Assembly (NCBI GenBank): GCA_963721405.1
Contig: CAVRJA010000002.1
Coordinates: 115,580 to 179,579, forward strand
Origin: an uncultured Acidobacteriota bacterium
Lineage (GTDB): Bacteria; Acidobacteriota; UBA6911
Direction: 5' to 3'
Length of the DNA stretch: 64,000 nucleotides
Part shown: one piece after another, positions 1 to 64,000 of the stretch
How the letters are laid out: the number at the start of each line of letters is the position of its first letter
Numbering within the stretch: position 1 is the first letter of the stretch
The notes under the pieces: model-generated
Databases searched by the model: none
What the model was told of the DNA's origin: nothing
The model's input: the letters and a program-made list of their open reading frames with translations, nothing else
Program-made: the position numbers and the translations under genes

Positions 1-186
1 GACAGATGCCGCGCGCCGTCCGGTTCGTCATTGGGAACCGGGGACGCCCACCAAAAAACAGGCCTGAATTTTCAATCTAAGGGCATAATGGCACCTGTGA
101 CGCGAAGGTGACAGGAGTCGCCAGGTCCTTAGAATCAAAAAACAGCCTGACTTTTTGGCTCCAAGACGTTTTGGGAGTGCCCTGAA

Positions 187-1096
187 TTGAACGAACTCGA
201 ATCGATCCCACAGCTGCCGTCGTCAGTCCCCGACTTTGGCCCGACTTTCGGAGAAAAGACTATGAATGGGATACCTGTGCTTCACGCGGAGGGGGATTGT
301 ATTGCTCGCGCCTGGGAAGAATCCCTCATCGAATTGAACCGCAACGGATGCAGCATCCAGACGCAATACGACAAGCCCGGCGATCCGCCCAGCAAAGATG
401 CCACGATGACCATCACGATTCATGACCCGCTGCGCGAGCCGATGATACACAAGGACTTTCCCGGCGGCCCCATAGAACTGCAGGAATACGTGATGGAGGT
501 CTGCGACGGAATCAAGGACCACCTGGTGCGCGATCAGAATGATCCGGGCGACACCCGGTGGGAATACACCTATCATCAACGGCTGTTTGCCTACAAGGTT
601 CCTTCCTTGGGGGACTACGATCAGATTGAAATCCTGTCAAGGAAGCTGTCCGACACCCCGCACACGCGGCGGGCGCAAGCGGTCACGTGGAAAGTCTGGG
701 AAGACAATGACTGCTATGACCCGGCATGCCTGCAAAGCGTCTGGTGCCGGAGAGGGTGACGGCGCACCGGTCCTGAGCATGAATGTCCGTTTCCGCTCCA
801 ACGACGCCTACAAGGCCGCGTTCATGAACATGTTTGCCCTGGTGCAACTGCAGCAGAGGATCGCCGCGCGCATTTCTGCGCTCTCGGGCCGCGAAGTGAG
901 AGTTGGCCGGTACTGCCACATGGCGGACAGCTACCATGTTTACGGCTCGTATTTCCGCGAGTTTGAAAGGCGTTTCCTCGGCGCGCTTGAAAAGCGGACA
1001 TTTGCTCAGCGCACCATGCGCTACGCGGACGTGCGCGAGATGATGGAGGAAGCCCGGCCGGCATTGCTCGAAAAGGCTAGGAAGATGGGCAGATAG
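187..1096 (+). pseudogene. Thymidylate-synthase-family gene (ThyA / dCMP-hydroxymethylase fold) split by a frameshift near 745-760
   Basis: The frame-1 ORF 187-759 ends ...TRRAQAVTWKVWEDNDCYDPACLQSVWCRRG*. The frame-2 ORF continues GDGAPVLSMNVRFRSNDAYKAAFMNMFAL...GRYCHMADSYHVYGSYF to the stop at 1096. Only the two joined give the RRA..W / P-C / RSND / D-x-H-x-Y motif order of the fold. The start is uncertain (TTG 187 or ATG 262). Confidence 0.6.
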
Positions 1097-1198
1097 AGGT
1101 CCTGAGCGGCCACGTCGGTCTCGAAGCCGAGGGTTACCTGATCGAGTTCCGCAATCTGAAATTGAAGCGACTGCAATAGCTTCAATACAGACTTCTGA

Positions 1199-1684
1199 CG
1201 GCGTGATACGCGCGGCCCGTCCGCCTCCGGATGCCAGGTGTATTTTGTGGCGGGACGTGCCGGAGACCCGAATTTTTTCCCGTTGATAATCCACACCGGC
1301 GCGGTCGGCATTGGGGCCGTCCCGGTAACAATCCGCCTGAAAAGTTCCGCTTATGAGGCATGAAAGGTCGACTTCGAGGTCGCGCGCCGTCCAATTCGTC
1401 ATCGCCCCCGCGTACCACTCTCGGCCGTTCCGCCGCGCCACCAGGATGTATTCACCCAGCCGAGCATCGAGCACGCGGGTCTCATCCCAGACGAAGGGCA
1501 CGGCCGAAAGGAACTCAAGGTTCTCCGGTTCCTTGAGGTAGTTCGAGGGCGAGTCGACCGGCATCTTAAGCGGGCTCTCATAGACGACACACATTGCGAG
1601 CGGAGCCAAGGAGAATTTGCTTTTTTCGTGATCCGGTTTTGGGCAGAATACAGACTCTTGCACAAGATCGAAATCTCTCAGTGC
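1199..1684 (-). pseudogene. C-terminal fragment of a glycoside hydrolase family 97-like alpha-glucosidase
   Basis: The internal part of ORF 683-1816(-) reads LAPLAMCVVYESPLKMPVDSPSNYLKEPENLEFLSAVPFVWDETRVLDARLGEYILVARRNGREWYAGAMTNW...ADCYRDGPNADRAGVDYQREKIRV...HLASGGGRAARI. This matches the GH97 C-terminal domain pattern as I recall it. The roughly 450-aa N-terminal and catalytic part is absent, and there is no plausible start or RBS. Confidence 0.5.
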
Positions 1685-1782
1685 TGACACGTTCGATACA
1701 ACCGGTGTTTCAGGATCACCGAAGGCCGACGCTGACGTTTTGCGCCGGACATTGCCAATAATCTCGCGGATCGGAGGGGAAA

Positions 1783-3564
1783 ATGAAGATTGAAAGACGC
1801 CTGGGAACCATGGCACTCGTCATAGGTTGCCTGCTGATACTACTTTCAGCGCCGGCGCCGGCGCAGACGGTGCAGAGCGAGTATGAGCAGAGCAATTTCA
1901 GCCAATACACCAGTTACGAAAATATGATGCAGCACCTGGAAAAGATTCGCGGCATGTCTCATGAGGTGGTTCTGGGAACCTACGGAGAAACCCTCCAGGG
2001 GAGGGCCATCCCCTACCTGGTTCTGAGCAGGCCGCTGGTTTCTCAGCCTTGGGAGGCGGCTGCCTCGGGAAAGCCGGTCGTCTTGTTGGCCGCTAACGTC
2101 CACGGAGGCGAAAGAACCCTGCGCGAATCACTGCTGCTCCTGTTGCGCGAATCGGTCACCCCAGGTACGGCCATGAACGGCATGCTCGACAAGGTCATTT
2201 TTGTGTTTGTCCCTTGCATCAACCCGGACGGCGCGGAATCAAAGCCGCGAGCCATTCGTGGCAACCTCCGGTCCATCGACATGAATCGCGACTACATCAA
2301 ACTCGAGCAGCCGGAACTCGCCGCCTACGTCAAGAACATCCTCAACACATGGCACCCGCACGTGGTCGTCGACGGCCACAACGGCTGCGCTTATCCTTAC
2401 AATGTCTGCTACCAGGGACCCAGCTCTGCTTCGAGCGATCCCCGGTTGACCGAGATCTGCGACAAGGAGATTTTTCCGTTGATCAACAAGCGCATGGGGG
2501 AATCCAAGTACCGTTCCTGGTACTACTCGGGAGGCGACGAAAAGGCCTGGAGGACCGGTGGCTTCGATCCTCGCATCGGCAGGAACTACATCGGCCTGAT
2601 CAACAGCATCGGGATCCTGTTTGAATCGCCCGGCGGCCAGTCCGGAGAGATGGGCGCCAGGAGCGGGATGGTCGCCTATCGGACGGTCGCGGAATTCGTG
2701 GCTGCGAACCCTGCCAAGGTGATGGGACTCGTCGCTGCCGCGCGCCAGGACACCGTTTCCACCGGGGCGAAGGCCTCCGGTGAGATCGTTGTCCAGATGA
2801 AATACGATCCGGAAGATTACAGAGTGTCATACCTGATCGGCGCTCCCCAAGCGGGAGCCGCCGGCCGAGCCGCTGGGGCGGGAGGCGCCGCCGGAGCAGG
2901 CGCAGCAGGGAGGGGAGCGGGTGCCGCAGGAAGAGGAGCCGGTGCCGGAGCAGGTGCTGCGGGAAGGGGGGCAGGAGCTGCCGGAAGGGGAGCCGGCGCC
3001 GGAGGCGCAAGTTGGGACCGGCCCATCATCGAGGTGAAGGATGCCCAACTCATCAAAAAGCCGGTGCCGACGCAGACGCGGCCCCGTCCGTTTGCGTATG
3101 TGCTCGAGCCCCGGTCAGTCGAAGCCGTCCGGATGCTCCAGCGGCACAACATTCATGTCGAGGTGCTCACGGAAGAGATGGAACTCGAGGTCTCCTTTTA
3201 CCGGATCGACCGCGAAGTGAAATATTCCCATGAATACGATCACCCCGCTTCTGCGAACGTCCACGTAGTCGACTCCGCCTCCAGAAAGGTCTCCTTCCCG
3301 AAGGGGAGCTTCCTGATTCTCACGGGCCAGCCGCTGGGACGTGTCGTGACTCACATGCTGGAGCCGGAGACCAATGACAACGTGGTGAAGTGGAACACCA
3401 TGGACTTTGCCCTCCCCGTCAGCCCGGTGCGGGCCCGAAGCGCAGACGAGGAGGAGCGAAGGGCGGAGCCGAACCCCGCCCAAGTAAGGAGAGAACCGGT
3501 CGAATTCCCGATCTACAAGCTGTTGAAGCCTCAGAATTTGCCGACGCGCACGCTTGTGAACTGA
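1783..3564 (+). CDS. Secreted M14-family zinc carboxypeptidase with an internal Gly/Ala/Arg low-complexity insert
   Basis: ATG is preceded by GGAGGGGA. Signal peptide LLILLSAPAPAQT. Zn-binding H-x-x-E (ANVHGGERT), INPDG, NRDY, and the second His in VVDGHNG. Confidence 0.85.
   Translation: MKIERRLGTMALVIGCLLILLSAPAPAQTVQSEYEQSNFSQYTSYENMMQHLEKIRGMSHEVVLGTYGETLQGRAIPYLVLSRPLVSQPWEAAASGKPVVLLAANVHGGERTLRESLLLLLRESVTPGTAMNGMLDKVIFVFVPCINPDGAESKPRAIRGNLRSIDMNRDYIKLEQPELAAYVKNILNTWHPHVVVDGHNGCAYPYNVCYQGPSSASSDPRLTEICDKEIFPLINKRMGESKYRSWYYSGGDEKAWRTGGFDPRIGRNYIGLINSIGILFESPGGQSGEMGARSGMVAYRTVAEFVAANPAKVMGLVAAARQDTVSTGAKASGEIVVQMKYDPEDYRVSYLIGAPQAGAAGRAAGAGGAAGAGAAGRGAGAAGRGAGAGAGAAGRGAGAAGRGAGAGGASWDRPIIEVKDAQLIKKPVPTQTRPRPFAYVLEPRSVEAVRMLQRHNIHVEVLTEEMELEVSFYRIDREVKYSHEYDHPASANVHVVDSASRKVSFPKGSFLILTGQPLGRVVTHMLEPETNDNVVKWNTMDFALPVSPVRARSADEEERRAEPNPAQVRREPVEFPIYKLLKPQNLPTRTLVN
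2839..3012 (+). repeat. In-frame 58-codon Gly/Ala/Arg tandem low-complexity tract (GAAGRGA-type units) inside the M14 gene
   Basis: Translation is GAPQAGAAGRAAGAGGAAGAGAAGRGAGAAGRGAGAGAGAAGRGAGAAGRGAGAGGAS. All Arg codons in the RGAGA units are AGG or AGA. The strand is purine- and G-run-rich (gggaggggagcggg, gggaagggggg, ggaagggga). Confidence 0.9.
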
Positions 3565-3621
3565 TGGGGTTGGACCGATGCAAGCCGCGTAAGCTCATGC
3601 GTTTGGCATCAACATAACCCG

Positions 3622-3658
3622 AAAAAGGGGGTGCAGATTCGAATCGGCGCCCCCTTTT
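3622..3658. terminator. Hairpin between convergent genes; likely bidirectional intrinsic terminator
   Basis: aaaagggggtgc-agattcgaatc-ggcgcccccttttc: a roughly 11-bp GC-rich stem with an A-run on the left and a T-run on the right. It lies between the M14 stop (3564) and the stop of the minus-strand DHFR-family gene (3754). Confidence 0.6.
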
Positions 3659-3753
3659 CTTGATCACAGATACTATTAACGTACTGAACTATTCTGTCTG
3701 GCGTCCGCCTGCCGCCATAGGAGGAAAAGCTGTGCCAGCCGGCCATGCGCAGT

Positions 3754-4320
3754 TTACGCCGCTGATTGGTAGCAGAGAAAGACCTTCCCGTCGCCGAAGA
3801 TCCGGCTCCTGGAGAGTTTGAGGGGAAGCTTCTCCAGAACGCCATCGAACAGCGTTCGCCCCTTGCCGAGAACGACAGAGTTCACCACGATCTGGTACTC
3901 GTCGATCAACCTTGCCTGCGCCAATTGCGAGACGATGCTGCCGCTTCCCAGAATCACCATGGCTTCGCCGGGCTCCTGCTTCATCCTTCGGATTTCCGCC
4001 GCCATGTCTCCTCTGACCAGCCTGGAATTGTTCCACGACGCCGTGCTCAGCGTGCGCGAAAACACCACCTTCGGCAGGCTGTTCATCCGTTCGGCCAGGG
4101 CACGATCATACTTGAGCGCGAGCGGGGTCGGCCAGTAACCTGCCATGAGTTCGTACGTAACTCTGCCAAACAGGAGCGGACCTTCACCGCTTGCGTTTTC
4201 CGCGACAAATGCGCTCCACTCCGCATCGTTGGCATCCGGCTTTGCCCAATCCATGCGGCCGTTCGCATCAACGAAAAAACCATCCAGCGACACGTGATTG
4301 AAAACGACCAATTTACGCAT
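3754..4320 (-). CDS. Dihydrofolate reductase-family protein (RibD C-terminal domain type)
   Basis: MRKLVVFNHVSLDGFF...GRMDW...LLFGRVTYELMAGYWP...VVFSRTL...MVILGSGSIVSQL is the typical RibD_C/YwjB-like pattern. An RBS (GGGAGAAGG) lies upstream of the ATG at 4320. Confidence 0.8.
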   Translation of the reverse strand: MRKLVVFNHVSLDGFFVDANGRMDWAKPDANDAEWSAFVAENASGEGPLLFGRVTYELMAGYWPTPLALKYDRALAERMNSLPKVVFSRTLSTASWNNSRLVRGDMAAEIRRMKQEPGEAMVILGSGSIVSQLAQARLIDEYQIVVNSVVLGKGRTLFDGVLEKLPLKLSRSRIFGDGKVFLCYQSAA

Positions 4321-4358
4321 CTACCTTCTCCCTTTTTGAATAACAACCACGAAACGAC

Positions 4359-4664
4359 TTAGCCCATGTTTTGGCTAACCGCGACTGTTCCGGAGGATTT
4401 AGTTTCGGCGCGAAAGCGCGCGGGCGGCAAGCCGAACTCACGCTTGAAGGCCCGATTGAACGCCGCCTTGGATTCGTAACCCACACCAGGCGCGATCTGC
4501 GCAACATTCCAGCTTGTGGTCCCCAGTTTCTGGGCGCCCAGCTGAGGCCGCCAGCGTGTCAGGTAGGCCATGGGCGACCCGTCCAGGCATTGCCGGAACC
4601 GATTGTCCGCAAACCCAACCGGACTTTTGATCAAGGATACCACGCAGCCCGACACCGTAATCAA
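4359..4664 (-). pseudogene. AraC-family regulator remnant (C-terminal HTH only)
   Basis: ...FRQCLDGSPMAYLTRWRPQLGAQKLGTTSWNVAQIAPGVGYESKAAFNRAFKREFGLPPARFR is the second AraC HTH. There is no N-terminal sensing domain, the frame closes at a stop about 40 nt upstream, and only a TTG start is available. Confidence 0.5.
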
Positions 4665-4804
4665 CGAAGCCGGAAGCTCGGGTAAGGCGCACGCTGCCGT
4701 CCTGCTTCATATTAAACCAGGATGGATCTGACGACAGCGGGCGGATCGGGTATCCGCACCGGGAGGCGTCAGATCGAATTGAAAACGAAAAGGAGAGACA
4801 AACC

Positions 4805-4879
4805 ATGACGCTGATTCAGGTCAAGTCGATCGAGGAAGTTTTTACCCCCGTGCAGAAGCAGGAGATTATTAACCGGCTA
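4805..4879 (+). pseudogene. N-terminal 25-codon remnant of a 4-oxalocrotonate-tautomerase-family gene
   Basis: MTLIQVKSIEEVFTPVQKQEIINRL matches the tautomerase N-terminus (M-P/T-x-I-x-V, FT.EQK). After residue 25 the ORF (4805-5158) loses all similarity and runs across a terminator hairpin. Confidence 0.4.
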
Positions 4880-5004
4880 TCATTCAAAATTTGGGTTGCC
4901 TCCCCTTTTGTTGCGTGCTTTGATGAATCAGCCCCGGCCGTGACAGGGTGTCCAACGGTTGATATGAAACCTGAGATGAGGAGCGAAGCGCCACCAGTGA
5001 CTAG

Positions 5005-5027
5005 CCCCGCGCGTCAGCGCGGGGTTT
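5005..5027 (+). terminator. Intrinsic-terminator-like hairpin
   Basis: ccccgcgc-gtca-gcgcgggg followed by ttt: a perfect 8-bp GC stem with a tetraloop. Confidence 0.45.
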
Positions 5028-5264
5028 GGGCACGCAGGAGGGCGAGGGATGAAGGGCCGGCACATTCAATGTATTCCGGGGCATTTGTGCCGCACCTTCG
5101 CCGCTCATCTCCACGTCATCCTGATCCCGGCCTTACGGCTGGGCCTGGTCACCCATGAACCAACCGTTGGACACCCTCGTGACATGCCCCGGTTCTTTGC
5201 TTTGCGCCGGATACAGGTGCGGAATGATGATGCCGTACTGCTGAGCCGAAGGAGGACTCACACA

Positions 5265-7208
5265 ATGTTGAGGAGTCGGGTGAGCGTGGTGGTGGCCTGC
5301 GCGGTGATCCTGGCATGCGCCGGATGCATCCGGGCACATGGGCGCCCGTTGTCTGCTGCTCAAAACGAAGATCTGACCTCATTGCTTGCCACCTTGCGCA
5401 AGAACGTCGGATTGACTGGAAACATCGCCGTCGCCCTCAAAACCCAGGATGCGATCGCCGCACTCGGCAAGCGCGATCCCAAGGCGGTAGTCCCGGCACT
5501 CGTCGCCCAACTCAGGTCCCTTCGCGCCGGTGAGCGAAAGACTACGCTCGATTTCCAGATGGCATTGTTCTCGGTCCTCGAGAGTATCGGCCCCGCGGCG
5601 GAAGGGGCCGTTCCGGTCCTGACGGAAATCGTCCAGGACGACAGTGAGCGGAATGATTTCGTGCTGCTTAAGGCGAGGATGGCGCTCTCTGCGATCGGGA
5701 CGCCGGCTGCGAAATCGGCCGGCGGGGCAGCCGACCAGAGAAGTGTGAACCAGTGGCTGCGGAAGGCATCCCCCGCAGACATCGCGCAAGCGGCAGCGCA
5801 TCACGCATATCTCATCCGGCGCGAGCTCCGTTCCACGCGGATGAGCGAAGAGGTGATCGAAGCCTCGGTTAGCGCGCTCCGCCCGATCGGACCGCAGGCG
5901 AAAGACGCCGTGCCGAGCCTCGTTCGTGCCTGGGCGGATCCCAGAATCGGCACGAACCTCCGTTCACTCATCGCCTCCTGCCTGACTGCCGCCGGTGTCA
6001 AAGATGTTGGATCGGCCGCAACCGCTCTGCGCGCGGGAAACCGGACCGACACGCTCGCCGAGATTATCGCGGACGCGCGGAGTGACAACAGTCTCGTCAG
6101 TACAATGGCTATGTCCGAGCTGGGAGATCGCGGACCGTCGGAGAAGTCGATCGATGCACTCATTTCTGCGCTCGAGGAGAACAGGAATCCGGGCCAGGCG
6201 GCGCTGGTTCTAGGCAAATTCGGCACGGCCGCAGCGCGGGCGATTCCTTCACTGCTGGCCCGCCTGGACGATCGGAATGCCGGGGCCAACGTCATTCAGG
6301 CACTTGGGCTGATAGGGTCCGGTGACGAAAGAACGGTATCCGCATTAAGGCGGGTGGTCGCAGACGACAGGAGCCCTCACCGCTCCATGGCGGCGGCCGC
6401 GCTCGGGTCACTTCACGCCGCGGATGCGCTGCCCGAATTGCGGCATGCTCTCTCGGCACCTGACAAGTACACCCGGATCCTGGCGGCCAACGCCCTGGGA
6501 GGTCTCGGCGTGGGTGCGGCTGCGGCTGCTCCCGAGCTGTCCACTCTGCTGGAGGATCCCGATACTGATGTCAGGGTGAGTGCCGTACAGTCTCTGGGGA
6601 TGATCGGCCCGGCCGCGGCACCCGCGGTGTCGCGCATTGGGCGGGAGCTTCAGTCCTCAGACCGTCGCCTGAAGACGGCTGCGGTGACTGCGCTGGAAAG
6701 GATCGGCGGGCAGGAGGCATCGGCGGCGCTTGAGGCCGATGCGCGCCGCTATGCCGAGGCTGACCGGTCCGAGTTCTTGCTCTTGCGGCAAACGGGAGAC
6801 AGGAGCCGGCTGCTGAGTCTGATGGAAGAACTGCCGCAGGCGAGGCGGATTCAGCTTGCCCGCAACCTGCTGAATGACCAGGATGCCGCCGTCGCTTCCC
6901 TTGCGGCCGGCACCCTGATTCGCGAGGGCCGAGAAGAAGAGACCGTGCCGGCGCTGGCAAACCTTCTTCTTTCGATGCCCGCGGGCAACCTCTCGGGAGG
7001 GATCGGCGCCGTCTTGCAGGAATCCGGCGACAGCCTGCTGCTGAACCGCCTGATGGCCCGCATCTGCGCCTATTTCGAAGCGAACATGAGCAGGTATTCG
7101 CCATCGGACCAGGAGCGAATCCGCAAGCAGATCTGCCCTGATCGCAAGCTGCCGGAAAGCAATCGCATCGATCATGGTGGAAGCATTTCCGCGCCAGGCA
7201 TGCGCTAA
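5265..7208 (+). CDS. HEAT/PBS-lyase-repeat lipoprotein
   Basis: The ATG at 5265 has GGAGG 9 nt upstream. Lipobox VILACAGC. Repeated modules follow of the form ..AA.ALG..G..A..A.P.L..LL.D.D..VR..A..SLG.IG. Confidence 0.75.
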   Translation: MLRSRVSVVVACAVILACAGCIRAHGRPLSAAQNEDLTSLLATLRKNVGLTGNIAVALKTQDAIAALGKRDPKAVVPALVAQLRSLRAGERKTTLDFQMALFSVLESIGPAAEGAVPVLTEIVQDDSERNDFVLLKARMALSAIGTPAAKSAGGAADQRSVNQWLRKASPADIAQAAAHHAYLIRRELRSTRMSEEVIEASVSALRPIGPQAKDAVPSLVRAWADPRIGTNLRSLIASCLTAAGVKDVGSAATALRAGNRTDTLAEIIADARSDNSLVSTMAMSELGDRGPSEKSIDALISALEENRNPGQAALVLGKFGTAAARAIPSLLARLDDRNAGANVIQALGLIGSGDERTVSALRRVVADDRSPHRSMAAAALGSLHAADALPELRHALSAPDKYTRILAANALGGLGVGAAAAAPELSTLLEDPDTDVRVSAVQSLGMIGPAAAPAVSRIGRELQSSDRRLKTAAVTALERIGGQEASAALEADARRYAEADRSEFLLLRQTGDRSRLLSLMEELPQARRIQLARNLLNDQDAAVASLAAGTLIREGREEETVPALANLLLSMPAGNLSGGIGAVLQESGDSLLLNRLMARICAYFEANMSRYSPSDQERIRKQICPDRKLPESNRIDHGGSISAPGMR

Positions 7209-7265
7209 AGAGGGACAGTCACCAGCTTCCCCTTAGAAACAACTTAATATTTCTATTGACAGTGT

Positions 7266-7514
7266 GTGACCTATTGCACTGCTGAGCGGGACGTCGCCCA
7301 CTTGTTCGAGGAAGCCGCCGCCTCCTACCAGGAGAACCCGACCGCTTTGCATTTGCGCGCCATGAACATGCTTTACGAAGGTCTGAAGGAAAAGGGCGCC
7401 CTGATGCTGATTCCCAGCACCGCGGTGGAATCCATGGGCATGGGTGGCTTGCTGGGCGCGGCCGCCTTGCGTCAGTCCCAACTGTCCGAAAAGAAGGAAG
7501 CCGCAGCTTCCTAG
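7266..7514 (+). pseudogene. C-terminal fragment of an SPFH/band-7 (stomatin/HflC-like) protein
   Basis: ...EAAASYQENPTALHLRAMNMLYEGLKEKGALMLIPSTAVESMGMGGLLGAAAL matches the end of SPFH-domain proteins. The whole SPFH core is missing, only a GTG start is available, and there is no RBS. Confidence 0.45.
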
Positions 7515-7568
7515 GCGCCCAGTCGCATTCCCGTACGATCCGTGGTTTGGGAAGAAAGGAGATCCCCA

Positions 7569-7823
7569 ATGAAACTGCATCGCGGCATTAATACCAGCAG
7601 CATCGCGGGAGAAGGTCTCGAGGGGCTTCCGGGTTTGCTGATCACGATCGCGTTCGTATTTATGTTCGTGTACATTTTTCTGCCGCGCAAAACAAGCGAT
7701 TGGCTCCTGGTCCTGTTTCTCGCCGTTGAGACCGGCGCAGCCATTCTGTACATCCTCGCGGACCGTCACAACCGCAAAGAGTCCGAGCGGCTGAAGAAGG
7801 AGTTGCACAAGATCAACCGCTGA
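7569..7823 (+). CDS. Small two-TM membrane protein, unknown function
   Basis: The ATG at 7569 follows AAGGAG. Two hydrophobic helices (LPGLLITIAFVFMFVYIFL, WLLVLFLAVETGAAILYIL) are followed by a basic tail. Confidence 0.55.
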   Translation: MKLHRGINTSSIAGEGLEGLPGLLITIAFVFMFVYIFLPRKTSDWLLVLFLAVETGAAILYILADRHNRKESERLKKELHKINR

Positions 7824-8196
7824 AATCAACGTTTCTGATGGAGCCCGGTCGTCGCGCCTGCTATACCAGATGGTTGTCCGGTAGTATCCGCGGATGATTG
7901 CATCGCCGGTCACGATCGGTGCTTTGTTTAATCGGGCAGCGCGACGGGCGCTCGTCCACGCGCCTGCTCGGGATGTCTCATTGTCAGCAATGGAACCCTG
8001 CGACCGCGTCAAAGATATGTTTGCGGCGACCGCGGCCGCTGGGAGCCCTGGTATTGACCCCCGAGCGTGCCGTTGCGATGGAGTGACAGAAACGTGACCC
8101 GAGAATGGAGAGGATTAAACGCTTTTCGTGTCACACACCGGTAACGTCTTGGTCGCATTGAGATTTCGGGGACCGGCGCACAGAAAAATCTGAATC

Positions 8197-8225
8197 TTGA
8201 CAGCAAAGTAAAGAAGCATCATGAT
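8197..8225 (+). promoter_or_regulatory. Possible sigma-70-type promoter of vapBC; the transcript would be nearly leaderless
   Basis: TTGACA (8197-8202), a 17-nt spacer, then CATGAT (8220-8225). The vapB ATG is at 8232 and no SD sequence lies between. Confidence 0.3.
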
Positions 8226-8231
8226 GTCGTT

Positions 8232-8513
8232 ATGAGAACCACGGTGACTCTGGATAGAGATGTAGAGCGGATGGTGCGTGATGTCATGCACCGTTCCCGG
8301 CGATCTTTCAAGGAGACGTTGAATACCGCCTTGCGGGCTGGACTCGCCAAACCGGTTCGGGGCAGGAGCAGCCGCTTCGTGGTTAAGTCTCGCCCGATGC
8401 GGCTCCGCGCGGGCATTGATCCAACCAGCCTTAACAAGGTGGCGGACGCGCTGGAAGTCGATGCCTTTCTGGAAAAAATCGAAGGCAGCAGCAACCGCAG
8501 GAAGCGGGCATGA
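8232..8513 (+). CDS. vapB: VapB-type antitoxin
   Basis: MRTTVTLDRDVERMVRDVM... is an RHH-like N-terminus. The gene overlaps the downstream PIN gene by 4 nt (ATGA). Confidence 0.8.
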   Translation: MRTTVTLDRDVERMVRDVMHRSRRSFKETLNTALRAGLAKPVRGRSSRFVVKSRPMRLRAGIDPTSLNKVADALEVDAFLEKIEGSSNRRKRA

Positions 8514-8968
8514 TCGTCCCCGACATCAACCTGTTGTTGTACGTTTATGATTCCGACTCTCCGTTCCAGGTCAAGGCGGCTGCGTGGTGGCAAATGTGTC
8601 TGTCGGGAATCGAGCCCGTGGGTTTGGCGCCCGTGGTGATGTTCGGTTTCATCCGCATTGGATCCAGCTCCCGGGTATTCCAGAACCCGCTGACTCCTGC
8701 TGAAGCATCAGTGCACGTGCGCTCCTGGCTCGCCCAACCCGTCGCACAGATCGTGACGCCGGGCCCCGATCACATTCATCAGGTGCTCAAACTTGTCGAG
8801 ACGCTCGGCACGGCGGGGAACCTCGTGACCGATGCCCAGATTGCTGCTCTGAGCATGGAATATGGCGCCGTTTTGCACACCGCGGATGCTGATTTTCTGA
8901 GATTTCCAGGCTTGCGCTGGTTTAATCCCATCACCGGCGCCGCGAGCCGTAAGCTGCGCAAGGGTTAA
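8510..8968 (+). CDS. vapC: PIN-domain VapC-family toxin
   Basis: MIVPDINLLLY (first acidic residue), ...LVTDAQIAALSMEYGAVLHTADADFLRF (C-terminal PIN acidic residues). It is translationally coupled to vapB. Confidence 0.85.
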   Translation: MIVPDINLLLYVYDSDSPFQVKAAAWWQMCLSGIEPVGLAPVVMFGFIRIGSSSRVFQNPLTPAEASVHVRSWLAQPVAQIVTPGPDHIHQVLKLVETLGTAGNLVTDAQIAALSMEYGAVLHTADADFLRFPGLRWFNPITGAASRKLRKG

Positions 8969-9004
8969 TTTGGGGACAGGCTACTACTCAACTCTCGGTT
9001 CCGA

Positions 9005-9364
9005 TTGCCCCGCGAGCATGCCGAGGTGCTGTGCGATGAAAACTCGCCCCTCTCCATGGCCGGTTTTGTCGAATCGCTGGCATGCGTCTTCCCTGTGAAC
9101 CAAGTGATCGAAGGCTTCCGGGGCGGCAAAGGGCCGCTCGCAGAGAATCATCCGCCCGAGCATTGGGAAGGGATCGAGAGGTCCACTGCGCCAAGCTACA
9201 GGAACTTCCTGACGCAAACTTACCTTCCCGCGATGCCGGACATTGTGGCGCGGCTGCGCGAAGGCGGGGCCGCCCTCGACGTGGGGTGCGGCGCCGGAAT
9301 CGTATTCGTGGCGATCGCCAAGGCCTACCCGAAGGCCGAAGTCTTCGGTTTCTCCACTCACTAG
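9005..9364 (+). pseudogene. Truncated class-I SAM-dependent methyltransferase (ends just after motif I)
   Basis: ...GGAALDVGCGAGIVFVAIAKAYPKAEVFGFSTH* stops about 20 residues after the GxGxG SAM motif. Post-I motifs are absent and only a TTG start is available. Confidence 0.5.
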
Positions 9365-9654
9365 GCAAAGCGTTCCTTGCTCTTCCCCCAAAATCTCAAC
9401 TCCGAAATCCTCGCTGCCGTACCCTCCGCTTTCCTCCCTCCCTCCCTCCTCCAATTTCCGCTTGTACTCCCGGATGGAAATGCTTATAAGTTCACCCAAG
9501 ATTAGCAGACGTCAAGGGAACGTTCCGCCTCACGCACCGGGTGACTGCTCGGAAATTGTGCACGCTGTAGATCCGCTTCAGAACCTGCCCTTGCGAATTC
9601 GATGGCATGGATCGCCATCCTGGCATTCGGAATCAATTCCAAGGAGTACTGCGT

Positions 9655-12600
9655 ATGAAAAACTTGAAGTCCAATGCGATTAAAACGGCAGGGGCCGGGT
9701 GTGTCGCGCTGCTGCTGATGGTCTTGGCCTCGGCTCCAGTTCAGGCACAAACAGCTAACACCGGCACCGTCCTGGGCATGGTGAAGGACCCCTCCGGCGC
9801 CATTGTCCTGGGCGCCGACGTCGAACTCATCGACGCAGGCACCCAGGCGGTCCGGTCCACCGTAACCAATGAAGCAGGTCGCTACACCTTCACGAACGTC
9901 CGGCCCGGCACCTATTCCGTCACCGCCATAGCTCGCGGATTTCAAAAATCGGTTGTCACCGGCATGGCTGTGGAAATATCGAAGTCTTACACAATCGACT
10001 TTCAGCTCAAACTGGGGCAGGCGGGCGAGCAGGTAATAGTCACCGCCAGCGCCGGGGCCGAATTGCAGACGCTGGATGCCACTGTCGGAGACACGTTGGG
10101 GGGCCAGATGCTCATCCAGCTTCCCAGCATCGACCGCAATGTGGCCAGCCTGTTGTTGCTGCAGCCCAGCGCTACGCCGGTGGAAGGGGAAGGCACCAGG
10201 AGCAGCCGTTATGGAGGGCAGGTCGCCGGTGCGCAGAGCGACCAGAACATGTTCGTGCTCGACGGCGGCAACGTCACGTCCGGCGTGTCGGGCAATTCGG
10301 ATTACTGGAACAATTTCAATGGCACGGCAGAAGGGGCGATTCCAACGCCGTCGGAGAGCATCCAGGAGTTCCGTGTCGGCACTACGAACCAGATGGCGAG
10401 TTTCAGCGGCGCCGGCGGCAGCCAGGTCATGATGATAACCAAACGCGGAACTGACAGGTACCACGGATCACTCTACGATTACCTGCAGAACGACAATCTC
10501 AATGCCAATTCCTGGCAGCGCAACCGGCTGAATCAGGTACGGCCGGAAACCCGGGATAACAGGTTTGGCGCCAGCTTCGGGGGTCCGATTCCGGGGCTTC
10601 GAGATCGCCTGGAGACCCAGTTTTTCTTTCACTACGAAGGGCGCCGGCGTCGCGACTACACGCAGGTGACCAGGACTGTTCCGTCCGACACACTCCGGCA
10701 AGGGATACTGCGATTCCGTGATGGGGCCGGCAACGTCCTTTCGTACAATCTGAAGTCATCGACCCAGTGCGGCGCCGGCGGGAACCTGCCATGCGATCCG
10801 CGAGGCCTGGGATTGGATCCGCTGATCAACGAGATGTGGTCCAAATACATGCCGGCCGGAAACGACTCATCGACCGGGGATGGTTTCAACACCATAGGAT
10901 TCAGCTCGCCGGTTTCATTGCCGAACGATTCCGATTTTGCCGTGATGCGGCTGGATCACGCGATTACCCAGAACTGGGCGATTACCGCCAGCTACCGGTT
11001 TTATACCGAACAGCGCACCGAGTCGCGCCAGACCGACATCGGCGGCTTTGTCTCGGGAAACCAAAAAGGACAGGCCGCGTCGACGGCTGTGATTCCCCGC
11101 GAACCGCGCTTCCTCGTGTTTGATTTGACCGGGGCATTCACCCCTATGCTCACCAGCGAGACCAATTTTAGTTACCTGCGCGATTACTGGTACTGGCAGA
11201 CCGACAGTGCGAGGCCTCAGTTGTCGGGAGCCGCTGCCGCGCTTTCCTTGCCCAACGATATGACTCCGACCAATCTCACCATCGGAAACATCCGCCAGCG
11301 CGAGTGGCGGGGGCACCATTTCGGTTTCAACGAGAACATGGCTTGGGTGAAGGGAAACCATCTGCTGCAGTTCGGAGGATCCGCCCGGCGCAACGCCATC
11401 CAATTCTGGCGTGATGACCAGCAGTCGGCTCTCACAGTGCCGATGTACTTCATTACGTCCGGGAGCGGCATCAATATTTCCGCCTCCTATAGGCCTCCGG
11501 CGTGCAGCGGTTCCGTCACTACCAACTGCCTCCCCTCGGCACAGACCAGCACCTGGAACAGTCTTTATGCTGCGGCCTTGGGTTTGACAGACCGGGCAGT
11601 ACAGGTAGGCACTCGTGACGGTAGTCTCAACGCTAACCCGATCGGGACGCCTCCCAAGGTCAACAAACACTACCCTGAATTCAGCCTCTATCTGAACGAT
11701 TCATGGAAGGTCAGCTCTTCGCTGACACTGAACCTCGGATTGAACTGGAGCGCCGACCTTCCCCAGACTGAGGTGGATGGCAAGGAATCGCTCGGATATT
11801 ATCTGAGCGGCGAGCTGATCAATCCCGGTAACTACCTGTCGCAGCGACGGGACGCGGCTCTACAGGGGAAGGTCTTCAGCCCGGCGATCGGGTGGAAGCT
11901 GATCAACTCCACCGATCGGAAATATCCGTACGATCCCGCTTGGACCAACTTCGCCCCGCGCGTGTCGATTGCCTGGAATCCGAGCTTTTCCGACGGCATC
12001 CTGCGCAAGTTGTTCGGCCAGAAGAAAACGGTGATCCGCACGGGATACGCGCGATTGTATGACCGGTTGAACGGCGTCCACAAGGTGATCAATCCCATTC
12101 AGGTCTATGGCTTCAGCCAGGCTCTGCTCTGCCTCGGCCCGTCGATCGGCGGCAGTTGTCTCGGCACTTCCGGCGTGACTCCCAACACCGGCTTCCGCAT
12201 CGGGATCGACGGCAGTTCGATCGACCTGCTTCGGTTTTTCCCGTCGACTGCACCGACCCCCATGGTGCCCGGCGTCACGGGCTTCCCCGGTGCAAACCAG
12301 GCGGCTGCAAATGATTCGCTGCAGATGTCTCCGAACTACAAGCCGGCGACTCACAATTCATTTACTCTATCTTTGCAGAGAGAGCTGCCAGGGCGCTCCA
12401 TCCTGGAGATCGGCTACATCCACCGTTCTGCCCGCGACCTCACCACCGGAGTTTCGCTCAACCAGGTTCCCTACTTCATGACATACGGAGGACAGAGCTT
12501 TGCCCTGGCCTTCGACAACATGGCCCTGGCGCTCAAGGCCGGCCAGACCGTGGCGCCTCAGCCGTTTCTGGAAACCATCCTGGCCGGCAGCACTTTCTGC

Positions 12601-13545
12601 GCCGCCCCGAACGCAAACTGCACTGCCGGTGTGCTGGCCCGATTCAGCGGAAACGTGCGGTCGTATCAGTACGCCACCCTCTTCAACAGCATCCAGACCT
12701 CGTTCGTGACCGGCCCGGCAACAGCACAGGCAACCCAGATTCTCGGGACCCTCAACTACTTCACTGATGTGGGACGATCCTGGTATGACGGCGGTTTCAT
12801 TTCCCTGAAGACGCGCGAGTGGCGGGGGCTGAACCTGAACGCCAACCTTACCTACTCCCATTCCCTGGACAATGGTGTAATCAACCAGGACGTCGATAAC
12901 TTCGTGACCAACTCCTACGATCTCGGTTACACCAGGGACAATTCCCTCTTCGACCGAAGATTCGTCTTCAATTTTCTAAGCACCTACAGCCTGCCCTCCC
13001 GTAAAGGTCCCGGCGCGCTCAATTACCTTATGCAGGGCTGGTCCATTTCACCGATTTTCAGCTGGTACAGCGGACTGCCGCTGCGGGTCACGGTAGGAGG
13101 CCAGGAACTGGAATCAGCAGGTGCCGTTCTCACTCAGGAAAACACCTTCGGCACCAGTGCGCAATTTGGCGTGACCGGAAATGCCACGACAGGCGTAGCG
13201 ACGGCCGGCAATCCCGCCACCGGCGGAACTGGAGTGAATCTCTTTGCCGATCCGAGTGCCGTTTTTGCGGCCTACCGTCCTGTTCTGCTGAGCCAGGATA
13301 CCAAGGTCAGCAACTACTCGTTGCGCGGCCAGAGCCGCTGGAATGTGGATATGAACATTGCCCGCAATTTCAAGTTCAAGGAGAGCGTCGAGTTCAGGTT
13401 CGCGGCTGCGTTCTTCAATATGTTCAACCACGTGCAGTACGCCGATCCTTCCTTCAGCCTTTCGTCGCCGCAGAATTTCGGCGTGATCACGTCTCAGCAG
13501 AATCAGCCGCGCCGCATCGAAATTGGCCTGCACCTCGTTTTCTAG
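9655..13545 (+). CDS. Giant outer-membrane TonB-dependent-receptor-like protein with an N-terminal CarboxypepD_reg domain
   Basis: The ATG at 9655 follows AAGGAG. Signal peptide ...ASAPVQAQT. GTVLGMVKDPSGAIVLGADVELIDAGT...TNEAGRYTFTNVRPGTYSVTA is a CarboxypepD_reg pattern. A long beta-rich body ends in ...IEIGLHLVF (terminal aromatic residue). Confidence 0.85.
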   Translation: MKNLKSNAIKTAGAGCVALLLMVLASAPVQAQTANTGTVLGMVKDPSGAIVLGADVELIDAGTQAVRSTVTNEAGRYTFTNVRPGTYSVTAIARGFQKSVVTGMAVEISKSYTIDFQLKLGQAGEQVIVTASAGAELQTLDATVGDTLGGQMLIQLPSIDRNVASLLLLQPSATPVEGEGTRSSRYGGQVAGAQSDQNMFVLDGGNVTSGVSGNSDYWNNFNGTAEGAIPTPSESIQEFRVGTTNQMASFSGAGGSQVMMITKRGTDRYHGSLYDYLQNDNLNANSWQRNRLNQVRPETRDNRFGASFGGPIPGLRDRLETQFFFHYEGRRRRDYTQVTRTVPSDTLRQGILRFRDGAGNVLSYNLKSSTQCGAGGNLPCDPRGLGLDPLINEMWSKYMPAGNDSSTGDGFNTIGFSSPVSLPNDSDFAVMRLDHAITQNWAITASYRFYTEQRTESRQTDIGGFVSGNQKGQAASTAVIPREPRFLVFDLTGAFTPMLTSETNFSYLRDYWYWQTDSARPQLSGAAAALSLPNDMTPTNLTIGNIRQREWRGHHFGFNENMAWVKGNHLLQFGGSARRNAIQFWRDDQQSALTVPMYFITSGSGINISASYRPPACSGSVTTNCLPSAQTSTWNSLYAAALGLTDRAVQVGTRDGSLNANPIGTPPKVNKHYPEFSLYLNDSWKVSSSLTLNLGLNWSADLPQTEVDGKESLGYYLSGELINPGNYLSQRRDAALQGKVFSPAIGWKLINSTDRKYPYDPAWTNFAPRVSIAWNPSFSDGILRKLFGQKKTVIRTGYARLYDRLNGVHKVINPIQVYGFSQALLCLGPSIGGSCLGTSGVTPNTGFRIGIDGSSIDLLRFFPSTAPTPMVPGVTGFPGANQAAANDSLQMSPNYKPATHNSFTLSLQRELPGRSILEIGYIHRSARDLTTGVSLNQVPYFMTYGGQSFALAFDNMALALKAGQTVAPQPFLETILAGSTFCAAPNANCTAGVLARFSGNVRSYQYATLFNSIQTSFVTGPATAQATQILGTLNYFTDVGRSWYDGGFISLKTREWRGLNLNANLTYSHSLDNGVINQDVDNFVTNSYDLGYTRDNSLFDRRFVFNFLSTYSLPSRKGPGALNYLMQGWSISPIFSWYSGLPLRVTVGGQELESAGAVLTQENTFGTSAQFGVTGNATTGVATAGNPATGGTGVNLFADPSAVFAAYRPVLLSQDTKVSNYSLRGQSRWNVDMNIARNFKFKESVEFRFAAAFFNMFNHVQYADPSFSLSSPQNFGVITSQQNQPRRIEIGLHLVF

Positions 13546-13564
13546 CTTAACGATGCACATGCCT

Positions 13565-13598
13565 TCAGGGGCGGAACCCTCCAGGGTCCCGCCCCTGA
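13565..13598 (+). terminator. Long hairpin downstream of the receptor gene
   Basis: tcaggggcggaaccct-cc-agggtcccgcccctga has 15 of 16 complementary positions. There is no clear T-tract. Confidence 0.45.
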
Positions 13599-13723
13599 GT
13601 CTATGCTCGCGCAACTCCGACCCCCGATTCGTTGTGCTGGGACGCTTGTTTGGAATATGATGGGCAAAACGACGTGCTGCAGACCATCGTATCGAGGAAG
13701 TCTCGTGAGGGAGGGGGGCTCAG

Positions 13724-14269
13724 ATGGCCGATGCGCTCAGGGTCCTCGTGCTGCTGATTATTGCCTATGTGGTTATCCAGATCATACTCTACGGATCGCG
13801 CATCAGGGGGAATCCCCTGGGAAAGCCCCCGATCGCATGGCCCGCGCTGGTGCTCGCAAAACTGGCCTTTGCCGTTTCCCTTCTGCTTTTGCTGTACGAG
13901 GCGGTCAGCGGGCGCGCGGATCTCTCTCCCGCGGCGATGGCACTGTCCGCCTGCCTCCTGATCGCCAGTGCGACGGTGTTCACATTTGCGATTTCAAAGC
14001 TGGGTGAGAACCTGCGCGTTGGTCTTCCCAATGAGGAGACTGCCCTCGTCACATCCGGCGTGTACGGCTATTCCAGGAACCCGATCTATCTCGCTCTCTT
14101 CTGCCTGCTGGGAGGCTCCCTCACCTATGCGTTCTCATGGATCAATCTGGCGGTCGTCCTGATTGCCGTGGTGTTTCATCATCGCATCGTGCTCGGCGAG
14201 GAGAAGTTTCTGGCGGCTCACTTTGATGATTTCGCGACCTATCGGCAAAGGGTCCGGCGCTACCTGTAA
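13724..14269 (+). CDS. ICMT/PEMT-family membrane methyltransferase
   Basis: RBS GAGGGAGGGGGG. Multi-TM protein. SGVYGYSRNPIYLA...HHRIVLGEEKFL...F..Y...V.RY is the family C-terminal signature. Confidence 0.75.
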   Translation: MADALRVLVLLIIAYVVIQIILYGSRIRGNPLGKPPIAWPALVLAKLAFAVSLLLLLYEAVSGRADLSPAAMALSACLLIASATVFTFAISKLGENLRVGLPNEETALVTSGVYGYSRNPIYLALFCLLGGSLTYAFSWINLAVVLIAVVFHHRIVLGEEKFLAAHFDDFATYRQRVRRYL

Positions 14270-14287
14270 GATCCGAACACGATCCGT

Positions 14288-15679
14288 TCAGTTCTTTTTC
14301 AGGGCCCTGCCGCCGGAGTGCAGGTAGAGCGTCCTGCCGTCCTTGCCGCGCACGATTACATACTGCTGTGCCCGCGCCGATCCGGCTTGCGCCGCGGAAA
14401 TCCGGTCCACGGCAATCTTACGCACCGGCAGGTCGGCGCCGCCGCGGCGCAGAAACAAATTGTCGCCCTTCCGCACGATTTCGACTCTCTGAGAAGGCGG
14501 ATGAGTGTAAATGCCGGGCAGGTCGCCTTTGTCCTCCGCGGTAATCGGCAGATCTGTCTCCGCCGCTTCCGGTGGCGCCGGCTTGAGAGGCAGCATGATC
14601 TCCATTGCTTTTGCGGCGGTCTTGCTCAGGCTGGCGCCGGTCCGGTTCGCGAGGATGATCACACCGAAGCGGTAATCCGGCGCCATCCAGATAAGGGATC
14701 CATAGCCCGAACGCGAGCCGCCGTGTTTGAGCGTGCGCACTCCCCGCTCCTCACGGATCTCAAGCCCATATCCGTACCGCGCCCCGCGGCTCCCCGGAAT
14801 CTCCACGTAAGGCGAGGAGAGCCGCGCGATCACGTTCGCTGAGATCGAGAGCCGGCCGTCGAGTTTGCCCCCGTTCACGAACGCAATCACGAACCGCGAC
14901 AGGTCGTGTACGTTCGAAAAAATCGATCCGGCGGGCCAGGACGCGGCGTTGTTCGCCGCGGGACGCACCACGACGGGCTTGCCGGCGCGCAGGTCGTGCC
15001 CCTGCGCCAGCGGGTAGGTCATCGCCATCGTGGGCCGCAGCGTGGAGCGGGACATGCCGAGAGGCGCGAAAACCCGTTCATTCATCGCATCGGCGTACGG
15101 CTTGCCGCTCAGGGATTCGACGATGAAGCCGGCAAACCAGTAGCCCGGGTTCGAATAGGAATAGACGTCTCCGGGAGTCGTGAAGAACCTGTCCCCTTTC
15201 CAGGGCCGGACCGTCGCAGCCAGCGCACTTTCGTCCTGGCTGCCGTACATGGGTGCCTCGTCGAAGAGTCCGGAGGTGTGAGTCAGCAGCTGGTGCGCGG
15301 TAATCGCCGCAATCTTCAGATCAAGACCGCTGACGCTGCGTCCGATCGGCTCGTCGAGTTTGATCTTCCCTTCCTCGGCCAGCGAAACCAATGCCAGTGC
15401 GGTAAACATTTTCGTAGTCGAGCCCAGCCGGAAAAGCATTTCAGGCGCCATCGGCATGCCATTGTCGAAATCGGAAATCCCGACTCCTTTTTCGTAGACG
15501 AGCCGGTCGCCGCTCACTATCCCGATCGCGGCGCCCGGAGTGTTCAGCTGGCGAAGTTCATCGATCGCGGCCTTCTCCACCGCGCTGAAGTCCGGGGCCT
15601 GCACGGCGGCAGCCGGCAACACGATGCCCAGAAAGAGTGCTGCCGCCAGCCAAACATGGGATTGTCTGCATCGTTTCAT
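14288..15679 (-). CDS. Secreted serine hydrolase (class C beta-lactamase / PBP-like family)
   Basis: Signal peptide, S-x-x-K (GSTTKMF), and Y-x-N (YSYSNPGY). Confidence 0.85.
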   Translation of the reverse strand: MKRCRQSHVWLAAALFLGIVLPAAAVQAPDFSAVEKAAIDELRQLNTPGAAIGIVSGDRLVYEKGVGISDFDNGMPMAPEMLFRLGSTTKMFTALALVSLAEEGKIKLDEPIGRSVSGLDLKIAAITAHQLLTHTSGLFDEAPMYGSQDESALAATVRPWKGDRFFTTPGDVYSYSNPGYWFAGFIVESLSGKPYADAMNERVFAPLGMSRSTLRPTMAMTYPLAQGHDLRAGKPVVVRPAANNAASWPAGSIFSNVHDLSRFVIAFVNGGKLDGRLSISANVIARLSSPYVEIPGSRGARYGYGLEIREERGVRTLKHGGSRSGYGSLIWMAPDYRFGVIILANRTGASLSKTAAKAMEIMLPLKPAPPEAAETDLPITAEDKGDLPGIYTHPPSQRVEIVRKGDNLFLRRGGADLPVRKIAVDRISAAQAGSARAQQYVIVRGKDGRTLYLHSGGRALKKN

Positions 15680-15916
15680 TGGACGGGCTCCTTCGAGTAT
15701 CGGTCACGGTATTCACTGGGACATGTGGTCCGCAATTTGAACTACATTCTAAATCAAAGCAGACTCCAGGCGGGCGCGAATAAACATCGCTTCCTTTCGG
15801 GCTTGCACTCGGGGTCCCAATATCGCATGTTTGTGCTGTCTGCCGTGCTCAGCGTGGTCTTTATGCTGGAAAATCCCGTTTAGACCGGAAAACGACTTGC
15901 CGCTTTCTGGTGAAAT

Positions 15917-16831
15917 ATGGAGCCAACCGTAATCGGGGTCGACCTGGGCGGAACCAAGGTCGAAGCCTGCCTGATGGATTCCAGCCGCACGCTGTTGTCC
16001 CGTTGCCGGACCTATTCCGAACCGGCCATGGGCATGAATCGAGTGATCGACAATATCTTCAAGGTCATCGCCGGCGCCGCGGACGGCAGGCCGTTCGCGG
16101 CCGCAGGCATGGGCACTCCCGGGACATACGTTCCCGTCCTCGATCAGCTGTTTGGATCTCCCCACACCCCCCTCTATGAAACCCCGGGATTCATTGGTTC
16201 CATACGTTCCAGGTTGGGTGTGCCGCTGGCGATTGATAACGACGCCAACTGCCTTGCACTGGCAGAGTATTTCGCTTCCTGCGCGGATCGATACAAGTTC
16301 GTTTTGGCGGTGATCATCGGCACGGGGATGGGGTACGGCCTGATGCTCGACGGCAGGCTGTATCGCGGCGCCAAGGGAGGAGCCGGTGAAATCGGCCACA
16401 CAACCGTGCAATACCAGGGTAGATTGTGCGAATGCGGCCGGCGCGGTTGTGCCGAGGCGTATCTCTCCGGGTCGAGCCTTACACGCCGGTTCTTCGAGGC
16501 GACCGGCGACTGGTTGGACGCGAAGGCGATCTTCGAGCGTTACGAGGCCGGGGATCCGGCGGCACAGCTCCTGTTCGAAGAGAGCGCTCACATTATGGGT
16601 GAAGTGTTCGCCAACGCCATCAATGCGTTCGACCTCGAGGCCATCATCCTCGGAGGGGGAGTCTCAAATCTCCCGATCTGGTATGAAAAAGTGCCGGGCT
16701 TCATGAATCGAGCGCTGTTCGGCCCTCCCCGCGGTTCGATCCCGATCCTCCAGGCCCGGCTGGGTGACTCGGCCGGTGTTGCCGGCGCCGCATACCTGGC
16801 ATTGCGTGACCTCGGACTGATGTCGTTTTAA
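15917..16831 (+). CDS. ROK-family sugar kinase
   Basis: IGVDLGGTKV, NDANCLALAE, GTGMGYG, GGAGEIGH, and the zinc motif CECGRRGCAEAY. Confidence 0.85.
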   Translation: MEPTVIGVDLGGTKVEACLMDSSRTLLSRCRTYSEPAMGMNRVIDNIFKVIAGAADGRPFAAAGMGTPGTYVPVLDQLFGSPHTPLYETPGFIGSIRSRLGVPLAIDNDANCLALAEYFASCADRYKFVLAVIIGTGMGYGLMLDGRLYRGAKGGAGEIGHTTVQYQGRLCECGRRGCAEAYLSGSSLTRRFFEATGDWLDAKAIFERYEAGDPAAQLLFEESAHIMGEVFANAINAFDLEAIILGGGVSNLPIWYEKVPGFMNRALFGPPRGSIPILQARLGDSAGVAGAAYLALRDLGLMSF

Positions 16832-17039
16832 ACCGGATCACCTTCGAGCAGGGTATCGATGCAACCGCCCAGGCTGTGCGCAAAAACTTAAGCATAGCCA
16901 CGAATTAACACAAATCATCGCGAACGAAATCAAGCGGCGCGCATTTCAGCTGAGAATTCGGCGCTATCCGATGCGTCGTGCCTGGCTGGAGAACAGCAAG
17001 GTTTCGGCAGTTTAAGATGAAAGGCGGCTGATTACGGTG

Positions 17040-17375
17040 ACCGGAAGCCTGTGGTCCCGTCCGGCGAGACTGTCTCAAAACTCGTACACCCGGCGATCTG
17101 CCCTCAATCCCAGCCCTGGAAGGGCTGGAGACAGTAGCCCCGGGCAAGCGAAGCGCCGCCCGGGGTAGTGGACGAGGGAGAAACCGAGTCCCGGCAGGGG
17201 CGACAGAAAACATCTGCAAACAAATGACTTCTGTCGCCCGGGGCTCTCACCATTTGCCTGGCCTGACCGGGGGCAGCGCCGCTGCGCGGCTAGCCCCTGG
17301 CTACTATCTCTGCGTCCCTCCAGGACGCCTGGCTTTGAGACTCTCGGCGGCCGGGACCTACTCTTGCGGCCGGCG
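17040..17375. repeat. Head-to-head inverted pair of a diverged ~150-bp repeat element around an 11-bp-stem hairpin
   Basis: The centre is gggcgacagaa-N20-ttctgtcgccc (17199-17240). Outward from it both arms share ttctgtcgccc..ccgggc.gcgc..gcccc.ggctact.tctc..tccagg..tgag..gagac..ctc.gc.g.cgggacc. Arm A is 17040-17215 read on the minus strand; arm B is 17228-17375 on the plus strand. Confidence 0.7.
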
Positions 17376-17381
17376 CGGAGA

Positions 17382-18779
17382 CTATATCTGTGGATCGCCG
17401 GCTGTGGGGAACTCCCTGGTGATGCCGTGCTTTTCCATGCGGTAGATAAAGGTCTTCCGGCTCAAATCCAGCAGTGCGGCCGCGCGCGTCTGATTCCAGC
17501 TCGATTTTTTCAGGGCCCAGAGGATCAGTTCTTTTTCGATGGCCTCCAGGCTGACTCCCATGGGGGACAGCTCGATGCGGTCGGTCTCTATCGCGGCCCG
17601 TTCGTGGCGCAGTTGCACGGGCAGGTCCTCGAGCTTGACTTCCCGGCCTTTTACCAGGACCACCAGCCGTTCGACGACGTTTTCCAGCTCGCGGACGTTT
17701 CCCGGCCATCTGTAATTGCAGAAGTAAGGTATCAGCGTCTGCGGCAGGATCAGGTCGTCGCGGCCGTGTTTTTCGCGGCTCCGGATGAAGAAGTGCTCCA
17801 CGAGTTCAGGGATGTCCTCCGGCCGCTCGCGTAGCGGTGGGATCTCCAGAGGAATCACCGCCAGACGGTAATAGAGATCTTCCCGAAAGACGCCGTCTTC
17901 CACCATGCGCAGCAGGTTGCGGTGCGTCGCCGTCACAATCCTGACATCGACCTGTTGGGTGAGGGTTGCGCCGATCTTTTCGATTTCGCCGTGCTGCAGC
18001 AGTCTCAGCAATTTGACTTGCAGGTTCGGCGGCAGGTCCCCGATTTCATCCAGGAACAGTGTTCCTCCCTCCGCCATCTCCACTTTCCCCTTTTTGTGCG
18101 CGGTCGCGCCGGTGAAGGCGCCTTTGAGGTGGCCGAACAGCTCGGATTCCAGGAGGTCCTGGGGAATCGCGGCGCAATTGATGGTAATGAAGGGATGGTC
18201 TTTGCGCGGGCTGTTGAAGTGAATCGCCTTGGCCACCAGTTCCTTTCCCGTGCCGGTTTCCCCGTGGATCAGGACGGTGGTGTTCGACTGAGCCGCGCGG
18301 GACGCCAGGTCCAGGACGTAGAGCAGCGGCCCGGAACGCCCGATGATGTTCTCGAACCCGTACTTTTCGTCGAGGCTGGACCGGAGCGTCCGCACTTCCT
18401 CCAGCAGGTGTTGGTGCGCGAGCGCCCGCTCGATGATCAGGTTCAACTCCTCGTGATTGACCGGCTTGGTAATGTAATCATAGGCGCCGGCCTTCATCGC
18501 ATCGACGGCGGTCTCGACCGTGCCGAAGGCGGTGGCTATGATGACGCTGATTTCGGGGAAGTCGGCCCGGATCTTCTTGAGGAGTTCCAGACCGGAGATG
18601 CCGGGCATCTTGAGGTCGGTGATCACGAGGTCCTGTTGAGACTCTTGCAGCATCTGCAGGGCTTTAGCACCGCCCGCGACAGCGCTGACCTCATAGCCTG
18701 CGAGTTCCAGCTGAAACTGGACGACGCGCCTCAGGCTCTCGTCGTCGTCGACCACCAGGATGCGCCCTTTGCTTTTCAT
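17382..18779 (-). CDS. Sigma-54-dependent response regulator (NtrC family)
   Basis: REC domain (ILVVDDD...DLKMPG), AAA+ Walker A GETGTGKE, GAFTGA motif, and a C-terminal Fis-type HTH (NQTRAAALLDLSRKTFIYRM). Confidence 0.9.
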   Translation of the reverse strand: MKSKGRILVVDDDESLRRVVQFQLELAGYEVSAVAGGAKALQMLQESQQDLVITDLKMPGISGLELLKKIRADFPEISVIIATAFGTVETAVDAMKAGAYDYITKPVNHEELNLIIERALAHQHLLEEVRTLRSSLDEKYGFENIIGRSGPLLYVLDLASRAAQSNTTVLIHGETGTGKELVAKAIHFNSPRKDHPFITINCAAIPQDLLESELFGHLKGAFTGATAHKKGKVEMAEGGTLFLDEIGDLPPNLQVKLLRLLQHGEIEKIGATLTQQVDVRIVTATHRNLLRMVEDGVFREDLYYRLAVIPLEIPPLRERPEDIPELVEHFFIRSREKHGRDDLILPQTLIPYFCNYRWPGNVRELENVVERLVVLVKGREVKLEDLPVQLRHERAAIETDRIELSPMGVSLEAIEKELILWALKKSSWNQTRAAALLDLSRKTFIYRMEKHGITREFPTAGDPQI

Positions 18780-19873
18780 GCGTCCTGCGCCAGGGGCAGA
18801 AGAATTGAGAAGGTCATGCCCCGATCCGGGTTGTTTCGCGCGCGCAGGATTCCGCCATGCTGGCCGACAATCTGGTGTGCGACCGCGAGTCCCAGGCCGG
18901 TGCCGCTTTCCTTGGTCGTGAAGAACGGGTTGAACAGCTTGTCCAGGTTTTCGGGATCGACTCCGCCTCCCTGGTCAATCACCTCTATCACGAGGCCGGG
19001 TTCCTCGGAACGGGCCGCGAGGCGGATCTCGCCTCCGTCCGGCATGGCCTGGATGGCATTCAGAACCAGGTTCAGAATCACCTGCTTCAGCTGCTCCCCG
19101 TCGCCGTCGAACGTCAGACCGGATGGGGAAACGTCCTTATGCAAGTGAATTGTCTTCCCCTCCGCGGCGTGCGCCACCAGGCCGATGACCGAGTCCAGAA
19201 GCGACTCCACTTTCAGCCGCTGCCGTTGCGGCGCGCGGGGCCGCGCGAAATCGAGGAGGTTCCCCAGCAGGCGGTTCAGGCGGCGGCATTCCTTCTTGAT
19301 GATTCCCAGGAACTCGACCCGATGCTCTTCCGTGACCTGCCCGCCTTCCAGGATCACGGCGGCGCCTTCAATGCTTGCGAGCGGGTTGCGGATTTCGTGC
19401 GCGAGACCCGCCGAAATATTGCCGATGGCAGCCAGCCGGTCGGCTCGTTTGAGGCGCTCGAAGCTGTCGCGCAGATCCTGGTTAGCCTGCTCCAGCTGCC
19501 TGGCCGTTTCCTCCAGTTGCGCGCGCTTCTCACGCTGCTCGTCCGCAAGGAGGCCGGTCGTCACGCCGACCAGGAAGAAGAGCACGATTTCCGCATACTG
19601 GTTGATCACATACCCGGGGAAATCGTGCCAGGCGGTGAGGATGTGCGGGATATAGCAGGCGGCCGACAGTGCCGCAGCCAGCAATCCGCCGATCCAGCCG
19701 AATGAGATCGCCGCATAGACGATCGGCAGGTAATAGAGGCGCTGGAAAATATTGTGCCAGAGAATCAGCGATGCCGGAGTGAGGTAGTGCGCAAGGCTCG
19801 TTCCAAGAATTCCCGCCACAACGAAGATGATCTGAATCCGATTGTTACCGCCCGGCTTCGTAAACATCGACAT
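18776..19873 (-). CDS. Membrane sensor histidine kinase, partner of the NtrC-like regulator
   Basis: H-box SAGLAHEIRNPL. N, G1 and G2 boxes (LNLVLNAIQA, DQGGG, GTGLGLA). Four TM helices at the N-terminus. Its TGA overlaps the regulator ATG (ATGA at 18776-18779). The start at ATG 19873 was chosen just before the first TM helix; the longer ORF to 20233 has no coding character. Confidence 0.8.
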   Translation of the reverse strand: MSMFTKPGGNNRIQIIFVVAGILGTSLAHYLTPASLILWHNIFQRLYYLPIVYAAISFGWIGGLLAAALSAACYIPHILTAWHDFPGYVINQYAEIVLFFLVGVTTGLLADEQREKRAQLEETARQLEQANQDLRDSFERLKRADRLAAIGNISAGLAHEIRNPLASIEGAAVILEGGQVTEEHRVEFLGIIKKECRRLNRLLGNLLDFARPRAPQRQRLKVESLLDSVIGLVAHAAEGKTIHLHKDVSPSGLTFDGDGEQLKQVILNLVLNAIQAMPDGGEIRLAARSEEPGLVIEVIDQGGGVDPENLDKLFNPFFTTKESGTGLGLAVAHQIVGQHGGILRARNNPDRGMTFSILLPLAQDA

Positions 19874-20133
19874 TATCCGGTGATAGGTCCACAGACAATG
19901 AGCCCAGGTTGAAATATACCAGAATCGACCGGGTATTCGGCAGCCAATGCGGATCCGGCGGTACCGCAGGGCGGAAAAGGCGACCATTGGAATTTGCCCA
20001 CCGGGATTCAATCCACAGCGCGACTCCCGGCGGGGAACCCGCTGGATAGGCCGGTCCAACGCGTCACCTTTTTGCTTGTCCCCCCGGCAGCAGTCGGTTA
20101 AGAATCCTCTTTCGTGCAGCAATCGAGATTCTG

Positions 20134-20162
20134 TAGGTCCCGTCCGGCGGCCGGGACCTACT
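20134..20162. repeat. Hairpin containing a third partial copy of the 17-kb repeat end
   Basis: gtaggtcccg-tccggcggc-cgggacctac is a 10-bp stem. The 17-mer ggcggccgggacctact occurs at both 17346-17362 and 20148-20164. Confidence 0.6.
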
Positions 20163-20225
20163 GCCGGCCAGCCGGAGGTCGACACGGTTTTTGCGGTTCC
20201 ATAGCCGAATATAAGGAGCATTCTC

Positions 20226-21488
20226 ATGCGCAATTTTCTACGTTATGGGTGCGTTGCGTCCGCTGTGCTTATGGCATCACTGGCAATCGCCGGAGGGATC
20301 GTCCAGGACAGGGGCGCTCAGCCTCCTTCACAGGCGGGCAGGGGAGCGACTCAGCAAAGACCCGCGGTGGTTTCGCCCGAAGTTCAGCAGGACCGGCGCA
20401 TCGTGTTCCGCATTTACGCACCCCAGGCGGAGAATGTGGGCCTTCAGGGCAGCGATATCACCGCAGGGTTCGGCGAAGGAGGCCGGGGCGGTCCGGGCCT
20501 GCCGGCGATGGTGAAGGGGGAAAACGGAGTCTGGGAGGTGACGGTCGGGCCGATCGAACCCGGCGCCTACCGCTACAACTTTTCAGTGAACGGGGTCGCG
20601 GTGATCGATCCCCGCAATCCATCGACCAGCGAGTCCAATACCAACACCTGGAGCCTGGTGTACGTGCCGGGCGGCGAGTTCATGGATACACGCAACGTTC
20701 CCCACGGCGCAGTGGGTTCGGTCTATTATTATTCGACCGCCCTGAAGCGGACACGCCGCATGCACATCTATACGCCGCCCGGCTATGAAACGGGAGGCGG
20801 GAAATTTCCAGTGTTTTACCTTCTGCACGGCGCCGGTGACTGTGACGATTCCTGGACTTCCGTCGGACGCGCCGGATTCATTCTCGACAACCTGATCGAG
20901 GCCGGGAAGGTGAAGCCGATGATTGTCGTCATGCCAGCGGGTCACACTACCCCAGCAGCTTTCGGGGCCAGGCCGGCGGCTCCTCCTGCAGCTGCCACCA
21001 CCGGTACGCCACAGGCGCCGCCGCGCGATGAATTCCTGGAGGACTTCCTGACCGATATCATGCCGTACGTGGAAAGGAACTACCGTGTCCTGGCCGGCCG
21101 TGCGAATCGAGCCATCGCAGGGCTTTCCATGGGCGGCAGCCAGACGCTCAACATCTCCTTTACCCAGCTTGACAAGTTCGCACATATCGGTGTTTTTAGT
21201 TCCGGGATATTGGGAGGAGGGCGTGGCGCGACCCCGGCTGCCACACCTGGAAGCCAGTGGGAACAGCAGCACCTGGCGATGCTCGACAACGCCGGCCTGA
21301 AAAAGGGCCTCAAGTTGATCTGGTTCAGTACGGGCGTGAACGACGGGCTGATCGCCAACTCCCGGAACACGGTCGATCTGCTCAAGAAACATGGTTTCAC
21401 CCCGGTTTTCAAGGAGAGTCCCGGAGCGCACACCTGGATCAACTGGCGGAACTACTTGAACGAATTCGCGCCACAATTGTTCCGGTGA
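20226..21488 (+). CDS. Secreted esterase (enterochelin/feruloyl-esterase-like alpha/beta hydrolase) with an N-terminal E-set/CBM48-like domain
   Basis: RBS AAGGAG. N-terminal domain RIVFRIYAPQAENVGLQG...NGVWEVTVGPIEPGAYRYNFSVNG. FPVFYLLHGAGD and the nucleophile elbow GLSMGG. Confidence 0.8.
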   Translation: MRNFLRYGCVASAVLMASLAIAGGIVQDRGAQPPSQAGRGATQQRPAVVSPEVQQDRRIVFRIYAPQAENVGLQGSDITAGFGEGGRGGPGLPAMVKGENGVWEVTVGPIEPGAYRYNFSVNGVAVIDPRNPSTSESNTNTWSLVYVPGGEFMDTRNVPHGAVGSVYYYSTALKRTRRMHIYTPPGYETGGGKFPVFYLLHGAGDCDDSWTSVGRAGFILDNLIEAGKVKPMIVVMPAGHTTPAAFGARPAAPPAAATTGTPQAPPRDEFLEDFLTDIMPYVERNYRVLAGRANRAIAGLSMGGSQTLNISFTQLDKFAHIGVFSSGILGGGRGATPAATPGSQWEQQHLAMLDNAGLKKGLKLIWFSTGVNDGLIANSRNTVDLLKKHGFTPVFKESPGAHTWINWRNYLNEFAPQLFR

Positions 21489-22274
21489 GTACCCGCAGGC
21501 TCTTCGGGCACGGCCAACCCTGGATGAATCGTTTGCCCCCCTCAGCACCCTCCTCGTCTTACGACGTGAGGGCAGTGGCCGGGACCGCCGCCGTCCCGGC
21601 GGCACATGCCGGCAGGACGCCGGCGCTCCCGGGATCCGTCGGGGCCCTCGCATTGAATGGAGCGCCGAGGACGCCACACCAGATTGTGCGTGCCGGGATC
21701 CAACAAGAAGTCCGACAGACTACCTCAGATGTCTTAGGGCCTGCGATCCGCCCTGAATCAACCGCTGGACACCTTCCGAGTCCCGTCCCTCGAAGTTGAG
21801 CACGAGATCGACTCGGTGCGCCGGCAGGACAATGCCGTCAGGCATTTTAGGGCCCCCCACTCGGGTTTTGCCTAGTTTTTTGCTTCCCAGCTTTACGGCT
21901 ATCATGCCTTCGATCGTTCGGGCGCCATTTGTCTCGCATGTGGCTGATGACGACGGGAACATCCTCGGGTTCCGGGTTTTGATTGAAGTAGGGTATTGAG
22001 GATGGAACCGTCGGCGAGGGGCACTAGATGAAATGGAGAAGCGACCCGCACTCGAGAGTGTGAACTTCCTTCCGATTTCCCCCCAAAGTTTGCCGACAGC
22101 TTCTCCTGCGGATCGCACGGCATTCGATGCGAAAACCAGGCCGGATGTTGGATGTCTGGTCGGAGCCGGCCATCAAGGACGGGAATAGCTGGTGCGGGGC
22201 TGCTGCCATTTCGCGGTTGTCCCGGGAACGAATCTGGTGCGGCTGTCGAGGCGCCCTTCGCGAGGGGAGGTACG

Positions 22275-22868
22275 GTGGCGATTTTGCTGAAAGTGCGGTT
22301 CCTCAAAGGGCTTCTCCTGGTTGTGGCGCTGGCCGCGGCGGCATTGCTGTACCGCTATTGGCCGGACGCCCGGACGCCTCAGGCATCCTTCTTGCCGGGA
22401 TCGCCGGCGGCGCCCCAGGCGCAACCGAAGCCGCTGTCTCCCGGCAGCGATCACGATTTGAAAGTGCTGGAGATGGCGTTGCAGAAGAACCCGGGCCACA
22501 CGCCCGTGTTGATGCAAATGGCGAATCTGGAGTCTTCCAAGGGCCGTTATCAGGATGCGGAACGTCATCTTCAGGAGATCTTGCGCCGGGAACCGGATAA
22601 TGCGGAAGCCCGGCTGGAGCTTGGCAGAGTGATGTTCCAGCTGGGCGATGTCCAGGGGGCCATCGAGCAGACCGAGTCGATTCTGAAAAAGCAGCCTTCG
22701 AATTCCGATGCCCTGTACAACCTCGGGGCGATCTACGGAAACCTCGGCAACAAAGAACGCGCGGCCGTCTATTGGCAACGCCTTATCTCTGTTGATCCGC
22801 AATCGGCAAGCGGCAAACTCGCGCAGCAGATGATGAGCCGGCTGCAAACGCAGGCAAAAGTACGCTAG
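22275..22868 (+). CDS. Membrane-anchored TPR-repeat protein, first gene of the cytochrome operon
   Basis: The GTG at 22275 has GGAGG 5-9 nt upstream. One N-terminal TM helix (FLKGLLLVVALAAAALLY). Three or four TPR units (YQDAERHLQEILRREPDNAEA, GDVQGAIEQTESILKKQPSNSDALYNLGAIY...). Confidence 0.7.
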   Translation: MAILLKVRFLKGLLLVVALAAAALLYRYWPDARTPQASFLPGSPAAPQAQPKPLSPGSDHDLKVLEMALQKNPGHTPVLMQMANLESSKGRYQDAERHLQEILRREPDNAEARLELGRVMFQLGDVQGAIEQTESILKKQPSNSDALYNLGAIYGNLGNKERAAVYWQRLISVDPQSASGKLAQQMMSRLQTQAKVR

Positions 22869-22985
22869 ACCGGTAGCGAGGCGCCGTGGAGAGGTCGGCG
22901 CAAGTCTGACAGAACCGGATGTTGATTGACAGTTGGAGGGCGCTGCCGGCACCCGTTTTCTGATTTCGAGGGAAGTTTCCAGGGA

Positions 22986-23009
22986 CTACAGCCGGCTGAC
23001 CGGCTGTAG
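22986..23009 (+). other. Perfect hairpin abutting the first ATG of the cytochrome ORF
   Basis: ctacagccgg-ctga-ccggctgtag: a 10-bp stem with a 4-nt loop, ending 2 nt before ATG 23012. Confidence 0.6.
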
Positions 23010-23011
23010 TC

Positions 23012-25513
23012 ATGGCACGGAACGGCATGAAACGGCAAGGTGAGTTCGACATGACAAAACATGAGCTCGATGCCCGCCCTATGTACCCCATGATCCGGCC
23101 GGCGACGAGTGCGGCGGCGTGCCCGTCAGTGCCTCAATGGGCAGCCCGCGGCCGGGGATTGCGTTCGACCCGATGGATCCTGAGCGCATTCGCCATTATG
23201 TGTTCTCTGGCCGTTTGCGGGGATCCCGCGTCGGCTGCGCAGAAAAAGCTCTACCGGGATAAGAACCCCCACGGCCCGATCAAGGTCCCGTGTGAAAGTT
23301 GTCACACTCTGACCAGTTGGTCTCCGATCCGCTCCCACCCCGATTTTGATCACAGTAAGACGGCGTTCCCGCTGCGCGGAATGCATGCGGGCGTGAGCTG
23401 CACGCAATGTCACACCAGCCTCGAGTTTTCCGATGCCGGAACAAAATGTGTGGATTGCCATGCAGACATTCACCGCCGGCAGTTCGGAAGCAACTGCGAG
23501 CAGTGCCACAGTGTCCAGGGATGGCGTGCGTCATTGCAGGCCGTGAACAACCACCAAAACCGGTTTCCGCTCATGGGGGCGCACGCCTCCGTCGATTGTG
23601 AATCATGCCACAAGAGCGCGGCGGTCGGCCTGTTTCGCGGCCTCGGCACTTCCTGCGTATCCTGCCACCAGGCTGACCTCCAAAAGACCAAGGCTCCGGA
23701 TCACCTGGCGGCGAAGTTTCCCACGACGTGCGAAAACTGCCACGGAATGGACAGTTGGTTTGGAGCCAGCTTCGATCACAACCAGGCGACCAGGTTCCCG
23801 CTCACGGGCATGCATGCGCAGACCGGTTGCCTGAGCTGTCACGCCGGCGGCCGCTTCGCCGGCACGCCGATGACCTGCGTCGGCTGCCACGCCGCGGATT
23901 TTTCCCATACAACGAATCCCAATCATGTAACCTCGGGGTTTTCGCAGGACTGCAGCATCTGCCACACCACCGCCAGCTGGGAGAATGCGAAGTTCGATCA
24001 CAATGCCAGCGGGTTTCCGTTAACAGGAGCTCACGCTACGGTTGCGTGCACGCAATGTCACGCGAACAATCAGTTCACGGGGATCTCCACGGCGTGCAGC
24101 TCGTGCCACCTCGCGGACTTCAATGCCACGAAAAACCCGAATCACGCTGCGTCCGGATTTCCGCAGGACTGCGCGGCCTGCCACACGACCGTCAGCTGGT
24201 CGGGCGCCGTCTTCGACCACAACAAGACGCAGTTCCCGCTGACGGGTGCACATGCCTCCGTCGACTGTTCCAAGTGTCATACGAATGGTCAATATGCCAG
24301 CACGCCGACGCAATGCGTAGCCTGCCATCTCGCGGATTTCAACGGCACCAGCAACCCCAACCATGCCGCATCCGGATTTCCTCAGGATTGCAAGGCCTGC
24401 CACACCACCGCCAGTTGGCTGGGAGCCGACTTCGACCACAGCAAGACGCAGTTCCCCCTGACAGGCGCGCACGCCACCGTCGACTGTTCGAAGTGCCACG
24501 TGAACAACGTCTTCACGGGAACTTCCACGCAATGCGTGGCCTGCCACCTGGCGGATTTCAACAACGCCAAGAACCCGGATCATGCCGCCGCAGGGTTCCC
24601 GCAGGACTGCACAACCTGCCACAGCACCACCGGTTGGCAGGGCGCATCATTCGATCACAGCAAAACGGGTTTTGCACTGACCGGAGACCACGCAACCCTG
24701 ACCTGCGTCCAGTGCCACACCAACAACCAGTATGCTGGAACGCCGGCAACCTGCGCGGGATGCCATCAGAAAGACTTTAACGGCACTTCGAATCCGAACC
24801 ATGCCCAGGCCGGATTCCCAACCGATTGCTCCCTGTGCCATTCCACAACCTCATGGCAGGGTGCGACCTTCGATCACAGCAAAACCAAGTTCCCGCTCAC
24901 GGGTGCGCACACCAACCTGCAATGCGCGAGCTGTCACGCAAACGGGCAGTATGCAACCCTGCCGACGACCTGCGTATCGTGCCATCTGGCCCAATTCAAC
25001 GGCACCACCAATCCCAACCATGCCGCCGCGGGATTCCCCCAGGATTGCTCCCTTTGCCACAACACCACTAATTTCAGCACGGCCACGTTCGATCACAGCA
25101 AGACGTCTTTCCCGTTGACGGGGGCGCATGCAAATGTCGCCTGCGCCAGTTGCCATATCGGAAACGTCTTCTCCGGGACGCCGACTGCCTGTTTTTCGTG
25201 CCACGCGGCGGATTACAAGAGCACCACGAATCCGAACCATGCCTCCGCAGGATTTCCGACCACGTGCGCGACGTGCCACACCACAACCACTTGGGCGGGA
25301 GCCACATTCAACCACACCTGGTTTCCGATGACACACGGCGGCGCCAAGATGTGCAGCGATTGCCATCAGAATGCGACCACTTACTCGGTTTTTCAGTGTA
25401 CGAATTGCCACGCTAAGACTCAAACCGACTCCCACCACAGGGGTGTCAGTGGTTATGTCTACAACAGCGCGAACTGCTATCAATGCCATCCCAGGGGAAG
25501 GGGGGACCTATGA
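23012..25513 (+). CDS. Giant multihaem c-type cytochrome with 31 CXXCH motifs
   Basis: I counted 31 CXXCH motifs in the translation. Signal-like segment RWILSAFAIMCSLAVCGDPASA. The start is uncertain: ATG 23012, 23051, 23081 and 23090 are all in frame before the signal peptide. Confidence 0.9.
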   Translation: MARNGMKRQGEFDMTKHELDARPMYPMIRPATSAAACPSVPQWAARGRGLRSTRWILSAFAIMCSLAVCGDPASAAQKKLYRDKNPHGPIKVPCESCHTLTSWSPIRSHPDFDHSKTAFPLRGMHAGVSCTQCHTSLEFSDAGTKCVDCHADIHRRQFGSNCEQCHSVQGWRASLQAVNNHQNRFPLMGAHASVDCESCHKSAAVGLFRGLGTSCVSCHQADLQKTKAPDHLAAKFPTTCENCHGMDSWFGASFDHNQATRFPLTGMHAQTGCLSCHAGGRFAGTPMTCVGCHAADFSHTTNPNHVTSGFSQDCSICHTTASWENAKFDHNASGFPLTGAHATVACTQCHANNQFTGISTACSSCHLADFNATKNPNHAASGFPQDCAACHTTVSWSGAVFDHNKTQFPLTGAHASVDCSKCHTNGQYASTPTQCVACHLADFNGTSNPNHAASGFPQDCKACHTTASWLGADFDHSKTQFPLTGAHATVDCSKCHVNNVFTGTSTQCVACHLADFNNAKNPDHAAAGFPQDCTTCHSTTGWQGASFDHSKTGFALTGDHATLTCVQCHTNNQYAGTPATCAGCHQKDFNGTSNPNHAQAGFPTDCSLCHSTTSWQGATFDHSKTKFPLTGAHTNLQCASCHANGQYATLPTTCVSCHLAQFNGTTNPNHAAAGFPQDCSLCHNTTNFSTATFDHSKTSFPLTGAHANVACASCHIGNVFSGTPTACFSCHAADYKSTTNPNHASAGFPTTCATCHTTTTWAGATFNHTWFPMTHGGAKMCSDCHQNATTYSVFQCTNCHAKTQTDSHHRGVSGYVYNSANCYQCHPRGRGDL
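23729..25279 (+). repeat. Tandem in-frame repeat: seven tri-haem modules, six consecutive periods of exactly 219 bp
   Basis: The third CXXCH of successive modules starts at 23729, 23951, 24170, 24389, 24608, 24827, 25046 and 25265. The spacings are 222, then 219 six times. Confidence 0.9.
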
Positions 25514-27291
25514 ACGGGCCGGTTATGTCTCATGACCCTTGTGCACAAGGAGGCGTTCAGGCGCCACGGCCCCGGGTGAGCGGCCGCAACAACGCTGTCT
25601 GGCGGATACTCCTTGCATGGGTTGTGAGCCTGGCGGCAGGCATGCACGCAAACGCCGATGAGGCGAAGATCCAGACGACCTTTCCGGTGAAATACGTCAC
25701 CGCGGATTCCGTTTACCTCGAAGGAGGGAGCAACCTCGGCCTGGTGCAGGGTCAGAAACTGACCGTACAGCGCAAGAGCCCCGACGGGGGGCAGGCTGAA
25801 CTCAAGGTCGTAGGGAAAATCGAGATTGAAGCCGTCGCATCGGTTTCTGCGGTTGGGAAAATTGTTTCTTCCGATTCGCAGATCGTCGCCGGGGACGTCG
25901 CCTGTCTTTCCCCGGAAGATGTCGCAAAACTCAAGGCCGCGCAGTCTTCCGAAGATGCTGCGAAATATCCGCAGGTAGCCAGCTTCACGTCCGGCGATCC
26001 GCCGGACCAGGAAGTGAGGGATAGCCTGCCCCGGCCTCCTTCCCCGGAGGTCAACCACATTCGCGGGCGCATCGGATTTGACTACAGCAACCTGAGCAGC
26101 CCGTCCAGCGGGATTGGCTCCTTGCAGTACGGCTACACCATCAGGATCGAGGCAACCAGGCTGGGAGGCACATTCTGGAGCATCAGCGGTTTTCAGCGAG
26201 GCCGTGTGTACTCGCAAAATGACACATTGCAGCAGTCGACCTTGCGCGACCTCATCAACCGCACGTACCACCTGAGCCTCTCCTACAATAATCCCGAGTC
26301 GCGCTGGGTCGCGGGCATCGGCCGCCTCTATGTTCCCTGGGCCAGCAGCCTGAGCACCCTCGACGGGTTCTATCTCGGCCGCAGGTACGGCGCCGCCACG
26401 ATCGGCTTGTTCGGCGGGACAACCCCTGATCCGACCTCATGGAACTATAACCGCGATCGCCAGATGGCCGGCACGTTCGTGAATTTTACGGGCGGCAGTT
26501 TCGATTCGTGGCGATACTCAACGACCTCCGGGTTCGCTGTTTCCCGCATCAGCTGGCATCCGGACCGGCAGTTCGGCTTCTTTGAGAACGGGATCTTCTA
26601 CAAGCATTACCTCTCGGTCTACAGCGACATCGAGACCGATTTCAGGAACTCTTCGCAAAATGCGGGTCAATCCGGCTTTACATTCAGCCGCAGCTACCTT
26701 ACGGTCCGGTTGCAGCCGCACAAAATCATCAGTTTCGACGTGAGCGAGAACTACTTCCGCAACATCCCCACCTTCGATCCGCAGTTGATCGGCACGGGGT
26801 TGCTGGATCAGTTCCTGTTTCAGGGGGTCAGCGGCGGAGTCCGCCTCGAACTCCCGTTCCGGGTGGGGCTTTACTCGAATCTCGGCCGCAGCAGCCGGAG
26901 CGGCGATGCCAAGGATTCCTGGAACTACCTCTACGGCGCCACCGTCGGGAATATCTTCCGCACGGGAGTCCGGGCGGATGTCCGTTATTCCAAGTTCGAC
27001 AGCTCATTCGGCCAGGGGAACTACAGATCCCTGCTGGTGAGCCGCGAGATCGGAGAAGGATTCAGGTTCGACTTGCAGGCCGGGCAGGAAGAGGTGATTT
27101 CGACAGTAACCAGCCAGACTCGGGCCCGGTTTCTGAATGGCAACGCGGAGTGGCTGCTGCGCGGCCGCTATGTGCTCGGTCTGGGAATCACCGCCTTTCG
27201 CGGCCAGGTGCAGGATTACAACCAGTACTACATAAGCCTGGGCTATCGTTTCGACTTTCATCACGCCATCCGTGCGCAATCGATCCATTGA
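25510..27291 (+). CDS. Predicted outer-membrane beta-barrel protein with an N-terminal soluble domain, translationally coupled to the cytochrome
   Basis: Its ATG at 25510 overlaps the cytochrome TGA (ATGA). Signal peptide ILLAWVVSLAAGMHANA. About 120 aa of soluble domain, then about 430 aa of alternating-hydrophobic strands (YHLSLSYNN, WVAGIGRLYV, GFAVSRISW, YLTVRLQP, GGVRLELPFRVGLYSNLG, GVRADVRYSKF, YYISLGYRF). Confidence 0.7.
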   Translation: MNGPVMSHDPCAQGGVQAPRPRVSGRNNAVWRILLAWVVSLAAGMHANADEAKIQTTFPVKYVTADSVYLEGGSNLGLVQGQKLTVQRKSPDGGQAELKVVGKIEIEAVASVSAVGKIVSSDSQIVAGDVACLSPEDVAKLKAAQSSEDAAKYPQVASFTSGDPPDQEVRDSLPRPPSPEVNHIRGRIGFDYSNLSSPSSGIGSLQYGYTIRIEATRLGGTFWSISGFQRGRVYSQNDTLQQSTLRDLINRTYHLSLSYNNPESRWVAGIGRLYVPWASSLSTLDGFYLGRRYGAATIGLFGGTTPDPTSWNYNRDRQMAGTFVNFTGGSFDSWRYSTTSGFAVSRISWHPDRQFGFFENGIFYKHYLSVYSDIETDFRNSSQNAGQSGFTFSRSYLTVRLQPHKIISFDVSENYFRNIPTFDPQLIGTGLLDQFLFQGVSGGVRLELPFRVGLYSNLGRSSRSGDAKDSWNYLYGATVGNIFRTGVRADVRYSKFDSSFGQGNYRSLLVSREIGEGFRFDLQAGQEEVISTVTSQTRARFLNGNAEWLLRGRYVLGLGITAFRGQVQDYNQYYISLGYRFDFHHAIRAQSIH

Positions 27292-27303
27292 GGAGAAAGG
27301 GAG

Positions 27304-28101
27304 ATGAAGCCGACCGCCATTTCTATTCTGACCCTCGTCATGATGGGAGCGCACAGCATGCAGTTGCCGGCGGCGCGAGGAGTTGCGGGTTCCGACCTGC
27401 AGCTGGAGGAGGTTCTGGCGCATACGCGCAGGTCCGTGGAGTCATTCTGGCAGAAGATCTCCTCCGTCACATGCACAGAAACGCTGACGCAGCAAAAGAT
27501 CGGGAAGAAGGGCAAGGTTGAATTCAAACACGATTCCGTTTCTGACTACCTGTTGATTACTCATCGGAAAGGCAGCGATCTGAACCTCGAGGAATCGCGG
27601 CTGGTGAAAAAAAACGTCGACAAGTCGAAGGAGCGGCCGCTCCTGACGACCAACGGTTTTTCCACTCTGCTCCTGGTTTTCCATCCGCGCTACCGGGACA
27701 GCTACCGTTTTTACCTGGATGGGGACGATTTGATCGACGGGAAGAGGCTGATTCGGGTTCGATACGAACACGTCGCCGGGACGCCCTCGACGTCCGCTCT
27801 GGAGCTTCGAGGGCGGGTATATCCCTTGGACATGGAGGGAGTCGCATGGATTGATCCGGACACACAGGCGATCAGGAGAGTGAAGGCGGAGTTGAAGGCG
27901 CCCATGGACGACCTGAATCTCAAGGCGTTCTATGCCGTCGTGGACTACCGGCCGCAGCGGTTTGCCTCTTCCTCCGAGGTTTTCTGGCTCCCGTCTACCG
28001 CCGCGATCGACATCGAGACTGCGCGCCAGCACTGGCGGAATGTCCATCGTTTTGCGGACTACAAGCGGTTCTCGGTTGAAGAGAGGATAATATCGAAATG
28101 A
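27304..28101 (+). CDS. Secreted protein of unknown function in the cytochrome operon
   Basis: RBS GGAGAAAGGGAG. Signal-like N-terminus. There is a 12-nt gap to the upstream gene and an ATGA overlap with the downstream gene. I recognise no motif. Confidence 0.7.
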   Translation: MKPTAISILTLVMMGAHSMQLPAARGVAGSDLQLEEVLAHTRRSVESFWQKISSVTCTETLTQQKIGKKGKVEFKHDSVSDYLLITHRKGSDLNLEESRLVKKNVDKSKERPLLTTNGFSTLLLVFHPRYRDSYRFYLDGDDLIDGKRLIRVRYEHVAGTPSTSALELRGRVYPLDMEGVAWIDPDTQAIRRVKAELKAPMDDLNLKAFYAVVDYRPQRFASSSEVFWLPSTAAIDIETARQHWRNVHRFADYKRFSVEERIISK

Positions 28102-29057
28102 CTTCCGGAGAGAGCCAGGCCCAGAGCCAGGTCCAACCCCTAACCCTCACGGCGTTTCCGAACATCCAGAAGCGTTACCGGTGGTGGATGGTTGTGAGCA
28201 CGATGGCCGCAATTTTGCTGGCCGTCGTACTTACCGTTTACGGTTGGGATTATTACACCCTCGATCAGGCGCACCGCCCTTTCTCGCCCAAACATGCCGT
28301 GCTGAAGCCGAGCGGCATCATCGGCCTCCGCCTCGGCATCCTTGGACTCGGAATCTTTGCAGTCATCTACCTTTACCCGCTGAGAAAGCGCTGGGCGGCC
28401 CTGGGAAGAATCGGAAAGACAAAAAACTGGCTGGACTTTCATGTGCTCATGGGTCTGATCGCTCCCATAGTCATCTGCTTCCATTCGTCCTTCAAGATCC
28501 ACGGGTTCGCCGGGATGGCTTTCTGGACCATGATCGGGCTGACTCTAAGCGGCATGGTGGGACGATACTTCTACGCGCAGATTCCACGCAGCCTGAGCGC
28601 CGCCGAGCTGTCGTTGAAAGAGATGCAGACGCTCAGCGCAGAGTTGATGGCCGAACTGAACACGCAAAACGTCTTGCCGGAATCAGCGGTCGTGCGATTG
28701 GTGCGTCTCCCTGAAGGCGCGCGCGTGCAATCCATGCCGCTCCTCAGGGCCCTGGTGGAGATGGCGTGGCTGGACCTCTCACGCCCGTTCAGGGTCTGGG
28801 CTCTCAGGCGCCACGCAACGGGAATGAGTGGAAGCATCCTCACCTTGGGGGGCATCCTGCACACCAGGCAGGCGTCGCTCGAGCGTGTGATTTCTCTGGC
28901 TTCAAAACAGGCAGCCTTGTCGAAACGGGTGTTGTTTCTGGCCAAGACTCACGAGGTGTTTCACCTCTGGCACGTCATTCATCGGCCTTTCAGCATCTCA
29001 TTCGCCATATTCGTCCTCATCCACGTGACGGTGGTGCTGTGGCTCGGCTACTACTGA
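28098..29057 (+). CDS. Five-TM membrane protein with two H-x13-H helices (ferric-reductase-domain / di-haem-b-like)
   Basis: TM3 is DFHVLMGLIAPIVICFH and TM5 is VIHRPFSISFAIFVLIH, each with His-13 residues-His. About 130 aa of soluble loop lies between TM4 and TM5. Confidence 0.7.
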   Translation: MTSGESQAQSQVQPLTLTAFPNIQKRYRWWMVVSTMAAILLAVVLTVYGWDYYTLDQAHRPFSPKHAVLKPSGIIGLRLGILGLGIFAVIYLYPLRKRWAALGRIGKTKNWLDFHVLMGLIAPIVICFHSSFKIHGFAGMAFWTMIGLTLSGMVGRYFYAQIPRSLSAAELSLKEMQTLSAELMAELNTQNVLPESAVVRLVRLPEGARVQSMPLLRALVEMAWLDLSRPFRVWALRRHATGMSGSILTLGGILHTRQASLERVISLASKQAALSKRVLFLAKTHEVFHLWHVIHRPFSISFAIFVLIHVTVVLWLGYY

Positions 29058-29090
29058 AGTCCCCGGATTCGCTATAGTCTGCGCCCTCAC

Positions 29091-30614
29091 TCATCGAGCG
29101 GCAATATCCGCCTGGGAAGTTGCCGGGATCCCTGTCTGACTGCCGCCAGGTTTTGCGATTACAAATATCTCCCCGCCTTCGCTGCAGACGTAGAAATCGC
29201 CGCCCTTAATCGCCAGACCGGTCGGGCGCACGAGGCCGGAGACCGAATGCGCCGCCACGACCGAGTGCCCGGCCAGATCAATCGTTATGAGCAGATTGTA
29301 GGCGGCACTCACGGCATGCAGCAGACCGTTTTCAACGGCAGCCCCGGTCACGAACAACTCGTCCAGCGAACGTTTATCGCCGCTGAACGTGATGCCCGAC
29401 GCGGCGGCAATCGCCGGCGCGAACTCTTCCGACAAAGTCAGATCGCGCCTGTCGAAGCGTGAGACCACCAGCCGTTTGAATTTTGAATTGGGCACCGTGA
29501 CGGTGTAGAGCGAATTCGCCGCCGGGTCGAACGCCAGCGACATCACGTACATCATGCGGGCGCGCACCGTGCCCAGGCGGGATCGCGACACTTCCTCAAA
29601 CCGGTCGAAAGACTCGAGAAAGTAGCGGAAGTTCTTGTCCGCGTCCGCCCCGTCTTTCTCGCTTAGAACCACGTAGCTCTTGTTTTCGCCCAGTGCCATT
29701 ACCGTCCGGCCGTCGAGAAACGCCGCGCCGGCAAACTTCCCGAGATCAATCGAGAAGCCGGGATCCACTATGGTATAGCGCAGGATGCGGGTCAGGGAGC
29801 CGTCGACGATGTAGACGCCATTTTGCGTGGTCAGGAGAAAGCGGTCGGTACCGGCGTCGTAAGCGAGGTCGGTCGCGGTTCCGCGAAGGGGCAGGTCCAG
29901 ACGCTTGCGCTCCTTGATCGAAAGTATCGGGAGGTTTGCCAGGGGGCCGGAGCCGGGATCAGCAGGCGCGGCGTCGACGGCAGGCTTTTCGATCGCCCAT
30001 CGACCGCGCAGCGAGATCGGAACCGGCGACCACTCGTCGAGAGACCAGACCCAGTGTTTCGGGTTGAACGAGAAACGAATGGGATCGCCCTGCCCCACGA
30101 AGGGGGGCGGGCCGGTGCTGGCGAATGCCTGGACGATGTTTCCGGCGATCACGACCAGAAACACTACCGTTGCGAGCCTTTCCGGCGGACGCAGCGACCG
30201 TGGCATCCCCGGGGCCTCAGTCCCCTTGAAAATCATGAGCAGCACGCCCATGGTCACGACGCATACCCAAAAAATGAATAGAGCCCAGGTATAGGTGTGC
30301 GCGCCCATGATCTCGGTGCTGAAGCCTTGTCCGACGTCGCGCGCCGCGTGCATCCCGGTGTGGCGCAGGCTCATGAAGACGCCCCAGCCGCCGACGAGCA
30401 CGGAAAGCCCGATGTATTTCGGCCGCGCGCCGTAGCGCAGCACGAAAAGGCCGATGAGCGCGATGATCGCCATTCCGGTGCGCTGTTCCCAGCACATCAC
30501 GCATGGCGAGTCGCCATAGACGAAACCCAGTAGAAAGACCGCGGTGCCGATCGGTACCACCGCCAGGACCAGCACCGCGAAGGCCAGAAAGGTATACACA
30601 CGATCACTTCTCAT
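29091..30614 (-). CDS. DsbB-family membrane thiol oxidoreductase fused to a ~330-aa beta-rich (propeller-like?) C-terminal domain
   Basis: The N-terminus has 4 TM helices with DSPCVMCWEQR, matching the DsbB PC-x-x-C..(E/Q)R motif. A fifth TM helix is followed by a long extracytoplasmic domain. RBS GGAGGGA. Confidence 0.75.
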   Translation of the reverse strand: MRSDRVYTFLAFAVLVLAVVPIGTAVFLLGFVYGDSPCVMCWEQRTGMAIIALIGLFVLRYGARPKYIGLSVLVGGWGVFMSLRHTGMHAARDVGQGFSTEIMGAHTYTWALFIFWVCVVTMGVLLMIFKGTEAPGMPRSLRPPERLATVVFLVVIAGNIVQAFASTGPPPFVGQGDPIRFSFNPKHWVWSLDEWSPVPISLRGRWAIEKPAVDAAPADPGSGPLANLPILSIKERKRLDLPLRGTATDLAYDAGTDRFLLTTQNGVYIVDGSLTRILRYTIVDPGFSIDLGKFAGAAFLDGRTVMALGENKSYVVLSEKDGADADKNFRYFLESFDRFEEVSRSRLGTVRARMMYVMSLAFDPAANSLYTVTVPNSKFKRLVVSRFDRRDLTLSEEFAPAIAAASGITFSGDKRSLDELFVTGAAVENGLLHAVSAAYNLLITIDLAGHSVVAAHSVSGLVRPTGLAIKGGDFYVCSEGGEIFVIAKPGGSQTGIPATSQADIAAR

Positions 30615-30644
30615 AAGATCCCTCCAACAAGTGCGTTCGCGGCC

Positions 30645-30812
30645 TCAATAATTGACCCCCGGCAGGATTGCTGTCCGGGTGGCGAGCAGAAACAGCGCCA
30701 CCATCAGCAACACGCTGACGACGAGCAGGCGGAACGCGAGACGCTCCTTGTCGGGCTCGCGCAGCAGGAGAAAGGCTATAAGGAAGATCAGAACGAAGTT
30801 CAGGAACTCCAT
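30645..30812 (-). CDS. 55-aa two-TM membrane protein upstream of the DsbB fusion; absent from the supplied ORF track because it is under 60 aa
   Basis: My own translation is MEFLNFVLIFLIAFLLLREPDKERLAFRLLVVSVLLMVALFLLATRTAILPGVNY*. GGAGGA lies 4-9 nt upstream of the ATG (30812). The stop is 30 nt before the DsbB-fusion ATG. Confidence 0.55.
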   Translation of the reverse strand: MEFLNFVLIFLIAFLLLREPDKERLAFRLLVVSVLLMVALFLLATRTAILPGVNY

Positions 30813-31081
30813 GGGCTCCTCCTATCTGGAGTTATCGGCGAGTCTAGAGTATCGTCGAAGACATCGGAGACCTCAAAAGAAAAAAGCATCGAATCCGGCG
30901 TGCCGCAGATGCGCAGCACGGGCCGGACGGGTGTCGCGCATTTGAGGGCTGTTTGCCGCCGGGAGATCCGTGTAGCCCGGAAACAGCAAAGCGTTGTAGA
31001 CTTGCGCCGGCAAAGACTGCAGCTCGTGCGCGGCGGGAGGGTCCCGTCGCGGCGGACGCTGCGCAGACACGGAGTCGACCC

Positions 31082-33157
31082 ATGAGACGGATGCTCCTAC
31101 CGGCAGTCCTCCTCAGCGTCACTGCGCTCCTGACGGTTCACGCCGACGAAGGCATGTGGACGTTTGATAACCCGCCCCGCCGGGTTCTGAAGGAACGGTA
31201 TTCATTCGATCCGCCGCAGGAGTGGTTTGATAACGTGCGGCTTTCGACGGCCAAGGTCGGCGACGGAGGCTCGGGGTCGTTCGTGTCGCCGGACGGGCTC
31301 ATTTTCACCAACCAGCACATAGGGCGCAGCCAGGTCACCAAGCTGTCCACTCCGGGCCGGGACTACATCAAAGACGGCTTTTACGCCTCTGCTCTCGAAC
31401 AGGAACTCAAGTGCCCCGACCTGGAGGTGAACGTCCTTGTTTCTTACGAGGATGTGACCGCCCGCGTTCAGGGGGCGGTGAACCCGGGGGCAACCGACGC
31501 CCAGGCCAACAGCCGGCGCCGGGCAGAAATGGCGGCCATCGAAAAGGAATGCGCCGGGAAGACGGGACTGAAGTGCGAGGTGGTAACGCTTTACAGCGGC
31601 GGTGAATACTGGTTGTACCGCAACAAGAGATACACCGACATCCGGCTGGTGTTCGCTCCCGAGGAGCAGATCGCCTATTTTGGCGGCGACTACGACAACT
31701 TCACGTACCCTCGTTACGATTTCGACATCACTTTTTTCCGCGCTTATGAAAACGGGCGCCCGGCGAAAGTCGAACACTTCCTGCGCTGGTCGCGAAGCGG
31801 GGCGAATGAAGGCGAACTGGTGTTTGTGCCCGGGTACCCGGGATCGACCGCGCGCCTCCTGACGATGGCGCAGCTGCGCTATCAGCGTGACCTGGGAAAT
31901 CCCCTGCAGATGCAGGTGTGGACCTCCCGCCGCGACACCCTGGTCCGGTACGCGGCCCACGGCGAGGAACAGGCGCGCAGGGCGTCCACATCCCGGTTGT
32001 CGCTCGAGAATTCGATCAAACGCCTGGTCGGCCAGCAGGAAGGCCTCCAGAACCCGGCGATGCTCAAGACGAAAGAAGCCGCGGAGGCGGACCTGCGAGC
32101 GAAAGTCGCCGCCAACCCGGAGTGGCAGAAGCTCTACGCTCCCGCCTGGTCGCGGATCGAAGCCGCCTATGCCCAAATGCCCGAGTATGCGAGGCGTCTT
32201 GCGTTCTCAAATTTGACCGCGTCCCGCCTGGCCGGATTCGCTTCCTCTTTTATCCGTTATGCGGAAGAGTTACCTAAGCCCAATGCGCAGCGCTACCCGG
32301 AGTTCACCGATGCGCGCATCGAATCTCTCAAGTCGAACCTGTTGTCCGCGGCCCCGGTGTACATGGATCTGGAAGAGGCGACCCTGACCGGGTGGCTCGA
32401 GGAAGGAGAGAAAATTCTCGGCGCCGCTGATCCGTTCATCAGGGCCGCCCTGGGGGCACAATCGGCTGCCGCCGCAGCGAAGCAGGCCATGGCCGGGACG
32501 AAACTCGCCGATGTGAGCTTCCGGAAGTCGCTCCTGGAAGGCGGGCCCGCGGCCATCCAGGCATCCCGGGACCCGTTGCTCGAGATGGCACGCAGGCTCG
32601 AGCCGGTCATCCGCGAGCTGCGTGCGTGGCAGGAAAACAACATCCAGAGTGTCGAGGCCGGAGCCGGCGAAAAGATCGCGAACGCCCGTTTTGCAGCCTA
32701 CGGCAAGTCGGTCTACCCGGATGCCAATTCGAACCTGAGGCTCGAGTTCGGCACCGTTCTGGGTTACGAGGAAGACACTACCCTCGTACCCTACAAGACT
32801 ACTTTCTATGGATTGTATGAGCGCGCCGCCGCATTCAACGAGAAACCGCCGTTCAATCTTCCGGCACGCTGGCGCGCAGGGCGCACCAAACTTGACCTCG
32901 CCACTCCGATGAACTTCGTCTACACGGCCGACACCATCGGCGGCAACTCCGGCAGCCCCGTCATCAACCGAAATGCCGAGATTGTCGGCATCAACTTTGA
33001 CAGCAATATCCAGAAACTGCCCAATCGTTACATGTACATCGACGAGCGCGAGGGCGCGCGGGCCGTGGGCGTGCACTCTGCAGGCATCCTCGAAGGTCTG
33101 TCAAAGTTGTACGGCGCCCAGCGGCTGGTGCAGGAACTGAGGGGGACTATGCGCTGA
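31082..33157 (+). CDS. Peptidase S46 (dipeptidyl-peptidase 7/11 family)
   Basis: Signal peptide then [31 protein letters not shown] (catalytic His region). Catalytic Ser in [22 protein letters not shown]. Confidence 0.9.
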
Positions 33158-33292
33158 GACCAGGACGTCTCGAAATCGCACCGCAGATGTGTCTTGATCC
33201 CCCGCATCCTGATTAAATGAGAAAAAAGGGATGCAAAATCGGGTTTGAGGGCTGTTTTCGTCGATGTTTTCTGGTTAATCTACTGAAACTAT

Positions 33293-34015
33293 TCACTTTG
33301 CGTCAGTCAGACCAGCGAGGAGGCGGTCGAGAAAGTCCTTGAGGGCGGGGTAAGGGATCGCACCATTGATGCGTTGTTCGCGGCCGGACTTGGTGCTGAT
33401 GAAGAAGGTGGGGGTGGAGGTGATACTGCGGCTTTCCGCGAGCAGCACCTCCTGTTGAACGGCGGCATCAATCGCGGGATCACCCGCCATCCGCACTACA
33501 CGCATCAACTGCGTCGGGTTCAACGCCTTTGACAGGGCGGGCTCGAAATTTCCGTTGGCGGACCACTGCTCCTGATTCTTGTAAAACTCGTCAGTCACCC
33601 GCAGCCATTCCTCCCGGCCGAGACGGGCGGCCGCAAGTGCCAGACGGGCGGCAGGCCGGGCGAATTGATGCATCTCCAACGGCAGATCATGGTAGACCAC
33701 GCTGACCTTTTGCGTCCCCGCGTAGTCCGCGACGATGGGCTTCACAGTCTCGAGGTAAAATTCCTTGCAGCGCGGGCACTGATAATCCGAAAACACTTCG
33801 ATTCGCACCAGGGATCCCGGTTCGCCGCCGAGGTAGAGTTCCTCCTGCCCGCTGCCGGCCGCCGGCGGCGGCACGAGCCGGACGCCCGGCGGGGTGACCG
33901 CTGCCTTGTCCGCAGGCCGGTCGTTCCGGCATCCGGCCACCGCCCAGGTCAGGAAAATAATCGGGATCACCCACAAAAGCCGGTTCCGGCGCTTCGCGGT
34001 CTCTGCCATTTCCAT
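33293..34015 (-). CDS. DsbA-like thioredoxin-fold lipoprotein
   Basis: Lipobox WAVAGC, active site CPRC (FSDYQCPRCKEF), and TPTFFI (cis-Pro loop region). Confidence 0.8.
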   Translation of the reverse strand: MEMAETAKRRNRLLWVIPIIFLTWAVAGCRNDRPADKAAVTPPGVRLVPPPAAGSGQEELYLGGEPGSLVRIEVFSDYQCPRCKEFYLETVKPIVADYAGTQKVSVVYHDLPLEMHQFARPAARLALAAARLGREEWLRVTDEFYKNQEQWSANGNFEPALSKALNPTQLMRVVRMAGDPAIDAAVQQEVLLAESRSITSTPTFFISTKSGREQRINGAIPYPALKDFLDRLLAGLTDAK

Positions 34016-34313
34016 ATCCTCCGGCGTCCCCCTTTCGCGGGCACCTAACGATAATCTGACCTGATGCTACATCCTTTCACGTCCCCGAACAAACGGGGAA
34101 TCGTCGTTCCCGTCCGAGCCGGGGATTTACCAGGGAAATCTATCAATTACCCCATAGATTAGCGGACACCGCGGACAGTTGAGTGTATCCTTTGCGTTCC
34201 TTGGGACCATTGCGGTTCGAAGTTCGTTGTGGAGGAGGGACTGGTCGAAGCGGCCGATGCAGGGGGCGCCCGCCGCATCTGGAACCCCGGCTCGCATGCG
34301 ATTGGAGGGCGGC

Positions 34314-34586
34314 TCAGCTGTCGATGTGGACGGAATCCACGATGCCCACAATGACCGAGATGACGCAGGCGTCGGGATTCCCGAGCACCTGGCGAGCGCC
34401 GTTCCCTTCGCGATTCACGAGCACTGTGTCGCCGACTCCCGCCTGCGTGTTGTCGAGGGCGATGAAATCCGCATCGGGCGATTCATCTTCGAGCCCCAGC
34501 GGCTGCACCACCAGCAAGCGGCGGTTCTTGTAATCCCGGTGGCCGATGGTCGTCACCACGGTGCCCACTACTCTTGCCAGTATCAT
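34314..34586 (-). CDS. BMC-P pentameric vertex protein (EutN/CcmL/PduN family), copy 3
   Basis: MILARVVGTVVTT...RRLLVVQPL...ALDNTQAGVGDTVLV..G..AR... Confidence 0.9.
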   Translation of the reverse strand: MILARVVGTVVTTIGHRDYKNRRLLVVQPLGLEDESPDADFIALDNTQAGVGDTVLVNREGNGARQVLGNPDACVISVIVGIVDSVHIDS

Positions 34587-34595
34587 CGCCGGCTC

Positions 34596-34916
34596 TTACG
34601 CATAGTTGTTCCAGCCGCGTTTCATGACCAGATCGAACATATGGTCGGGGTGGACGCACAATTCATCGACGACTCCCACCAGCGCCAGGTCGACGGGCAC
34701 AAACTTCACATCGGGCATCGCGAGGGCCGCTTCGCGCGATCGCACCATTAAACAGAGATCTCCAGTGCCGGCGTCCACGACGTCCGCCGCCACCTGGAGC
34801 GGTCCCGCCGGCTCCATTTTCTTGTTCAGCGGCTGTACCACCAGCAGTTTCAACCCCTCGGTGCCCGGGTACTTGATGGTGCAGACTGCCGTTCCCCTGA
34901 CTCTGCCGAACAACAT
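34596..34916 (-). CDS. BMC-P vertex protein (EutN/CcmL family), copy 2, with a C-terminal extension
   Basis: MLFGRVRGTAVCTIKYPGTEGLKLLVVQPL...AADVVDAGTGDLCLMVRSREAA... Confidence 0.85.
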   Translation of the reverse strand: MLFGRVRGTAVCTIKYPGTEGLKLLVVQPLNKKMEPAGPLQVAADVVDAGTGDLCLMVRSREAALAMPDVKFVPVDLALVGVVDELCVHPDHMFDLVMKRGWNNYA

Positions 34917-34921
34917 ATAAG

Positions 34922-35317
34922 CTATTTCATTCCCGTACTTTTCAGTACGCGTTTTATGATCACATCCAGCAGGTTCGCATCGACTTGCGTTCCGAGTCGG
35001 GCCGCCACCGCATCGCGTATGTGCTGCTGCAATTCGCTCCCTTCGTCCTTGCCTGCCTCAGGACAGCCCTGAGAAGGCGCACCCGGGAGGGCGCCCACCG
35101 GAGAGGCGGAGGGCGCCGCCGGCATTTTTGAAATGTAGGGGCGAACCGGGGCGGCGGGCGGCGTGTCCGGCTTGTCGTGCACCAGTTTCATCCCTTTCGA
35201 TCGGGCTTTCTCGTATGCCAGTTCGGTCAGTACGACCCTGTCGTTGAGTTCCAGCGACAGGATGCCGCGCTTGACCATGTCCTCAATGTCTTTCTCGGTA
35301 TAAAACTCTCTGGGCAT
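34922..35317 (-). CDS. BMC-locus protein of unknown function: folded N-terminal module, Pro/Ala linker and C-terminal amphipathic helix
   Basis: The ATG at 35317 follows AGGAG. MPREFYTEKDIEDMVKRGILSLELNDRVVLTELAYEKARSKGMKLV, then PDTPPAAPVRP...PAAPSASP, then ELQQHIRDAVAARLGTQVDANLLDVIIKRVLKS. Confidence 0.65.
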   Translation of the reverse strand: MPREFYTEKDIEDMVKRGILSLELNDRVVLTELAYEKARSKGMKLVHDKPDTPPAAPVRPYISKMPAAPSASPVGALPGAPSQGCPEAGKDEGSELQQHIRDAVAARLGTQVDANLLDVIIKRVLKSTGMK

Positions 35318-35351
35318 ATACACTCCTGGCCAAATCTCTTCGGAATTCGCA

Positions 35352-35981
35352 TCAGGCGCCGGCTCGACCCGGCAGGCTTTCCAGCGCCTGGACGGCCGCA
35401 TTCCTGGCCGTCAGGATCTCAGCCTCCGTCCCGGAGAGCCACAAGCGGCCGAATCTCCCCACGGACGACACATGAACAATCTTGATGCTCGCGGTCTTTT
35501 CCGCCTCGTTGCAGGCGAAATTAATGTAGGCCGCGGGGGCGCATTCCAGCACCAGCATCGTTTCCCCGGGGACGAGCATGCTGCCGCGGCGGAACCGGTT
35601 CAGCAACTGCGCCTGGTACGGATCGATGCGGGTGATGACCTGGGTGGAAACTACCAGCGGCCTGATTCGGTCTTCAACGCTGAGGCCGAGACGGTCAAGA
35701 ACCACGCTTCCTGCCTCGAGAACAGAGGCCTGGCTGAGCGAGTGCACCTCGAACATGCCGAATTCCCGCTCGACGATCTGCGCACCCGGCCTGGCCTCTG
35801 TCGCCTTCACGGCAATATCCACCACGCGGAACACCTCGTTTCCCGGGGCCATCTCCACGTAAAGAGCCGCCATCCCTTCGGTCGGCAGGTCCCCCTGGGT
35901 CACGGTGCCGATGAACGCGGCGAATTGCGGTTGCATGCGGTCGAGGTAGCAGTAACAGCGCAGCGAAAGAGCTTCACCCAT
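35352..35981 (-). CDS. BMC-T tandem-domain shell protein
   Basis: About 209 aa with two BMC-like halves (..ALYVEMAPGNEVFRVVDIAVKATEARPG.. and ..MLVLECAPAAYINFACNEAEKTASIKIV..). Confidence 0.75.
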   Translation of the reverse strand: MGEALSLRCYCYLDRMQPQFAAFIGTVTQGDLPTEGMAALYVEMAPGNEVFRVVDIAVKATEARPGAQIVEREFGMFEVHSLSQASVLEAGSVVLDRLGLSVEDRIRPLVVSTQVITRIDPYQAQLLNRFRRGSMLVPGETMLVLECAPAAYINFACNEAEKTASIKIVHVSSVGRFGRLWLSGTEAEILTARNAAVQALESLPGRAGA

Positions 35982-36017
35982 GATCTGACTCCATTCAGCA
36001 CTATTGACTTGTGTCGT

Positions 36018-36236
36018 TCAATGCCATTCCCCGGCCAGAGGCAACCCAGTCCCGTCCAGCACGACGAGCACGAGATAAGCGGTCCCCAGATCCACCCCCA
36101 CTCTCAGCTTCCGTCCCGCCTCGAGCTTCAAAGGCGGAGCGGTCTCCGAAAGTTGTCGGGGAAGGATCGAGACCTCCGCGCGAGTCAGGTACCGGGCGAG
36201 GCTCATGCCTGCCGGCAAGCGTCCGTTCGTCGTCAC
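36018..36236 (-). pseudogene. EutJ-like (actin/Hsp70-fold ATPase) N-terminal remnant
   Basis: ...KLRVGVDLGTAYLVLVVLDGTGLPLAGEWH* carries only the phosphate-1 motif. A full EutJ is about 280 aa by my recollection. The next gene starts 36 nt downstream, so the remainder is deleted. Start is GTG. Confidence 0.45.
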
Positions 36237-36278
36237 AACTGCACCCCGGAATTTTCCACAAGTCTGAATGCCGGCCGG

Positions 36279-36605
36279 CTACTTGCCTTCCGGACTGCGG
36301 CCGCCGATGGTCCCCTTGCTGCTCTTCGGCAGGATCATCTCCACGTCGGAGTGCGGCCGCGGAATGACGTGCACGGAAGTCAGCTCGCCGACACGCTTGG
36401 CAGCCGCTGCGCCGGCGTCAGTCGCGGCTTTGACGGCGCCGACATCCCCGCGCACCATCACGGTCACGTAGCCGCCGCCCACATACTCCGAGCCGATCAG
36501 GACCACGTTCGCGGCCTTGACCATCGCGTCCGCAGCCTCGATGGCGCCGACCAACCCGCGTGTCTCCACCATTCCAAGAGCGATCACAGAACTGTCGAAT
36601 GCCAT
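36279..36605 (-). CDS. BMC-H hexameric shell protein (PduA/EutM/CcmK family)
   Basis: [30 protein letters not shown]...[23 protein letters not shown]. The ATG at 36605 follows AGGAAGGAAG; the alternative ATG at 36629 would add 8 aa. Confidence 0.9.
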
Positions 36606-36650
36606 GTCTTCCTTCCTTTCATTAGTCAATGACTTCCCTGCACTTCATGA

Positions 36651-38114
36651 TCAGCCAACATGTCTTGTTGCCAGAACCTCGCGCACGACCTGCTGGACCA
36701 GACGCTCAATCTCCTCCGGGGACGGCCCGGTGGGGACCTCGCCCCGCTGGAAGGCCTCCAGAGGCGGGGCAGCGGTTGCATATGCCAGTCTCTTGATGTT
36801 GATCAGATGCGATGCTGTGATGTTGTCGCCGGTGATAGCGCCGCCGAGACCGCCCGAGCCCAGGGTCATGGAGGGCATCACTCCGGTCGTCAGCCCGACC
36901 GCGCCCAGCGTCCCCATCGTGTTCACGAGGATTCTGAAGACCGGCTTTTCCAGGCCGAAGGCCATGATAATGCGGTCATCGCTGGCGTGGATGATCTGAG
37001 TGTGGCCACGGCCGCCGCTTTCAAGGATGGCAATGGAAGTGTCGCAGCCCTGCTCCCACCCGTCGACCTCGTACCAGCCGAGCACCGTGGTCAGTTTTTC
37101 CAGGGAGAGCGGCTCGTCCTTACCCACCTTCCGGAGCGGCGTCACGAGAATTCGCGCCTCGGGCGGGATGCGGAAGCCTGCATAGGCCGCCACATGCGCG
37201 GCCGACTTTCCGACTATGGCCGTGTTGATGCTCCGGTCGGGATGGAAGACCGCCTGGCGCAGCGCGTCGGTCTCCTGCGGATTCGTGAAATAGGCGCCCT
37301 CTGCCCGCATGACTTCGGCCAATCGTCCCGCGACCGGCCGGTCCGCGACGACCGATTGTTCGGTGGCGCAGATTGTGGAGAAATCAAACGCCTTGGAGGC
37401 AACGATGTAGCGCCCGGCCTTTTCGAGGTCGGCGCTCCGGTCCACGTAGACTGGCACGTTCCCCGGCCCCACGCCGTATGCCGGTTTGCCCGTGCTGTGG
37501 GCCGCCCTTACCATCGCGGTCCCGCCTGTAGCAAGGATGATTGCGGTGTGGCGGTGACGCATCAGCTCCTGAGTCCCCGGCAGGGATACCTGCCGCATGC
37601 AGCCGATCAATCCCTGGGGCGCGCCTGCAGCCTCGGCAGCCGTCGCCATGGTCCGCGTCGCCTCGTGGGTGCAGCGCACGGCGGCCGGATGAGGGGCAAT
37701 GATGATGCCGTTGCGCGCCTTGACGGAGATCAGGATCTTGTTGAATGCCGTCGACGTCGGGTTGGTGGAAGGGACCAGAGCCGTCACCACGCCCATCGGA
37801 GATGCAATTTCGTACAAGCGGCGGTCAGGATCGTGGCGGAGGATACCCACGCTCCTCAGGTCGCGGATGCTTTGCCACACGCCGCGCGAGCCGAATTCGT
37901 TCTTCAGTTTCTTGTGCGCGGCAACTCCATACCCGGTCTCCTCCTGCGCCATCCGCCCGATCCGCTCGGACGCCTGGTATCCGGCTTCGGCCATCGCCTC
38001 GCAAACACGGTCCACCTCGGCCTGCGACGCCCGGCTCCAGGTTTTCCAGGCCTCGTGAGAAGCGTTGGCCAGGTCGCGCGCCTCCTGGATCGATGAAAGG
38101 TCATTGTCGAGCAT
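36651..38114 (-). CDS. CoA-acylating aldehyde dehydrogenase (EutE/PduP-like) with a C-terminal encapsulation-peptide-like helix
   Basis: [22 protein letters not shown] and the catalytic-Cys region [12 protein letters not shown]. The tail is [27 protein letters not shown] at 38114. Confidence 0.9.
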
Positions 38115-38268
38115 GGTGGTCTTCGTCCTCGATGCGGCCGGGACGCCGGACAGAGCCGTGAGCGTGAGCCAGCGGGTGCGCGCAAGGCCCGATCTCAATT
38201 CGGCCGTGCGCTCTCTTGTGCCCGCTTACAGACGCGCGCGGCACTGTTGTACGTGCCATGTCGCAGGG

Positions 38269-38562
38269 TCACCTCGTTTTTCGGAATACGACGGACCCGT
38301 CCACTTCCAGCGAATCGATCACGGACATGATCACCGCATCGACCGGAGTGTCCTTCGTGATGTTCGTCTGCCTGGCCGACGAGCCGGCGCAGGTGAGCAC
38401 CAGGTCGCCGACACCCGAGTCCACCGTGTCGACGGCCACATAGGGCTTGCCGGCCGGGTTGCCCTGCTCGTCCGCCGGCCGGACGACGAGCAGTTTCCGG
38501 CCCACAAGCTTCTCATCCTTGATGGTCGAGACCGTGGTCCCTATGACTCTGGCTATCAGCAT
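38269..38562 (-). CDS. BMC-P vertex protein (EutN/CcmL family), copy 1
   Basis: MLIARVIGTTVSTIKDEKLVGRKLLVVRPAD...AVDTVDSGVGDLVL. Confidence 0.9.
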   Translation of the reverse strand: MLIARVIGTTVSTIKDEKLVGRKLLVVRPADEQGNPAGKPYVAVDTVDSGVGDLVLTCAGSSARQTNITKDTPVDAVIMSVIDSLEVDGSVVFRKTR

Positions 38563-38578
38563 GACAGGCCTCCCGGAA

Positions 38579-39505
38579 CTAATAATTCCTGCCGACGGCG
38601 GCAGCCTCGGTGGACTTCCCGGCGGAGGGGCCCTGAATGATCTTGACCCCCGCGCTGGCGCCGATGCGCGTGGCGCCGGCTTTGATCATGTTTTCGGCGT
38701 CCGCATACGTGCGCACGCCACCGGCGGCCTTCACCCCCATTCCCGGACCCACGACCCGGCGCATCAGCGCCACATCGTGGACGGTCGCGCCGCCGCTCGC
38801 GAAGCCGGTCGATGTCTTCACGAAATCGGCGCCGGCTTCCTTTGAAAGCAGGCAGGCAATTGTCTTCTCCTCGTCCGTCAGGAGCACCGCTTCGATGATC
38901 ACTTTGACGATCGCACTGCGGGCGTGAGCCGCGGTTACGACCCAAATGATGTCCCGCGCGACCAACTCCAGGTCGCGCGCTTTGAGGGCGCCGATGTTGA
39001 TCACCATGTCGATCTCCGTTGCACCGTGCTCGAGGGCGGTCTGACATTCGAAAGCCTTGACCTCAGGCGACGTCGCCCCGAGCGGAAAGCCGATGACGGT
39101 GCACACCTTGACGGGAGATCCCTCGAGGAGTTGCGCGCTCAGCTTCACCCACGTCGGGTTGATGCACACGGAGGCGAAGCCGTACTTGCGCGCTTCGAAG
39201 CAGAGCTGGGCGATCTGGTCCGGGGTCGCCTCAGGTTTGAGAAGCGTGTGATCGATCATCTTCGACAGACTCATGTCCTGCGGGATCACGCCGATGGTCG
39301 ACGACAGCCGCTCCGCACCGGCGCTTACGACGCTGCCTGCGCGGTCGAAACAGGTTCGAACGCACATCCCTTCCGCGCAGTCGAACTTGCACTGGCCGCA
39401 TCCGGCGGGCGCCTTGGCCCGTTCCTGCTTCTCCATCATGGCCACCAACACTTCGCGGGCGATGACTTCGACGAGTTGTTCCGCGGTTCTAATGTCCGGG
39501 ATCAT
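38579..39505 (-). CDS. deoC: Deoxyribose-phosphate aldolase (DERA) with an ~85-aa N-terminal extension (amphipathic helix plus five-Cys motif)
   Basis: The core has [43 protein letters not shown] and the Schiff-base Lys region FVKTSTGF. The extension is [19 protein letters not shown]...[17 protein letters not shown]. Confidence 0.9.
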
Positions 39506-39515
39506 GGAATAGCCC

Positions 39516-40106
39516 CTACTTTAAATACAGTTTCTCGATCGCCGTGATCTTGTCGACACGCCGGGCATGGCGTCCCCCGCCGTACCCAGTCGACAGCCAG
39601 GTCTTGACGATTTGTTTGGCGAGGTTGACGCCGATCAGGCCGGCCCCCAGGGTCAGCACGTTTGTGTCGTTGTGCTCGCGGCCGTTTACCGCAGTGGAAT
39701 AGTCATAAGCCATCCCTGCGCGTACGCCGGGGAGCTTGTTGGCCACGATGCAGCTGCCGATGCCGGCGCCGTCGATGACGATTCCCCGCCAGGCCTTCCC
39801 CATGCTGACCAGATGAGCAACCTGATGGGCAAAATCGGGATAATCCACCGCCTCTTTGCTGTTGGTCCCGGTGTCGATGACATCAAATCCCATCCCGGCC
39901 AGGTCCGCCTTCAGGGTTTCCTTCAGATCGAAGCCGCCATGGTCGGCCCCGATGGCGACGATTTTGAGTTCCGGGATTTGAGGTTCGGCCTGAGGCGCAG
40001 TTTCCTCAGGGCGCGGCGCATCGGGGCTGGCAGCAGAGAGCCCCAAGGCCTGGTTGAGCACTCGCTGTACGATTTGCCGGATTTCCGTATCAGACTGGTC
40101 GCTCAT
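39516..40106 (-). CDS. rpiB: RpiB/LacAB-family sugar-phosphate isomerase with an N-terminal encapsulation-peptide-like extension
   Basis: The core is [16 protein letters not shown]...DYPDFA...[21 protein letters not shown]...[13 protein letters not shown]. The extension is [19 protein letters not shown] plus a Pro/Ala/Glu linker. Confidence 0.9.
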
Positions 40107-40125
40107 GCCACCATCCTTGTTGGTT

Positions 40126-40143
40126 ATGTGGTAGTGACCACAT
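40126..40143. promoter_or_regulatory. Operator-like inverted repeat in the BMC operon leader
   Basis: ATGTGGT-agtg-ACCACAT is a perfect 7-bp inverted repeat. It lies between the predicted -10 element and the rpiB RBS. A GT..AC core is typical of GntR-family operators. Confidence 0.35.
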
Positions 40144-40147
40144 GACC

Positions 40148-40176
40148 AGACTACATCACTATATCGGCACTGTCAA
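40148..40176 (-). promoter_or_regulatory. Possible sigma-70-type promoter of the BMC operon
   Basis: Read on the minus strand: TTGACA (40176-40171), a 17-nt spacer, TAGTCT (40153-40148). This is about 40 nt upstream of the rpiB ATG. Confidence 0.35.
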
Positions 40177-40244
40177 CAAAATTGTGAATAAGAAGTTCTG
40201 GGTTATCTGGAACGGGCACCGGAAAACGATCGCGTTGGGAGAAT

Positions 40245-40537
40245 AGAAGTCAGGAGCCAGGAGTCAGGAGATGGGGGTGGGGGAATTGTTGGAAGCCAGG
40301 AGATGGGGGTAGGGGAATTGTTGGACACCCACAGACGGATATGAACTTCGTGGGAACTTCGTGGGGAACTTCGTGGACACCCACAGACGGGTATCGTAAG
40401 TGCGTCACCCGGGGAAAAAAGGAGTCTGGAGATGGGGGTTGGGTGCTGGGGGGCAGGGATCGGGAGTTGGAAAAACTGTTGGACACCTACAGCCTATTCT
40501 GACTTCCGACTCCCGACTCCTGACTTCTGACTCCTGC
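40245..40537. repeat. Composite short-tandem-repeat block bounded by inverted (a)ggagtcagga-type arms
   Basis: caggagatgggggt[g/a]ggggaattgttgga occurs twice (40265-40293, 40297-40325) plus a degenerate third copy near 40426-40483. ttggacacc[c/t]acag occurs three times (40321, 40374, 40478). gaacttcgtgg occurs three times in tandem (40343-40376). The left arm gaagtcaggagccaggagtcaggag is the reverse complement of the right arm ctcctgacttctgactcctg (40518-40537). Confidence 0.85.
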
Positions 40538-40541
40538 CTTT

Positions 40542-41297
40542 TTACCGTGTCAGTTTCGCGATGTAGCGATACCGGTCGCCGCGATAGAGGATCTTTACGA
40601 ACTCGATTACGCGCCGGTATTGGGAATAGGTCGTGCGCTCGCTGACCAGCAGAGGGCTGCCGGGCTCGATTTGCAGCAGAAACGCCTCGCGCGGCGTCGC
40701 CAACGCCACCTCCAGGGTCTCATCCGCTTCGGACGGGATCAGATGGAACCGCTCCTGCAGCATGCGGTAGATGGAGCCGTATTCTTCCAGGTCGGCGCGA
40801 CGTATGGTTTGCCCTTCGGGAAGCAGGTAATAAGAAGTCTGCAAACCCATCGGCACGCCGTCGCCCAGGCGGAGACGTTCGATGCACAGCACTCTTTCAA
40901 CCTCGGCAGGCAGCTCGAGGCGGGTGGCCACGGCTTCTGAGGGCCGCACATACCTGATTTCCAGGATCTTCTGTCCCGGCACGATTCCCCGCCGCCTCAT
41001 GTCCTCGGTAAAACTAGTCAGCTCGGAGATTCCTTTCTGCAGCTTCTGAGGCGAGACAAAGGTTCCCTTGCCGTGCTCGCGATACAGGAAGCCCTGGCGA
41101 ATCAGCAGCTCGATAGCCTGGCGAATGGTGGTGCGGCTGACGGAGAAGTCCTTCTCCAACTGGCGCTCGGAAGGGATCGGCTCGAGGGCGGCGAGCTCCC
41201 CCCTGGAGATCCGCTCGCGCAGGATATTCGCCAGCTGATAGTACCGGGGCAGGAAACCGTTGGGATCGACTATATCGGGCATCTTCCCCCGCTCCAT
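40542..41297 (-). CDS. GntR-family (HutC/UTRA subfamily) transcriptional regulator
   Basis: wHTH LPSERQLEKDFSVSRTTIRQAIELLIRQGFLYREHGKGTFV, followed by a UTRA-like C-terminal domain. Confidence 0.85.
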   Translation of the reverse strand: MERGKMPDIVDPNGFLPRYYQLANILRERISRGELAALEPIPSERQLEKDFSVSRTTIRQAIELLIRQGFLYREHGKGTFVSPQKLQKGISELTSFTEDMRRRGIVPGQKILEIRYVRPSEAVATRLELPAEVERVLCIERLRLGDGVPMGLQTSYYLLPEGQTIRRADLEEYGSIYRMLQERFHLIPSEADETLEVALATPREAFLLQIEPGSPLLVSERTTYSQYRRVIEFVKILYRGDRYRYIAKLTR

Positions 41298-41495
41298 CGA
41301 CAGCGTGACATCATGTGGTAGCTACCATTCGATTATCCCGCTCTTCCCCTGATCACGTCAAGCTCTCTCCGTCTTGGCAGACTCTATTCGAGTCTCTACC
41401 CCCGAAGAGGTGCATTACCTCAATAGAATCAGCCGGCGGCTCAAATAAAGAAACCACGACGAGTCGCGAGAAGTCTCGACGGTCCTTGTTCCATC

Positions 41496-42068
41496 TTAAG
41501 ACTTCGATCTGCGACCCGGGGGATAGGCTTCGATGAGGTTTTGGGAAATACCGCGGATTTCCTCGATAAAACCGACGGGAAGGCCGTTCTTTTCGAAATC
41601 CGCAAAATCCCCGGCCAGTTCGTCGAGGACAAACTCGGGCAAAGAATGGAGGATGATCGGGAACAGGATGTCCTCCTCCCGCTTCATGTGCGGGCGGATC
41701 CGCAGGATGTACCCCAGGGCGTGCCCATTCGCGACTTCTCTCTCTGCCGCGGTCAGCGCTCCCGCCCCTTTGCCAATGGCTGCCAGCGCATCCAGGTGAT
41801 CCCGCCCTTCGCCCTGCTCCGACAACATCGCGGAAACCGGCCCGCCATCCAGGGAAAACCCGTATGCGGCCATTCTTGCGAACAGGTAATGCTCTTCCTT
41901 GCCGTGGTGGCAGGTGTCGAGCCCGAGAAATACACGGGCGTAGTCCCGAATTGCCCCACGCTCCCGTTCGGGATGTTCACCCAAAGAGGCCAGAAATGTC
42001 TCCAGTGAGCCAAGAACGCCCTCGATCACCCGATGCTCCGCCAGCAATTCATCGATCGCAGCAGCCAT
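41496..42068 (-). CDS. Hemerythrin-domain protein
   Basis: LLAEHRVIEGVL, CHHGKEEHYLF and HMKREEDILFP provide the His/Glu ligands of hemerythrin-like cation-binding domains. Confidence 0.8.
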   Translation of the reverse strand: MAAAIDELLAEHRVIEGVLGSLETFLASLGEHPERERGAIRDYARVFLGLDTCHHGKEEHYLFARMAAYGFSLDGGPVSAMLSEQGEGRDHLDALAAIGKGAGALTAAEREVANGHALGYILRIRPHMKREEDILFPIILHSLPEFVLDELAGDFADFEKNGLPVGFIEEIRGISQNLIEAYPPGRRSKS

Positions 42069-42485
42069 GTATTACGCCCCCTGGCAACAAGTTACCGCCC
42101 CGACTTAACGCAACTCGAGCGTCCCTCAATCATACTACATTGCCCTTCCGGAGGCCGCTCCGGAACAGGCCGGGAACAATGCCGGCCTCGCAGTTCGGCC
42201 GGGGATTCGAGAATCAGGACTTCCCCTCAACACACCCGCCTCATATCATACCTTAACGTATTCGTTAGATTAGGTCTTGAGGCAGGAGGTTTGCTGTGTT
42301 TGAATTATCTATGGCGACTCCGGGCTTTCGGACTGCCTGGAGAGTGGTTTCCCGCAAGACTGGCAGGGTCGTGAGAACGACGCGACTGCCCGGGATTCCG
42401 ACGCAACGGGTGAGGGTACAGCATCGCCGGGCACGTCCATCAGCCGGTGCAGGGCCATGCAGCCTGCGACCGCAGGGGTGGTGCG

Positions 42486-44897
42486 GTGGAAAAGATCGGG
42501 AAATACCGGATCTTGGGAAAACTCGGGGAAGGGGGAATGGGGGTTGTCTACAAGGCCCTCGATCCTCTGCTGGAGCGCATCGTGGCGCTCAAGACGATAG
42601 CGGCGCAGCTGGACTCCGAGCCTGACTTGCGCACGAAGTTCTTTCGCGAAGGACGCTCTGCGGCGCACCTGTCCCACAAAAACATCATAACGATCTACGA
42701 CCTCGGCGAAGACAACGGCATGGCGTACCTGGCCATGGAGTTTCTGGATGGAGAGGACCTCAAGGCGAAGGTCAGAAGGAAGGAGATCGGGTCCCTCGAC
42801 AGGAAGCTCCTCATCATGTTCGAGGTCTGTACCGGCCTCGCCCACGCGCACAGCCGGCATGTGATTCACCGCGACATCAAACCCGCGAACGTATTCATCA
42901 CCTCCTCTGGCCAGGTCAAGATCCTCGACTTCGGACTCGCGCGCGTCATGTCCACTGACACTACTCGGACCAGCGCCACGCCAGGCTCGCCGAGCTACAT
43001 GTCCCCGGAGCAAGTGCGCGGAGAAAAGCTCGATCACCGGACGGACATTTTCTCTGCCGGAGCGCTGTTGTACGAGCTCCTGACTTTCCGCAGGCCGTTC
43101 GAGGGTGAGTCGATCGGCTCCACGATCTTCAGCATTCTTCATCACGAGCCGGAGCCGCCTTCGAAGGTCGATCCTGCGCTTCCGCACCAGCTTGACGCCA
43201 TCGTAGCGAAGGCATTGGCAAAGAACCCCGAGGAGAGGTATCAGAGCGTCCAGGAAATGATGTCCGCCCTCAGGGATTGCTCGCCGCAATTGCGATCTTT
43301 GGCACTCCCCGAACCGGGCGGGGACGATGCCGAGACCATTTCGCTGACCGGGATCGACACGGCAAGCGCGACAGTGTCGCTGCCCGGAGATGCTCCCGAT
43401 CTTCTCGGATCGATGCGGATGGAGCCCGCGGCTGCGCGGGTTGAGAGCATTCCAGCCTCAGCGCCTGCTCATCGTCGCAGAAACAGGCTTGCCTACCTCG
43501 TCGCCGCCTGCATGGTTCTGGCTCTGACGGCGGCATCAGTGTGGCGGATTGGCCGGAAAACCCAGGCTTCGGTCACGCGCACGGACAGCGCGGCGGCCCG
43601 GAATTCGCTCCCTGCAGAATCATCGCCGGGTCGCGAGGTTGCCGGCAGGGCGAGCGCCCCACCGGTGCCTGCGGGCGTCACGCGACCGGCGGCGCCTGCG
43701 CAGGGATTGCAGCAGGCGGGCGGCGCCCGGACTCCAGACGCCTCACACGTGGAACCGAACATCCCGGGCACTCCTTCCAGCCGGCAGGGCGCTCCTGCTC
43801 CGCCACGCGGAGAGGCGGAAAGGGCCAATCTCGTCGCGCGCGGGATTCAGCAGACGAAACTGCTTGTCGATCAGGGCAGGTACAAGGAGGCTTCGGACGG
43901 ATTGAAGGAAGTCCTGCGAACAGCGCCGGCAGACCCGGAAGCCCTGCGGCTCGCGGCTCAGCTTGCCGGTTATGCCAAGAAAAACGCCGACGACGCCCGA
44001 GGACAGATGATGGAATCGAAACACAAGGCCGAGGCGGCGGCAGCAGGCCAGTTCGCCGCGAGATCGTTCGAGGGGGCGCAGAACAGGGAGGCGTCGGCGA
44101 GAGCGTCCTACGATGCCGGGCAGTTCGCCGATGCGGCCGCCGGGTTTTTCGAGACCAGCGGCCTTTACCTCAGCGCGGCTCTCGAAGCGGGATCGGAAAA
44201 AGCCGCCAGTGAGAGCCGCGTCAAGCTGTCGGAACAGGAGCGGCAACGGACCCTCCAGCGCCAGCAGGCGGATGTGAGCCGGAGCGTCTACGAGCAGGAG
44301 CGCCTGGACGCGGTCAAGGCGGATGTGGAAACGATGGCTCCCCAAATGTACCAGGATGCGGTCCAGACCGCAGTGGGAGCCCGGGCCAAATGGGATCGCG
44401 AGGATTATGAGGGCTCCAGGGCGGACTTCGAAAAGGCCGCTGAAGCCATGCGTCGGGCGAAAGGGGCGGCGCGGGATGCGGCCAAGAAGCTCGAGCCTCC
44501 TGCCGTTGCCGTCAATCCAAAGCCGGCCTCTCCCGCTGCGCCGGCACCTTCCCAGGCCGACAACAGCCAGCAGGCAATCTCAGCCGTCCTCCAGCAATAT
44601 GCGGCTGCCCTGCAGTCGAAGGATCTGCATGCGCTGCGGAGTATCTGGCCCGGCCTGGGCGGCCAGCAGGAGAGGGCACTGCAGGAAGAATTCAGGAACG
44701 CCCGTGAGATCCAGGTGCGGCTTTCAGGCGTCGAGATCAAGGTCACGGGCGACGACGCGGTCGCAACGGCTCGCCGAACCTACACCCTTTTGACAGTGGA
44801 CGGACAGAAACTACAGACCGAGACCCGCACGGTTGTGGATCTTCGGAGAAACGGCAAGGTATGGCTCATCGACAGTATCCGCTTCGGGCCCATTTAG
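42486..44897 (+). CDS. Transmembrane Ser/Thr protein kinase with an Ala-rich coiled region and a C-terminal NTF2/SnoaL-like domain
   Basis: GEGGMGVVYKA, VALK, HRDIKPAN, DFGLAR, SPEQ. TM helix LAYLVAACMVLALTAASVW. The C-terminus is AISAVLQQYAAALQSKDLHALRSIWPG.... The GTG at 42486 was chosen as the start (GGGGTGG upstream); the ORF is open from GTG 42447. Confidence 0.85.
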   Translation: MEKIGKYRILGKLGEGGMGVVYKALDPLLERIVALKTIAAQLDSEPDLRTKFFREGRSAAHLSHKNIITIYDLGEDNGMAYLAMEFLDGEDLKAKVRRKEIGSLDRKLLIMFEVCTGLAHAHSRHVIHRDIKPANVFITSSGQVKILDFGLARVMSTDTTRTSATPGSPSYMSPEQVRGEKLDHRTDIFSAGALLYELLTFRRPFEGESIGSTIFSILHHEPEPPSKVDPALPHQLDAIVAKALAKNPEERYQSVQEMMSALRDCSPQLRSLALPEPGGDDAETISLTGIDTASATVSLPGDAPDLLGSMRMEPAAARVESIPASAPAHRRRNRLAYLVAACMVLALTAASVWRIGRKTQASVTRTDSAAARNSLPAESSPGREVAGRASAPPVPAGVTRPAAPAQGLQQAGGARTPDASHVEPNIPGTPSSRQGAPAPPRGEAERANLVARGIQQTKLLVDQGRYKEASDGLKEVLRTAPADPEALRLAAQLAGYAKKNADDARGQMMESKHKAEAAAAGQFAARSFEGAQNREASARASYDAGQFADAAAGFFETSGLYLSAALEAGSEKAASESRVKLSEQERQRTLQRQQADVSRSVYEQERLDAVKADVETMAPQMYQDAVQTAVGARAKWDREDYEGSRADFEKAAEAMRRAKGAARDAAKKLEPPAVAVNPKPASPAAPAPSQADNSQQAISAVLQQYAAALQSKDLHALRSIWPGLGGQQERALQEEFRNAREIQVRLSGVEIKVTGDDAVATARRTYTLLTVDGQKLQTETRTVVDLRRNGKVWLIDSIRFGPI

Positions 44898-45124
44898 CCC
44901 GGGTTATTCATCTACGAAACGACCAACCCTGTTCCCGGACGCGGAAGAACGACGCCTGCGTTCGACACCGGCAAGGCGGATGCCCGCGCTCCTGTGCGTC
45001 CGAACTCCCGGCCTTCATCAGTGTCCAAACCCGGTCGATGAATGTTCCCGGCTAGCGACCTGCCCTCGAAATCGCATCATGGAAAATCCAAGCAGTAGTG
45101 AACGCAATCCGCGGAGACTTGCTC

Positions 45125-46447
45125 ATGTCAAAAAGAAGATTCGTGTTGTTTTTGGTGTTGGCCGCCCTTGCCCCGCAGGGCCTTCAGGCTCAGAATTCCG
45201 GCAAGCTCGCCCTGATTTTCAGAAACATCTACGGGCCGAAAGGCTTGGTCGTCGATAGCGAGGCGACGCTGCCCGACGGCTCGACTCACTCGGCCCACTT
45301 CAACAGCGGGTTTCAGTCGGAGTTCACCCAATTCAACCTCGCCATGGCCAGCCAGCTCACGGCCCTCCCCGTTCCTTCGCCCGCTTCGGGCTTCACCTAC
45401 ACCTTCGACACTTCGACCGGCACCTTCAAGCGCTCGACCCAGAGTTTCGGACCTATTCTTGCCGATCGAGCCGAGACCATCGGGCAAGGAAGGTTCGCCG
45501 TCGGGCTGAATTACCAGCAGTTCACATTCAATTCAGTCGAGGGGATCGACCTGTCACGCGTGCCGGCGGTCTTCAAACACGATGATTTCGAGTTGGGTGG
45601 CGGGCGCGCCGACGTTGTCACCACAAACAACTCAATCGAAGCCGGCGTAGCGCAGATCACGCCGTTCCTGACCTTCGGCGTCACCAACCGCATCGATGTT
45701 TCCGTCGCCGTTCCGATCGTCCACACCCGGCTGAGCGTGGTTTCAGACGCGACCATTCAGCGCATCGGGACCGCCGACAATCCGCTGGTGCACTTTTTCC
45801 AGGACCCGTCGGCGCCGAACGGCATTGGCTCGCAACGCGAGTTCGTCGCCGCCGGAAGCGCTTCCGGCCTGGGGGACATCATCGTGCGCATCAAGGGAAC
45901 GGTTCTGAAGCAGGGAGGGGTCGGGCTCGCCCTCGGAACGGACGTGCGCGCTCCCTCGGGAGACGAAAAAAATCTGCTGGGATCCGGCGCCGTCGGGATC
46001 AAGCCATTCATGGCCTTGTCCATGGTCATCAAGCACGTCTCCCCCCACATCAATGCCTCGTATCAGTGGAACGGCCGCAGCGAACTCGCAGGCGACATCA
46101 AGACCGGCGCCAAAGCCGACCTGCCCGATCAAGTGCAGTACGTCGCGGGGGCCGATTTCGGCATCAACCGGAAGATGACGCTGGCGCTCGACTTCTTCGG
46201 GCTGACGGTCCTCCACTCCCCCAGGCTGTTTCCAAACACCTTCACCGCCGTGGGGCCGACGGAAAGCGTGACCTTTCAGGACATCGGCTTCCGGAAGGAT
46301 ACCTTTACGCAGGCATACGGGTCCGCAGGGATCAAGACCAACGTGGGGGGAAGCATCCTCGTCAGCTTTAATTTGCGCTACGGCCTCAATCACGCGGGAC
46401 TTCGCGACAAGGTGACTCCGCTGATCGGCATCGAATACGGATTCTAG
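45125..46447 (+). CDS. Outer-membrane beta-barrel protein, family not recognised
   Basis: Signal peptide FVLFLVLAALAPQGLQAQ, a beta-strand-rich sequence, and the C-terminal IGIEYGF. Confidence 0.7.
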   Translation: MSKRRFVLFLVLAALAPQGLQAQNSGKLALIFRNIYGPKGLVVDSEATLPDGSTHSAHFNSGFQSEFTQFNLAMASQLTALPVPSPASGFTYTFDTSTGTFKRSTQSFGPILADRAETIGQGRFAVGLNYQQFTFNSVEGIDLSRVPAVFKHDDFELGGGRADVVTTNNSIEAGVAQITPFLTFGVTNRIDVSVAVPIVHTRLSVVSDATIQRIGTADNPLVHFFQDPSAPNGIGSQREFVAAGSASGLGDIIVRIKGTVLKQGGVGLALGTDVRAPSGDEKNLLGSGAVGIKPFMALSMVIKHVSPHINASYQWNGRSELAGDIKTGAKADLPDQVQYVAGADFGINRKMTLALDFFGLTVLHSPRLFPNTFTAVGPTESVTFQDIGFRKDTFTQAYGSAGIKTNVGGSILVSFNLRYGLNHAGLRDKVTPLIGIEYGF

Positions 46448-46801
46448 ATCCCGGGCGGCAGTGCGCCTCCGTCCCTGGCGACCGCGCTGTGATCCCGCCG
46501 CACGAGGCACTGTTCCGGAATCAGCAGTCGCGGTCTGTTTGTAGACCGGGCTGAAGCCCGCGGCCACAGGAATGGTTTGCGCCTGGCGGAAGATTCATCG
46601 AGCTTTGGGCGTTAGCCTGCCCGGATTGATCGATCGCTTCCACTGTAACTGCTAATTTTTTTTACATCAGGGCGATTCCATTGAGCAGCAAAGGTTTAGT
46701 TGCTGACTGCTAAATATTTGTACACCCGATCACCGAAGGCCCGTTCGTGACCATTCGTGTTATTTGTTTGTGATGGAAGCATTTATGGAGTTGGCGCGCA
46801 A

Positions 46802-46817
46802 TGGCACGGAAGATGCT
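46802..46817 (+). promoter_or_regulatory. Sigma-54-type -24/-12 promoter candidate
   Basis: TGGCAC-ggaag-ATGCT has canonical GG-N10-GC spacing. It lies 70 nt upstream of ATG 46887 and just downstream of an AT-rich stretch. Confidence 0.4.
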
Positions 46818-46886
46818 TATAGGCTATTGGACAAATCGAAGGAAAAACGAGATCGACAACCGGCACAGGTAAAAGGGGAACCGAGG

Positions 46887-47888
46887 ATGAGCACTCAACC
46901 AAGAGTTTTGATCGTGGACGACGAAGCAGCCCTGCGCAGGCAACTGATGGTGGGACTGGCCCAGCATGGGTACGAAGTGGACGAGTGTGAGGAAGGGCTT
47001 TCCGCGCTCACGAAGATCAAGGCGGCTGAAGCGAAGCAGAAACCGTTCTCCTGTGTGATTCTGGATGTCCGGCTCCCGGATATAGACGGAATAAAGATCC
47101 TATCGGTCATCCGAGCCGCCTACGCCGATCTCCCGGTGGTGGTCATTACGGGGTTTGGCACGCGGGACATGATGGACACGGTCCAGAATCAAGGCGGCAG
47201 CGTATACCTCGACAAGCCGTTTGGCATGGACACCCTGGTATCGCTGCTCGACCGCTTTGAGGAAAAGGCGGAGGGGAGGGCAAAGCCCAGGCCTGACGCC
47301 GAACCGCAGACGCCGACAAGCGCGCTGGTATTCGTCCGCGGGGAGAAGGAGGCGGATCTGTCCGAGATTTACTCCAAGCTCTGTTTTGCCGATGGAGTGT
47401 GTTATTGTGACCCGGTGCTCGGCGAATGGGACCTGGTTCTGCTCGTGCAGGCCCCGAACCGCAAGAGCATCGAACAGATCGTTCATCGTCACCTGAGATC
47501 CGTGAAGGACGTGGAAGCCTTCGAAATCCACTATTGCGAGAAGCCGGTGATTTCGAAAGAGCTCGAGGAATTCATCCATGATTATGAGAAAGTGCAGGCC
47601 ATGGAAAATGCGGATGGCGGGACGATGGACGGGCGGAACGTGCGCATGCTCACTTCGTATGCCATTCTCGACGTGGATCCTGCCAGGCTGTCGAGCCTGT
47701 ACATGAAGCTCAAGTTTACGGACAACGTCGTTCACTGCGACGTGACCGACGGCGGCAATCAGATTGTCCTGCTCTTGCAGGGGATCTCGGCACAGGAGAT
47801 CCAGTCGGCCGTTCGAAACGAGATCCGCATGATTCCTGGGGTGCTCCGCATCAAGCAGCTCAGCGCCCTGAATTTCTCAACCAAATAA
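46887..47888 (+). CDS. Response regulator with a REC domain followed by two Lrp/AsnC-type RAM (ligand-binding) domains and no DNA-binding domain
   Basis: REC: VLIVDDEAALR...ILDVRLPDIDG...VVVITGFG...YLDKPF. Then two units of about 75 aa: ALVFVRGEKEADLSEIYSKLCFADGVCYCDPVLGEWDLVLLVQAPN...VKDVEAFEIHY and YAILDVDPARLSSLYMKLKFTDNVVHCDVTDGGNQIVLLLQGIS...IPGVLRIKQL. Confidence 0.75.
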   Translation: MSTQPRVLIVDDEAALRRQLMVGLAQHGYEVDECEEGLSALTKIKAAEAKQKPFSCVILDVRLPDIDGIKILSVIRAAYADLPVVVITGFGTRDMMDTVQNQGGSVYLDKPFGMDTLVSLLDRFEEKAEGRAKPRPDAEPQTPTSALVFVRGEKEADLSEIYSKLCFADGVCYCDPVLGEWDLVLLVQAPNRKSIEQIVHRHLRSVKDVEAFEIHYCEKPVISKELEEFIHDYEKVQAMENADGGTMDGRNVRMLTSYAILDVDPARLSSLYMKLKFTDNVVHCDVTDGGNQIVLLLQGISAQEIQSAVRNEIRMIPGVLRIKQLSALNFSTK

Positions 47889-47906
47889 CCCCAGGACAGC
47901 GAGTTC

Positions 47907-48461
47907 ATGAATCAGCCAGAACGTGAATCCAGCAGAGTAGCGCCAGCCGCATTCGCCCGAATGCTGTGGCGGCATCGCGGTGAGCCTGGGATGCTCATTC
48001 CGCTTCTGCAGGCGGCCCAGGACAGCTATGGTTTTGTTCCCCCGCTTGCCATCGAGCAGATCTCGGACGCAACCGGAATTCCCACGGCGGAGATATACGG
48101 CGTCATCACGTTCTACAAGCAGTTCCGCTTGAAGCCTCTCGGCCGGCACATCATCCGGCAGTGCAAAGGGACGGCTTGCCATGTGGTCGGCGCGGAGACG
48201 ATCGGCCAGGTGCTGGCAGACGAGCTTCATGCCGCTCCCGACGAAACGACGGAGGACGGGCTCTTTACGTACCTGGTGGTGGCTTGTTTGGGATGCTGCA
48301 GTCTGGCGCCCGCCCTGATGATCGATGATCAGACTTACGGCCGCCTGACCCCACAGAAGGTGCGCAAGCTGATTCGCCAGTATCGCCGGGATGCCGCCAG
48401 GGCTGCCGAACGGCCGCCCTCGAAAGCGGCGGCGTCCATCGGAGCCGTCCCGGAGGCTTAA
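47907..48461 (+). CDS. NuoE/HoxE-like [2Fe-2S] subunit
   Basis: LIPLLQAAQDSYGFVP...EIYGVITFYKQF...CKGTACHVVG...VACLGCCSLAPALMID. Confidence 0.9.
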   Translation: MNQPERESSRVAPAAFARMLWRHRGEPGMLIPLLQAAQDSYGFVPPLAIEQISDATGIPTAEIYGVITFYKQFRLKPLGRHIIRQCKGTACHVVGAETIGQVLADELHAAPDETTEDGLFTYLVVACLGCCSLAPALMIDDQTYGRLTPQKVRKLIRQYRRDAARAAERPPSKAAASIGAVPEA

Positions 48462-48473
48462 GCGGAGGGTTTT

Positions 48474-50222
48474 ATGCAGGAAGTGTTGGTCGGACTCGGT
48501 TCGTGCGGCCTCGCCGCCGGCGGCCTGAAGGTGTACCAGCGGTTCGCGGAGCTGCTCGAACCCGACAAGAGCCGAGCCATCCTCAAGAAAACCGGCTGCA
48601 TCGGCATGTGCTACGCCGAAGTCCTCGTCGAAGTGAGAGACGGGAGCGGCGGCAGCACACTCTACGGCAATATTTCTCCCGAAAGAGTCGGCCGCATCGT
48701 CGAAGATCACCTCAAGAAGGGGAAGGTGGTCTCCGAGTGGGTGACGGACGCGGCGGTGTCGACGGCCAGGCAAAGGCGTGTGGTGCTGCGCAACTGCGGC
48801 ATCATCGACCCGGACAGTCTCGACGAGTATCTTGCGCGTGAGGGCTATCAGGCGCTGCAGAAGGTGCTCTCGGAGATGACCCCTGCGGATGTCGTCGCAG
48901 TTATCGCCGGCTCGGGTCTCAGGGGCCGGGGTGGCGCCGGTTTCCCCACAGGCACGAAATGGCGTTTGGCCGCCGCCGCAAAGGACGCGCACAAGTATGT
49001 CATCTGCAACGCCGACGAAGGGGATCCGGGCGCATTCATGGACCGGAGCGTCCTGGAGGGGGACCCGCATTCGGTGCTCGAGGGCATGGCGATCGCAGCA
49101 TATGCGATCGGCGCGGACACCGGCTATATCTATGTCAGGGCCGAGTACCCCGAAGCGGTGAAGCGGCTCCGACACTCCATCGCGCAGGCGACGGCGCGCG
49201 GCTACCTCGGCAGCAACATCCTGGGGAAGGGGTTCCATTTCAACGTAAAGCTCAAGGAAGGCGCCGGCGCGTTCGTCTGCGGCGAGGAAACCGCGCTGAT
49301 CGCCTCGGTGGAGGGCCGGCGCGGCATGCCGAAGGTGCGGCCCCCGTTCCCCGTCGAATCCGGCCTCTGGGGCCATCCCACATGCATCAACAACGTCGAA
49401 ACGCTCGCCAATGTCGCCTGGATCATCCTGCACGGCGCCGAGGCGTTCAACGCCTGCGGCACCGCCGGTTCCAAGGGGACCAAGGTGTTTGCCCTCGCCG
49501 GCAAGGTCAAGAGAGGCGGCCTGGTCGAAGTCCCCATGGGGATGACCATCAACGAGGTCATCTACGAGATCGGCGGCGGCACACTGCTGGGAGGAGAGTT
49601 TAAGGCGGTGCAGATGGGAGGCCCATCGGGCGGCTGCATCCCGGCCTCACTGGGCAACACACCGGTCGATTATGAGCAGATCACCGCCACCGGCGCCATC
49701 ATGGGATCAGGCGGCATGGTGGTCATGGACGAGACCACCTGCATGGTGGACGTGGCGCGGTTCTTCCTCTCATTCACCCAGAACGAGTCGTGCGGGAAAT
49801 GCACTTTCTGCCGTGTCGGAACAAAACGGATGCTGGAAATCCTCGAGCGCATCTGCACCGGCAAAGGGAAGCCGGAAGATGTCGCCATGCTTTCCGAGCT
49901 TGGAGAACAGATCAAATCGAGTTCCCTGTGCGGACTGGGGCAGACTGCGCCCAATCCCGTGCTGACGACGCTCCGCTACTTTCTGCACGAGTACGACGCG
50001 CACATCAAGGACAAGAAGTGCCCCGCCAAATCATGCCTCACCCTCGTCGAGTTCTCCATCATCGCCGATGCCTGTTCCGGCTGCGGGCTCTGCCTCGCGG
50101 CATGCGATGTGGGCGCGATCACCGGCGAGAAGAAAGCGGCACACCGGATTGACGCCCTGAAGTGCATCCGCTGCGGCAAGTGCATCACGGTCTGCAACCA
50201 GGGCGCGATTGAAAAGCGATAA
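48474..50222 (+). CDS. NuoF/HydB-like FMN/NADH-binding subunit with an N-terminal thioredoxin-like [2Fe-2S] domain and a C-terminal 2x[4Fe-4S] ferredoxin domain
   Basis: RBS GGAGGG. GRGGAGFPTGTKW, NADEGDPGAF, ESCGKCTFCRVG, then CSGCGLCLAAC...CIRCGKCITVC. Confidence 0.9.
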   Translation: MQEVLVGLGSCGLAAGGLKVYQRFAELLEPDKSRAILKKTGCIGMCYAEVLVEVRDGSGGSTLYGNISPERVGRIVEDHLKKGKVVSEWVTDAAVSTARQRRVVLRNCGIIDPDSLDEYLAREGYQALQKVLSEMTPADVVAVIAGSGLRGRGGAGFPTGTKWRLAAAAKDAHKYVICNADEGDPGAFMDRSVLEGDPHSVLEGMAIAAYAIGADTGYIYVRAEYPEAVKRLRHSIAQATARGYLGSNILGKGFHFNVKLKEGAGAFVCGEETALIASVEGRRGMPKVRPPFPVESGLWGHPTCINNVETLANVAWIILHGAEAFNACGTAGSKGTKVFALAGKVKRGGLVEVPMGMTINEVIYEIGGGTLLGGEFKAVQMGGPSGGCIPASLGNTPVDYEQITATGAIMGSGGMVVMDETTCMVDVARFFLSFTQNESCGKCTFCRVGTKRMLEILERICTGKGKPEDVAMLSELGEQIKSSSLCGLGQTAPNPVLTTLRYFLHEYDAHIKDKKCPAKSCLTLVEFSIIADACSGCGLCLAACDVGAITGEKKAAHRIDALKCIRCGKCITVCNQGAIEKR

Positions 50223-50232
50223 AGGAATCGAG

Positions 50233-53200
50233 ATGTCCACGCAGGCAGCCACCGATCGAACATCCCTCTCCGTCGAACTTCTCATCAACGGGAGAAGCGT
50301 ATCCGCGAAACCCGGCCAGACCATCCTCGAGGTGGTCCGCGATCAGGATCTCGATGAGATTCCCACTCTCTGCTACGATCCCAAGCTCGAGCCTTACGGT
50401 TCCTGCTTCCTGTGCGTCGTGGAGGTGAAGGGCGCGCCGCGCCTTCTTCCGGCTTGCGTCACCAGAATCAGGGACGGCATGGAGGTCACGACACGGAATG
50501 AAAGAGTCGTCAACGCGCGCAAGACGGCGCTCGAACTCCTGTTGTCGGATCACTACGCCGACTGTGTTTGTCCCGGCCAGCGCTCCTGTCCGGCACACGT
50601 GGACATCCAGGGGTATCTGAGCCTGGCGAGGCTCGGCTATTACAAGGAAGCGCTCGATTTGGTCAAGGAGCGCAACCCGCTCCCGGTCGTCTGCGGCCGG
50701 GTCTGCGTGCGAAAGTGCGAGGTGTCCTGTCTTCGTAACAACGTGGACGAGCCGGTCGGGATCAACTTCGTCAAGCGCTTCATCTCGGAAAACGCGGAGA
50801 CGGTGACGGAGAAACCGAAGGATGCGCCGTCTACCGGAAAACGCGTGGCCGTCATCGGGGGAGGTCCCGCCGGGCTCACCTGCGCCAATTACCTCGCCCT
50901 GCGCGGGCACGAGGTCACGATCTACGAGTCGCTGCCCCGGCTCGGGGGCATGCTGCGATACGGCATCCCGGAGTACAGGCTCCCCCGCACGGAATTGGAT
51001 GAAGAGATCCGCGGGATCCTCGACCTGGGAGTCAGGGTGCGGACGTCGACGGCCCTGGGCAGGGATTTCACGATCGAGCAGCTGGTCGAGCAGGAGAAAT
51101 ACGACTCGGTGTTTGTCGCCCTCGGAGCTCCTCTAGGGAAAAAGATGGGGATCAAGGGGGAGGACGAAGTGGAGGGCGCCAGCCCGGCGCTCGATTTTCT
51201 GCGCGATTGCGATCTCTACGGCCCGCCGGCCCTGAAGGGCAAAGTGGCCGTCGTAGGGGGCGGAAACTCCGCGATCGATGCGGCTCGCACCGCGCTCCGC
51301 TGCGGGGCGGAGGAAGTGACGATCCTGTATCGCCGCACCCGCAAGGAAATGCCCGCCCACCACGAAGAAGTCGACGCCGCTGAAATGGAAGGCGTCAGGC
51401 TCGAACTGCTTGTCGCCCCGCTCGAAATCCTGGCGGAAAACGGTCGCCTCAGGGGCCTCCGCTGCCAGCGCATGGAGCTTGGCGAGCCCGACTCGAGCGG
51501 TCGGCGCAAACCGGTGCCGATCGAGGGTGCGGTCACGGACTTCGCCTGCGACTACCTGTTCGCCGCCATCGGCCAGGACACCGATCTCAGGGTGCTGCAG
51601 GACGAGCCCGAGCAGCTGCGCCCCAGGTTGAGCCGCTGGTCCACACTCGAGTCCGACCCGGCGACCATGGTCACCAGCGTGAAGGGGGTGTTCGCGGGCG
51701 GAGACGTCGTGCTGGGCCCGTCCGCCGTGATCGACGCCATCGCCCATGGCCGCACTGCAGCCGAAGCCATCGACGGCTTCCTGCGGACAGGGGAGGCGCA
51801 GCCGCCCCCGCCGGAGTTTAAAAGCCGGCGTGATTTCTTCGGCGACATCCCGGAATGGGCGTTCGAAGAAGTGGAGCGCAGAAAGCGCAGTGTCATGCCC
51901 GAACGCGAGGCATCGGAGCGCGTGCATGACTTTTGCCAGGTTGAAACCGGACTGGATGAATTCCAAACAAAGGACGAGGCGTTCCGTTGCATGGAGTGCG
52001 GTTGCAAGTCGGTATTCGGATGCGACCTCAAGCGATATGCGGCCGAGTACAACGTCGACATCGCCCGTTTTGCCGGGGAAGTGCGGCGGCATCGGGTCGA
52101 CCACAGCCACCCGCTGATCACCCTCGACCCGAACAAGTGCATCCTCTGCGGACGGTGCATCCGGACATGCGCAGACATCGTCGGCCTGGCGGTTCTCGGC
52201 TTCGTGGGCCGCGGATTTGCCACGACGGTGAGGCCGGCACTCGGCAAGCCGCTTGCGGAAAGCGCCTGCATCTCCTGCGGCGCCTGCGTGGAGAGCTGCC
52301 CGACCGGCGCGCTCGAAGCCAGGCTCCCCTGCGGCCGGCAGGGCCCCTGGAAGACCCGCCAAGTACCTTCGGTCTGCTCCTTCTGCTCCGTCGGTTGCGA
52401 GATGGATCTCAATGTGGTGGCGGACGGTCTTCTCTGGGCAACCTCCCCAGGGAGCTTCATTCCGGCGCGAGGCGAGCTTTGCGTGAAGGGCCGGTTCGGC
52501 ACCGGGCTCGTTCAAGGGACGGACCGGCTGAACAAGCCACTTGTCAGGAAGGGCGGGCAACTGGTCGAAGTCGAATGGGATGAGGCAATCCAGACAGGCG
52601 TCCGGCTACTCCGGCAGCAACAGGAAAAGCACGGCCCTGATTCCGTCGCCGTGGTCGCGGCGCCGCGCATGACGCTGGAGGATGCGCTGCTGTTGAGCCA
52701 CCTGGCCACGACCGCGCTCGGCGCCGGCCAGGTAGGAAGCTTCGGGCAGAACCGGCGGGGCGGGCCCCGACACGACCTCGACAGCATCCTCGGCGAAACC
52801 GCGTCCACCTGCACGCAGGATGACATCGGCAAGGCCGACCTGATTCTCATAGCGGGCGCCGACCCGAGCGTAAGCCATCCGGTTCTCGGAATGGCGATCC
52901 GGCGCGCGGCGAAGCGGGGTGCCGAAATCATCTCCGTCAACTCGAGTCAAATCGACCTGGTGCGGCCCGGGGACCTCTGGCTCGATGCCCGGCGCGGCAC
53001 GGCGGGTATCATCTTCGCATCCGTGCTGAACCACCTTTTGAAAAGCGGCAGTGGCAACACTAAGGCCGTTCCACAGGGGGATCTCGAAGCCCTTAGAGTT
53101 TCCGTCGCCCCTGCCACGCTGGCCGAGGCAGCCGGCCAGGCCGGCGTTTCCGCAGCCAAAATCGAGGCCTGTGCCGAAAAAATAACGGCCGCGAAGCGGG

Positions 53201-53907
53201 TCGTTGCCGTCTACGACCTGGACGACACTCTCGAAAGGGCCACGGACGATCTCAAGGCTCTGGCGCAAGTCCTGATCCTCACCGGTCATATCGGGAAGGA
53301 GGGTGAGGGCCTGCTGCTCCTGCAGTCGGACTGCAACAGCGAAGGGGCACGATTGGCGGGCATAAACAACCGCCTGAGGGTGGATCAGATTCGAGGGGCC
53401 CTGGTGATGTTTGAAAACCCGTATGGTGACTACCGCGCGGTCCAAGAACTCGCGAATGTTGCGTCCCTCGTGGTGATCGATCACTTCCTCACGGAAACAG
53501 CGCGCGCGGCCGACGTGGTCCTTCCGGCGGCCACGATCGCCGAGTCGGAGGGAACGTTGGTGAGCTTCGACGGGAAATTCGGCTGCGTCAACAAGGCCGG
53601 AATACCGGCATCGGGCCTGTCGACGGCCGACGTCCTGGCCCGGATCTGCCGGGAGTTGGGGCACCCCGTCGAATCCACGGATCCTGCCCGCATACGGAGC
53701 GGCTTCGCCTCGTCGCTGGGAATCCCGGCGCCCGAAATCGAGCGGGCGCGCAGCATGAGTCTGCCCCTGCCGCGCAAACCCGCGGCGGCACTTGCGCTGG
53801 CTCCGGTTCGACTCGACGCGGCCTCCTCCGTGGCCAACGTTTTCCCCTACGCGTCCCTGGATGCCATTCTTGACAGAAAGCTCGAAACGTTGAGCCTTGT
53901 GAGATAA
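50233..53907 (+). CDS. 1224-aa fusion: [2Fe-2S] ferredoxin domain, GltD-like NAD(P)H/FAD oxidoreductase module, NuoG-type [4Fe-4S] domains, then a cofactor-less-looking molybdopterin-oxidoreductase (MopB) domain
   Basis: The N-terminus is IPTLCYDPKLEPYGSCFLCVVEV. GltD part: CPAHVDIQGY...PLPVVCGRVCVRKCEVSC, VAVIGGGPAGLTCANYL...GGMLRYGIPEYRLP, VAVVGGGNSAIDAAR. NuoG part: CILCGRCIRTC, CISCGACVESCPTGAL, CSFCSVGCEMD, LCVKGRFG. Confidence 0.85.
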   Translation: MSTQAATDRTSLSVELLINGRSVSAKPGQTILEVVRDQDLDEIPTLCYDPKLEPYGSCFLCVVEVKGAPRLLPACVTRIRDGMEVTTRNERVVNARKTALELLLSDHYADCVCPGQRSCPAHVDIQGYLSLARLGYYKEALDLVKERNPLPVVCGRVCVRKCEVSCLRNNVDEPVGINFVKRFISENAETVTEKPKDAPSTGKRVAVIGGGPAGLTCANYLALRGHEVTIYESLPRLGGMLRYGIPEYRLPRTELDEEIRGILDLGVRVRTSTALGRDFTIEQLVEQEKYDSVFVALGAPLGKKMGIKGEDEVEGASPALDFLRDCDLYGPPALKGKVAVVGGGNSAIDAARTALRCGAEEVTILYRRTRKEMPAHHEEVDAAEMEGVRLELLVAPLEILAENGRLRGLRCQRMELGEPDSSGRRKPVPIEGAVTDFACDYLFAAIGQDTDLRVLQDEPEQLRPRLSRWSTLESDPATMVTSVKGVFAGGDVVLGPSAVIDAIAHGRTAAEAIDGFLRTGEAQPPPPEFKSRRDFFGDIPEWAFEEVERRKRSVMPEREASERVHDFCQVETGLDEFQTKDEAFRCMECGCKSVFGCDLKRYAAEYNVDIARFAGEVRRHRVDHSHPLITLDPNKCILCGRCIRTCADIVGLAVLGFVGRGFATTVRPALGKPLAESACISCGACVESCPTGALEARLPCGRQGPWKTRQVPSVCSFCSVGCEMDLNVVADGLLWATSPGSFIPARGELCVKGRFGTGLVQGTDRLNKPLVRKGGQLVEVEWDEAIQTGVRLLRQQQEKHGPDSVAVVAAPRMTLEDALLLSHLATTALGAGQVGSFGQNRRGGPRHDLDSILGETASTCTQDDIGKADLILIAGADPSVSHPVLGMAIRRAAKRGAEIISVNSSQIDLVRPGDLWLDARRGTAGIIFASVLNHLLKSGSGNTKAVPQGDLEALRVSVAPATLAEAAGQAGVSAAKIEACAEKITAAKRVVAVYDLDDTLERATDDLKALAQVLILTGHIGKEGEGLLLLQSDCNSEGARLAGINNRLRVDQIRGALVMFENPYGDYRAVQELANVASLVVIDHFLTETARAADVVLPAATIAESEGTLVSFDGKFGCVNKAGIPASGLSTADVLARICRELGHPVESTDPARIRSGFASSLGIPAPEIERARSMSLPLPRKPAAALALAPVRLDAASSVANVFPYASLDAILDRKLETLSLVR

Positions 53908-53964
53908 CGGTCGAGCCCGGGTCGAGGATCGGGTAGTATTGGGCGCGAGAGGAAGACTTACTCT

Positions 53965-55425
53965 ATGGACCGGCTATTCGTCGAAGAAGAGCTGTTCGGC
54001 AGGCTGGGGTGGCTGATCAAAATCCGCTGGGCCTTCATCGCCGGGCTCATCATCACGATCGCGACGTGTCGAGTTTTCCGGGTCGATCTGCCCTACCTCA
54101 GGCTTGTGGCGGTGGGCGGCTTTATCCTCGCTTACAACGTGGCGCTGTGCGTCCGCCACATGCATATCGGGCGGGCCGGGAGCCCCGATCCCGGCAAGGG
54201 CCAGTTCGAAGCCAATCTGCAGATTTGGGCGGACTTCCTTTCGCTCACCCTCCTCATCCATTACTCGGGAGGCGTCGAAAATCCCTTCGTCTTCCTGTAC
54301 ATCCTGCACATCATCGTCGGCAGCATCATCTTGCGGCGTCACCAGGTGTGGTTCGAGGGACTCGTAGCGTACCTGCTATTCCTGGGCATGGTCATCCTCG
54401 AATACACCGAGGTCATTCCCCACTACGCGGTCAAATACCTGTTTGATCACCCGAGGTACCAAAACCCCTACTTCATTGCTGCCGTGACGATCACGCTTCT
54501 CATTACGTTCCTGTCGACGATTTACATGAGTTCCACGATCGTACACAGCCAGCGCACCCGAGAGTACGAACTCATGCAGGCACGGAGCATGCTCCAGAAG
54601 AAATCCGGCGACCTGGAGAAGGTAAACCGGGAGTTGCGCGAAAAGCAGCAGCAGCTGGTGCAGTCGGAGAAACTGGCATCCCTGGGCCGGCTCTCCGCCG
54701 GCATGGCTCACGAGATCAACAACCCGGTCCAGTTTATCCAGGGAAACATGCGCATCCTGAGCGAGGCCACGGCCGATATCCTGCCGGTCCTCGACCGCCA
54801 CGCGGAGGCTAATCCCGACTTCAAAATTGCGCGCCTCAACTACTCCTTTTTCCGGCAGCACATCAAGACGCTTCTCGACGACATGTCGAACGGCACAGTC
54901 CGGATTGCAGACATCGTGCGCGACCTTAAGAAATTCGCGCGCGCGGAGGAGGGGCGGTTCGACGAATCGGTGGACGTCAACGAGGCGGTCCGCGCCAGCC
55001 TCCGGCTCGTGCACAACAAGGTCAAGCGCCACAATGTCATTACCGAACTCGCCCCGGACCTCCCGCAAATCAAGGGAAACGCCAACAAGATCGAGCAGGT
55101 ACTGGTAGCCAATCTCATCAATGCCGCCGAAGCAATCGCCGACCGGACGGACGGCAGTATCAAGGTGGAGACCTCATCCGACCCGGGGGGAGCGAGCGTG
55201 TGCGTGCGCATAACGGACAACGGGCCCGGCATGACGGAGGAGGTCCGGCAGCGGCTCTTCGACCCTTTCTTCACGACGAAGCAGCGAAGCGGAGGCATGG
55301 GGCTGGGCCTTTCCGTCGCATATGGCATAATCAAGGATCATCAGGGATGGGTTGACGTGGACACGAAGCTGGGCGCGGGGACGACCCTGCAATATCACTT
55401 CCCGGTGGACAGGAGCGAGGGATGA
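53965..55425 (+). CDS. Membrane sensor histidine kinase
   Basis: About six N-terminal TM helices, a coiled coil, H-box SAGMAHEINNPV, and N/G boxes (NLINAAEA, DNGPGM, GMGLGLS). Confidence 0.85.
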   Translation: MDRLFVEEELFGRLGWLIKIRWAFIAGLIITIATCRVFRVDLPYLRLVAVGGFILAYNVALCVRHMHIGRAGSPDPGKGQFEANLQIWADFLSLTLLIHYSGGVENPFVFLYILHIIVGSIILRRHQVWFEGLVAYLLFLGMVILEYTEVIPHYAVKYLFDHPRYQNPYFIAAVTITLLITFLSTIYMSSTIVHSQRTREYELMQARSMLQKKSGDLEKVNRELREKQQQLVQSEKLASLGRLSAGMAHEINNPVQFIQGNMRILSEATADILPVLDRHAEANPDFKIARLNYSFFRQHIKTLLDDMSNGTVRIADIVRDLKKFARAEEGRFDESVDVNEAVRASLRLVHNKVKRHNVITELAPDLPQIKGNANKIEQVLVANLINAAEAIADRTDGSIKVETSSDPGGASVCVRITDNGPGMTEEVRQRLFDPFFTTKQRSGGMGLGLSVAYGIIKDHQGWVDVDTKLGAGTTLQYHFPVDRSEG

Positions 55426-56837
55426 GTCGGGTGCTGGTTATTGACGACGACGTGGCGGTCCTCAACTACTTCATGGTCCTGCTTGCCCAGACGCAGCGCT
55501 ATGAAGTCAGCGTCCTGAGCGACAGCACGCAAGCGTTCGAGACCATCGACTCCGGGAGATTCGACGCCATTCTGCTCGATATGGACATGCCGGTAGTCCA
55601 CGGCCGCGACGTGCTCAAGTACGTGAAGGAAAAGTATCCCGAAATCGAGGTGATCGTCATTACGGGAGTCGAGGACGTGCCGCTGGCCGTCGAATCGATG
55701 AAGGCCGGGGCATACGACTATCTCTGTAAGCCGGTCGACCAGAACCGGCTCCTGCACAGTCTGGAGCTGGCTCTCGAGAGAACACAGCTCCGCGTGGAAA
55801 TTTCCAAACTCCGGGACCAGGTCAGCCTTGCCGGCCTGCGCCACAAAGATGCTTTTCGAGCCATCCTCACCCAGAACAAGAACTTCCTCCGCGTGCTTCA
55901 GCGAGTCGACCAGATCGCCGAGAGCGAAAACTTCGTCCTCATCTGGGGCGAAAGCGGCACGGGCAAGGAGCTCGTGGCCCGGGCGATCCACCGGATCAGC
56001 CGGCGGCGTGACCGTCCGTTCATCGCTGTGAACGCCGGCACCTTCGCCTCGGAACTCTTCACCTCCGAGTTCTTCGGCCACGAGAAAGGAGCGTTCACCG
56101 GCGCAGTCCGAAGCAAAGCCGGCTTTTTCGAGGAAGCCGACGGGGGCACGCTCCTCCTTGACGAGATCGGCGAGCTCGAGTTGCCCGTGCAGTCGAAGCT
56201 GCTCCGCGTGCTGCAGGAAGGGGAGTATTTTCGGGTCGGCTCGACGGAAAAACGCGGCGCCGATGTCAGGATCATCGCGGCTACGAACCGGGACCTTGCC
56301 GACGAGATCGAAAAGGGGCGGTTCCGGCGGGACCTGTACTACCGGCTCAACATCTGTTCGGTGTATTTGCCGCCTCTGCGGGACCGTGAGGGGGATGTCG
56401 AACTGCTGGCCGATTGCTTCCTCGAAAAGCACAATCGCCTGAACGGGAGAGCAATCTCGCTGATCGAGAGGGATGTGATCGACATTCTCGAGATGTACGA
56501 CTACCCGGGGAACGTGCGGGAATTGGAAAACATCATTGCGGAGGCCGTAGTCGTGGAGACCGGGCTGACGCTCACGCGCCGTTCCCTGCCCCGTTATATC
56601 CTGAGCGCGGTTGCCAAGTCCCGCGTGTCGTCGGTACCCGCGGGAGAGCGCAGGACACTCGCGGAAATGGAAGCCGAACACATTCGCCATATGCTCGAAC
56701 TCACGGACGGGAATCGCACAGTGACCGCGGAAATCCTCGGCATCTCGCGCGTGAACCTGCTCGCCAAAATCAAACGCTACGGCATCGACATCAAGCCCTC
56801 GTCCGGCATCCCCGCCACGAACAGCAACCTCGACTGA
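55422..56837 (+). CDS. Sigma-54-dependent response regulator (NtrC family)
   Basis: ATGA overlap with the kinase gene. REC domain, GESGTGKE, GAFTGA, and the C-terminal HTH GNRTVTAEILGISRVNLLAKIKRYG. Confidence 0.9.
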   Translation: MSRVLVIDDDVAVLNYFMVLLAQTQRYEVSVLSDSTQAFETIDSGRFDAILLDMDMPVVHGRDVLKYVKEKYPEIEVIVITGVEDVPLAVESMKAGAYDYLCKPVDQNRLLHSLELALERTQLRVEISKLRDQVSLAGLRHKDAFRAILTQNKNFLRVLQRVDQIAESENFVLIWGESGTGKELVARAIHRISRRRDRPFIAVNAGTFASELFTSEFFGHEKGAFTGAVRSKAGFFEEADGGTLLLDEIGELELPVQSKLLRVLQEGEYFRVGSTEKRGADVRIIAATNRDLADEIEKGRFRRDLYYRLNICSVYLPPLRDREGDVELLADCFLEKHNRLNGRAISLIERDVIDILEMYDYPGNVRELENIIAEAVVVETGLTLTRRSLPRYILSAVAKSRVSSVPAGERRTLAEMEAEHIRHMLELTDGNRTVTAEILGISRVNLLAKIKRYGIDIKPSSGIPATNSNLD

Positions 56838-57115
56838 CAGGGCAGGGCTTGGGGTCCGACCCCGATTCTAGACTATTGAAGAATCATGCAGTAATTCATA
56901 GAATTCTTTAACCGTCGTAGATTTTGCGTGCGATTGTCGCTGATTACAGTGACGAGACAATAACTCGCCCCTGAAGCCGGTTCCGTTTCCAACGGGAGCA
57001 GTCGCATGACAACTTCTTGTATTGCAGCATATTACCGTTTGAACACGGCCTTCGAGCCGGCGGCTCAAGTCAAGGGTGTTTGCATTTGCCGGTGGCGTAG
57101 GGGGTCTGATGGGTT

Positions 57116-60100
57116 ATGATGCTCGAAAGTCACCGTCTATCTCGAGCTGACATGAGCTACGATCGAGCGTTTGAGAGTGTCGATTTGTCTCTCCCGGAAT
57201 CGGAATCTCAGCGGGAGTGTGCGGGCAACATTGCCGCGCAGCGGTTCATCGGCGTCGACATCGGGGCCGAAACGCTCAAGGCGGTGGAACTGGAGCGCCG
57301 CGACGGCGCGCTGACCTGCGTCCGCCGGCAGTTGCTCGACCACGCAAAAAATCCAGGCCCGCTCCTCCTGCAGCTCCTTGCCGACTGGGACTGGTCCGCC
57401 GTTCAGGGCGCGGCCGTAATCGGAAGGCTCAGCCGCCAGGTGAATCTCCCAAGAGTGCCGGTAAAACAAGCTCTGGCCCACGGCTATCGCTTCCACTTCC
57501 AGGACCGGCCGGGGACGGTGGTGTCGCTCGGAAGCCACGGCTTTTCGGTCCTGGAACTGCGCGAAAGCGGTCTCGAGGTGCTGCGCGAGAACAGCCGCTG
57601 CGCCCAGGGCACCGGCAATTTTTTGCGGCAGCTGGTGGAGCGGTTCTCCCTGACGGTCGAGGAGGCGTCCGAACTCTGCGCCGACGTGGATGACCCGGCG
57701 CAGCTGTCAGGCAGGTGCCCCGTGATCCTGAAAACGGACATGACGCACCTGGCCAACAAGGGCGAGGGACGCGCCAGGATTCTGGCGGGTTTGTTCGATG
57801 CCGTCTGCCAGAACGTCTTCACCCTGATAAAGCCTACGGTTACCCCTTCCGACGTCTTGCTGGCCGGCGGCGTAAGCAGGTCGCGGCGAGTGCAGCGCGT
57901 GTTCCAGGAGTTCCTCGACCGCAACGGCATGAAGCTGCTGCGTCTACCGGGAGACGAGGCGATCTTTCTTGAAGCGACCGGCGCTGCGGTCATGGCAGCG
58001 GCGAGCGCGGCAGGAGTCATCCCCCTGGATCAGGTATTGGGCGCGACGGCGGCGGTCAAGATGGATGTAGTTCCCCCCTTGTCAGCCTCCCTGCCGCGGG
58101 TCAAGAGGCTTGATTCCTATCCCCTGGCCCGGCGCAACGGACAACCGCTGGCGCTGATCCTCGGTTTCGACATCGGATCGACGGGCTCCAAACTCGTTGC
58201 CATGGAGCCGTCTTCCTGCAAGATCGCCTGGGAAGGGTACCGGCGGACGACCGGCGATCCCGTTGGTGCCGCTCAAGCCCTCTTGAGCCAGTACATGGAA
58301 GAGCATGGCGCCGAGGATCGGATTGTGGGTTTCGGCGTGACCGGAAGCGGGCGGGAGATTGTCGGCTCGCTGCTGGTCACCTGCTACGGCGAAAGCAGTG
58401 TGTTCATCCTGAACGAAATCGCGGCCCATGCAGAGGGAGCCGTCCACTACGATCAGCGGGTGGATACGATCTTCGAAATTGGCGGACAGGACGCCAAGTA
58501 TATCCGCCTGGAAGATCGCCGGATCATCGACGCCGCCATGAACGAGGCGTGCAGCGCCGGGACCGGATCTTTCATCGAGGAGCAGGGACAGAGGTTCGCC
58601 GGCATCCGTGATGTCGTCCATTTGGGTCAAGAAGCGCTGTGCACGGACCACGGAGTCTCGCTCGGGCAGCACTGTTCGGTCTTCATGGCGGAGATCATCG
58701 GGGAAGCGGTTTCTGCAGGCGTGAGCCGGAATGCGATCATCGCCGGATTATACGATTCCATCATCCAGAACTACCTCAACCGCGTGAAAGGAAACCGCTC
58801 CGTCGGCAAATTCATCTTTTGCCAGGGCATGCCGTTCGCCGCCGACGCGCTCGCCGCGGCCGTAGCGCGCCAGACGGGCAGCGAGGTGATCGTGCCCCCG
58901 AATCCGGGGACAGTGGGCGCTCTCGGGATCGCTCTCCTGGCACGGCGCGGCCTCACGATCTGCGACAATACCTCGTTGGATCCCAGGCGTTTTCAATGCG
59001 CGCGCATCGAAGGGAAGGAAACCTTCGTATGCAAGTCGACCTCGGGCTGCGGCGGCTCGGGCAATCTCTGCCGCATCGACACCATACGCACGACGGTCGA
59101 CTCCAGGCGCCAGCATTTTTCCTGGGGCGGAGCCTGCTCACTTTACGACAAGGGCGCCAGAAAAAGGAAGCTTCCAGACCGTTCGCCGGACCCGTTCCGG
59201 GAGCGCGAAGACCTGGGGCGCGAGATGATCAAACCCTTCCTGGAACGCCGCGGGGCTCGGACCATTTCCATTACGGACGAGTTTATCCTCAGAAACCTGT
59301 TCCCGTTCTTCGTCACGTTTCTGCACGGACTGGGGCTCGATCCCCTGCTGATCGGGGGCGCCGATCACACCGCGTTGAAACGAGGGATCGAAGAGGCGAA
59401 CACGCCTTTCTGCGCGCCGATGCAGCTGTATCATGGGATCGCGGGCAACATGGCGGATGAGAAGCCCGATTACATCTTCCTCCCGATGCTGCGCGGGACG
59501 CCGCGCATCAACGGAGAAAGGGACGCGGTCACCTGCCCGATCGTTCAAGGCAGCAGCGACGTCATCCGCTGGAATCTCCGCCGGAGGTACAGCGGCAGAA
59601 TCCTGTCGCCCGTGATCGATTTCCAGAGCAGCAATCTCCGCTCCCCGGAATTCATGGCCTGCTGCGAGAAGATCGCCGCGGATCTCGGCATTCAAGGCGA
59701 CCTGTGGCGCGCGGCGCACGGAATCGCCGCGGAGGTCCAGCACAGGTTCGACAGGGAATGCCGCGAGATCGGCCGCCGGGCCCTCGATTTTTGCTCCGAA
59801 CGCGACCTCCCGGCCATCGTCGTCCTGGGGCGGCCCTACACGATCTTCAACAAGGTATTGAACTCGAATGTGCCGGCGATTTTGCGCGAGCAAGGCATGC
59901 TCGCCATCCCCTTGGACTGCTATCCGGTCAGCGACGAAGTGCCCATGTTCGATGGCATGTACTGGGGCTACGGCCAGCGGATCCTGCGCGCCGCCCACCA
60001 GATCAGGCGGGCGCGGGACGTGTATGGCGTTTATTGCAGCAATTATTCCTGCGGCCCGGACAGCTTCAACCTGCATTTCTGCGGTTACATCATGGAGGGG

Positions 60101-61561
60101 AAACCCTTCGCCGTCATCGAGACCGACGGGCATTCCGGCGACGCCGGTACCAAGACCCGGATCGAAGCCTTTCTCTATTGTGTGGCCGAAGACCGCCAGA
60201 CGGGAAACCGCCGCGCGCCGGCAAACGATTTTGCGGAGCTCCAACTCAAGCCGATGACGCTGACGGATACCCGCGCGGATGAGACGATGCTCGTTCCCGG
60301 CCTCGGGCCGGGCTCCGAAGTCGCCGCAGCCGCGTTCCGCGGTCTGGGCTTGAAGGCGGAGGTAATGCCCGCGCCAGACGCGGGAATGTTGAAGCTCGGC
60401 CGCCGCTACACATCGGGCAAAGAGTGCGTGCCCGTTTGCCTGGCGTTGGGCAGTTTGCTCGGACGCCTCGAGCCGGAAAAGGCGACCCGGAACCGGTTTG
60501 TTCTTTTGATGCCTTCCAGCCGCGGCCCGTGCCGATTCGGCACTTACAGCCTCCTGCACCAAGTCCTGCTGGAACAGCTTGGCTGGAGGGATAGGGTCCG
60601 CATTTTCTCTCCCTCGGATACGAATTATTTTGCAGGAACGCCCCCCGGTTTCCCGGGACTGTTCTTGAGCGGCGTCGTCGCGTCGGATTTGCTGCTGGCG
60701 GCCCTGCTGGACGTTCGGCCGGCCGAAACACAGCCCGGCGCCGCGGCTGCCGTCTACAAACACTACCAGGGCGAGTTGATCGCGCTGATGAAGCGGGAGG
60801 TTGAAAAACATCCTTCCCAGAAGGATGTAATCTGGCAGGTGGTGTCCGGGAGGCTGTTCGGCATCGCCCGGCTGTTGCGCGACGCTGTCGGCGAATTTCG
60901 CCGGGTCCGCAGGAACGTCGACCTGCCCACGGTGGCGATCGTCGGGGAGATTTATGTGCGCCTGAACCCATTCGCCAATGATTTTATTATCGAACGCCTC
61001 GAAAAGCAGGGCATTCGCGTGCGGCTGGCTCCTTTCTGCGAGTGGATGGAATACGCCGACTACCTTGCCAGTCATCTCGGCAGGCAGCATGGGCTTTCAG
61101 ATCGATTTCGAAGCACCATGCAACAGCGCATCATGTCGATCGCATCCGGAATCCTGTCCGGAGGGATGGGCAGCGACCTTCACGTACCGGTATCCGATTC
61201 CATGTCCGCGGCCGGTCCTTACCTGAGCAGCGATCTGTGGGGAGAGGCGGTTCTTACGCTCGGCTATTCCGTTGCCGAATGGCAGAAAGGCGAAATCGAC
61301 GGCGTGGTCAATCTCGGCCCGCTCGAGTGCATGCCCACCAAGATCGCCGAGGCCCAGTTCTTCCATGTCGCCGAACAATACAAGGCGCTGATCCTGACGA
61401 TCCCTCTCAATGGGGATCCGCTGGATCCGCAGGCGCTGGAGAACTTCACTTTCGAGGTGCTGGAGCGGCACCGACACCGAGCCCGCCGGACGAAGACTGC
61501 AAACCTCAAGGTGCGACCCGGAGCGACCGACCCGCGGCCGCCGTCGGAGCGGCGCGCGTGA
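57116..61561 (+). CDS. 1481-aa fusion of two BcrAD/BadFG/HgdC-type ATPase (activase) domains with an ~800-aa DUF2229-like dehydratase-related region
   Basis: Domain 1: FIGVDIGAETLKAV...ENSRCAQGTGNFLRQL. Domain 2: ILGFDIGSTGSKLV...IFEIGGQDAKYI...MNEACSAGTGSFIEEQ. The C-terminal part has ...FCAPMQLYHG...PDYIFLPML...VTCPIVQGS...YCSNYSCGPDSF...ETDGHSGDAGTKTRIEAF. The start codon is uncertain because the RBS is weak. Confidence 0.8.
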   Translation: MMLESHRLSRADMSYDRAFESVDLSLPESESQRECAGNIAAQRFIGVDIGAETLKAVELERRDGALTCVRRQLLDHAKNPGPLLLQLLADWDWSAVQGAAVIGRLSRQVNLPRVPVKQALAHGYRFHFQDRPGTVVSLGSHGFSVLELRESGLEVLRENSRCAQGTGNFLRQLVERFSLTVEEASELCADVDDPAQLSGRCPVILKTDMTHLANKGEGRARILAGLFDAVCQNVFTLIKPTVTPSDVLLAGGVSRSRRVQRVFQEFLDRNGMKLLRLPGDEAIFLEATGAAVMAAASAAGVIPLDQVLGATAAVKMDVVPPLSASLPRVKRLDSYPLARRNGQPLALILGFDIGSTGSKLVAMEPSSCKIAWEGYRRTTGDPVGAAQALLSQYMEEHGAEDRIVGFGVTGSGREIVGSLLVTCYGESSVFILNEIAAHAEGAVHYDQRVDTIFEIGGQDAKYIRLEDRRIIDAAMNEACSAGTGSFIEEQGQRFAGIRDVVHLGQEALCTDHGVSLGQHCSVFMAEIIGEAVSAGVSRNAIIAGLYDSIIQNYLNRVKGNRSVGKFIFCQGMPFAADALAAAVARQTGSEVIVPPNPGTVGALGIALLARRGLTICDNTSLDPRRFQCARIEGKETFVCKSTSGCGGSGNLCRIDTIRTTVDSRRQHFSWGGACSLYDKGARKRKLPDRSPDPFREREDLGREMIKPFLERRGARTISITDEFILRNLFPFFVTFLHGLGLDPLLIGGADHTALKRGIEEANTPFCAPMQLYHGIAGNMADEKPDYIFLPMLRGTPRINGERDAVTCPIVQGSSDVIRWNLRRRYSGRILSPVIDFQSSNLRSPEFMACCEKIAADLGIQGDLWRAAHGIAAEVQHRFDRECREIGRRALDFCSERDLPAIVVLGRPYTIFNKVLNSNVPAILREQGMLAIPLDCYPVSDEVPMFDGMYWGYGQRILRAAHQIRRARDVYGVYCSNYSCGPDSFNLHFCGYIMEGKPFAVIETDGHSGDAGTKTRIEAFLYCVAEDRQTGNRRAPANDFAELQLKPMTLTDTRADETMLVPGLGPGSEVAAAAFRGLGLKAEVMPAPDAGMLKLGRRYTSGKECVPVCLALGSLLGRLEPEKATRNRFVLLMPSSRGPCRFGTYSLLHQVLLEQLGWRDRVRIFSPSDTNYFAGTPPGFPGLFLSGVVASDLLLAALLDVRPAETQPGAAAAVYKHYQGELIALMKREVEKHPSQKDVIWQVVSGRLFGIARLLRDAVGEFRRVRRNVDLPTVAIVGEIYVRLNPFANDFIIERLEKQGIRVRLAPFCEWMEYADYLASHLGRQHGLSDRFRSTMQQRIMSIASGILSGGMGSDLHVPVSDSMSAAGPYLSSDLWGEAVLTLGYSVAEWQKGEIDGVVNLGPLECMPTKIAEAQFFHVAEQYKALILTIPLNGDPLDPQALENFTFEVLERHRHRARRTKTANLKVRPGATDPRPPSERRA

Positions 61562-61680
61562 GCGGGCGGGTGGATTGCCGCTTTTAATGTGGACGGGGTT
61601 GGACATTTTTCCCCGCTCCCTTGTGGTCGCGCCGCTCTAAGGGATCGGGGCGTTTGCTGCCGATCTTCATGAATAATCTT

Positions 61681-61710
61681 AAGTGGGGCGTGGTCATTCG
61701 CGCCCCACTT
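61681..61710. terminator. Hairpin between convergent genes
   Basis: aagtggggcg-tggtcattcg-cgccccactt has a perfect 10-bp stem. It lies between the stop at 61561 (+) and the stop at 61730 (-). Confidence 0.55.
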
Positions 61711-61729
61711 GGCCTCGAGTTGGCGGGAT

Positions 61730-62722
61730 TTACTTGTCGCTGTTCTTCTTGATGATCTGCGTCTTAATGACCGACGTTTCTTTTACGGTATAGTCGGCCG
61801 GGACCTGGAACAGGCTCGGATCAGGCTCGGCCCGCCTGATGTTCGTCAGCTGATAGAGATTGTCCCCGGACATCGGGTTGCTGGTTTTGGATTTTATCAG
61901 CATTCCCAGTTCGGAGGAGTACCAGCGCTCGGTGACAATCTCGATCGGGCTGTCATTGCCGATCGAACCGGCGGGTATCGTCTCGATGGTGCGTGTTCCT
62001 TCCGCCGGCACGCCCTCGATGGTTTGCACCCCGAGCGAATCCGTTTTGGCGTTGGTGGGACCAGAAATCCTGGTGGTGGTGAATATTGCCCCGCCGGTTC
62101 CGAAACCGGCGCCGCCGCCTGGGCCCGTCGAGGCCACCACGCCTCCCATGACCCCGCCGCCCTCGGCAGCAACAGTGATGCCTTCGCGAGACATAACCAC
62201 CTTCGTCCAATCACTCCCGGTTCCGGAGTTGATTACCTTGGTCAACATGGCCGTATGATCGGCGGGATTGAGCACATAACTCACGCCTGCAACCGGATCA
62301 TTGATGAAGATCGTCTGTTTCGCAGGGCCCGAGGACGCGTACGGGCCGATCGCATTGATCGTCTGCTCGCGGCGCGTGCGCCCGTCGGTATCGCGATAGA
62401 CGGACGAAGTCGACTTCCGGTAAAGGCGCTGGCCGTTGCCTAACGTCTGCATAAACTCGGTCACCGCATCCGCCGAAAATGGGACTCCCTTGACCACCTT
62501 GGACTCGAAGCCCATTTCCGACGCCACGAATGTGTATGTGGCAGTCTGCGACCCCGGAACACCCGCATTGGTCACGGCTACCAGACCCTTCTCAGTGATA
62601 ACCTTGACGTCAGTCTGAACGGTCTGCTGAGTCTCCTGCTGCGTCTGGGCCAGAGCCCATGCGCCGAGGGCAAGAAAGAGCATCAAGCCGAAAGCCGTTA
62701 TTGTAGATTTCCTGATCCTCAT
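61730..62722 (-). CDS. Secreted protein of unknown function with an internal Gly-rich loop, downstream of the ECF sigma/anti-sigma pair
   Basis: RBS GGAGAGGAG. Signal peptide AFGLMLFLALGAWALAQT. Gly-rich tract AAEGGGVMGGVVASTGPGGGAGFGTGG. Confidence 0.7.
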   Translation of the reverse strand: MRIRKSTITAFGLMLFLALGAWALAQTQQETQQTVQTDVKVITEKGLVAVTNAGVPGSQTATYTFVASEMGFESKVVKGVPFSADAVTEFMQTLGNGQRLYRKSTSSVYRDTDGRTRREQTINAIGPYASSGPAKQTIFINDPVAGVSYVLNPADHTAMLTKVINSGTGSDWTKVVMSREGITVAAEGGGVMGGVVASTGPGGGAGFGTGGAIFTTTRISGPTNAKTDSLGVQTIEGVPAEGTRTIETIPAGSIGNDSPIEIVTERWYSSELGMLIKSKTSNPMSGDNLYQLTNIRRAEPDPSLFQVPADYTVKETSVIKTQIIKKNSDK

Positions 62723-62768
62723 TTGCGATCTCCTCTCCGCTTAAGACATGGATGATTTCAGCCTGGCC

Positions 62769-63578
62769 CTAACGTTTAGAGGGCAGTCCAGTCTGAACAA
62801 AATTAGAATTCGTCTGGCTCAGGAATCGGATGGCGCGCGCCACCCCGTCCTGGCCGATCAATACCTGGGCAGCCACCGGCTGATCCGCACGTTCCTGGTT
62901 GACGGGAAGCCCGCAGGCGGCCATCGCGCTTCTGGGCAGAAGTACGCGGACCAGCTGGCCGCTCTCCACTGCGGCAAGTCCGGCATCCGGCGTCAACGGG
63001 ATGAAATCCGTCGCGATCTCAACCGGCGTCGGCTTCTTTGGGGGCGCGGCACGCCTGGGCCCGACTCGACGGGCCACCAATTCCGTGCGTGGGGTCTTTT
63101 CGTCGGGGAACATTTCCGGCGCTGCAGCTGCGCCTTCGGCTTGACTGCCGGTTTGCGCCGGGTGAGCCGGCGAGAGCTTCTCGGTTGCCGGGCCGGCCAG
63201 GCTGCTTCCTCCCGTGGTTGGGAAATGGAACAGCTTGAACGCAGTCGCCCCGAGCAATCCCAGGACAAGGACGGCGGCGATGCCCCAGGCGACGGCGGGC
63301 AAAACGCGCGGGGGCCTGTTGTGGTCGGCTTCGCCGGGCAGTTTCACCTTGCGTGCGCGATACGCGGCAAGAAGCGCCGTCTCGACTTGGGATGGCGCCC
63401 TGCAGGGCTCCGCGGCCGCCCGGGCCAGAAGGCCCGTCAGCGCCCGCTCACCGGCCAAACGGGCCGCACACCGTGCACAGGACTTGACGTGATCCAGCGC
63501 TGCCTCGTGCGCGTTCCCTTCGCCCGTATGCTGCCGGGCCAGGTCCGTGATCAACGTTTCAAAGGTTTCACAGTTCAT
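62769..63578 (-). CDS. Anti-sigma factor (zf-HC2 type), single TM helix
   Basis: MNCETFETLITDL...LDHVKSCARCAARL has H-x3-C-x2-C. TM helix AVAWGIAAVLVLGLLGATAF. Its ATG overlaps the sigma-factor TGA (ATGA at 63575-63578). Confidence 0.8.
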   Translation of the reverse strand: MNCETFETLITDLARQHTGEGNAHEAALDHVKSCARCAARLAGERALTGLLARAAAEPCRAPSQVETALLAAYRARKVKLPGEADHNRPPRVLPAVAWGIAAVLVLGLLGATAFKLFHFPTTGGSSLAGPATEKLSPAHPAQTGSQAEGAAAAPEMFPDEKTPRTELVARRVGPRRAAPPKKPTPVEIATDFIPLTPDAGLAAVESGQLVRVLLPRSAMAACGLPVNQERADQPVAAQVLIGQDGVARAIRFLSQTNSNFVQTGLPSKR

Positions 63579-64000
63579 AACAGGCACCTCGCGGGCTCGA
63601 TCCCCGGTGTGCGGGATTTTTCCCCGGCTGTTTCACGCAGCTTGTCGAGCAGAATAGTCCGGGCACGGTGCAACCGCGAACGGATGGTGCCTTCGGGGCA
63701 CCCGATCACACGCGCTGCCGCGGCATAGTCGAGTTCCTGGAGTTCACACAGGACTACCACTTCGCGATACCGGAGCGGGAGGGTCGCGATGGCGCGGTGC
63801 AGCGACTGGATTATTTCCTGGCGTACCACATTCCCGAGAGGGTCGACGAAGATGCCCGGCTGGTTGTCAATCGTCTCGTGTCCGCCGTGCGAGTCTTCCG
63901 TCATTGGGGCAAACCGGCGCTCCCGGTTCATCCGTCGCAGGACATGATTCCTTGCGATCCCATAGATATAGGAGGAAAACGGTCCCAACGCCGGATCGTA
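63575..64000 (-). CDS. ECF (group IV) sigma-70 factor, 5' end outside the window
   Basis: Region 2: YDPALGPFSSYIYGIARNHVLRR. Region 4: LPLRYREVVVLCELQELDYAAAARVIGCPEGTIRSRLHRAR. The frame stays open to the window edge. Confidence 0.85.
   Translation of the reverse strand, partial: YDPALGPFSSYIYGIARNHVLRRMNRERRFAPMTEDSHGGHETIDNQPGIFVDPLGNVVRQEIIQSLHRAIATLPLRYREVVVLCELQELDYAAAARVIGCPEGTIRSRLHRARTILLDKLRETAGEKSRTPGIEPARCLL

Follow-up and report, generated by a model that had tools for sequence, protein, structure and literature searches.

The five-gene cluster described here, located in a 64-kb stretch of acidobacterial DNA that was analyzed as a whole (hereafter the window), is with a probability of roughly 0.6 an acidobacterial, reduced variant of the PCC3-type conduit, a porin–cytochrome system predicted from genomes (He, Barco, Emerson, Roden, 2017, Front Microbiol 8:1584; PMC5566968). 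The assignment was made on the published architecture and motifs; as laid out in the portions of that paper used here, PCC3 combines a porin with very large, repeat-rich cytochromes and with a five-TM protein of ~300 aa. The claim of the first-pass annotation that the cluster matches no described conduit therefore has to be given up. As to function, a porin–cytochrome electron conduit is the best reading, because the cluster unites a conserved gene unit, a modelled barrel, a c7-type haem polymer and a bis-His geometry. New, as far as we found, are the acidobacterial clade, an orphan secreted protein (SEC), a 3n+1 rule for haem numbers, and the adjacency of the inner-membrane protein (IMP) gene to a flavoprotein gene; a literature search found no paper tying PCC3 to Acidobacteriota. 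In soil and peat, Acidobacteriota belong to the most abundant bacteria, and their anoxic electron disposal bears on carbon turnover and methane.

Organization of the locus

The features of the locus are listed in Table 1. The five plus-strand genes between 22275 and 29057 are separated by junctions of 143, −4, 12 and −4 nt, and the ORF coordinates agree with those first reported. Both 4-nt overlaps are ATGA (25510–25513 for the cytochrome and barrel genes, 28098–28101 for the SEC and IMP genes), whereas the TPR gene is not translationally coupled, as it lies 143 nt upstream with a hairpin in the gap before the cytochrome gene. GGGAGG precedes the GTG of the TPR gene and GGGGGG the ATG of the barrel gene, while the cytochrome may start at its alternative ATG, which has the better RBS.

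Table 1. Coordinates of the cluster genes and the divergent regulatory pair in the window.
Feature	Position	Strand	Basis
TPR gene	22275–22868 (longer ORF from 22152)	+	ORF and GTG start at 22275
31-haem cytochrome gene	23012–25513	+	ORF; alternative start at 23051
Outer-membrane barrel gene	25510–27291 (longer ORF from 25483)	+	ORF and ATG start at 25510
Secreted-protein (SEC) gene	27304–28101	+	ORF
Inner-membrane protein (IMP) gene	28098–29057	+	ORF
Sigma-54-dependent response regulator	17382–18779	−	Pfam Response_reg, Sigma54_activat and HTH_8
Histidine kinase	18776–20233	−	Pfam HisKA and HATPase_c

The response regulator and kinase genes are divergent from the cluster and are tentatively considered its possible regulator; in 11 of 82 related loci (for example L002) a homologous pair lies no more than 10 kb from the barrel gene. 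A search for sigma-54 −24/−12 sites (TGGCAC-N5-TTGC, at most one mismatch) found none near the operon, with counts at chance, and the scans for sigma-70 promoters and terminators gave results at or below chance.

The TPR protein matched many TPR families of Pfam (E 3e-18 to 1e-9), including TPR_CcmH_CycH at E 2e-8, which is below the family cut-off, and its translation begins with a hydrophobic helix, indicating a membrane-anchored protein. Its homologues flank 16/82 related loci, on either the upstream or the downstream side. It is possibly a CcmI/CycH-like apocytochrome chaperone or scaffold, and in the proposed mechanism it would most likely help to mature or position the giant apocytochrome.

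The 31-haem cytochrome

The cytochrome carries a Sec signal peptide and exactly 31 CXXCH motifs, the number counted earlier, with no variant motifs. The motifs are spaced in a repeating 32/16/25 pattern, which gives a three-haem unit of 73 aa; the seven regular units share 45–71% mutual identity, and at the DNA level positions 24104–24667, inside the gene, form a tandem repeat of period 219. An HMM search, suggested as a check in the first-pass annotation, matched Pfam Cytochrome_C7 (PF14522) in 12 stretches (E 4e-35; 119.8 bits, cut-off 24.8), and NCBIfam TIGR04257 was borderline in 5 stretches (38.6 bits, cut-off 40). Judged by its sequence, the cytochrome is a polymer of about ten c7-type three-haem units. 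There are six His per three-haem unit, and therefore every haem can be bis-His; the mature protein has 7 Met. Haem density is 24.4–26.9 aa per haem, and the composition is rich in T (12%), A (11.6%), S (8.5%) and G (7.4%).

This is the only multihaem ORF in the 64-kb window, and it is orthologous to the variable cytochrome that adjoins the barrel gene in other loci. The haem numbers of these variable cytochromes follow 3n+1 and range from 22 to 85. Most relatives encode a 23-haem cytochrome together with a variable one (the former in 38/50 and the latter in 56/64 related loci), and the 23-haem partner is absent from the window. A single 31-haem subunit, part of the composition given in the first-pass annotation, is thus a peculiarity of this locus.

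Beyond the Sec signal peptide, neither a lipobox nor any other localization signal was found in either cytochrome class. That, and the charge storage suggested for many-haem proteins, would fit a periplasmic electron store (capacitor), with the barrel an ordinary porin merely co-transcribed. However, a member of the barrel family adjoins these multihaem cytochromes in 82/82 loci, and the pairing recurs in three phyla; this points to a specific barrel–cytochrome partnership and leaves the capacitor very improbable.

The outer-membrane barrel and the secreted protein

The product of the barrel gene was modelled with AlphaFold2 (pLDDT 72, pTM 0.57) as an outer-membrane barrel, in which DSSP assigned 22 strands. 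In detail, a signal peptide, a small N-terminal beta domain (~aa 57–133) and a helical linker are predicted to precede the barrel at aa 182–583. Foldseek against the PDB returned outer-membrane barrels only (OccK/OprD, AlgE and the PapC/FimD ushers; E ~1e-8), with TM-scores of 0.3–0.47 against PDB barrels. The model and these matches now back the amphipathic beta-strands, which had been a guess. The sequence itself matched nothing in Pfam, NCBIfam or PDB sequences, and no meaningful match came from profile searches of PDB sequences that used the alignments of barrel, IMP and SEC. More than 2225 homologues of the barrel protein were found, and the family extends to Emticicia (hhalign 97.5%) and Calditrichota.

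SEC is a 265-aa protein with a signal peptide in its translation. It had no match in Pfam or NCBIfam and no relative among PDB sequences, and every one of its more than 420 homologues is named "hypothetical"; the family is an orphan seen in Acidobacteriota only. Its gene lies directly 3′ of the barrel gene in 67/76 loci. The Emticicia GW-domain lipoprotein encoded at the same gene position was rejected as a counterpart, since hhalign gave no relation.

These features were also weighed against a secretion pore, usher- or two-partner-like, that would export the cytochrome with SEC as periplasmic chaperone, rather than an MtrAB-type static sheath. The ushers among the Foldseek matches likewise have an N-terminal periplasmic domain, an N-terminal domain is conserved on the barrel, which in some loci also has an AMIN-domain ORF and a long Pro/Ala-rich linker, and SEC is strictly linked to the barrel. 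But the TM-scores are low (0.26–0.36 query-normalized, 0.23–0.37 on usher chains) and ordinary porins match equally well, neither a plug nor C-terminal usher domains could be recognized in the barrel protein, and SEC has no chaperone-like match. A secretion pore is accordingly considered quite unlikely.

The five-TM inner-membrane protein

The IMP has 319 aa and, in the AlphaFold2 model (pLDDT 82), five TM helices; the two H-x13-H helices noticed earlier proved to be TM3 (W111LDFH115-x13-H129) and TM5 (W291HVIH295-x13-H309). An SGXXG motif (S151GMVG155) lies on TM4, and a helical insert of ~125 aa on the cytoplasmic side separates TM4 from TM5. In 34 homologues H66, H115, H129, H292, H295, H309, W111, W291 and S151-G152-x2-G155 are invariant, and the family comprises 3081 representatives at 50% identity. 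The positive-inside rule gives an N-in/C-out topology, so that H115 and H295 come to lie close to the cytoplasmic side of the membrane, H129 and H309 close to its periplasmic side.

This bis-His geometry is predicted to fit two stacked b haems; as Pfam, the PDB and Foldseek gave no significant relative of the IMP, the prediction derives from the motifs. The earlier description of the protein as ferric-reductase-domain-like holds at the level of the conserved geometry, but not as family membership, which is not supported: Pfam Ferric_reduct (PF01794) matched only aa 79–139 at E = 0.014 (15.9 bits, cut-off 28), and Foldseek with the model gave a best E of 0.87 (STEAP1 at E = 2.4, TM 0.19).

Conservation of the cluster and its flavoprotein link

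A scan of genome contigs confirmed 361 loci of the barrel gene, yet all of the cluster's components bear the annotation "hypothetical". Eighty of these loci were examined, all of them (80/80) from Acidobacteriota. Of 76 loci with enough flank for synteny counts, 59 kept the order barrel–SEC–IMP; the neighborhood comparison proposed in the first-pass annotation thus yielded a conserved unit, and a chance neighborhood is ruled out by these counts.

A membrane-anchored flavoprotein that binds two [4Fe-4S] clusters, FAD and NAD(P) is encoded directly after the IMP in 50/58 loci, whereas 5/58 related loci, as well as the window, have the IMP without it; it was never found in loci lacking the IMP, and the 64-kb window contains no gene for it. 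In 10 loci a "minus-strand gene" follows the IMP; its composition, and the plus-strand flavoprotein match in most of these loci, suggest a shadow ORF antisense to the flavoprotein gene. The flavoprotein also occurs beside or within Bacteroidota and Calditrichota clusters. The core of IMP, cytochromes and barrel is present in one Calditrichota genome, whose IMP homologue matched DUF4405 at E = 0.0015, and plasmid pEMTOL02 of the cultured Emticicia oligotrophica DSM 17448 carries the core set (IMP E 5e-42; cytochrome 42% identical; barrel matched by hhalign as above). When a plasmid database was searched for the IMP and the cytochrome, the matches were confined to Emticicia, apart from a partial one in Roseomonas, where an IMP-like gene adjoins genes for a ferredoxin reductase and a 2Fe-2S protein.

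Proposed electron route

In the proposed conduit, the two stacked b haems of the IMP would link the cytoplasmic face with the periplasm as an electron path. The haem polymer, at ~1 nm per haem by analogy with GSU1996, would be long enough to span the periplasm and would relay the electrons. The barrel would give the polymer or a partner access to the cell surface, from where electrons might reach Fe(III)/Mn(IV) minerals or humic and particulate organic matter. The linkage of IMP and flavoprotein genes suggests an NAD(P)H-fed, quinone-independent electron entry. Since the IMP is followed by the 2x[4Fe-4S] and FAD/NAD(P) protein in most relatives, the commonest form of the system would probably be fed by cytoplasmic NAD(P)H, with no quinones, in a split Nox-like arrangement. 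As both the flavoprotein gene and the 23-haem cytochrome are absent from the window, electrons may enter here through a flavoprotein whose gene lies elsewhere, or from the quinol pool.

The full chain, a quinone-independent Nox-like wire across the envelope running from cytoplasmic NAD(P)H over the membrane-anchored FAD/2x[4Fe-4S] protein, the di-haem b IMP, the haem polymer (tuned between 22 and 85 haems by three-haem increments) and the 22-strand barrel to minerals or humics, is put forward tentatively, as one possibility. If true, the dominant soil Acidobacteriota, together with Bacteroidota and Calditrichota, would have a route for electron dump or uptake that bypasses the quinone pool.

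The IMP could instead be a quinol:cytochrome oxidoreductase, as in He et al., with the flavoprotein linkage incidental or serving another purpose. This is possible but doubtful. The loci with an IMP and no flavoprotein, the window included, accord with it, as do the four-gene proteobacterial PCC3, described without a flavoprotein in the portions of the paper used, and the statement there that di-haem b proteins of the IMP's clan often react with quinones (PMC5566968). However, the flavoprotein is next to or in the cluster in most loci and in two other phyla, the conserved cytoplasmic insert seems, in the model, to resemble a docking surface and not a quinone site, and no quinone-site motif was identified in the IMP.

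For either entry, electrons might run in the opposite direction: the donors would then be extracellular Fe(II), Mn(II) or reduced humics, and the acceptor would be quinone or, by way of the flavoprotein, NAD(P)+. PCC3, according to the sections consulted, came to light in oxidizers of Fe(II) and Mn(II), for which it was also proposed (PMC5566968), Mto/Mtr conduits are considered reversible, and a P-side to N-side path through b haems would on bioenergetic grounds be favored by the membrane potential. But the PCC3 genes of Sideroxydans ES-1 are not induced but down-regulated on Fe(II), and the carriers in this study, Acidobacteriota of soil and peat, generally live as organotrophs; electron direction is not readable from sequence. 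Uptake is considered unlikely.

Comparison with known systems

Similar to MtrCAB, MtoAB and PioAB, the cluster pairs a multihaem cytochrome with a dedicated outer-membrane barrel, but those systems have a 26-strand barrel and 10 haems, compared with 22 strands and 31 haems in one chain here, and the quinol oxidase of Shewanella MtrCAB is CymA, compared with a predicted di-haem b protein. Pfam MtrB_PioB gave no match at E ≤ 1, MtrB was outside the top 50 Foldseek matches, and the DmsE/MtrA decahaem model TIGR03508 scored 31.1 bits against a cut-off of 192. As to the Geobacter Pcc and Ext conduits (OmbB-OmaB-OmcB, ExtABCD, ExtEFG, ExtHIJKL), NCBIfam gave chance-level matches to ExtN and ExtO (E about 0.25). 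The Geobacter "nanowire" triheme-domain (TIGR04257) proteins GSU1996, GSU0592 and GSU2210 likewise consist of tandem c7-type units forming an elongated haem chain, although of four units instead of about ten. Each GSU1996 domain has one His-Met haem, whereas all haems here can be bis-His, and we know of no Geobacter c7-polymer gene that adjoins barrel and IMP genes.

The IMP resembles the ferric-reductase superfamily (NOX, Fre, STEAP, MsrQ/YedZ) and the related DUF4405 in the 13-residue spacing of its His pairs on TM3 and TM5. A further likeness, to NOX, is the cytoplasmic FAD/NAD(P)H partner that most of the related loci encode. That superfamily has six TM helices, not five, and the IMP has the insert before its last helix; in contrast to NOX, the reductase of the related loci is a separate polypeptide with two [4Fe-4S] clusters.

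Fiorito et al. 2026 (bioRxiv 10.64898/2026.05.27.727921) described two acidobacterial systems, EET1 (porin–NHL–13-haem OmcE-like) and EET2 (MtrC–DmsE–porin), which share with the cluster the phylum, a proposed extracellular electron transfer to organic matter and, should the window originate from soil or peat, a similar habitat. Identity was rejected, since those systems combine cytochromes of 8–13 haems with an NHL propeller and with an MtrB-like porin, and none of the cluster's five families is described in that study. The 8-haem porin–MHC cluster of Verrucomicrobia and the MtrB- and ExtB/E-type PCCs of Holophaga are different as well.

PCC3 is the nearest system. In the portions of He et al. 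used here (PMC5566968), it is exemplified by Slit_0867-0870 and Slit_1446-1449 of Sideroxydans lithotrophicus ES-1 and by Leptothrix cholodnii SP-6, and it is described in Alpha-, Beta- and Gammaproteobacteria only, as a four-gene unit with a "periplasmic" (21–27 haems) and a variable "extracellular" cytochrome. Most related loci also have two cytochromes, while the window has one. The same portions name no 265-aa secreted protein, TPR protein or FeS-flavoprotein for PCC3, and mention a neighboring Fe-S gene for PCC4 subgroup II only. PCC3 has been followed in iron oxidizers since 2017, its role still being predicted, and the IMP–flavoprotein linkage and the 3n+1 rule offer testable handles on such systems. 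The likenesses are extensive. The published PCC3 cytochromes have 22–39 aa per haem in T/S/A/G-rich repeats, and the porins 22–42 strands, with 22 predicted for L. cholodnii; in PCC3 and here alike, the barrel gene adjoins giant T/S/A/G-rich repeat cytochromes that spend about 26 aa on each haem, and haem numbers rise to as many as 85. The published inner-membrane protein carries WX3HX13H on TM3 and TM5 and SGXXG on TM4, and the window IMP shows every one of these motifs, together with the length of ~300 aa and the five TM helices.

Organization of the five-gene operon

The first-pass annotation had described a plus-strand operon encoding a TPR protein, a 31-haem cytochrome, an outer-membrane barrel, a secreted 265-aa protein (SEC) and a five-TM inner-membrane protein (IMP), and this operon was found to be real, with its ORF list, junctions, ATGA overlaps and 31 CXXCH motifs all reproduced. 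Using the starts supported by ribosome-binding sites (RBS), that is, GTG 22275 behind GGGAGG for gene 1 and ATG 25510 behind GGGGGG for gene 3, the successive junctions of genes 1–5 were 143, -4, 12 and -4 nt. Translational coupling had been assigned to the whole operon; only genes 2–5 proved to be tightly coupled, since the TPR gene is set apart by the 143-nt gap containing a hairpin. This hairpin, with a perfect 8-bp stem (ACAGCCGG CTGA CCGGCTGT) and no T-run behind it, lies 3 nt upstream of ATG 23012. As ATG 23051 has a better RBS (AAGGTGAG) than ATG 23012, translation of the cytochrome may begin there, 13 codons downstream of the annotated start; alternatively, the hairpin could be regulatory.

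Features of the window and of related loci
Locus	Feature	Position	Strand	Source
Window	1312-aa CarboxypepD_reg + OMP_b-brl_4 protein	9607-13545	+	
Window	Gene 1, TPR protein	22152/22275-22868	+	six-frame ORF list
Window	Hairpin	22989-23008		
Window	Gene 2, cytochrome	23012-25513	+	six-frame ORF list
Window	219-nt tandem DNA repeat	24104-24667		
Window	Gene 3, barrel	25483/25510-27291	+	six-frame ORF list
Window	ATGA overlap	25510-25513		
Window	Gene 4, SEC	27304-28101	+	six-frame ORF list
Window	Gene 5, IMP	28098-29057	+	six-frame ORF list
Window	ATGA overlap	28098-28101		
Window	507-aa DsbB-fusion protein	29091-30614	-	
Window	S46 peptidase	30953-33157	+	
Window	DsbA-like thioredoxin	33293-34015	-	
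Window	1232-aa ORF	50209-53907	+	
Window	1481-aa ORF	57116-61561	+	
L052 (Terriglobia)	171-aa ORF with AMIN domain	8148-8663		
L052 (Terriglobia)	982-aa barrel ORF	8693-11641		
L083 (Emticicia oligotrophica pEMTOL02)	1028-aa CcsA	8884-11970		
L085 (Calditrichota)	BNR/YCF48-like beta-propeller	8708-9895		

Several other genes of the window were also recorded. The DsbB-fusion gene is convergent with the operon end, its DsbB match being limited to the N-terminal ~90 aa and the other ~400 aa having no assignment, and close by are an S46 peptidase gene and one for a DsbA-like thioredoxin; because no homologue of the fusion was found in any of 82 related loci, it is probably outside the conduit system. 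The CarboxypepD_reg + OMP_b-brl_4 outer-membrane protein, of a type common in Acidobacteriota, is unrelated to the gene 3 barrel, and two further very long ORFs are present.

A repetitive cytochrome

The gene 2 product contained exactly 31 CXXCH motifs, the number first reported, and no CX3-4CH or CXXCK variants, and no second multihaem ORF was found in the 64-kb window. Spacing of the motifs settled to 32/16/25, giving a 73-aa unit with three haems; seven such regular units (pairwise identity 45–71%) are flanked at both ends by more divergent haem-bearing segments, and a tandem DNA repeat lies inside the gene. Pfam Cytochrome_C7 matched the protein in 12 stretches (E 4e-35), and NCBIfam 'nanowire_3heme' scored just under its cut-off. 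The protein has 24–27 residues per haem and is enriched in T/A/S/G. Given six His per three-haem unit and only 7 Met in the mature cytochrome, all haems can, as judged from the sequence, be bis-His.

The TPR, barrel, SEC and IMP proteins

Gene 1 encodes a hydrophobic N-terminal anchor and 3–4 TPRs, and its profile matches were generic TPR families plus a sub-threshold CcmH/CycH cytochrome-biogenesis TPR domain. No relative of the gene 3 barrel was found in Pfam, NCBIfam or PDB sequences. Its AlphaFold2 model (38 homologues; pLDDT 72, pTM 0.57) had 22 beta-strands, joined by a helical linker to a small beta domain at the N-terminus, and a Foldseek search against PDB returned outer-membrane barrels only (OccK/OprD, AlgE, PapC/FimD, MOMP; E about 1e-8), in agreement with the barrel proposed earlier. 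MtrB was absent from the top 50 matches. As only barrels were matched and the TM-scores were low (0.3–0.47), gene 3 is modelled as a barrel of no known family. SEC carries a signal peptide, and no relatives outside its own family were detected in Pfam, NCBIfam or PDB sequences; the family has >420 members, every one named 'hypothetical'.

The earlier view of gene 5 as a ferric-reductase-like protein with H-x13-H pairs was upheld in part. Its model (pLDDT 82) showed five membrane helices with a ~125-aa helical insert ahead of the last one, and H66, H115, H129, H292, H295, H309, W111, W291 and S151-G152-x2-G155 were invariant in 34 homologues, but the match to Pfam Ferric_reduct was weak and below cut-off (E 0.014). 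Foldseek found no significant structural neighbour of the model. By the positive-inside rule, the N-terminus, the 94–110 loop and the insert are cytoplasmic; H115/H295 are predicted near the inner face of the membrane and H129/H309 near the outer face, a predicted geometry as expected for two stacked b haems.

Conservation and variation of related loci

The barrel and IMP families have thousands of members each, and the IMP profile retrieved 3081 representatives (50% identity). When one genome per species was scanned, 361 loci were confirmed, and the best 80 of them all came from Acidobacteriota MAGs (Terriglobia, Terriglobales, Bryobacterales, Solibacteraceae, Acidipila). Downstream synteny, counted in the 76 loci where 2.3 kb or more of sequence follows the barrel, bore out a conserved acidobacterial gene neighbourhood: SEC and then IMP followed in the same order in 59 loci, SEC only in 8 and neither in 9.

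Upstream of the barrel, the usual arrangement was a 23-haem cytochrome (38 of 50 loci) and then a variable cytochrome adjoining the barrel, and neither class has a lipobox. The haem number of the variable cytochrome was 3n+1 in 56 of 64 cases (22, 25, 28, 31, 34, 37, 40, 43, 46, 55, 58, 61, 67, 76 and 85), a series made by differences in the copy number of the three-haem unit, and the 31-haem protein of the window is the orthologue of this variable cytochrome.

Sub-types occurred among loci L002, L009-L011, L016, L018 and L027, and L060, L066, L078 and L080, one consisting of TPR, 13-haem, 46–61-haem, barrel and SEC genes without IMP, and another of a sigma-54 regulator/kinase, a 22–28-haem cytochrome and the barrel alone; two different versions (L001, L002) were present within one 6.9-Mb genome. 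Since TPR genes are mostly found in versions without IMP, the window, with both, is a hybrid. Some Terriglobia loci (L052, and others with a 0.65–1.8 kb 'gap' before the barrel) have a barrel ORF lengthened by a ~400-aa Pro/Ala/Ser-rich low-complexity N-terminal extension, and upstream of it an ORF in which an AMIN domain was recognised (Pfam E 1e-10). AMIN is a peptidoglycan-binding domain of PilQ/AmiC, and if it binds peptidoglycan here, the product of this ORF could tie the barrel to the wall.

A flavoprotein partner and clusters in other phyla

Directly after IMP, 50 of the 58 loci with enough sequence encoded a ~460-aa flavoprotein, which was nearby in three more. A membrane helix at its N-terminus is combined with a 2x[4Fe-4S] ferredoxin domain and a Pyr_redox_3/Pyr_redox_2 FAD/NAD(P)-binding domain. 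The flavoprotein was never present in loci without IMP, and its gene is absent from the 64-kb window.

Clusters built from these families also occur in other phyla. In the cultured Emticicia oligotrophica DSM 17448 (Bacteroidota), the cluster is borne on plasmid pEMTOL02 in the order ccsA, IMP, flavoprotein, 23-haem, 40-haem, barrel and GW lipoprotein. The first gene encodes a system II cytochrome c synthase, which suggests that the 23- and 40-haem proteins have their own machine for haem attachment. A 6.3-Mb Calditrichota genome has the order IMP, 20-haem, 25-haem, barrel, 49-haem and flavoprotein; directly upstream of IMP lies a beta-propeller gene with a type IX secretion C-terminal sorting domain, whose product is possibly a surface partner, by analogy with the NHL propellers of other EET clusters. 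In Roseomonas, a partial IMP-like gene adjoins a ferredoxin reductase and a 2Fe-2S protein.

Proposed mechanism

Electrons are predicted to cross the cytoplasmic membrane via two b haems of IMP; the c7 polymer would then relay them over the periplasm, and the barrel would provide passage through the outer membrane. GSU1996 spans 12 nm with 12 haems, or roughly 1 nm per haem, and by analogy the 22-haem minimum would approximate the width of the periplasm. Its link to the flavoprotein suggests that the standard version would draw electrons from NAD(P)H in the cytoplasm and not from quinol, and such an NAD(P)H-fed system would be a split, Nox-like device. For the reduced version of the window (TPR, one cytochrome, barrel, SEC and IMP), the partner may be encoded elsewhere, or quinol may be the source. 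Both the TPR protein of the window and the Emticicia ccsA gene suggest that these very long apocytochromes have a maturation apparatus of their own. The system is of interest for how common it is in a dominant soil phylum, for its modular haem wire on a 3n+1 rule, and for the newly noted flavoprotein link, which makes the mechanism testable.

Comparison with known systems

The operon had been said to match no characterised conduit, and nothing of the kind has indeed been characterised, but the architecture was published as PCC3, a porin–cytochrome c gene cluster type predicted from genomes (He et al., 2017; PMC5566968). As described there, PCC3 occurs in Proteobacteria, Fe(II) oxidisers among them, and includes a porin of 22–42 predicted strands (22 in L. 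cholodnii), 'periplasmic' cytochromes with about 21–27 haems and 'extracellular' ones with up to 85, at 22–39 aa per haem in T/S/A/G-rich repeats, and a hypothetical ~300-aa IMP that has five TM helices, bears WX3HX13H on both TM3 and TM5 and SGXXG on TM4, and was compared with the ferric-reductase domain. Against this published description, gene 5 has every feature listed for the IMP, and the cytochrome and barrel of the window fit as well, so by description and motifs the architecture is already in the literature. However, PCC3 has two cytochromes and the window only one, and the NAD(P)H entry proposed here differs from the quinone hypothesis of He et al. In later papers PCC3 was still functionally unverified, with no induction by Fe(II) in Sideroxydans ES-1, and no paper linking PCC3 to Acidobacteriota was found in the literature; the acidobacterial EET clusters of a recent peat study have gene sets different from that of the window. 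The locus, real, conserved and functionally coherent, is best filed not as a categorically new conduit but as an acidobacterial variant, reduced in gene content, of the PCC3-type system predicted earlier.

Follow-up and report, generated by a model that had tools for sequence, protein, structure and literature searches.

Many soils and peats are dominated by Acidobacteriota. The question whether these bacteria use extracellular acceptors, minerals or humic matter among them, for respiration bears on carbon turnover and methane suppression (bioRxiv 10.64898/2026.05.27.727921). The clusters reported in that peat preprint carry 8-13 haems and are distinct from the cassette considered here. Within the 64,000-nucleotide stretch of acidobacterial DNA that was analysed, referred to below as the window, a single gene encodes a cytochrome with 31 CXXCH motifs, and the question raised by this locus is what purpose such a protein serves. 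Its most likely task is to move electrons through the envelope of a soil Acidobacterium, because an exported 31-haem array sits in a conserved cassette together with a barrel protein and a probable haem-b protein. The features of the locus are collected in Table 1.

Table 1. Position and composition of the cytochrome gene, its parts and the neighbouring genes in the window.
Feature	Coordinates	Strand	Remarks
TPR protein, 238 aa	22152..22868	+	Pfam TPR families
31-haem c-type cytochrome gene	23012..25513	+	833 aa from first ATG; 31 CXXCH
N-terminal leader, Sec-type signal peptide	23012..23236	+	...WILSAFAIMCSLAVCGDPASA/AQKK; candidate starts 23012, 23027, 23051
Leading unit NPHGPIKVPCESCH	23264..23305	+	one His + haem 1; NPHG...CESCH; equals last third of a module
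Modules 1 and 2, divergent	23306..23743	+	68 and 78 aa; haems 2-7; outside the range first described
Modules 3-9	23744..25279	+	module lengths 74 aa (one) and 73 aa (six); haems 8-28; range of the reported exact 219-bp periodicity
Module 10, divergent	25280..25489	+	70 aa; haems 29-31; ...GYVYNSANCYQCH; kept at the C-terminus of homologues
Predicted outer-membrane beta-barrel protein, 593 aa	25510..27291	+	signal peptide, small N-terminal beta domain, ~22 strands
Secreted protein, 265 aa	27304..28101	+	third cassette gene, conserved
Inner-membrane protein (IMP), 319 aa	28098..29057	+	start codon shared with the 265-aa gene's stop codon in an ATGA overlap

A preliminary description of this DNA had reported an exact 219-bp period, and the positions bear this out. 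The motifs designated the "third CXXCH" begin at 23729, 23951, 24170, 24389, 24608, 24827, 25046 and 25265, so that the first interval is 222 bp and each of the other six is exactly 219 bp. The seven canonical tri-haem modules that had been counted are present, but the array is longer than this and consists of a leading unit of NPH and one haem followed by ten modules (1 + 10 x 3 = 31 haems). Each module follows the order His, His, haem a, haem b, His, haem c, a pattern that extends on both sides of the range originally reported. The [NSTR]PHG motif of the leading unit is kept at the mature N-terminus of the cytochrome homologues. The six 73-aa modules (aa 319-756) share pairwise identities of 55-74 % in protein and 58-74 % in DNA, with the consensus.T..w..A.FDH.kt.FpLTGaHa...C..CH.n.......t.C..CH.adfn.t.NPnHA..GFP.dC..CH. 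As they are alike at both levels, the period reflects homologous duplication and not chance. The TRF run that had been proposed as a check detects only 2.6 copies (24104-24667, period 219, 76 % matches), since the DNA copies have diverged. The protein is rich in Thr (12.0 %), Ser (8.4 %), Ala (11.7 %) and Gly (7.4 %), and there are 24.5 residues per haem in the tandem modules of about 73 aa.

The number of histidines is informative as to how these haems are held. The cytochrome contains 35 non-motif His for its 31 haems. Three additional His per module had been noted previously. In 186 homologues this applies without exception to their 2,081 modules, where the c-to-a interval always contains two or more His and the b-to-c interval one or more. 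Met is absent from 1,606 of the 2,081 modules (77 %), with no conserved Met in the homologue alignment (A3). Given that three non-motif His occur in every module and that Met is mostly absent, bis-His ligation of all haems is, by counts, the parsimonious reading; the earlier statement that the His number is sufficient for this fits. Three CXXCH motifs with three distal His per module suggest that every haem is probably bis-His and low-spin, which would favour electron transfer over catalysis. Nitrite and hydroxylamine oxidoreductases are multihaem enzymes, and a catalytic role, e.g., as the reductase of a soluble substrate, was therefore considered; it is very improbable. There is a candidate distal His for every haem, and a motif scan of the open reading frame (ORF; 23012..25513) detected no CX3CH, CX4CH or CXXCK, leaving the protein with neither CXXCK nor another atypical motif. 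Pfam and NCBIfam place no non-cytochrome domain on it, and the NrfA/HAO-type PDB matches of the module profile are insignificant.

The family matches point to the class III cytochromes. Three Pfam families score above their gathering cut-offs (cut-off in brackets): PF14522 (Cytochrome_C7) with 119.8 bits (24.8) and nine stretches along the protein, PF14537 with 85.3 (25) and PF02085 with 76.7 (22.9). PF22113 reaches 50 bits and is limited to aa 195-358. The best solved relatives of the module profile in the PDB are 1Z1N, the 16-haem HmcA (1.3e-5), and 19HC, the nine-haem cytochrome c (5e-4), with 3OV0 and 1RWJ at E of about 0.1 only. The AF2 model of the cytochrome is moderate (pLDDT 70.6, pTM 0.33). 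The fold is without a structural anchor, since a PDB sequence search with the whole cytochrome and a Foldseek search of the AF2 model against the PDB both returned no match. In the alignments to Pfam and TIGR04257 the register looks c7-like (c, His, His, a, b); in those to HmcA and 9Hc it looks c3-like (a, b, His, c). The His/haem bookkeeping closes in both. Given an hhalign probability of 4.6 % against PpcA, the PpcA query being approximate, the module is not termed a strict c7 domain. Within the explanation favoured below, the modules would represent a remote branch of the class III (c3/c7) multihaem fold.

More than 7,855 cytochrome homologues exist, and it was in these that the proposed role of the strict module length as a structural ruler had to be abandoned. 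Among 45 orthologues the period varies, with 73 residues (202 occurrences), 74 (180) and 75 (57) accompanied by 76 (4), 78 (5), 72 (3) and 71 (1), and it is often uniform inside a single orthologue. Length changes fall mostly in the c-to-a segment (30-38 residues), and the a-to-b (16) and b-to-c (25) spacings are near-fixed. Comparison of module number among homologues, a check that had been asked for, gives 7 to 28 across orthologues. Complete orthologues adjoining a barrel gene contain 22-85 haems, always 3m+1 but for one 15-haem ORF.

The duplication had been described as old. This stands for the copies at the DNA level, where the fraction of conserved residues sharing a codon is 0.44-0.65, codon usage predicting 0.46, and for the terminal modules, which have positional orthologues (module 1 versus module 1 at 55-67 %; module 2 versus module 2 at 51-62 %). 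As a contrast to expansion, the description is borne out only in part. Internal modules 4-8 have a mutual likeness of 56-73 %, exceeding their likeness to most of an orthologue's modules (67 % at the highest), and orthologues differ in module number, from 7 to 28. The core of the array is evolutionarily dynamic.

A repeat of this type had also been flagged as a hazard for assembly, and assembly from short reads can in principle go wrong at tandem repeats. In this case, however, DNA identity between the copies is no more than 58-74 %, and no exact repeat within the gene exceeds 18 bp. An independent metagenome contig (L082; ERZ27266623) with 95 % nucleotide identity carries an ungapped gene that is colinear without indels and also encodes 31 haems, and the orthologues retain the 3m+1 rule with intact frames, the 15-haem ORF excepted. 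Collapse is unlikely, and an assembly artefact of either kind, collapse or expansion, has next to no probability as an explanation of the array.

Of the candidate starts, the gene caller on contig L082 used the equivalent of 23027, resulting in a protein of 828 aa; an identical-sequence look-up of the cytochrome with starts 23012 and 23051 gave no match. The N-termini of the homologues are highly consistent, with 88 of 89 being type-I signal peptides that end in ...A.A/Q directly before the NPHG unit. A lipobox occurs in only 1 of 89. The favoured explanation accordingly has a Sec-exported, non-lipidated c-type cytochrome as one of its parts, and shares the better-than-even standing of the whole.

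The cytochrome gene runs directly into the barrel gene, whose ATG overlaps its stop codon (CTATGA). To judge from this ATGA overlap, the two are translationally coupled. The AF2 model of the barrel protein (pLDDT 73.3) has 22 strands at residues 183-582, and outer-membrane barrels are the only matches of this model in Foldseek (E about 1e-9, TM 0.3-0.45). A homologue with 96 % identity is likewise 593 aa long, and an orthologue ends in ...MGYRF. The protein belongs to no Pfam or NCBIfam family, while its own family comprises 1,452 cluster representatives, with 428 matches among species-representative genomes. Long homologues of the barrel (919-1153 aa) were considered as cytochrome-porin fusions and rejected, as their N-terminal extensions are without CXXCH; these are AMIN-like domains followed by low-complexity linkers.

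The two remaining genes of the cassette encode the 265-aa protein and the IMP. A strong SD (GGAGAAAGGGAG) precedes the start of the former, for which no Pfam, NCBIfam or PDB sequence match was found. The IMP is a probable di-haem b-type electron carrier, as suggested by its motifs. The motif WX3HX13H occurs twice (W111LDFH-x13-H129 and W291HVIH-x13-H309), and SGXXG once (S151GMVG). Strong hydrophobic segments lie at about 27-55, 68-97, 110-138 and 290-319, with a weaker one at about 136-160, and a match to Ferric_reduct is sub-threshold (E 0.014). Among the matches listed, the source names of the family members of all four proteins are "hypothetical" or generic or automatic labels.

The arrangement of these genes is conserved. 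In 81 loci, nearly all of which are labelled Acidobacteriota, the barrel gene is directly preceded by the cytochrome gene in 79 and directly followed by the 265-aa gene in 74, and the IMP is present in 67. The cassette set is also found on plasmid pEMTOL02 of Emticicia oligotrophica, beside ccsA, and the Emticicia IMP homologue shares the motifs. The plasmid genes are EMTOL_RS21090-RS22055, and one of their products is a 40-haem protein.

This arrangement bears on the possibility that the cytochrome is a periplasmic electron store, with the barrel gene separate in purpose. Such a role as capacitor has been proposed for the "nanowires of haems" of Geobacter (PMC10138318), namely GSU1996, GSU0592 and GSU2210. 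The window cytochrome resembles these periplasmic proteins in its general build: it is a soluble protein of tri-haem units in tandem that has a signal peptide and no lipobox. A variable module number would scale its capacity. Against a separate purpose, the overlap of the cytochrome stop with the barrel start, together with the position of the cytochrome directly upstream of the barrel in 79 of the 81 loci, argues for a physical partnership of the two. Storage and conduction are, moreover, mutually compatible. On balance, a dedicated capacitor is unlikely, though it retains an appreciable share of the probability.

It could also be envisaged that the cytochrome is secreted as an extracellular wire, with the barrel functioning as an usher-like export pore and anchor, and with another carrier spanning the periplasm. 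In Foldseek the barrel model finds its top matches in the pilus ushers FimD and PapC, but their TM-scores are low (0.26-0.37) and they rank among many unrelated barrels. Orthologues reaching 85 haems would be far longer than a periplasm. The larger cytochrome of the porin-cytochrome clusters known as PCC3 is predicted to be extracellular (PMC5566968). The periplasmic link could be provided by a second, 23-haem cytochrome that is present in some related loci and in Emticicia; in the 64-kb window, however, only one ORF contains at least two CXXCH, leaving no second multihaem cytochrome. We know of no evidence for the export of folded cytochromes by such barrels. Secretion through the barrel is thus an improbable arrangement, and ranks a little below storage.

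The boundaries of the cassette were also considered. The TPR protein upstream is a possible accessory or biogenesis factor. Its identity to the TPR gene in a related cassette (L001) is 43 %, it has a homologue in the flanks of 21 of the 81 related loci, and PF23914 (TPR_CcmH_CycH) scores 34.5 bits, under the cut-off of 42. A DsbI-like gene (29091-30614) was rejected as a cassette member, as the flanks of the 81 loci screened contain no homologue; its adjacency is confined to the 95 % identical contig L082. Since a sigma-54 activator lies upstream, sigma-54 promoters were searched for, giving 24 matches where 28 were expected and none at the cassette. Scans for sigma-70 promoters and terminators gave nothing informative.

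Taken as a whole, the locus is best explained by an exported rod of 31 haems in tandem tri-haem modules that acts, with its three co-translated partners, as a haem wire across the envelope. The balance of probability is in favour of this explanation, though not heavily so. The reading of the array as a haem wire, already put forward in the preliminary description, fits the family matches and the gene neighbourhood. [quoted passage not shown] Sheathed or anchored by the barrel, the rod would then cross the outer membrane, so that electrons could pass to or from an extracellular partner, which might be another cell, humic matter or a mineral. If the spacing of GSU1996, about 1 nm per haem, applies here by analogy, the rod would measure roughly 25-30 nm, and the number of modules (7-28 in orthologues) may set its reach or charge capacity.

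A bolder proposal can be made, albeit tentatively and with the odds somewhat against it. The four genes may constitute a self-contained machine for extracellular electron transfer, widespread in soil and peat Acidobacteriota and sporadic elsewhere, as on a plasmid of the Bacteroidota, in which a single polypeptide wire joins the IMP, a ferric-reductase-like di-haem-b protein in this proposal, to the outside via a dedicated 22-strand barrel and the modules tune its reach. If this is true, the reach of the wire is tuned through the gain and loss of 73-75-aa modules, from 22 to 85 haems or roughly 20-80 nm, and in the window version a single protein replaces the multi-cytochrome relay of Shewanella and Geobacter. 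In any case, the cassette is abundant, is without functional annotation and differs from the 8-13-haem clusters so far described in these phyla. The orthologues form a natural length series of 7-28 modules that could be used to test the scaling of conductance or envelope-spanning with haem number, and Emticicia oligotrophica DSM 17448 is a cultured host for genetics.

Several known systems share individual traits with the cassette. The concept of a multihaem cytochrome insulated by a barrel through the outer membrane is that of MtrCAB and MtoAB (Shewanella, Sideroxydans). The MtrB barrel has 26 strands, whereas the window barrel has about 22 and is without a Pfam or NCBIfam family. The DmsE/MtrA model TIGR03508 gives only 31.1 bits against a cut-off of 192.2, and the window is without an MtrC-like lipoprotein. 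The nearest solved relatives of the module, Desulfovibrio HmcA (1Z1N, 1GWS) and nine-haem cytochrome c (19HC), are concatenated c3-like bis-His domains. Those proteins are, however, compact globular assemblies of tetra-haem and tri-haem c3 units with no regular 73-aa period, and the NCBIfam model of HmcA reaches 52 bits against a cut-off of 400. Their partners are the membrane redox complexes of sulfate reducers, in contrast to the barrel with which the window cytochrome is paired.

The Geobacter proteins are closer in build. GSU1996, GSU0592 (12 haems) and GSU2210 (27 haems) are monomeric "nanowires of haems" made of tandem c7-type domains (PDB 3OV0; TIGR04257). Both this type, exemplified by GSU1996, and the window cytochrome are single soluble exported polypeptides of the class III multihaem superfamily, with tandem tri-haem domains of about 70-80 aa and a very low residue-to-haem ratio. 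The TIGR04257 model nonetheless scores 38.6 bits on the window cytochrome against a cut-off of 40, in a single stretch (aa 744-801) that leaves the canonical modules unmatched. Each domain of Geobacter sulfurreducens GSU1996 has one His-Met haem, and its haems form a linear chain with edge-to-edge distances of 3-5 A (PMC10138318); the window modules, by contrast, have three conserved His and usually no Met. The 3m+1 haem count, the leading haem unit, the conserved end modules and the genes for a barrel and a membrane protein alongside also set the window cytochrome apart from the Geobacter type.

The PCC3 clusters are a bioinformatic proposal for Fe(II)-oxidising and other, mostly, Proteobacteria (He et al. 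2017, PMC5566968; Gallionellaceae pangenome, PMC9900912). The inner-membrane protein of PCC3 and PCC4 has about 300 aa and five TM helices, with SGXXG on TM4 and WX3HX13H on TM3 and TM5, and it has been proposed that the latter motifs bind two b haems (PMC5566968). The 319-aa IMP agrees with this published motif description, with WX3HX13H from residues 111 and 291 and SGMVG at 151. In both systems a barrel gene adjoins a very haem-rich, repetitive cytochrome rich in Thr, Ser, Ala and Gly, and the L. cholodnii porin is predicted to have 22 strands, as is the window barrel. The periplasmic cytochromes of PCC3 comprise 7-8 repeats, each about 67-70 aa long, with 21, 24 or 27 haems in total; the period differs, and the haem rule is 3m there and 3m+1 here. 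PCC3 has two cytochromes, one periplasmic and one extracellular, where the window has one, and the 265-aa gene is absent from its description. The literature searched yielded no link between PCC3 and Acidobacteriota, and the homologues among the matches listed are all close acidobacterial relatives. It is of these two known kinds, the tandem tri-haem "nanowire" cytochromes of Geobacter and the PCC3-type porin-cytochrome clusters, that the cassette is a variant.

The cytochrome gene opens the cassette summarised in the table below, and a motif scan of its 833-aa product found no CX3CH, CX4CH or CXXCK. An "NPHG...CESCH" unit heads the array and is followed by ten tri-haem modules, each in the order His, His, haem a, haem b, His, haem c (a, b and c being the first, second and third CXXCH). 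This results in 1 + 3 x 10 haems. The third CXXCH begins at 23729, 23951, 24170, 24389, 24608, 24827, 25046 and 25265, so that the first spacing is 222 bp and the remaining six are exactly 219 bp. The 219-bp periodicity of the preliminary description was thus reproduced exactly and is non-random, and its consensus is common to the six 73-aa modules; the range of 23729-25279 is too short, as the array extends past it. Modules 1-2 (68 and 78 aa) and 10 (70 aa) are divergent, also in length. The six 73-aa modules share 55-74 % protein and 58-74 % DNA identity, and owing to this DNA divergence Tandem Repeats Finder recovers only 2.6 copies (24104-24667). The long ORFs overlapping the cytochrome gene are probably not genes, since repetitive coding sequence of ~60 % G+C is expected to yield long spurious ORFs.

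Features of the cassette and of other loci in the window
Feature	Coordinates	Strand	Remarks
Response regulator and histidine kinase	17382-20233	-	Regulator sigma-54-dependent; just 5' of esterase/TPR/cytochrome genes
Cytochrome ORF	23012-25513	+	833 aa, 31 CXXCH
Overlapping long ORFs, other frames	23126-25489	both	e.g. 23728-24780 (+), 24020-24622 (-), 24851-25489 (-)
Barrel protein	25510-27291	+	593 aa; ATG overlaps cytochrome stop (CTATGA, 25510-25513)
Secreted protein	27304-28101	+	265 aa; third gene, after barrel
Membrane protein	28098-29057	+	319 aa; fourth gene, after 265-aa gene; ATGA overlap
DsbB-domain protein	29091-30614	-	Large C-terminal domain
DsbA/thioredoxin-like protein	33293-34015	-	
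Microcompartment-like locus	~34400-40100	-	
Nuo51-like FMN/Fe-S subunit, then fusion protein	48474-53907	+	Fusion protein 1,232 aa

Codons at residues that the modules have in common are identical in a fraction of 0.44-0.65, where the codon usage of the gene itself predicts 0.46; saturation of synonymous sites follows from this. Together with the DNA identities, this agrees with the earlier view that the copies have diverged in DNA. That view came with a warning of assembly hazard, which was not borne out. The longest exact repeat in the gene is 18 bp, and L082, an independent metagenome contig (ENA ERZ27266623) with 95 % DNA identity to the window across 9.2 kb, carries an 828-aa, 31-haem cytochrome gene, ungapped against that of the window and with the same neighbourhood. 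Collapse or expansion of the array by an assembler is therefore very unlikely, and an artefactual origin of the modules has little support.

Pfam places the protein among the class III multihaem cytochromes (PF14522, 119.8 bits over nine stretches; also PF14537 and PF02085). The Geobacter "nanowire" tri-haem domain TIGR04257 of NCBIfam matches the C-terminus only, at 38.6 bits (cut-off 40). When a profile of 66 diverse modules was searched against solved structures, the best relatives were weak: 16-haem HmcA (1.3e-5), OmcS (4.4e-4) and nine-haem cytochrome c (5e-4), with Geobacter GSU1996 at only ~0.1. The hhalign probability against an approximate PpcA sequence was 4.6 %. AF2 yielded a model of moderate quality (pLDDT 70.6, modules 70-88; pTM 0.33), and its Foldseek search against PDB gave no match. 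On these results the module is a distant class III derivative and no canonical c7 domain.

In all 2,081 modules of 186 homologues, the c-to-a stretch holds two or more His and the b-to-c stretch one or more; the exact 2-0-1 pattern occurs in 86 %, and Met is absent from 77 %. These counts make bis-His ligation of all haems the parsimonious reading. Homologue N-termini carry type-I signal peptides that end right before the NPHG unit, with a lipobox in 1 of 89; the protein is therefore exported and soluble, and no lipoprotein.

Database matches exceed 7,855 proteins; the named ones stem from Acidobacteria (Bryobacteraceae, Sulfotelmatobacter), Gemmatimonadetes, Ignavibacteria and Bacteroidetes and bear the label "hypothetical". 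Complete orthologues adjoining a barrel gene hold 22, 25, 28, 31, 34, 37, 40, 43, 46, 55, 58, 61, 64, 67, 76 or 85 haems. The number is 3m+1 throughout, except in the related locus L013, whose 467-aa, 15-haem ORF passed the completeness filter. The 85 CXXCH belong to one ORF of 2,145 aa that immediately precedes the barrel gene (L017:3603-10037, Bryobacterales MAG MFD01872.bin.2.86); the loci L005 (76 haems) and L012 and L044 (67 each) also keep to 3m+1.

The module period in orthologues is mainly 73 (202 cases), 74 (180) or 75 (57), with 76 (4), 78 (5), 72 (3) and 71 (1) also seen. It is frequently constant inside one protein, such as eleven 75s in a row or five 78s. It is mostly the c-to-a segment that varies (30-38 residues), the a-to-b (16) and b-to-c (25) spacings being near-constant. 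The strict 73-aa period is therefore a lineage feature and not a ruler across the family, and the structural ruler of the preliminary description is not supported. In module-by-module comparison, positional orthologues exist for the first two modules and the last one; in the interior, modules 4-8 share 56-73 % identity with one another and at most 67 % with any orthologue module. The core of the array expands, contracts or homogenises through evolution.

The barrel protein has a signal peptide, no Pfam family and 1,757 homologues, none with a name. In its AF2 model (pLDDT 73.3), 22 strands come after a small beta domain at the N-terminus. Foldseek retrieved outer-membrane barrels only (ushers, OccK, AlgE, TonB-dependent receptors), at E ~1e-9 with low TM-scores, and one orthologue ends in ...MGYRF. 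Some homologues (P0362-P0370, P0373, P0390) reach 750-1150 aa, with an AMIN-like domain and then 300-500 aa of Ala/Pro/Ser/Thr-rich linker ahead of the small beta domain, doubled in P0362, and the barrel; their N-terminal extensions contain no haem motif. No relatives of known function were detected for the 265-aa protein. The membrane protein carries W111LDFH-x13-H, W291HVIH-x13-H and S151GMVG, with a Ferric_reduct match below threshold.

A barrel-profile scan of species-representative genomes gave 428 loci, of which 80 were kept. Nearly all are labelled Acidobacteriota (Terriglobia, Bryobacterales, Terriglobales), and two Acidimicrobiia or Actinomycetota. With the related locus L001 added (n=81), the barrel gene has same-order neighbours in the cytochrome (79/81), the 265-aa gene (74/81) and the membrane protein (67/81); several loci missing a partner end near the barrel gene. 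A subset (L014, L020, L028, L031, L036, L047, L050, L052, L053, L056, L067, L078) has a second cytochrome upstream of the modular one (~640-750 aa, 23 CXXCH, without the NPHG and GYVYNS end motifs); the window has none. This second cytochrome may correspond to the "periplasmic" one of PCC3, a type of porin-cytochrome gene cluster.

The cassette set is also found in a cultured member of the Bacteroidota, Emticicia oligotrophica DSM 17448, on its plasmid pEMTOL02; this suggests that the set is horizontally mobile, and the species would be a tractable host. The "cytochrome c3 family protein" of the plasmid has 40 haems and 42 % identity to the window cytochrome; the set is joined there by a cytochrome of 23 haems, an NAD(P)-binding Fe-S protein and ccsA. 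The order (L083:7300-16782, NC_018749.1) is ccsA, membrane-protein homologue, NAD(P)-binding protein, 23-haem cytochrome, 40-haem modular cytochrome, barrel homologue and GW-domain protein.

Elsewhere in the window, the DsbB-domain protein is DsbI-like (NF050065, 315 bits, cut-off 800); it and the DsbA-like gene lie beside the cassette here and show no synteny with it in other loci. Shell proteins of the microcompartment-like locus (two EutN/CcmL and CsoS1D_N) were called on the 95 % identical L082; further members in the window are an aldehyde dehydrogenase, a DeoC/LacD aldolase, RpiB and a GntR/UTRA regulator. Matches to -24/-12 promoters near the cassette did not exceed chance. The fusion protein combines 2Fe-2S, pyridine-nucleotide-disulphide oxidoreductase, 4Fe-4S and molybdopterin domains, and with its neighbour looks like a formate-dehydrogenase-type or bifurcating oxidoreductase.

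The best-supported reading of the cassette is a trans-envelope electron conduit, for which localisation, partners, the direction in which electrons flow and what the 265-aa protein does are all inferred. The membrane protein, which probably binds two b haems, would couple to the quinone pool, and the 31-haem rod would cross the periplasm. That the cytochrome is purely a periplasmic capacitor is unlikely. The rod would then cross the outer membrane, sheathed or anchored by the barrel; a mostly extracellular wire exported via the barrel is less probable again, and an enzyme has little support. The GSU1996 structure spans ~1 nm per haem, so by analogy a 31-haem rod would be 25-30 nm long. The 12 haems of GSU1996 form a linear array with edge-to-edge distances of 3-5 A (PMC10138318). 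With such precedents, the "modular haem wire" of the preliminary description is reasonable.

Two known kinds of system are close: the Geobacter "nanowires of haems" and the PCC3 clusters. The tandem tri-haem principle is common to the window cytochrome and the monomeric GSU1996, GSU0592 and GSU2210, although these differ in module sequence and genomic context, and each of their domains has one His-Met haem that the window cytochrome does not share. PCC3 is a proposal based on the genomes of Fe(II)-oxidisers (He et al. 2017, PMC5566968). Its porin has 22 predicted strands in L. cholodnii, and its cytochromes are very haem-rich and repetitive, the periplasmic one having 21, 24 or 27 haems in ~67-70-aa repeats (PMC5566968, PMC9900912). 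In the literature searched, no paper linked PCC3 to Acidobacteriota; the acidobacterial electron-transfer clusters of a recent peat preprint (bioRxiv 10.64898/2026.05.27.727921) are other systems, whose cytochromes have 8-13 haems. The cassette is of moderate interest, which is raised by its abundance in the Acidobacteriota of soils, by a length series of 22-85 haems and by the cultured carrier, available for experiments. By description, it resembles PCC3 in its porin, repeat cytochrome and membrane protein, and the ~300-aa inner-membrane protein of PCC3 bears exactly the motif set of the 319-aa protein. The window cassette differs in having one cytochrome where PCC3 has two, and in the additional, conserved 265-aa gene.

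Follow-up and report, generated by a model that had tools for sequence, protein, structure and literature searches.

The stretch of DNA analysed here (64,000 nt, referred to as the window) contains, at positions 34314-41297, what we consider likely to be a complete SPU6-type metabolosome operon that an Acidobacteriota (Terriglobia-like) genome gained as a cassette and that works by the mechanism proposed below. Judged by its sequence, the locus is a new copy, in an acidobacterial genome, of the already published SPU6 type, and the job of the compartment is probably the breakdown of deoxyribose-5-phosphate from DNA. The present analysis adds (i) the joint absence of the aldehyde dehydrogenase and BMC-Tdp genes in two independent clades of related loci, (ii) a 131-aa protein confined to such loci, with an end resembling an encapsulation peptide (EP), (iii) four invariant cysteines in the extension of the aldolase, (iv) a conserved candidate operator 5' of the rpiB-like gene and (v) the repeated decay of eutJ in related loci.

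Structure and classification of the locus

All genes of the locus are located on the minus strand. Every gene listed in an earlier, sequence-only reading of this DNA was recovered, in the same order, from the ORFs and their Pfam and NCBIfam matches. From the regulator to the last gene, the features are as follows.

40542..41297, minus strand: GntR/HutC-family regulator with a UTRA effector domain (Pfam GntR, E 3.9e-18; UTRA, E 2.7e-34)
40121..40148, no strand assigned: candidate GntR operator, a 28-nt near-perfect palindrome, TGGTCATGTGGT-CACT-ACCACATAACCA (inverted repeat I7)
39516..40106, minus strand: RpiB-like protein, the "RPI" of SPU loci (LacAB_rpiB, E 1e-50 over residues 50-187)
38579..39505, minus strand: deoxyribose-5-phosphate aldolase (DERA), the signature enzyme (TIGR00126 deoC, 278 bits; cutoff 117)
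38269..38562, minus strand: BMC-P copy 1, pentamer vertex protein (EutN_CcmL, E 6e-29)
36651..38114, minus strand: CoA-acylating acetaldehyde dehydrogenase (AldDH) (TIGR02518, 539 bits)
36279..36605, minus strand: BMC-H, sole hexamer shell protein of the locus (Pfam BMC, E 6e-29)
36018..36236, minus strand: eutJ pseudogene stump, codons 1-72 (NF011660 EutJ, E 7e-7)
35352..35981, minus strand: BMC-Tdp, CcmP-like tandem-domain protein, a stacking, gated trimer (NF053796 CcmP, 257 bits over 5-207)
34922..35317, minus strand: conserved 131-aa SPU6-specific protein (no family match; 1859 homologs)
34596..34916, minus strand: BMC-P copy 2 (EutN_CcmL, E 6e-21)
34314..34586, minus strand: BMC-P copy 3, the last gene of the cassette (EutN_CcmL, E 1.6e-20)

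The start codons of AldDH (ATG at 38114, not TTG at 38198) and of the 131-aa protein (ATG at 35317) were chosen because the respective orthologs are 486-487 and 131-135 aa long. The ATG of BMC-H agrees with the ortholog consensus MALD....

The assignment to the SPU class made in the earlier reading holds and can be sharpened to subtype SPU6, on the basis of gene set, gene order and orthology with L036, a contig of Chloroflexi bacterium GWB2_54_36 that carries the published SPU6 model locus. The model locus has the same gene order (GntR ... RpiB-DERA-P-AldDH-H-Tdp-131aa-P-P), with protein identities of 58-88%, and its DNA is 72-74% identical across 34330-41337, with flanks that show no similarity; DNA similarity to the related loci stops at approximately 34322-34330. 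In a comparison set of 80 related loci, approximately 48 have the full order from rpiB to the last BMC-P gene, and about 17 more differ solely by the presence of eutJ between BMC-H and BMC-Tdp. According to the published account (PMC11585597), SPU6 loci encode a GntR+UTRA regulator, RPI, DERA, AldDH, one BMC-H, one BMC-Tdp and three BMC-P proteins; a C-terminal EP on AldDH occurs only in this subtype, PduS is absent and PTAC is not typical. The window locus fits this account.

Two other identities were considered and rejected. For EUT, EutBC and EutA had no match among the window ORFs, nor in the related loci, apart from a weak EutA-like match in L071. For PDU/GRM, the scanned window ORFs contain no Pfam domains of a B12-dependent diol dehydratase, a glycyl-radical enzyme or its activase.

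Shell proteins and decay of eutJ

The shell can, as far as the predicted proteins indicate, be supplied by one BMC-H, one CcmP-like BMC-Tdp and three BMC-P proteins, which is the SPU6 complement. BMC-H shares 82-93% identity with its orthologs, and the place of BMC-P copy 1, between DERA and AldDH, is conserved. BMC-Tdp aligns over its full length with the CcmP structure 4HT5 (217 bits), and its Glu-Arg pair (IVEREFG) is aligned with that of CcmP (FIERLYG). We take this pair to be the pore-gating residues of CcmP. A published demonstration of an assembled shell or native compartment was not found for any SPU6 locus.

The eutJ remnant noticed earlier was confirmed by its match to NF011660 and by its 64% identity with the first 72 residues of EutJ from L004 and L083, which have a full-length gene in this place. 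Elsewhere, the gene is about 289 codons long; here, the match stops at a stop codon located 37 nt ahead of the BMC-Tdp gene, and the same short gene is present in the independent assembly ERR12037368. Full-length eutJ occupies this position in 17 related loci, and in 4 others it is broken at differing points. By this sequence comparison, eutJ has decayed repeatedly among the related loci.

The reduction of eutJ to 72 codons, as well as a repeat-rich insert of approximately 300 nt in the spacer between the regulator gene and the candidate operator, could be read as signs that the whole locus is a decaying, non-functional relic. We find this highly improbable: apart from eutJ, all ten genes have their full length and conserve catalytic and structural residues, the candidate operator and its place beside the rpiB-like gene are preserved, and most SPU6 loci that seem intact, the model locus among them, have no eutJ. 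A complete SPU6-type operon is the reading followed below.

Enzymes encoded by the locus

Sequence comparison indicates that DERA and AldDH keep their catalytic residues and that the RpiB-like protein lacks the catalytic Cys. DERA (304 bits against the DERA structure 6D33) contains the catalytic residues D166, K230 and K259, offset by one from those of the model SPU6 enzyme (D165, K229 and K258; PMC11585597). Its N-terminal extension (residues 1-78) is predicted by AlphaFold2 to form an amphipathic helix (residues 5-30) and a beta-hairpin (38-53) built from strands 38-44 and 47-53. The four hairpin cysteines (C39, C43, C48 and C52) do not vary among 32 homologs and occur in 90% or more of 65 locus orthologs.

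According to the sequence-only reading, biochemical characterisation of an SPU compartment had yet to be reported; this statement is outdated. Both DERA and RPI of the GWB2_54_36 SPU6 locus have been purified and assayed; this DERA cleaves deoxyribose-5-P, and the RPI forms an approximately 1:1 complex with it (Dwyer, Sutter and Kerfeld 2024; PMC11585597). The two characterised orthologs are 66-74% identical to the window proteins.

The rpiB-like gene ends 10 nt 5' of the DERA gene, and its product contains an N-terminal EP (residues ~7-22), followed by a Pro/Ala linker. The label RpiB, given to it earlier, overstates the case, as Cys66 and Thr68 of Escherichia coli RpiB are aligned with Asp112 and Ala114, respectively; the Asp-His, His-Asn and Arg residues are retained, and all other substrate-binding residues are present. 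The Cys-to-Asp change is common to all SPU RPIs (PMC11585597). The HMM scores of the protein exceed the rpiB equivalog cutoff, and automatic annotation will therefore mislabel it. A functional ribose-5-phosphate isomerase B was rejected as the identity of this protein, given the missing Cys66 and Thr68 and the little or no ribose-5-P isomerase activity of the model SPU6 ortholog (PMC11585597).

These features bear on the substrate of the compartment. The Asp-variant isomerase might act on another sugar phosphate and feed DERA, or DERA might work in the direction of condensation, in which case deoxyribose-5-P would not be the physiological substrate. The specificity of the RpiB family is broad, the catalytic base is replaceable by Asp or Glu in some relatives (Glu replaces Cys in Mycobacterium tuberculosis RpiB; PMC11585597), and the RPI gene, whose product keeps the remaining substrate-binding residues, is present in all complete related loci. 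However, the loss extends to Thr68, the orthologous DERA, with ordinary catalytic residues, is active on deoxyribose-5-P, and the orthologous RPI, with little or no activity on ribose-5-P, leaves DERA kinetics unchanged (PMC11585597). We consider a different substrate quite improbable and retain deoxyribose-5-phosphate; in the RpiB-like protein we see a probable packaging partner of DERA with altered catalysis.

AldDH aligns with 5J78 over residues 3-452 (458 bits), including the catalytic-Cys motif TICATEQ. The catalytic domain extends to residue ~452 and is followed by the C-terminal EP (~466-483), which is conserved in 54 orthologs and represents the SPU6-specific arrangement (PMC11585597).

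Encapsulation peptides and the 131-aa protein

The terminal extensions with EP character proposed earlier for all three enzymes are real. Homologs of solved structure align only from residue 47-50 of the RpiB-like protein, from residue 77-80 of DERA and up to residue 452 of AldDH. The peptides originally singled out are the most amphipathic 14-mers of their extensions, with hydrophobic moments of 0.63 (RpiB-like), 0.73 (DERA) and 0.86 (AldDH), values reached by 35, 23 and 1 of 1000 shuffles of the respective extension. The three peptides are conserved in 54-66 orthologs, and the N-terminal helices of the RPI-like protein and DERA share with the C-terminal helix of AldDH the pattern [DE]x[IL]xx[IV][IV]xxV[LI]. 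We infer that the enzymes are targeted by these three peptides.

A similar motif terminates the 131-aa protein, in which a variable Pro/Ala linker joins an N-terminal module of approximately 60 aa to a pair of C-terminal helices with LLDVIIKRVLKSTG at the end. The protein has 1859 homologs; no Pfam domain was found in it, nor any relative in the PDB. The AlphaFold2 model (mean pLDDT 55.7) contains four short helices; the C-terminal helix is weakly amphipathic (moment 0.56, matched by 265 of 1000 shuffles). The protein was found only in loci of the SPU6 type, and its gene lies directly 5' of the BMC-P pair in every related locus with sufficient flanking DNA. We propose that it is a core scaffold or adaptor.

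Regulator and candidate operator

The GntR/HutC regulator noted upstream of the enzyme genes was confirmed by its GntR and UTRA domains. About 35 related loci, the model locus included, encode an ortholog of it (74-88% identity) 5' of the rpiB-like gene, and it is probable, by sequence, that the regulator is the repressor of the operon. The palindrome (arms of 12 nt, 92% complementarity) is located 15-42 nt 5' of the rpiB-like start codon. It carries two overlapping matches to the operator motif (with 0 and 3 mismatches), compared with 0.10 expected, and two matches were obtained in no shuffle. The core, ATGTGGTCAYWACCA, is exactly conserved in 33 loci, the model locus among them, and is found essentially always on the coding strand, directly 5' of the rpiB-like gene. 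This palindrome is a candidate GntR operator.

Cofactor regeneration

Domain scans of the locus and the 64-kb window confirmed the earlier statement that cofactor-recycling enzymes are absent: domains of PduL, Pta, acetate kinase and alcohol dehydrogenase were found in none of the scanned window ORFs, and PduS (PF01512) and PTAC (PF06130) had no match in any gene of the locus. In addition, tblastn revealed no Zn-dependent alcohol dehydrogenase (Zn-ADH) in the window, and a crude motif search did not find the paired RHxH signature of PduL. This gap was presented as an open question, but it has already been published for SPU6, which is counted as one of the BMC types lacking both NAD+ regeneration systems, with a mechanism that "has yet to be determined" (PMC11626177).

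Recycling might take place inside the shell, by an EP-tagged alcohol dehydrogenase, a PduL-type phosphotransacylase or a PduS-like NADH dehydrogenase encoded by a satellite locus outside the window; the contig is at least 514 kb long, of which the window covers 64 kb. SPU6 satellite loci are known from the literature, an alcohol dehydrogenase (pfam00465) is reported in some SPU6 loci (Dwyer et al.; PMC11585597), and the model locus has a TetR and Zn-ADH gene pair between GntR and RPI. Against this stand the published listing of SPU6 and the related loci: the Zn-ADH is an insertion unique to the model locus, and within 10 kb, a EutG-like alcohol dehydrogenase or EutD-like Pta is encoded in none of the 80 loci. 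The NuoE/NuoF-like genes at 47907-50222 (the NuoF-like gene lies 7 kb from the locus) are part of a different operon, on the plus strand, that also encodes a 1232-aa molybdopterin/GltD-like fusion protein, and their domain make-up is not PduS-like. We therefore regard satellite-encoded recycling as unlikely, and favour exchange with the cytosol through BMC-Tdp.

Exit of acetyl-CoA via the BMC-Tdp pore has been proposed, and SPU types without PTAC typically encode Tdp (PMC11585597); in the literature, Tdp proteins are considered possible routes for large cofactors. Both AldDH and Tdp are missing from 10 related loci, no complete locus lacks just one of them, and L061 contains partial copies of both. 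Since the retained BMC-H gene separates the two, their joint absence is not explicable by one deletion. Eight of the ten loci, those with all six markers, fall into two clades (100/100 bootstrap each), whose joint monophyly was recovered in 1 of 100 replicates. The suggested link between Tdp and cofactors is based on only these two independent co-absence events, and genes for AldDH and Tdp may lie elsewhere in the AldDH-less genomes.

Proposed mechanism

In the mechanism that we propose, the GntR/UTRA protein would repress the operon at the palindrome 5' of the rpiB-like gene until a sugar-phosphate effector builds up. The cargo would be condensed by the encapsulation peptides, the RPI-DERA complex and the 131-aa protein, and the shell would then close round it. 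Deoxyribose-5-P would enter the shell and be cleaved by DERA to glyceraldehyde-3-P and acetaldehyde, the latter being converted by AldDH to acetyl-CoA with reduction of NAD+ to NADH. Regeneration of CoA and NAD+, the least certain step, would involve no enzyme of the operon; most likely, acetyl-CoA would be exchanged for CoA, and NADH for NAD+, with the cytosol via the gated BMC-Tdp pore.

Comparison with known systems

Besides gene order, the window locus shares with the model locus the Cys-to-Asp change in RPI, the DERA catalytic triad, the C-terminal EP of AldDH and the operator motif 5' of RPI. The two differ in host (Anaerolineae for the model locus, Acidobacteriota-like for the window). 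The model locus contains no eutJ, whereas the window has the stump between BMC-H and Tdp; the TetR and Zn-ADH insertion is specific to the model locus, and the repeat-rich insert in the GntR-RPI spacer to the window.

The signature DERA with an N-terminal extension, the acylating AldDH and the BMC-P triplet are common to SPU1-5 and SPU7 (Sutter et al. 2021; PMC8217296). In contrast to the window locus, the EP of AldDH is N-terminal in these types and a PduS homolog is present, and SPU1, SPU4 and SPU7 are further distinguished by PTAC, often TPI, and the absence of Tdp.

The AldDH and BMC-Tdp of EUT3 form clades neighbouring those of SPU6 (Sutter et al. 2021; PMC8217296), and both types are without known NAD+ regeneration systems (PMC11626177). 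The occurrence of eutJ, or its stump, in SPU6 loci fits this kinship. Unlike EUT3, the window and the 80 related loci lack EutA/B/C and an EutL-type shell protein, the weak match in L071 being the sole exception. Finally, BMC-Tdp resembles CcmP of the beta-carboxysome in its full-length alignment and retained Glu-Arg pair, but its context in the window locus is catabolic.

Gene content and assignment of the locus

An ORF listing combined with domain scans bore out the gene list, the minus-strand orientation and the gene order that had been proposed from the sequence alone for the bacterial microcompartment (BMC) locus at positions 34314-41297. Three start sites were reset according to the lengths of orthologs: those of the aldehyde dehydrogenase (AldDH; ATG at 38114), BMC-H (ATG at 36605) and a 131-aa protein (ATG at 35317). 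The resulting features are as follows.

Predicted genes of the locus
40542-41297, minus strand: GntR regulator with UTRA domain (domain scan)
39516-40106, minus strand: RpiB-like protein, RPI (domain scan)
38579-39505, minus strand: deoxyribose-5-P aldolase, DERA (TIGR00126, 278 bits)
38269-38562, minus strand: BMC-P, first copy (domain scan)
36651-38114, minus strand: acylating acetaldehyde dehydrogenase, AldDH (TIGR02518, 539 bits)
36279-36605, minus strand: BMC-H (domain scan)
36018-36236, minus strand: 72-codon ORF with similarity to EutJ (domain scan)
35352-35981, minus strand: tandem-BMC protein, Tdp (full-length CcmP alignment: NCBIfam model, 257 bits; PDB 4HT5, 217 bits)
34922-35317, minus strand: 131-aa protein without family match (ORF listing and domain scan)
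34596-34916, minus strand: BMC-P, further copy (domain scan)
34314-34586, minus strand: BMC-P, further copy (domain scan)

For comparison, GTDB genomes were scanned with a profile of the 131-aa protein, which yielded 80 related loci. These include L036, a contig of Chloroflexi bacterium GWB2_54_36, the source of the published SPU6 model operon (PMC11585597). The gene inventory of the locus is identical to that of the model operon. Signature enzymes of the PDU, GRM and EUT types were not found in the window ORFs that were scanned. SPU loci fall into seven subtypes (PMC8217296), of which SPU6 is one with an experimental study (Dwyer, Sutter and Kerfeld 2024, PMC11585597). The sequence-only reading had assigned the locus to the SPU class; this was right and, on the basis of the inventory and of synteny with L036, can be sharpened to SPU6. 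Its remark that no SPU compartment had been characterized biochemically is outdated, as the SPU6 enzymes were studied in that work.

Catalytic residues and the RpiB-like protein

The catalytic residues of DERA (D166, K230 and K259) are kept, their counterparts in the model SPU6 enzyme being D165, K229 and K258 (PMC11585597). Structure alignment revealed that AldDH has kept the TICATEQ cysteine motif. The Tdp protein retains a Glu-Arg pair, which aligns with the Glu-Arg pair of CcmP, presumably the pore gate of that protein.

The RpiB-like protein carries Asp112 at the position of the catalytic Cys66 of E. coli RpiB and Ala114 at that of Thr68, while the other active-site residues are kept. The Cys-to-Asp change has been reported for all SPU RPIs, and the model RPI, which forms an approximately 1:1 complex with DERA, has little or no ribose-5-P isomerase activity (PMC11585597). 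The HMM scores of the protein exceed the rpiB equivalog cutoff; the name "RpiB" is therefore misleading, since this cutoff is passed despite Asp112 and the little or no isomerase activity of the model RPI.

Terminal extensions of the enzymes

Solved-structure homologs align with the RpiB-like protein only from residue 47-50 and with DERA from residue 77-80, and their alignment with AldDH ends at residue 452; all three enzymes thus have extra terminal segments. The most amphipathic 14-mers of these extensions are the peptides picked out earlier from the sequence alone. Their hydrophobic moments are 0.63 (RPI), 0.73 (DERA) and 0.86 (AldDH); among 1000 shuffles, 35, 23 and 1, respectively, attained these values. 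The terminal peptides are conserved over 54-66 orthologs, and the ortholog alignments gave the consensus VEQLVEIITREVLVA for DERA and PEEIERVVRQVVNEIL for AldDH. The amphipathic extensions noticed earlier on all three enzymes, with the character of encapsulation peptides (EPs), are therefore real. Only in SPU6 does AldDH carry its EP at the C-terminus; SPU6 loci lack PduS and do not typically contain a phosphotransacylase (PTAC) (PMC11585597).

The DERA extension is modelled by AlphaFold2 as a helix plus a predicted beta-hairpin (residues 38-53). The hairpin contains four cysteines, C39, C43, C48 and C52 (C-x3-C-x4-C-x3-C), which are invariant in 32 database homologs and shared by at least 90% of the 65 orthologs from the loci. 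Most divergent DERA representatives (35-45% identity) have four cysteines as well, in the altered spacing C-x1-3-C-x3-4-C-x3-C, and one has three. The SPU6 paper (PMC11585597) makes no mention of these residues. The predicted hairpin would pair C39 with C52 and C43 with C48, a pairing that the model gives with low confidence; a Zn or Fe-S site and cross-strand disulfides are both possible roles. A word-index search with the 80-residue extension returned 9 fragments, and an exhaustive search returned 53 clusters, with the match at or near the N-terminus in almost all of them. Both full-length, DERA-sized members of these clusters (309-310 aa) carry the module N-terminally, most other hits being fragments, and this placement suggests that the module is probably specific to DERA.

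The 131-aa protein

The product of the gene at 34922-35317, termed "hypothetical" by Dwyer et al. (PMC11585597), belongs with 1859 homologs that could be detected, 125-157 aa long, and profile searches found no relatives among Pfam families or PDB sequences. Its N-terminal module is strongly conserved (MPKEFYTExDIEDMVKRG...LTELAYEKA...PPxAPVRPY) and is followed by a variable Pro/Ala linker and by two conserved C-terminal helices, the last residues of which are LLDVIIxRVLxSTG. In sequence this tail is similar to the EPs of the enzymes, but it is only weakly amphipathic. The AlphaFold2 model consists of four short helices at low confidence (mean pLDDT 55.7, too poor for a fold search) and would fit a flexible adaptor. 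In every locus whose flanking DNA is long enough, minimal loci devoid of AldDH included, the gene directly precedes the final pair of BMC-P genes. We propose that the protein may serve as a scaffold or adaptor.

A homolog with 56% identity also lies at the end of a contig of low coverage (L037, positions 162-518) that was assigned to the bin of a Promethearchaeota archaeon; the genes after it encode TPR, ribosomal S2 and GH127 proteins instead of BMC-P. This contig may be chimeric or mis-binned.

The truncated eutJ gene

The stop codon of the 72-codon ORF lies 37 nt ahead of the Tdp gene. Two related loci (L004 and L083) encode a 289-aa EutJ in the corresponding place, and the ORF shares 64% identity with residues 1-72 of that protein. 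An independent assembly also contains this short gene. Seventeen related loci carry a full-length eutJ at this position, in four others (L018, L040, L043 and L051) the gene is broken at other points, and most loci have none. A short ORF of this kind might represent a selected mini-protein or peptide; this was ruled out, because the truncation points differ among the loci. Judging from these comparisons, the stump is a product of repeated loss of eutJ, which fits the reported kinship of SPU6 and EUT3 (PMC8217296).

A candidate operator and the GntR-rpiB spacer

A 28-nt palindrome (40121-40148) is located 15-42 nt upstream of the start of the rpiB-like gene. Exact copies of its core, ATGTGGTCAYWACCA, are present in 33 related loci, L036 included, and sit essentially always on the coding strand a short way upstream of the rpiB-like gene; in several loci the GntR gene, too, is preceded by a copy. 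Within the window, two overlapping positions on the palindrome fit the motif, against 0.10 expected by chance. This candidate operator resembles those of the HutC family, e.g. the DasR/NagR dre site.

Between the GntR gene and the candidate operator lies a repeat-rich stretch of approximately 300 nt (40245-40540). The spacers of the related loci measure approximately 100-250 nt. The stretch comprises 32-34-nt direct repeats, tandem GGGAACTTCGTG units and runs of GGAGTC-type heptamers, and imperfect inverted repeats of 35 nt mark its two ends (40247-40281 and 40506-40540; 80% complementary). It may be a MITE-like insertion, and neither the window nor the 80 loci contain a further copy.

Cofactor recycling and the co-absence of AldDH and Tdp

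The absence of recycling enzymes claimed from the sequence alone proved correct. PduL, Pta, acetate kinase, Fe-ADH and Zn-ADH domains were found in none of the ORFs scanned across the 64-kb window, and none of the 80 related loci has an EutG-like ADH or EutD-like Pta within 10 kb. A crude scan for PduL by its paired RHxH motif gave no match in the window or the loci, which is a weak negative. NuoE/NuoF-like genes at 47907-50222 were considered as a substitute for PduS and ruled out: they are encoded on the opposite strand at a distance of 7 kb, share their operon with a gene for a molybdopterin/GltD-like fusion protein, and have domains of the NuoF type.

How NAD+ and CoA would be regenerated, raised as an open question in the sequence-only reading, is a genuine problem but one already published: both regeneration systems are missing from SPU6, EUT3, ARO, MIC2/3, PVM-like and RMM/AAUM loci, for which the mechanism "has yet to be determined" (PMC11626177). 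Acetyl-CoA has been proposed to exit through the Tdp pore, and SPU types without a PTAC usually encode Tdp (PMC11585597); it was also suggested that Tdp proteins may pass large cofactors (PMC8217296).

In 10 of the 80 loci, AldDH and Tdp are both absent, while RPI, DERA, the 131-aa protein and three BMC-P proteins are retained (L056 and L069; L025, L067, L070, L072, L080 and L082; also L057 and L062). BMC-H is kept in nine of the ten, the exception being L070, and the order of the minimal loci is RPI-DERA-BMC-P-BMC-H-131aa-BMC-P-BMC-P. No complete locus among the 80 lacks just one of the two genes; L061 has partial copies of both, which probably result from deletion or misassembly. Since the retained BMC-H gene lies between AldDH and Tdp, a single deletion cannot have removed both. 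In a tree of six concatenated markers, which included eight of these loci (the markers of L057 and L062 being incomplete), the eight form two clades, each with 100/100 bootstrap support, and their joint monophyly was recovered in 1/100 replicates; a DERA tree was also built. Functional coupling of a cofactor-using enzyme with a large gated pore would predict such a pattern, the sample being a small one of two events.

These observations lead us to a tentative model, which we regard as possible but rather unlikely as a whole. SPU6 would be an "open-cofactor" metabolosome without internal recycling of NAD+ and CoA, in which NAD(H) and CoA esters pass through the gated Tdp trimer; this role of Tdp would explain its joint gain or loss with AldDH. 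Two conserved elements would also be functional parts of the core: the four-cysteine hairpin of DERA would be a metal or redox site, and the 131-aa protein a scaffold that bears an EP and is tied to the BMC-P pair.

Other genes of the window

Several features outside the locus were also recorded. A match to the Acido-Lenti-1 sRNA (4979-5024, minus strand) scores 38.4 bits against a gathering score of 37, and CarboxypepD_reg/OMP beta-barrel proteins are encoded in the window. Together with the acidobacterial affiliation of the nearest loci, these two features indicate that the host of the window is probably an acidobacterium. At 8232-8968 (plus strand), a PIN-domain gene and a small ORF that overlaps its start probably form a VapBC-type toxin-antitoxin pair. 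The region 23012-29057 (plus strand) encodes an 833-aa multihaem cytochrome (c7/c3 repeats, MtrC-like domain), followed by ORFs of 602, 265 and 319 aa without Pfam match, and may be an extracellular electron-transfer module.

An operon at 46764-56837 (plus strand) encodes a response regulator that has an AsnC-type domain, a 2Fe-2S protein similar to NuoE, a flavoprotein similar to NuoF and a fusion protein of 1232 aa that combines 2Fe-2S, GltD-like flavin reductase, 4Fe-4S and molybdopterin oxidoreductase domains; a histidine kinase and a sigma-54 activator are encoded downstream. The products look like a molybdoenzyme complex linked to NAD(P)H, for formate or another substrate, and have no relation to the BMC. 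The region 57116-61561 (plus strand) encodes a 1481-aa fusion of two BcrAD/BadFG ATPase domains and a DUF2229 CoA-enzyme-activase domain.

Relationship to other SPU6 loci

SPU is among the most widespread BMC types, and a role in recycling DNA debris in soils and sediments has been ascribed to it. Taken alone, the locus of the window raises no new question, and the interest lies mainly in comparative leads, none of them tied to this window. Those bearing on the cofactor problem and on assembly of SPU6 compartments are the co-absence of AldDH and Tdp, the 131-aa protein with its EP-like tail, the four cysteines of the DERA extension, and the candidate operator upstream of the rpiB-like gene.

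In one Anaerolineae clade the cassette is flanked by genes for a deoxynucleoside kinase and a dCMP deaminase (L065, 1545-2228; L076, 11761-12333, and the same positions in approximately 10 sister loci). This is consistent with a link to deoxynucleotide metabolism, but it may be mere lineage synteny. Another of the related loci, L010, belongs to a cultured organism, Longilinea arvoryzae KOME-1.

The locus and L036 share the same gene order, with protein identities of 58-88% and a DNA identity of 72-74% over 34330-41337, and the DNA similarity stops at the locus borders. L036 additionally contains, between GntR and RPI and on the opposite strand, genes for a TetR regulator and a zinc-type alcohol dehydrogenase/oxidoreductase (L036 positions 1074-3113), whereas the window lacks this pair; in the remaining 79 loci the sole match to the dehydrogenase is a weak one in L062 (26% identity). 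The closest copies come from MAGs of Terriglobia (L006; 76-82% DNA identity) and of Sulfurifustaceae (L022), and their flanks have nothing in common with those of the window, which indicates that the SPU6 cassette has moved between phyla. Its presence in an Acidobacteriota-like genome, with 72-82% DNA identity to copies from Chloroflexota and Proteobacteria, underlines the mobility of this cassette.
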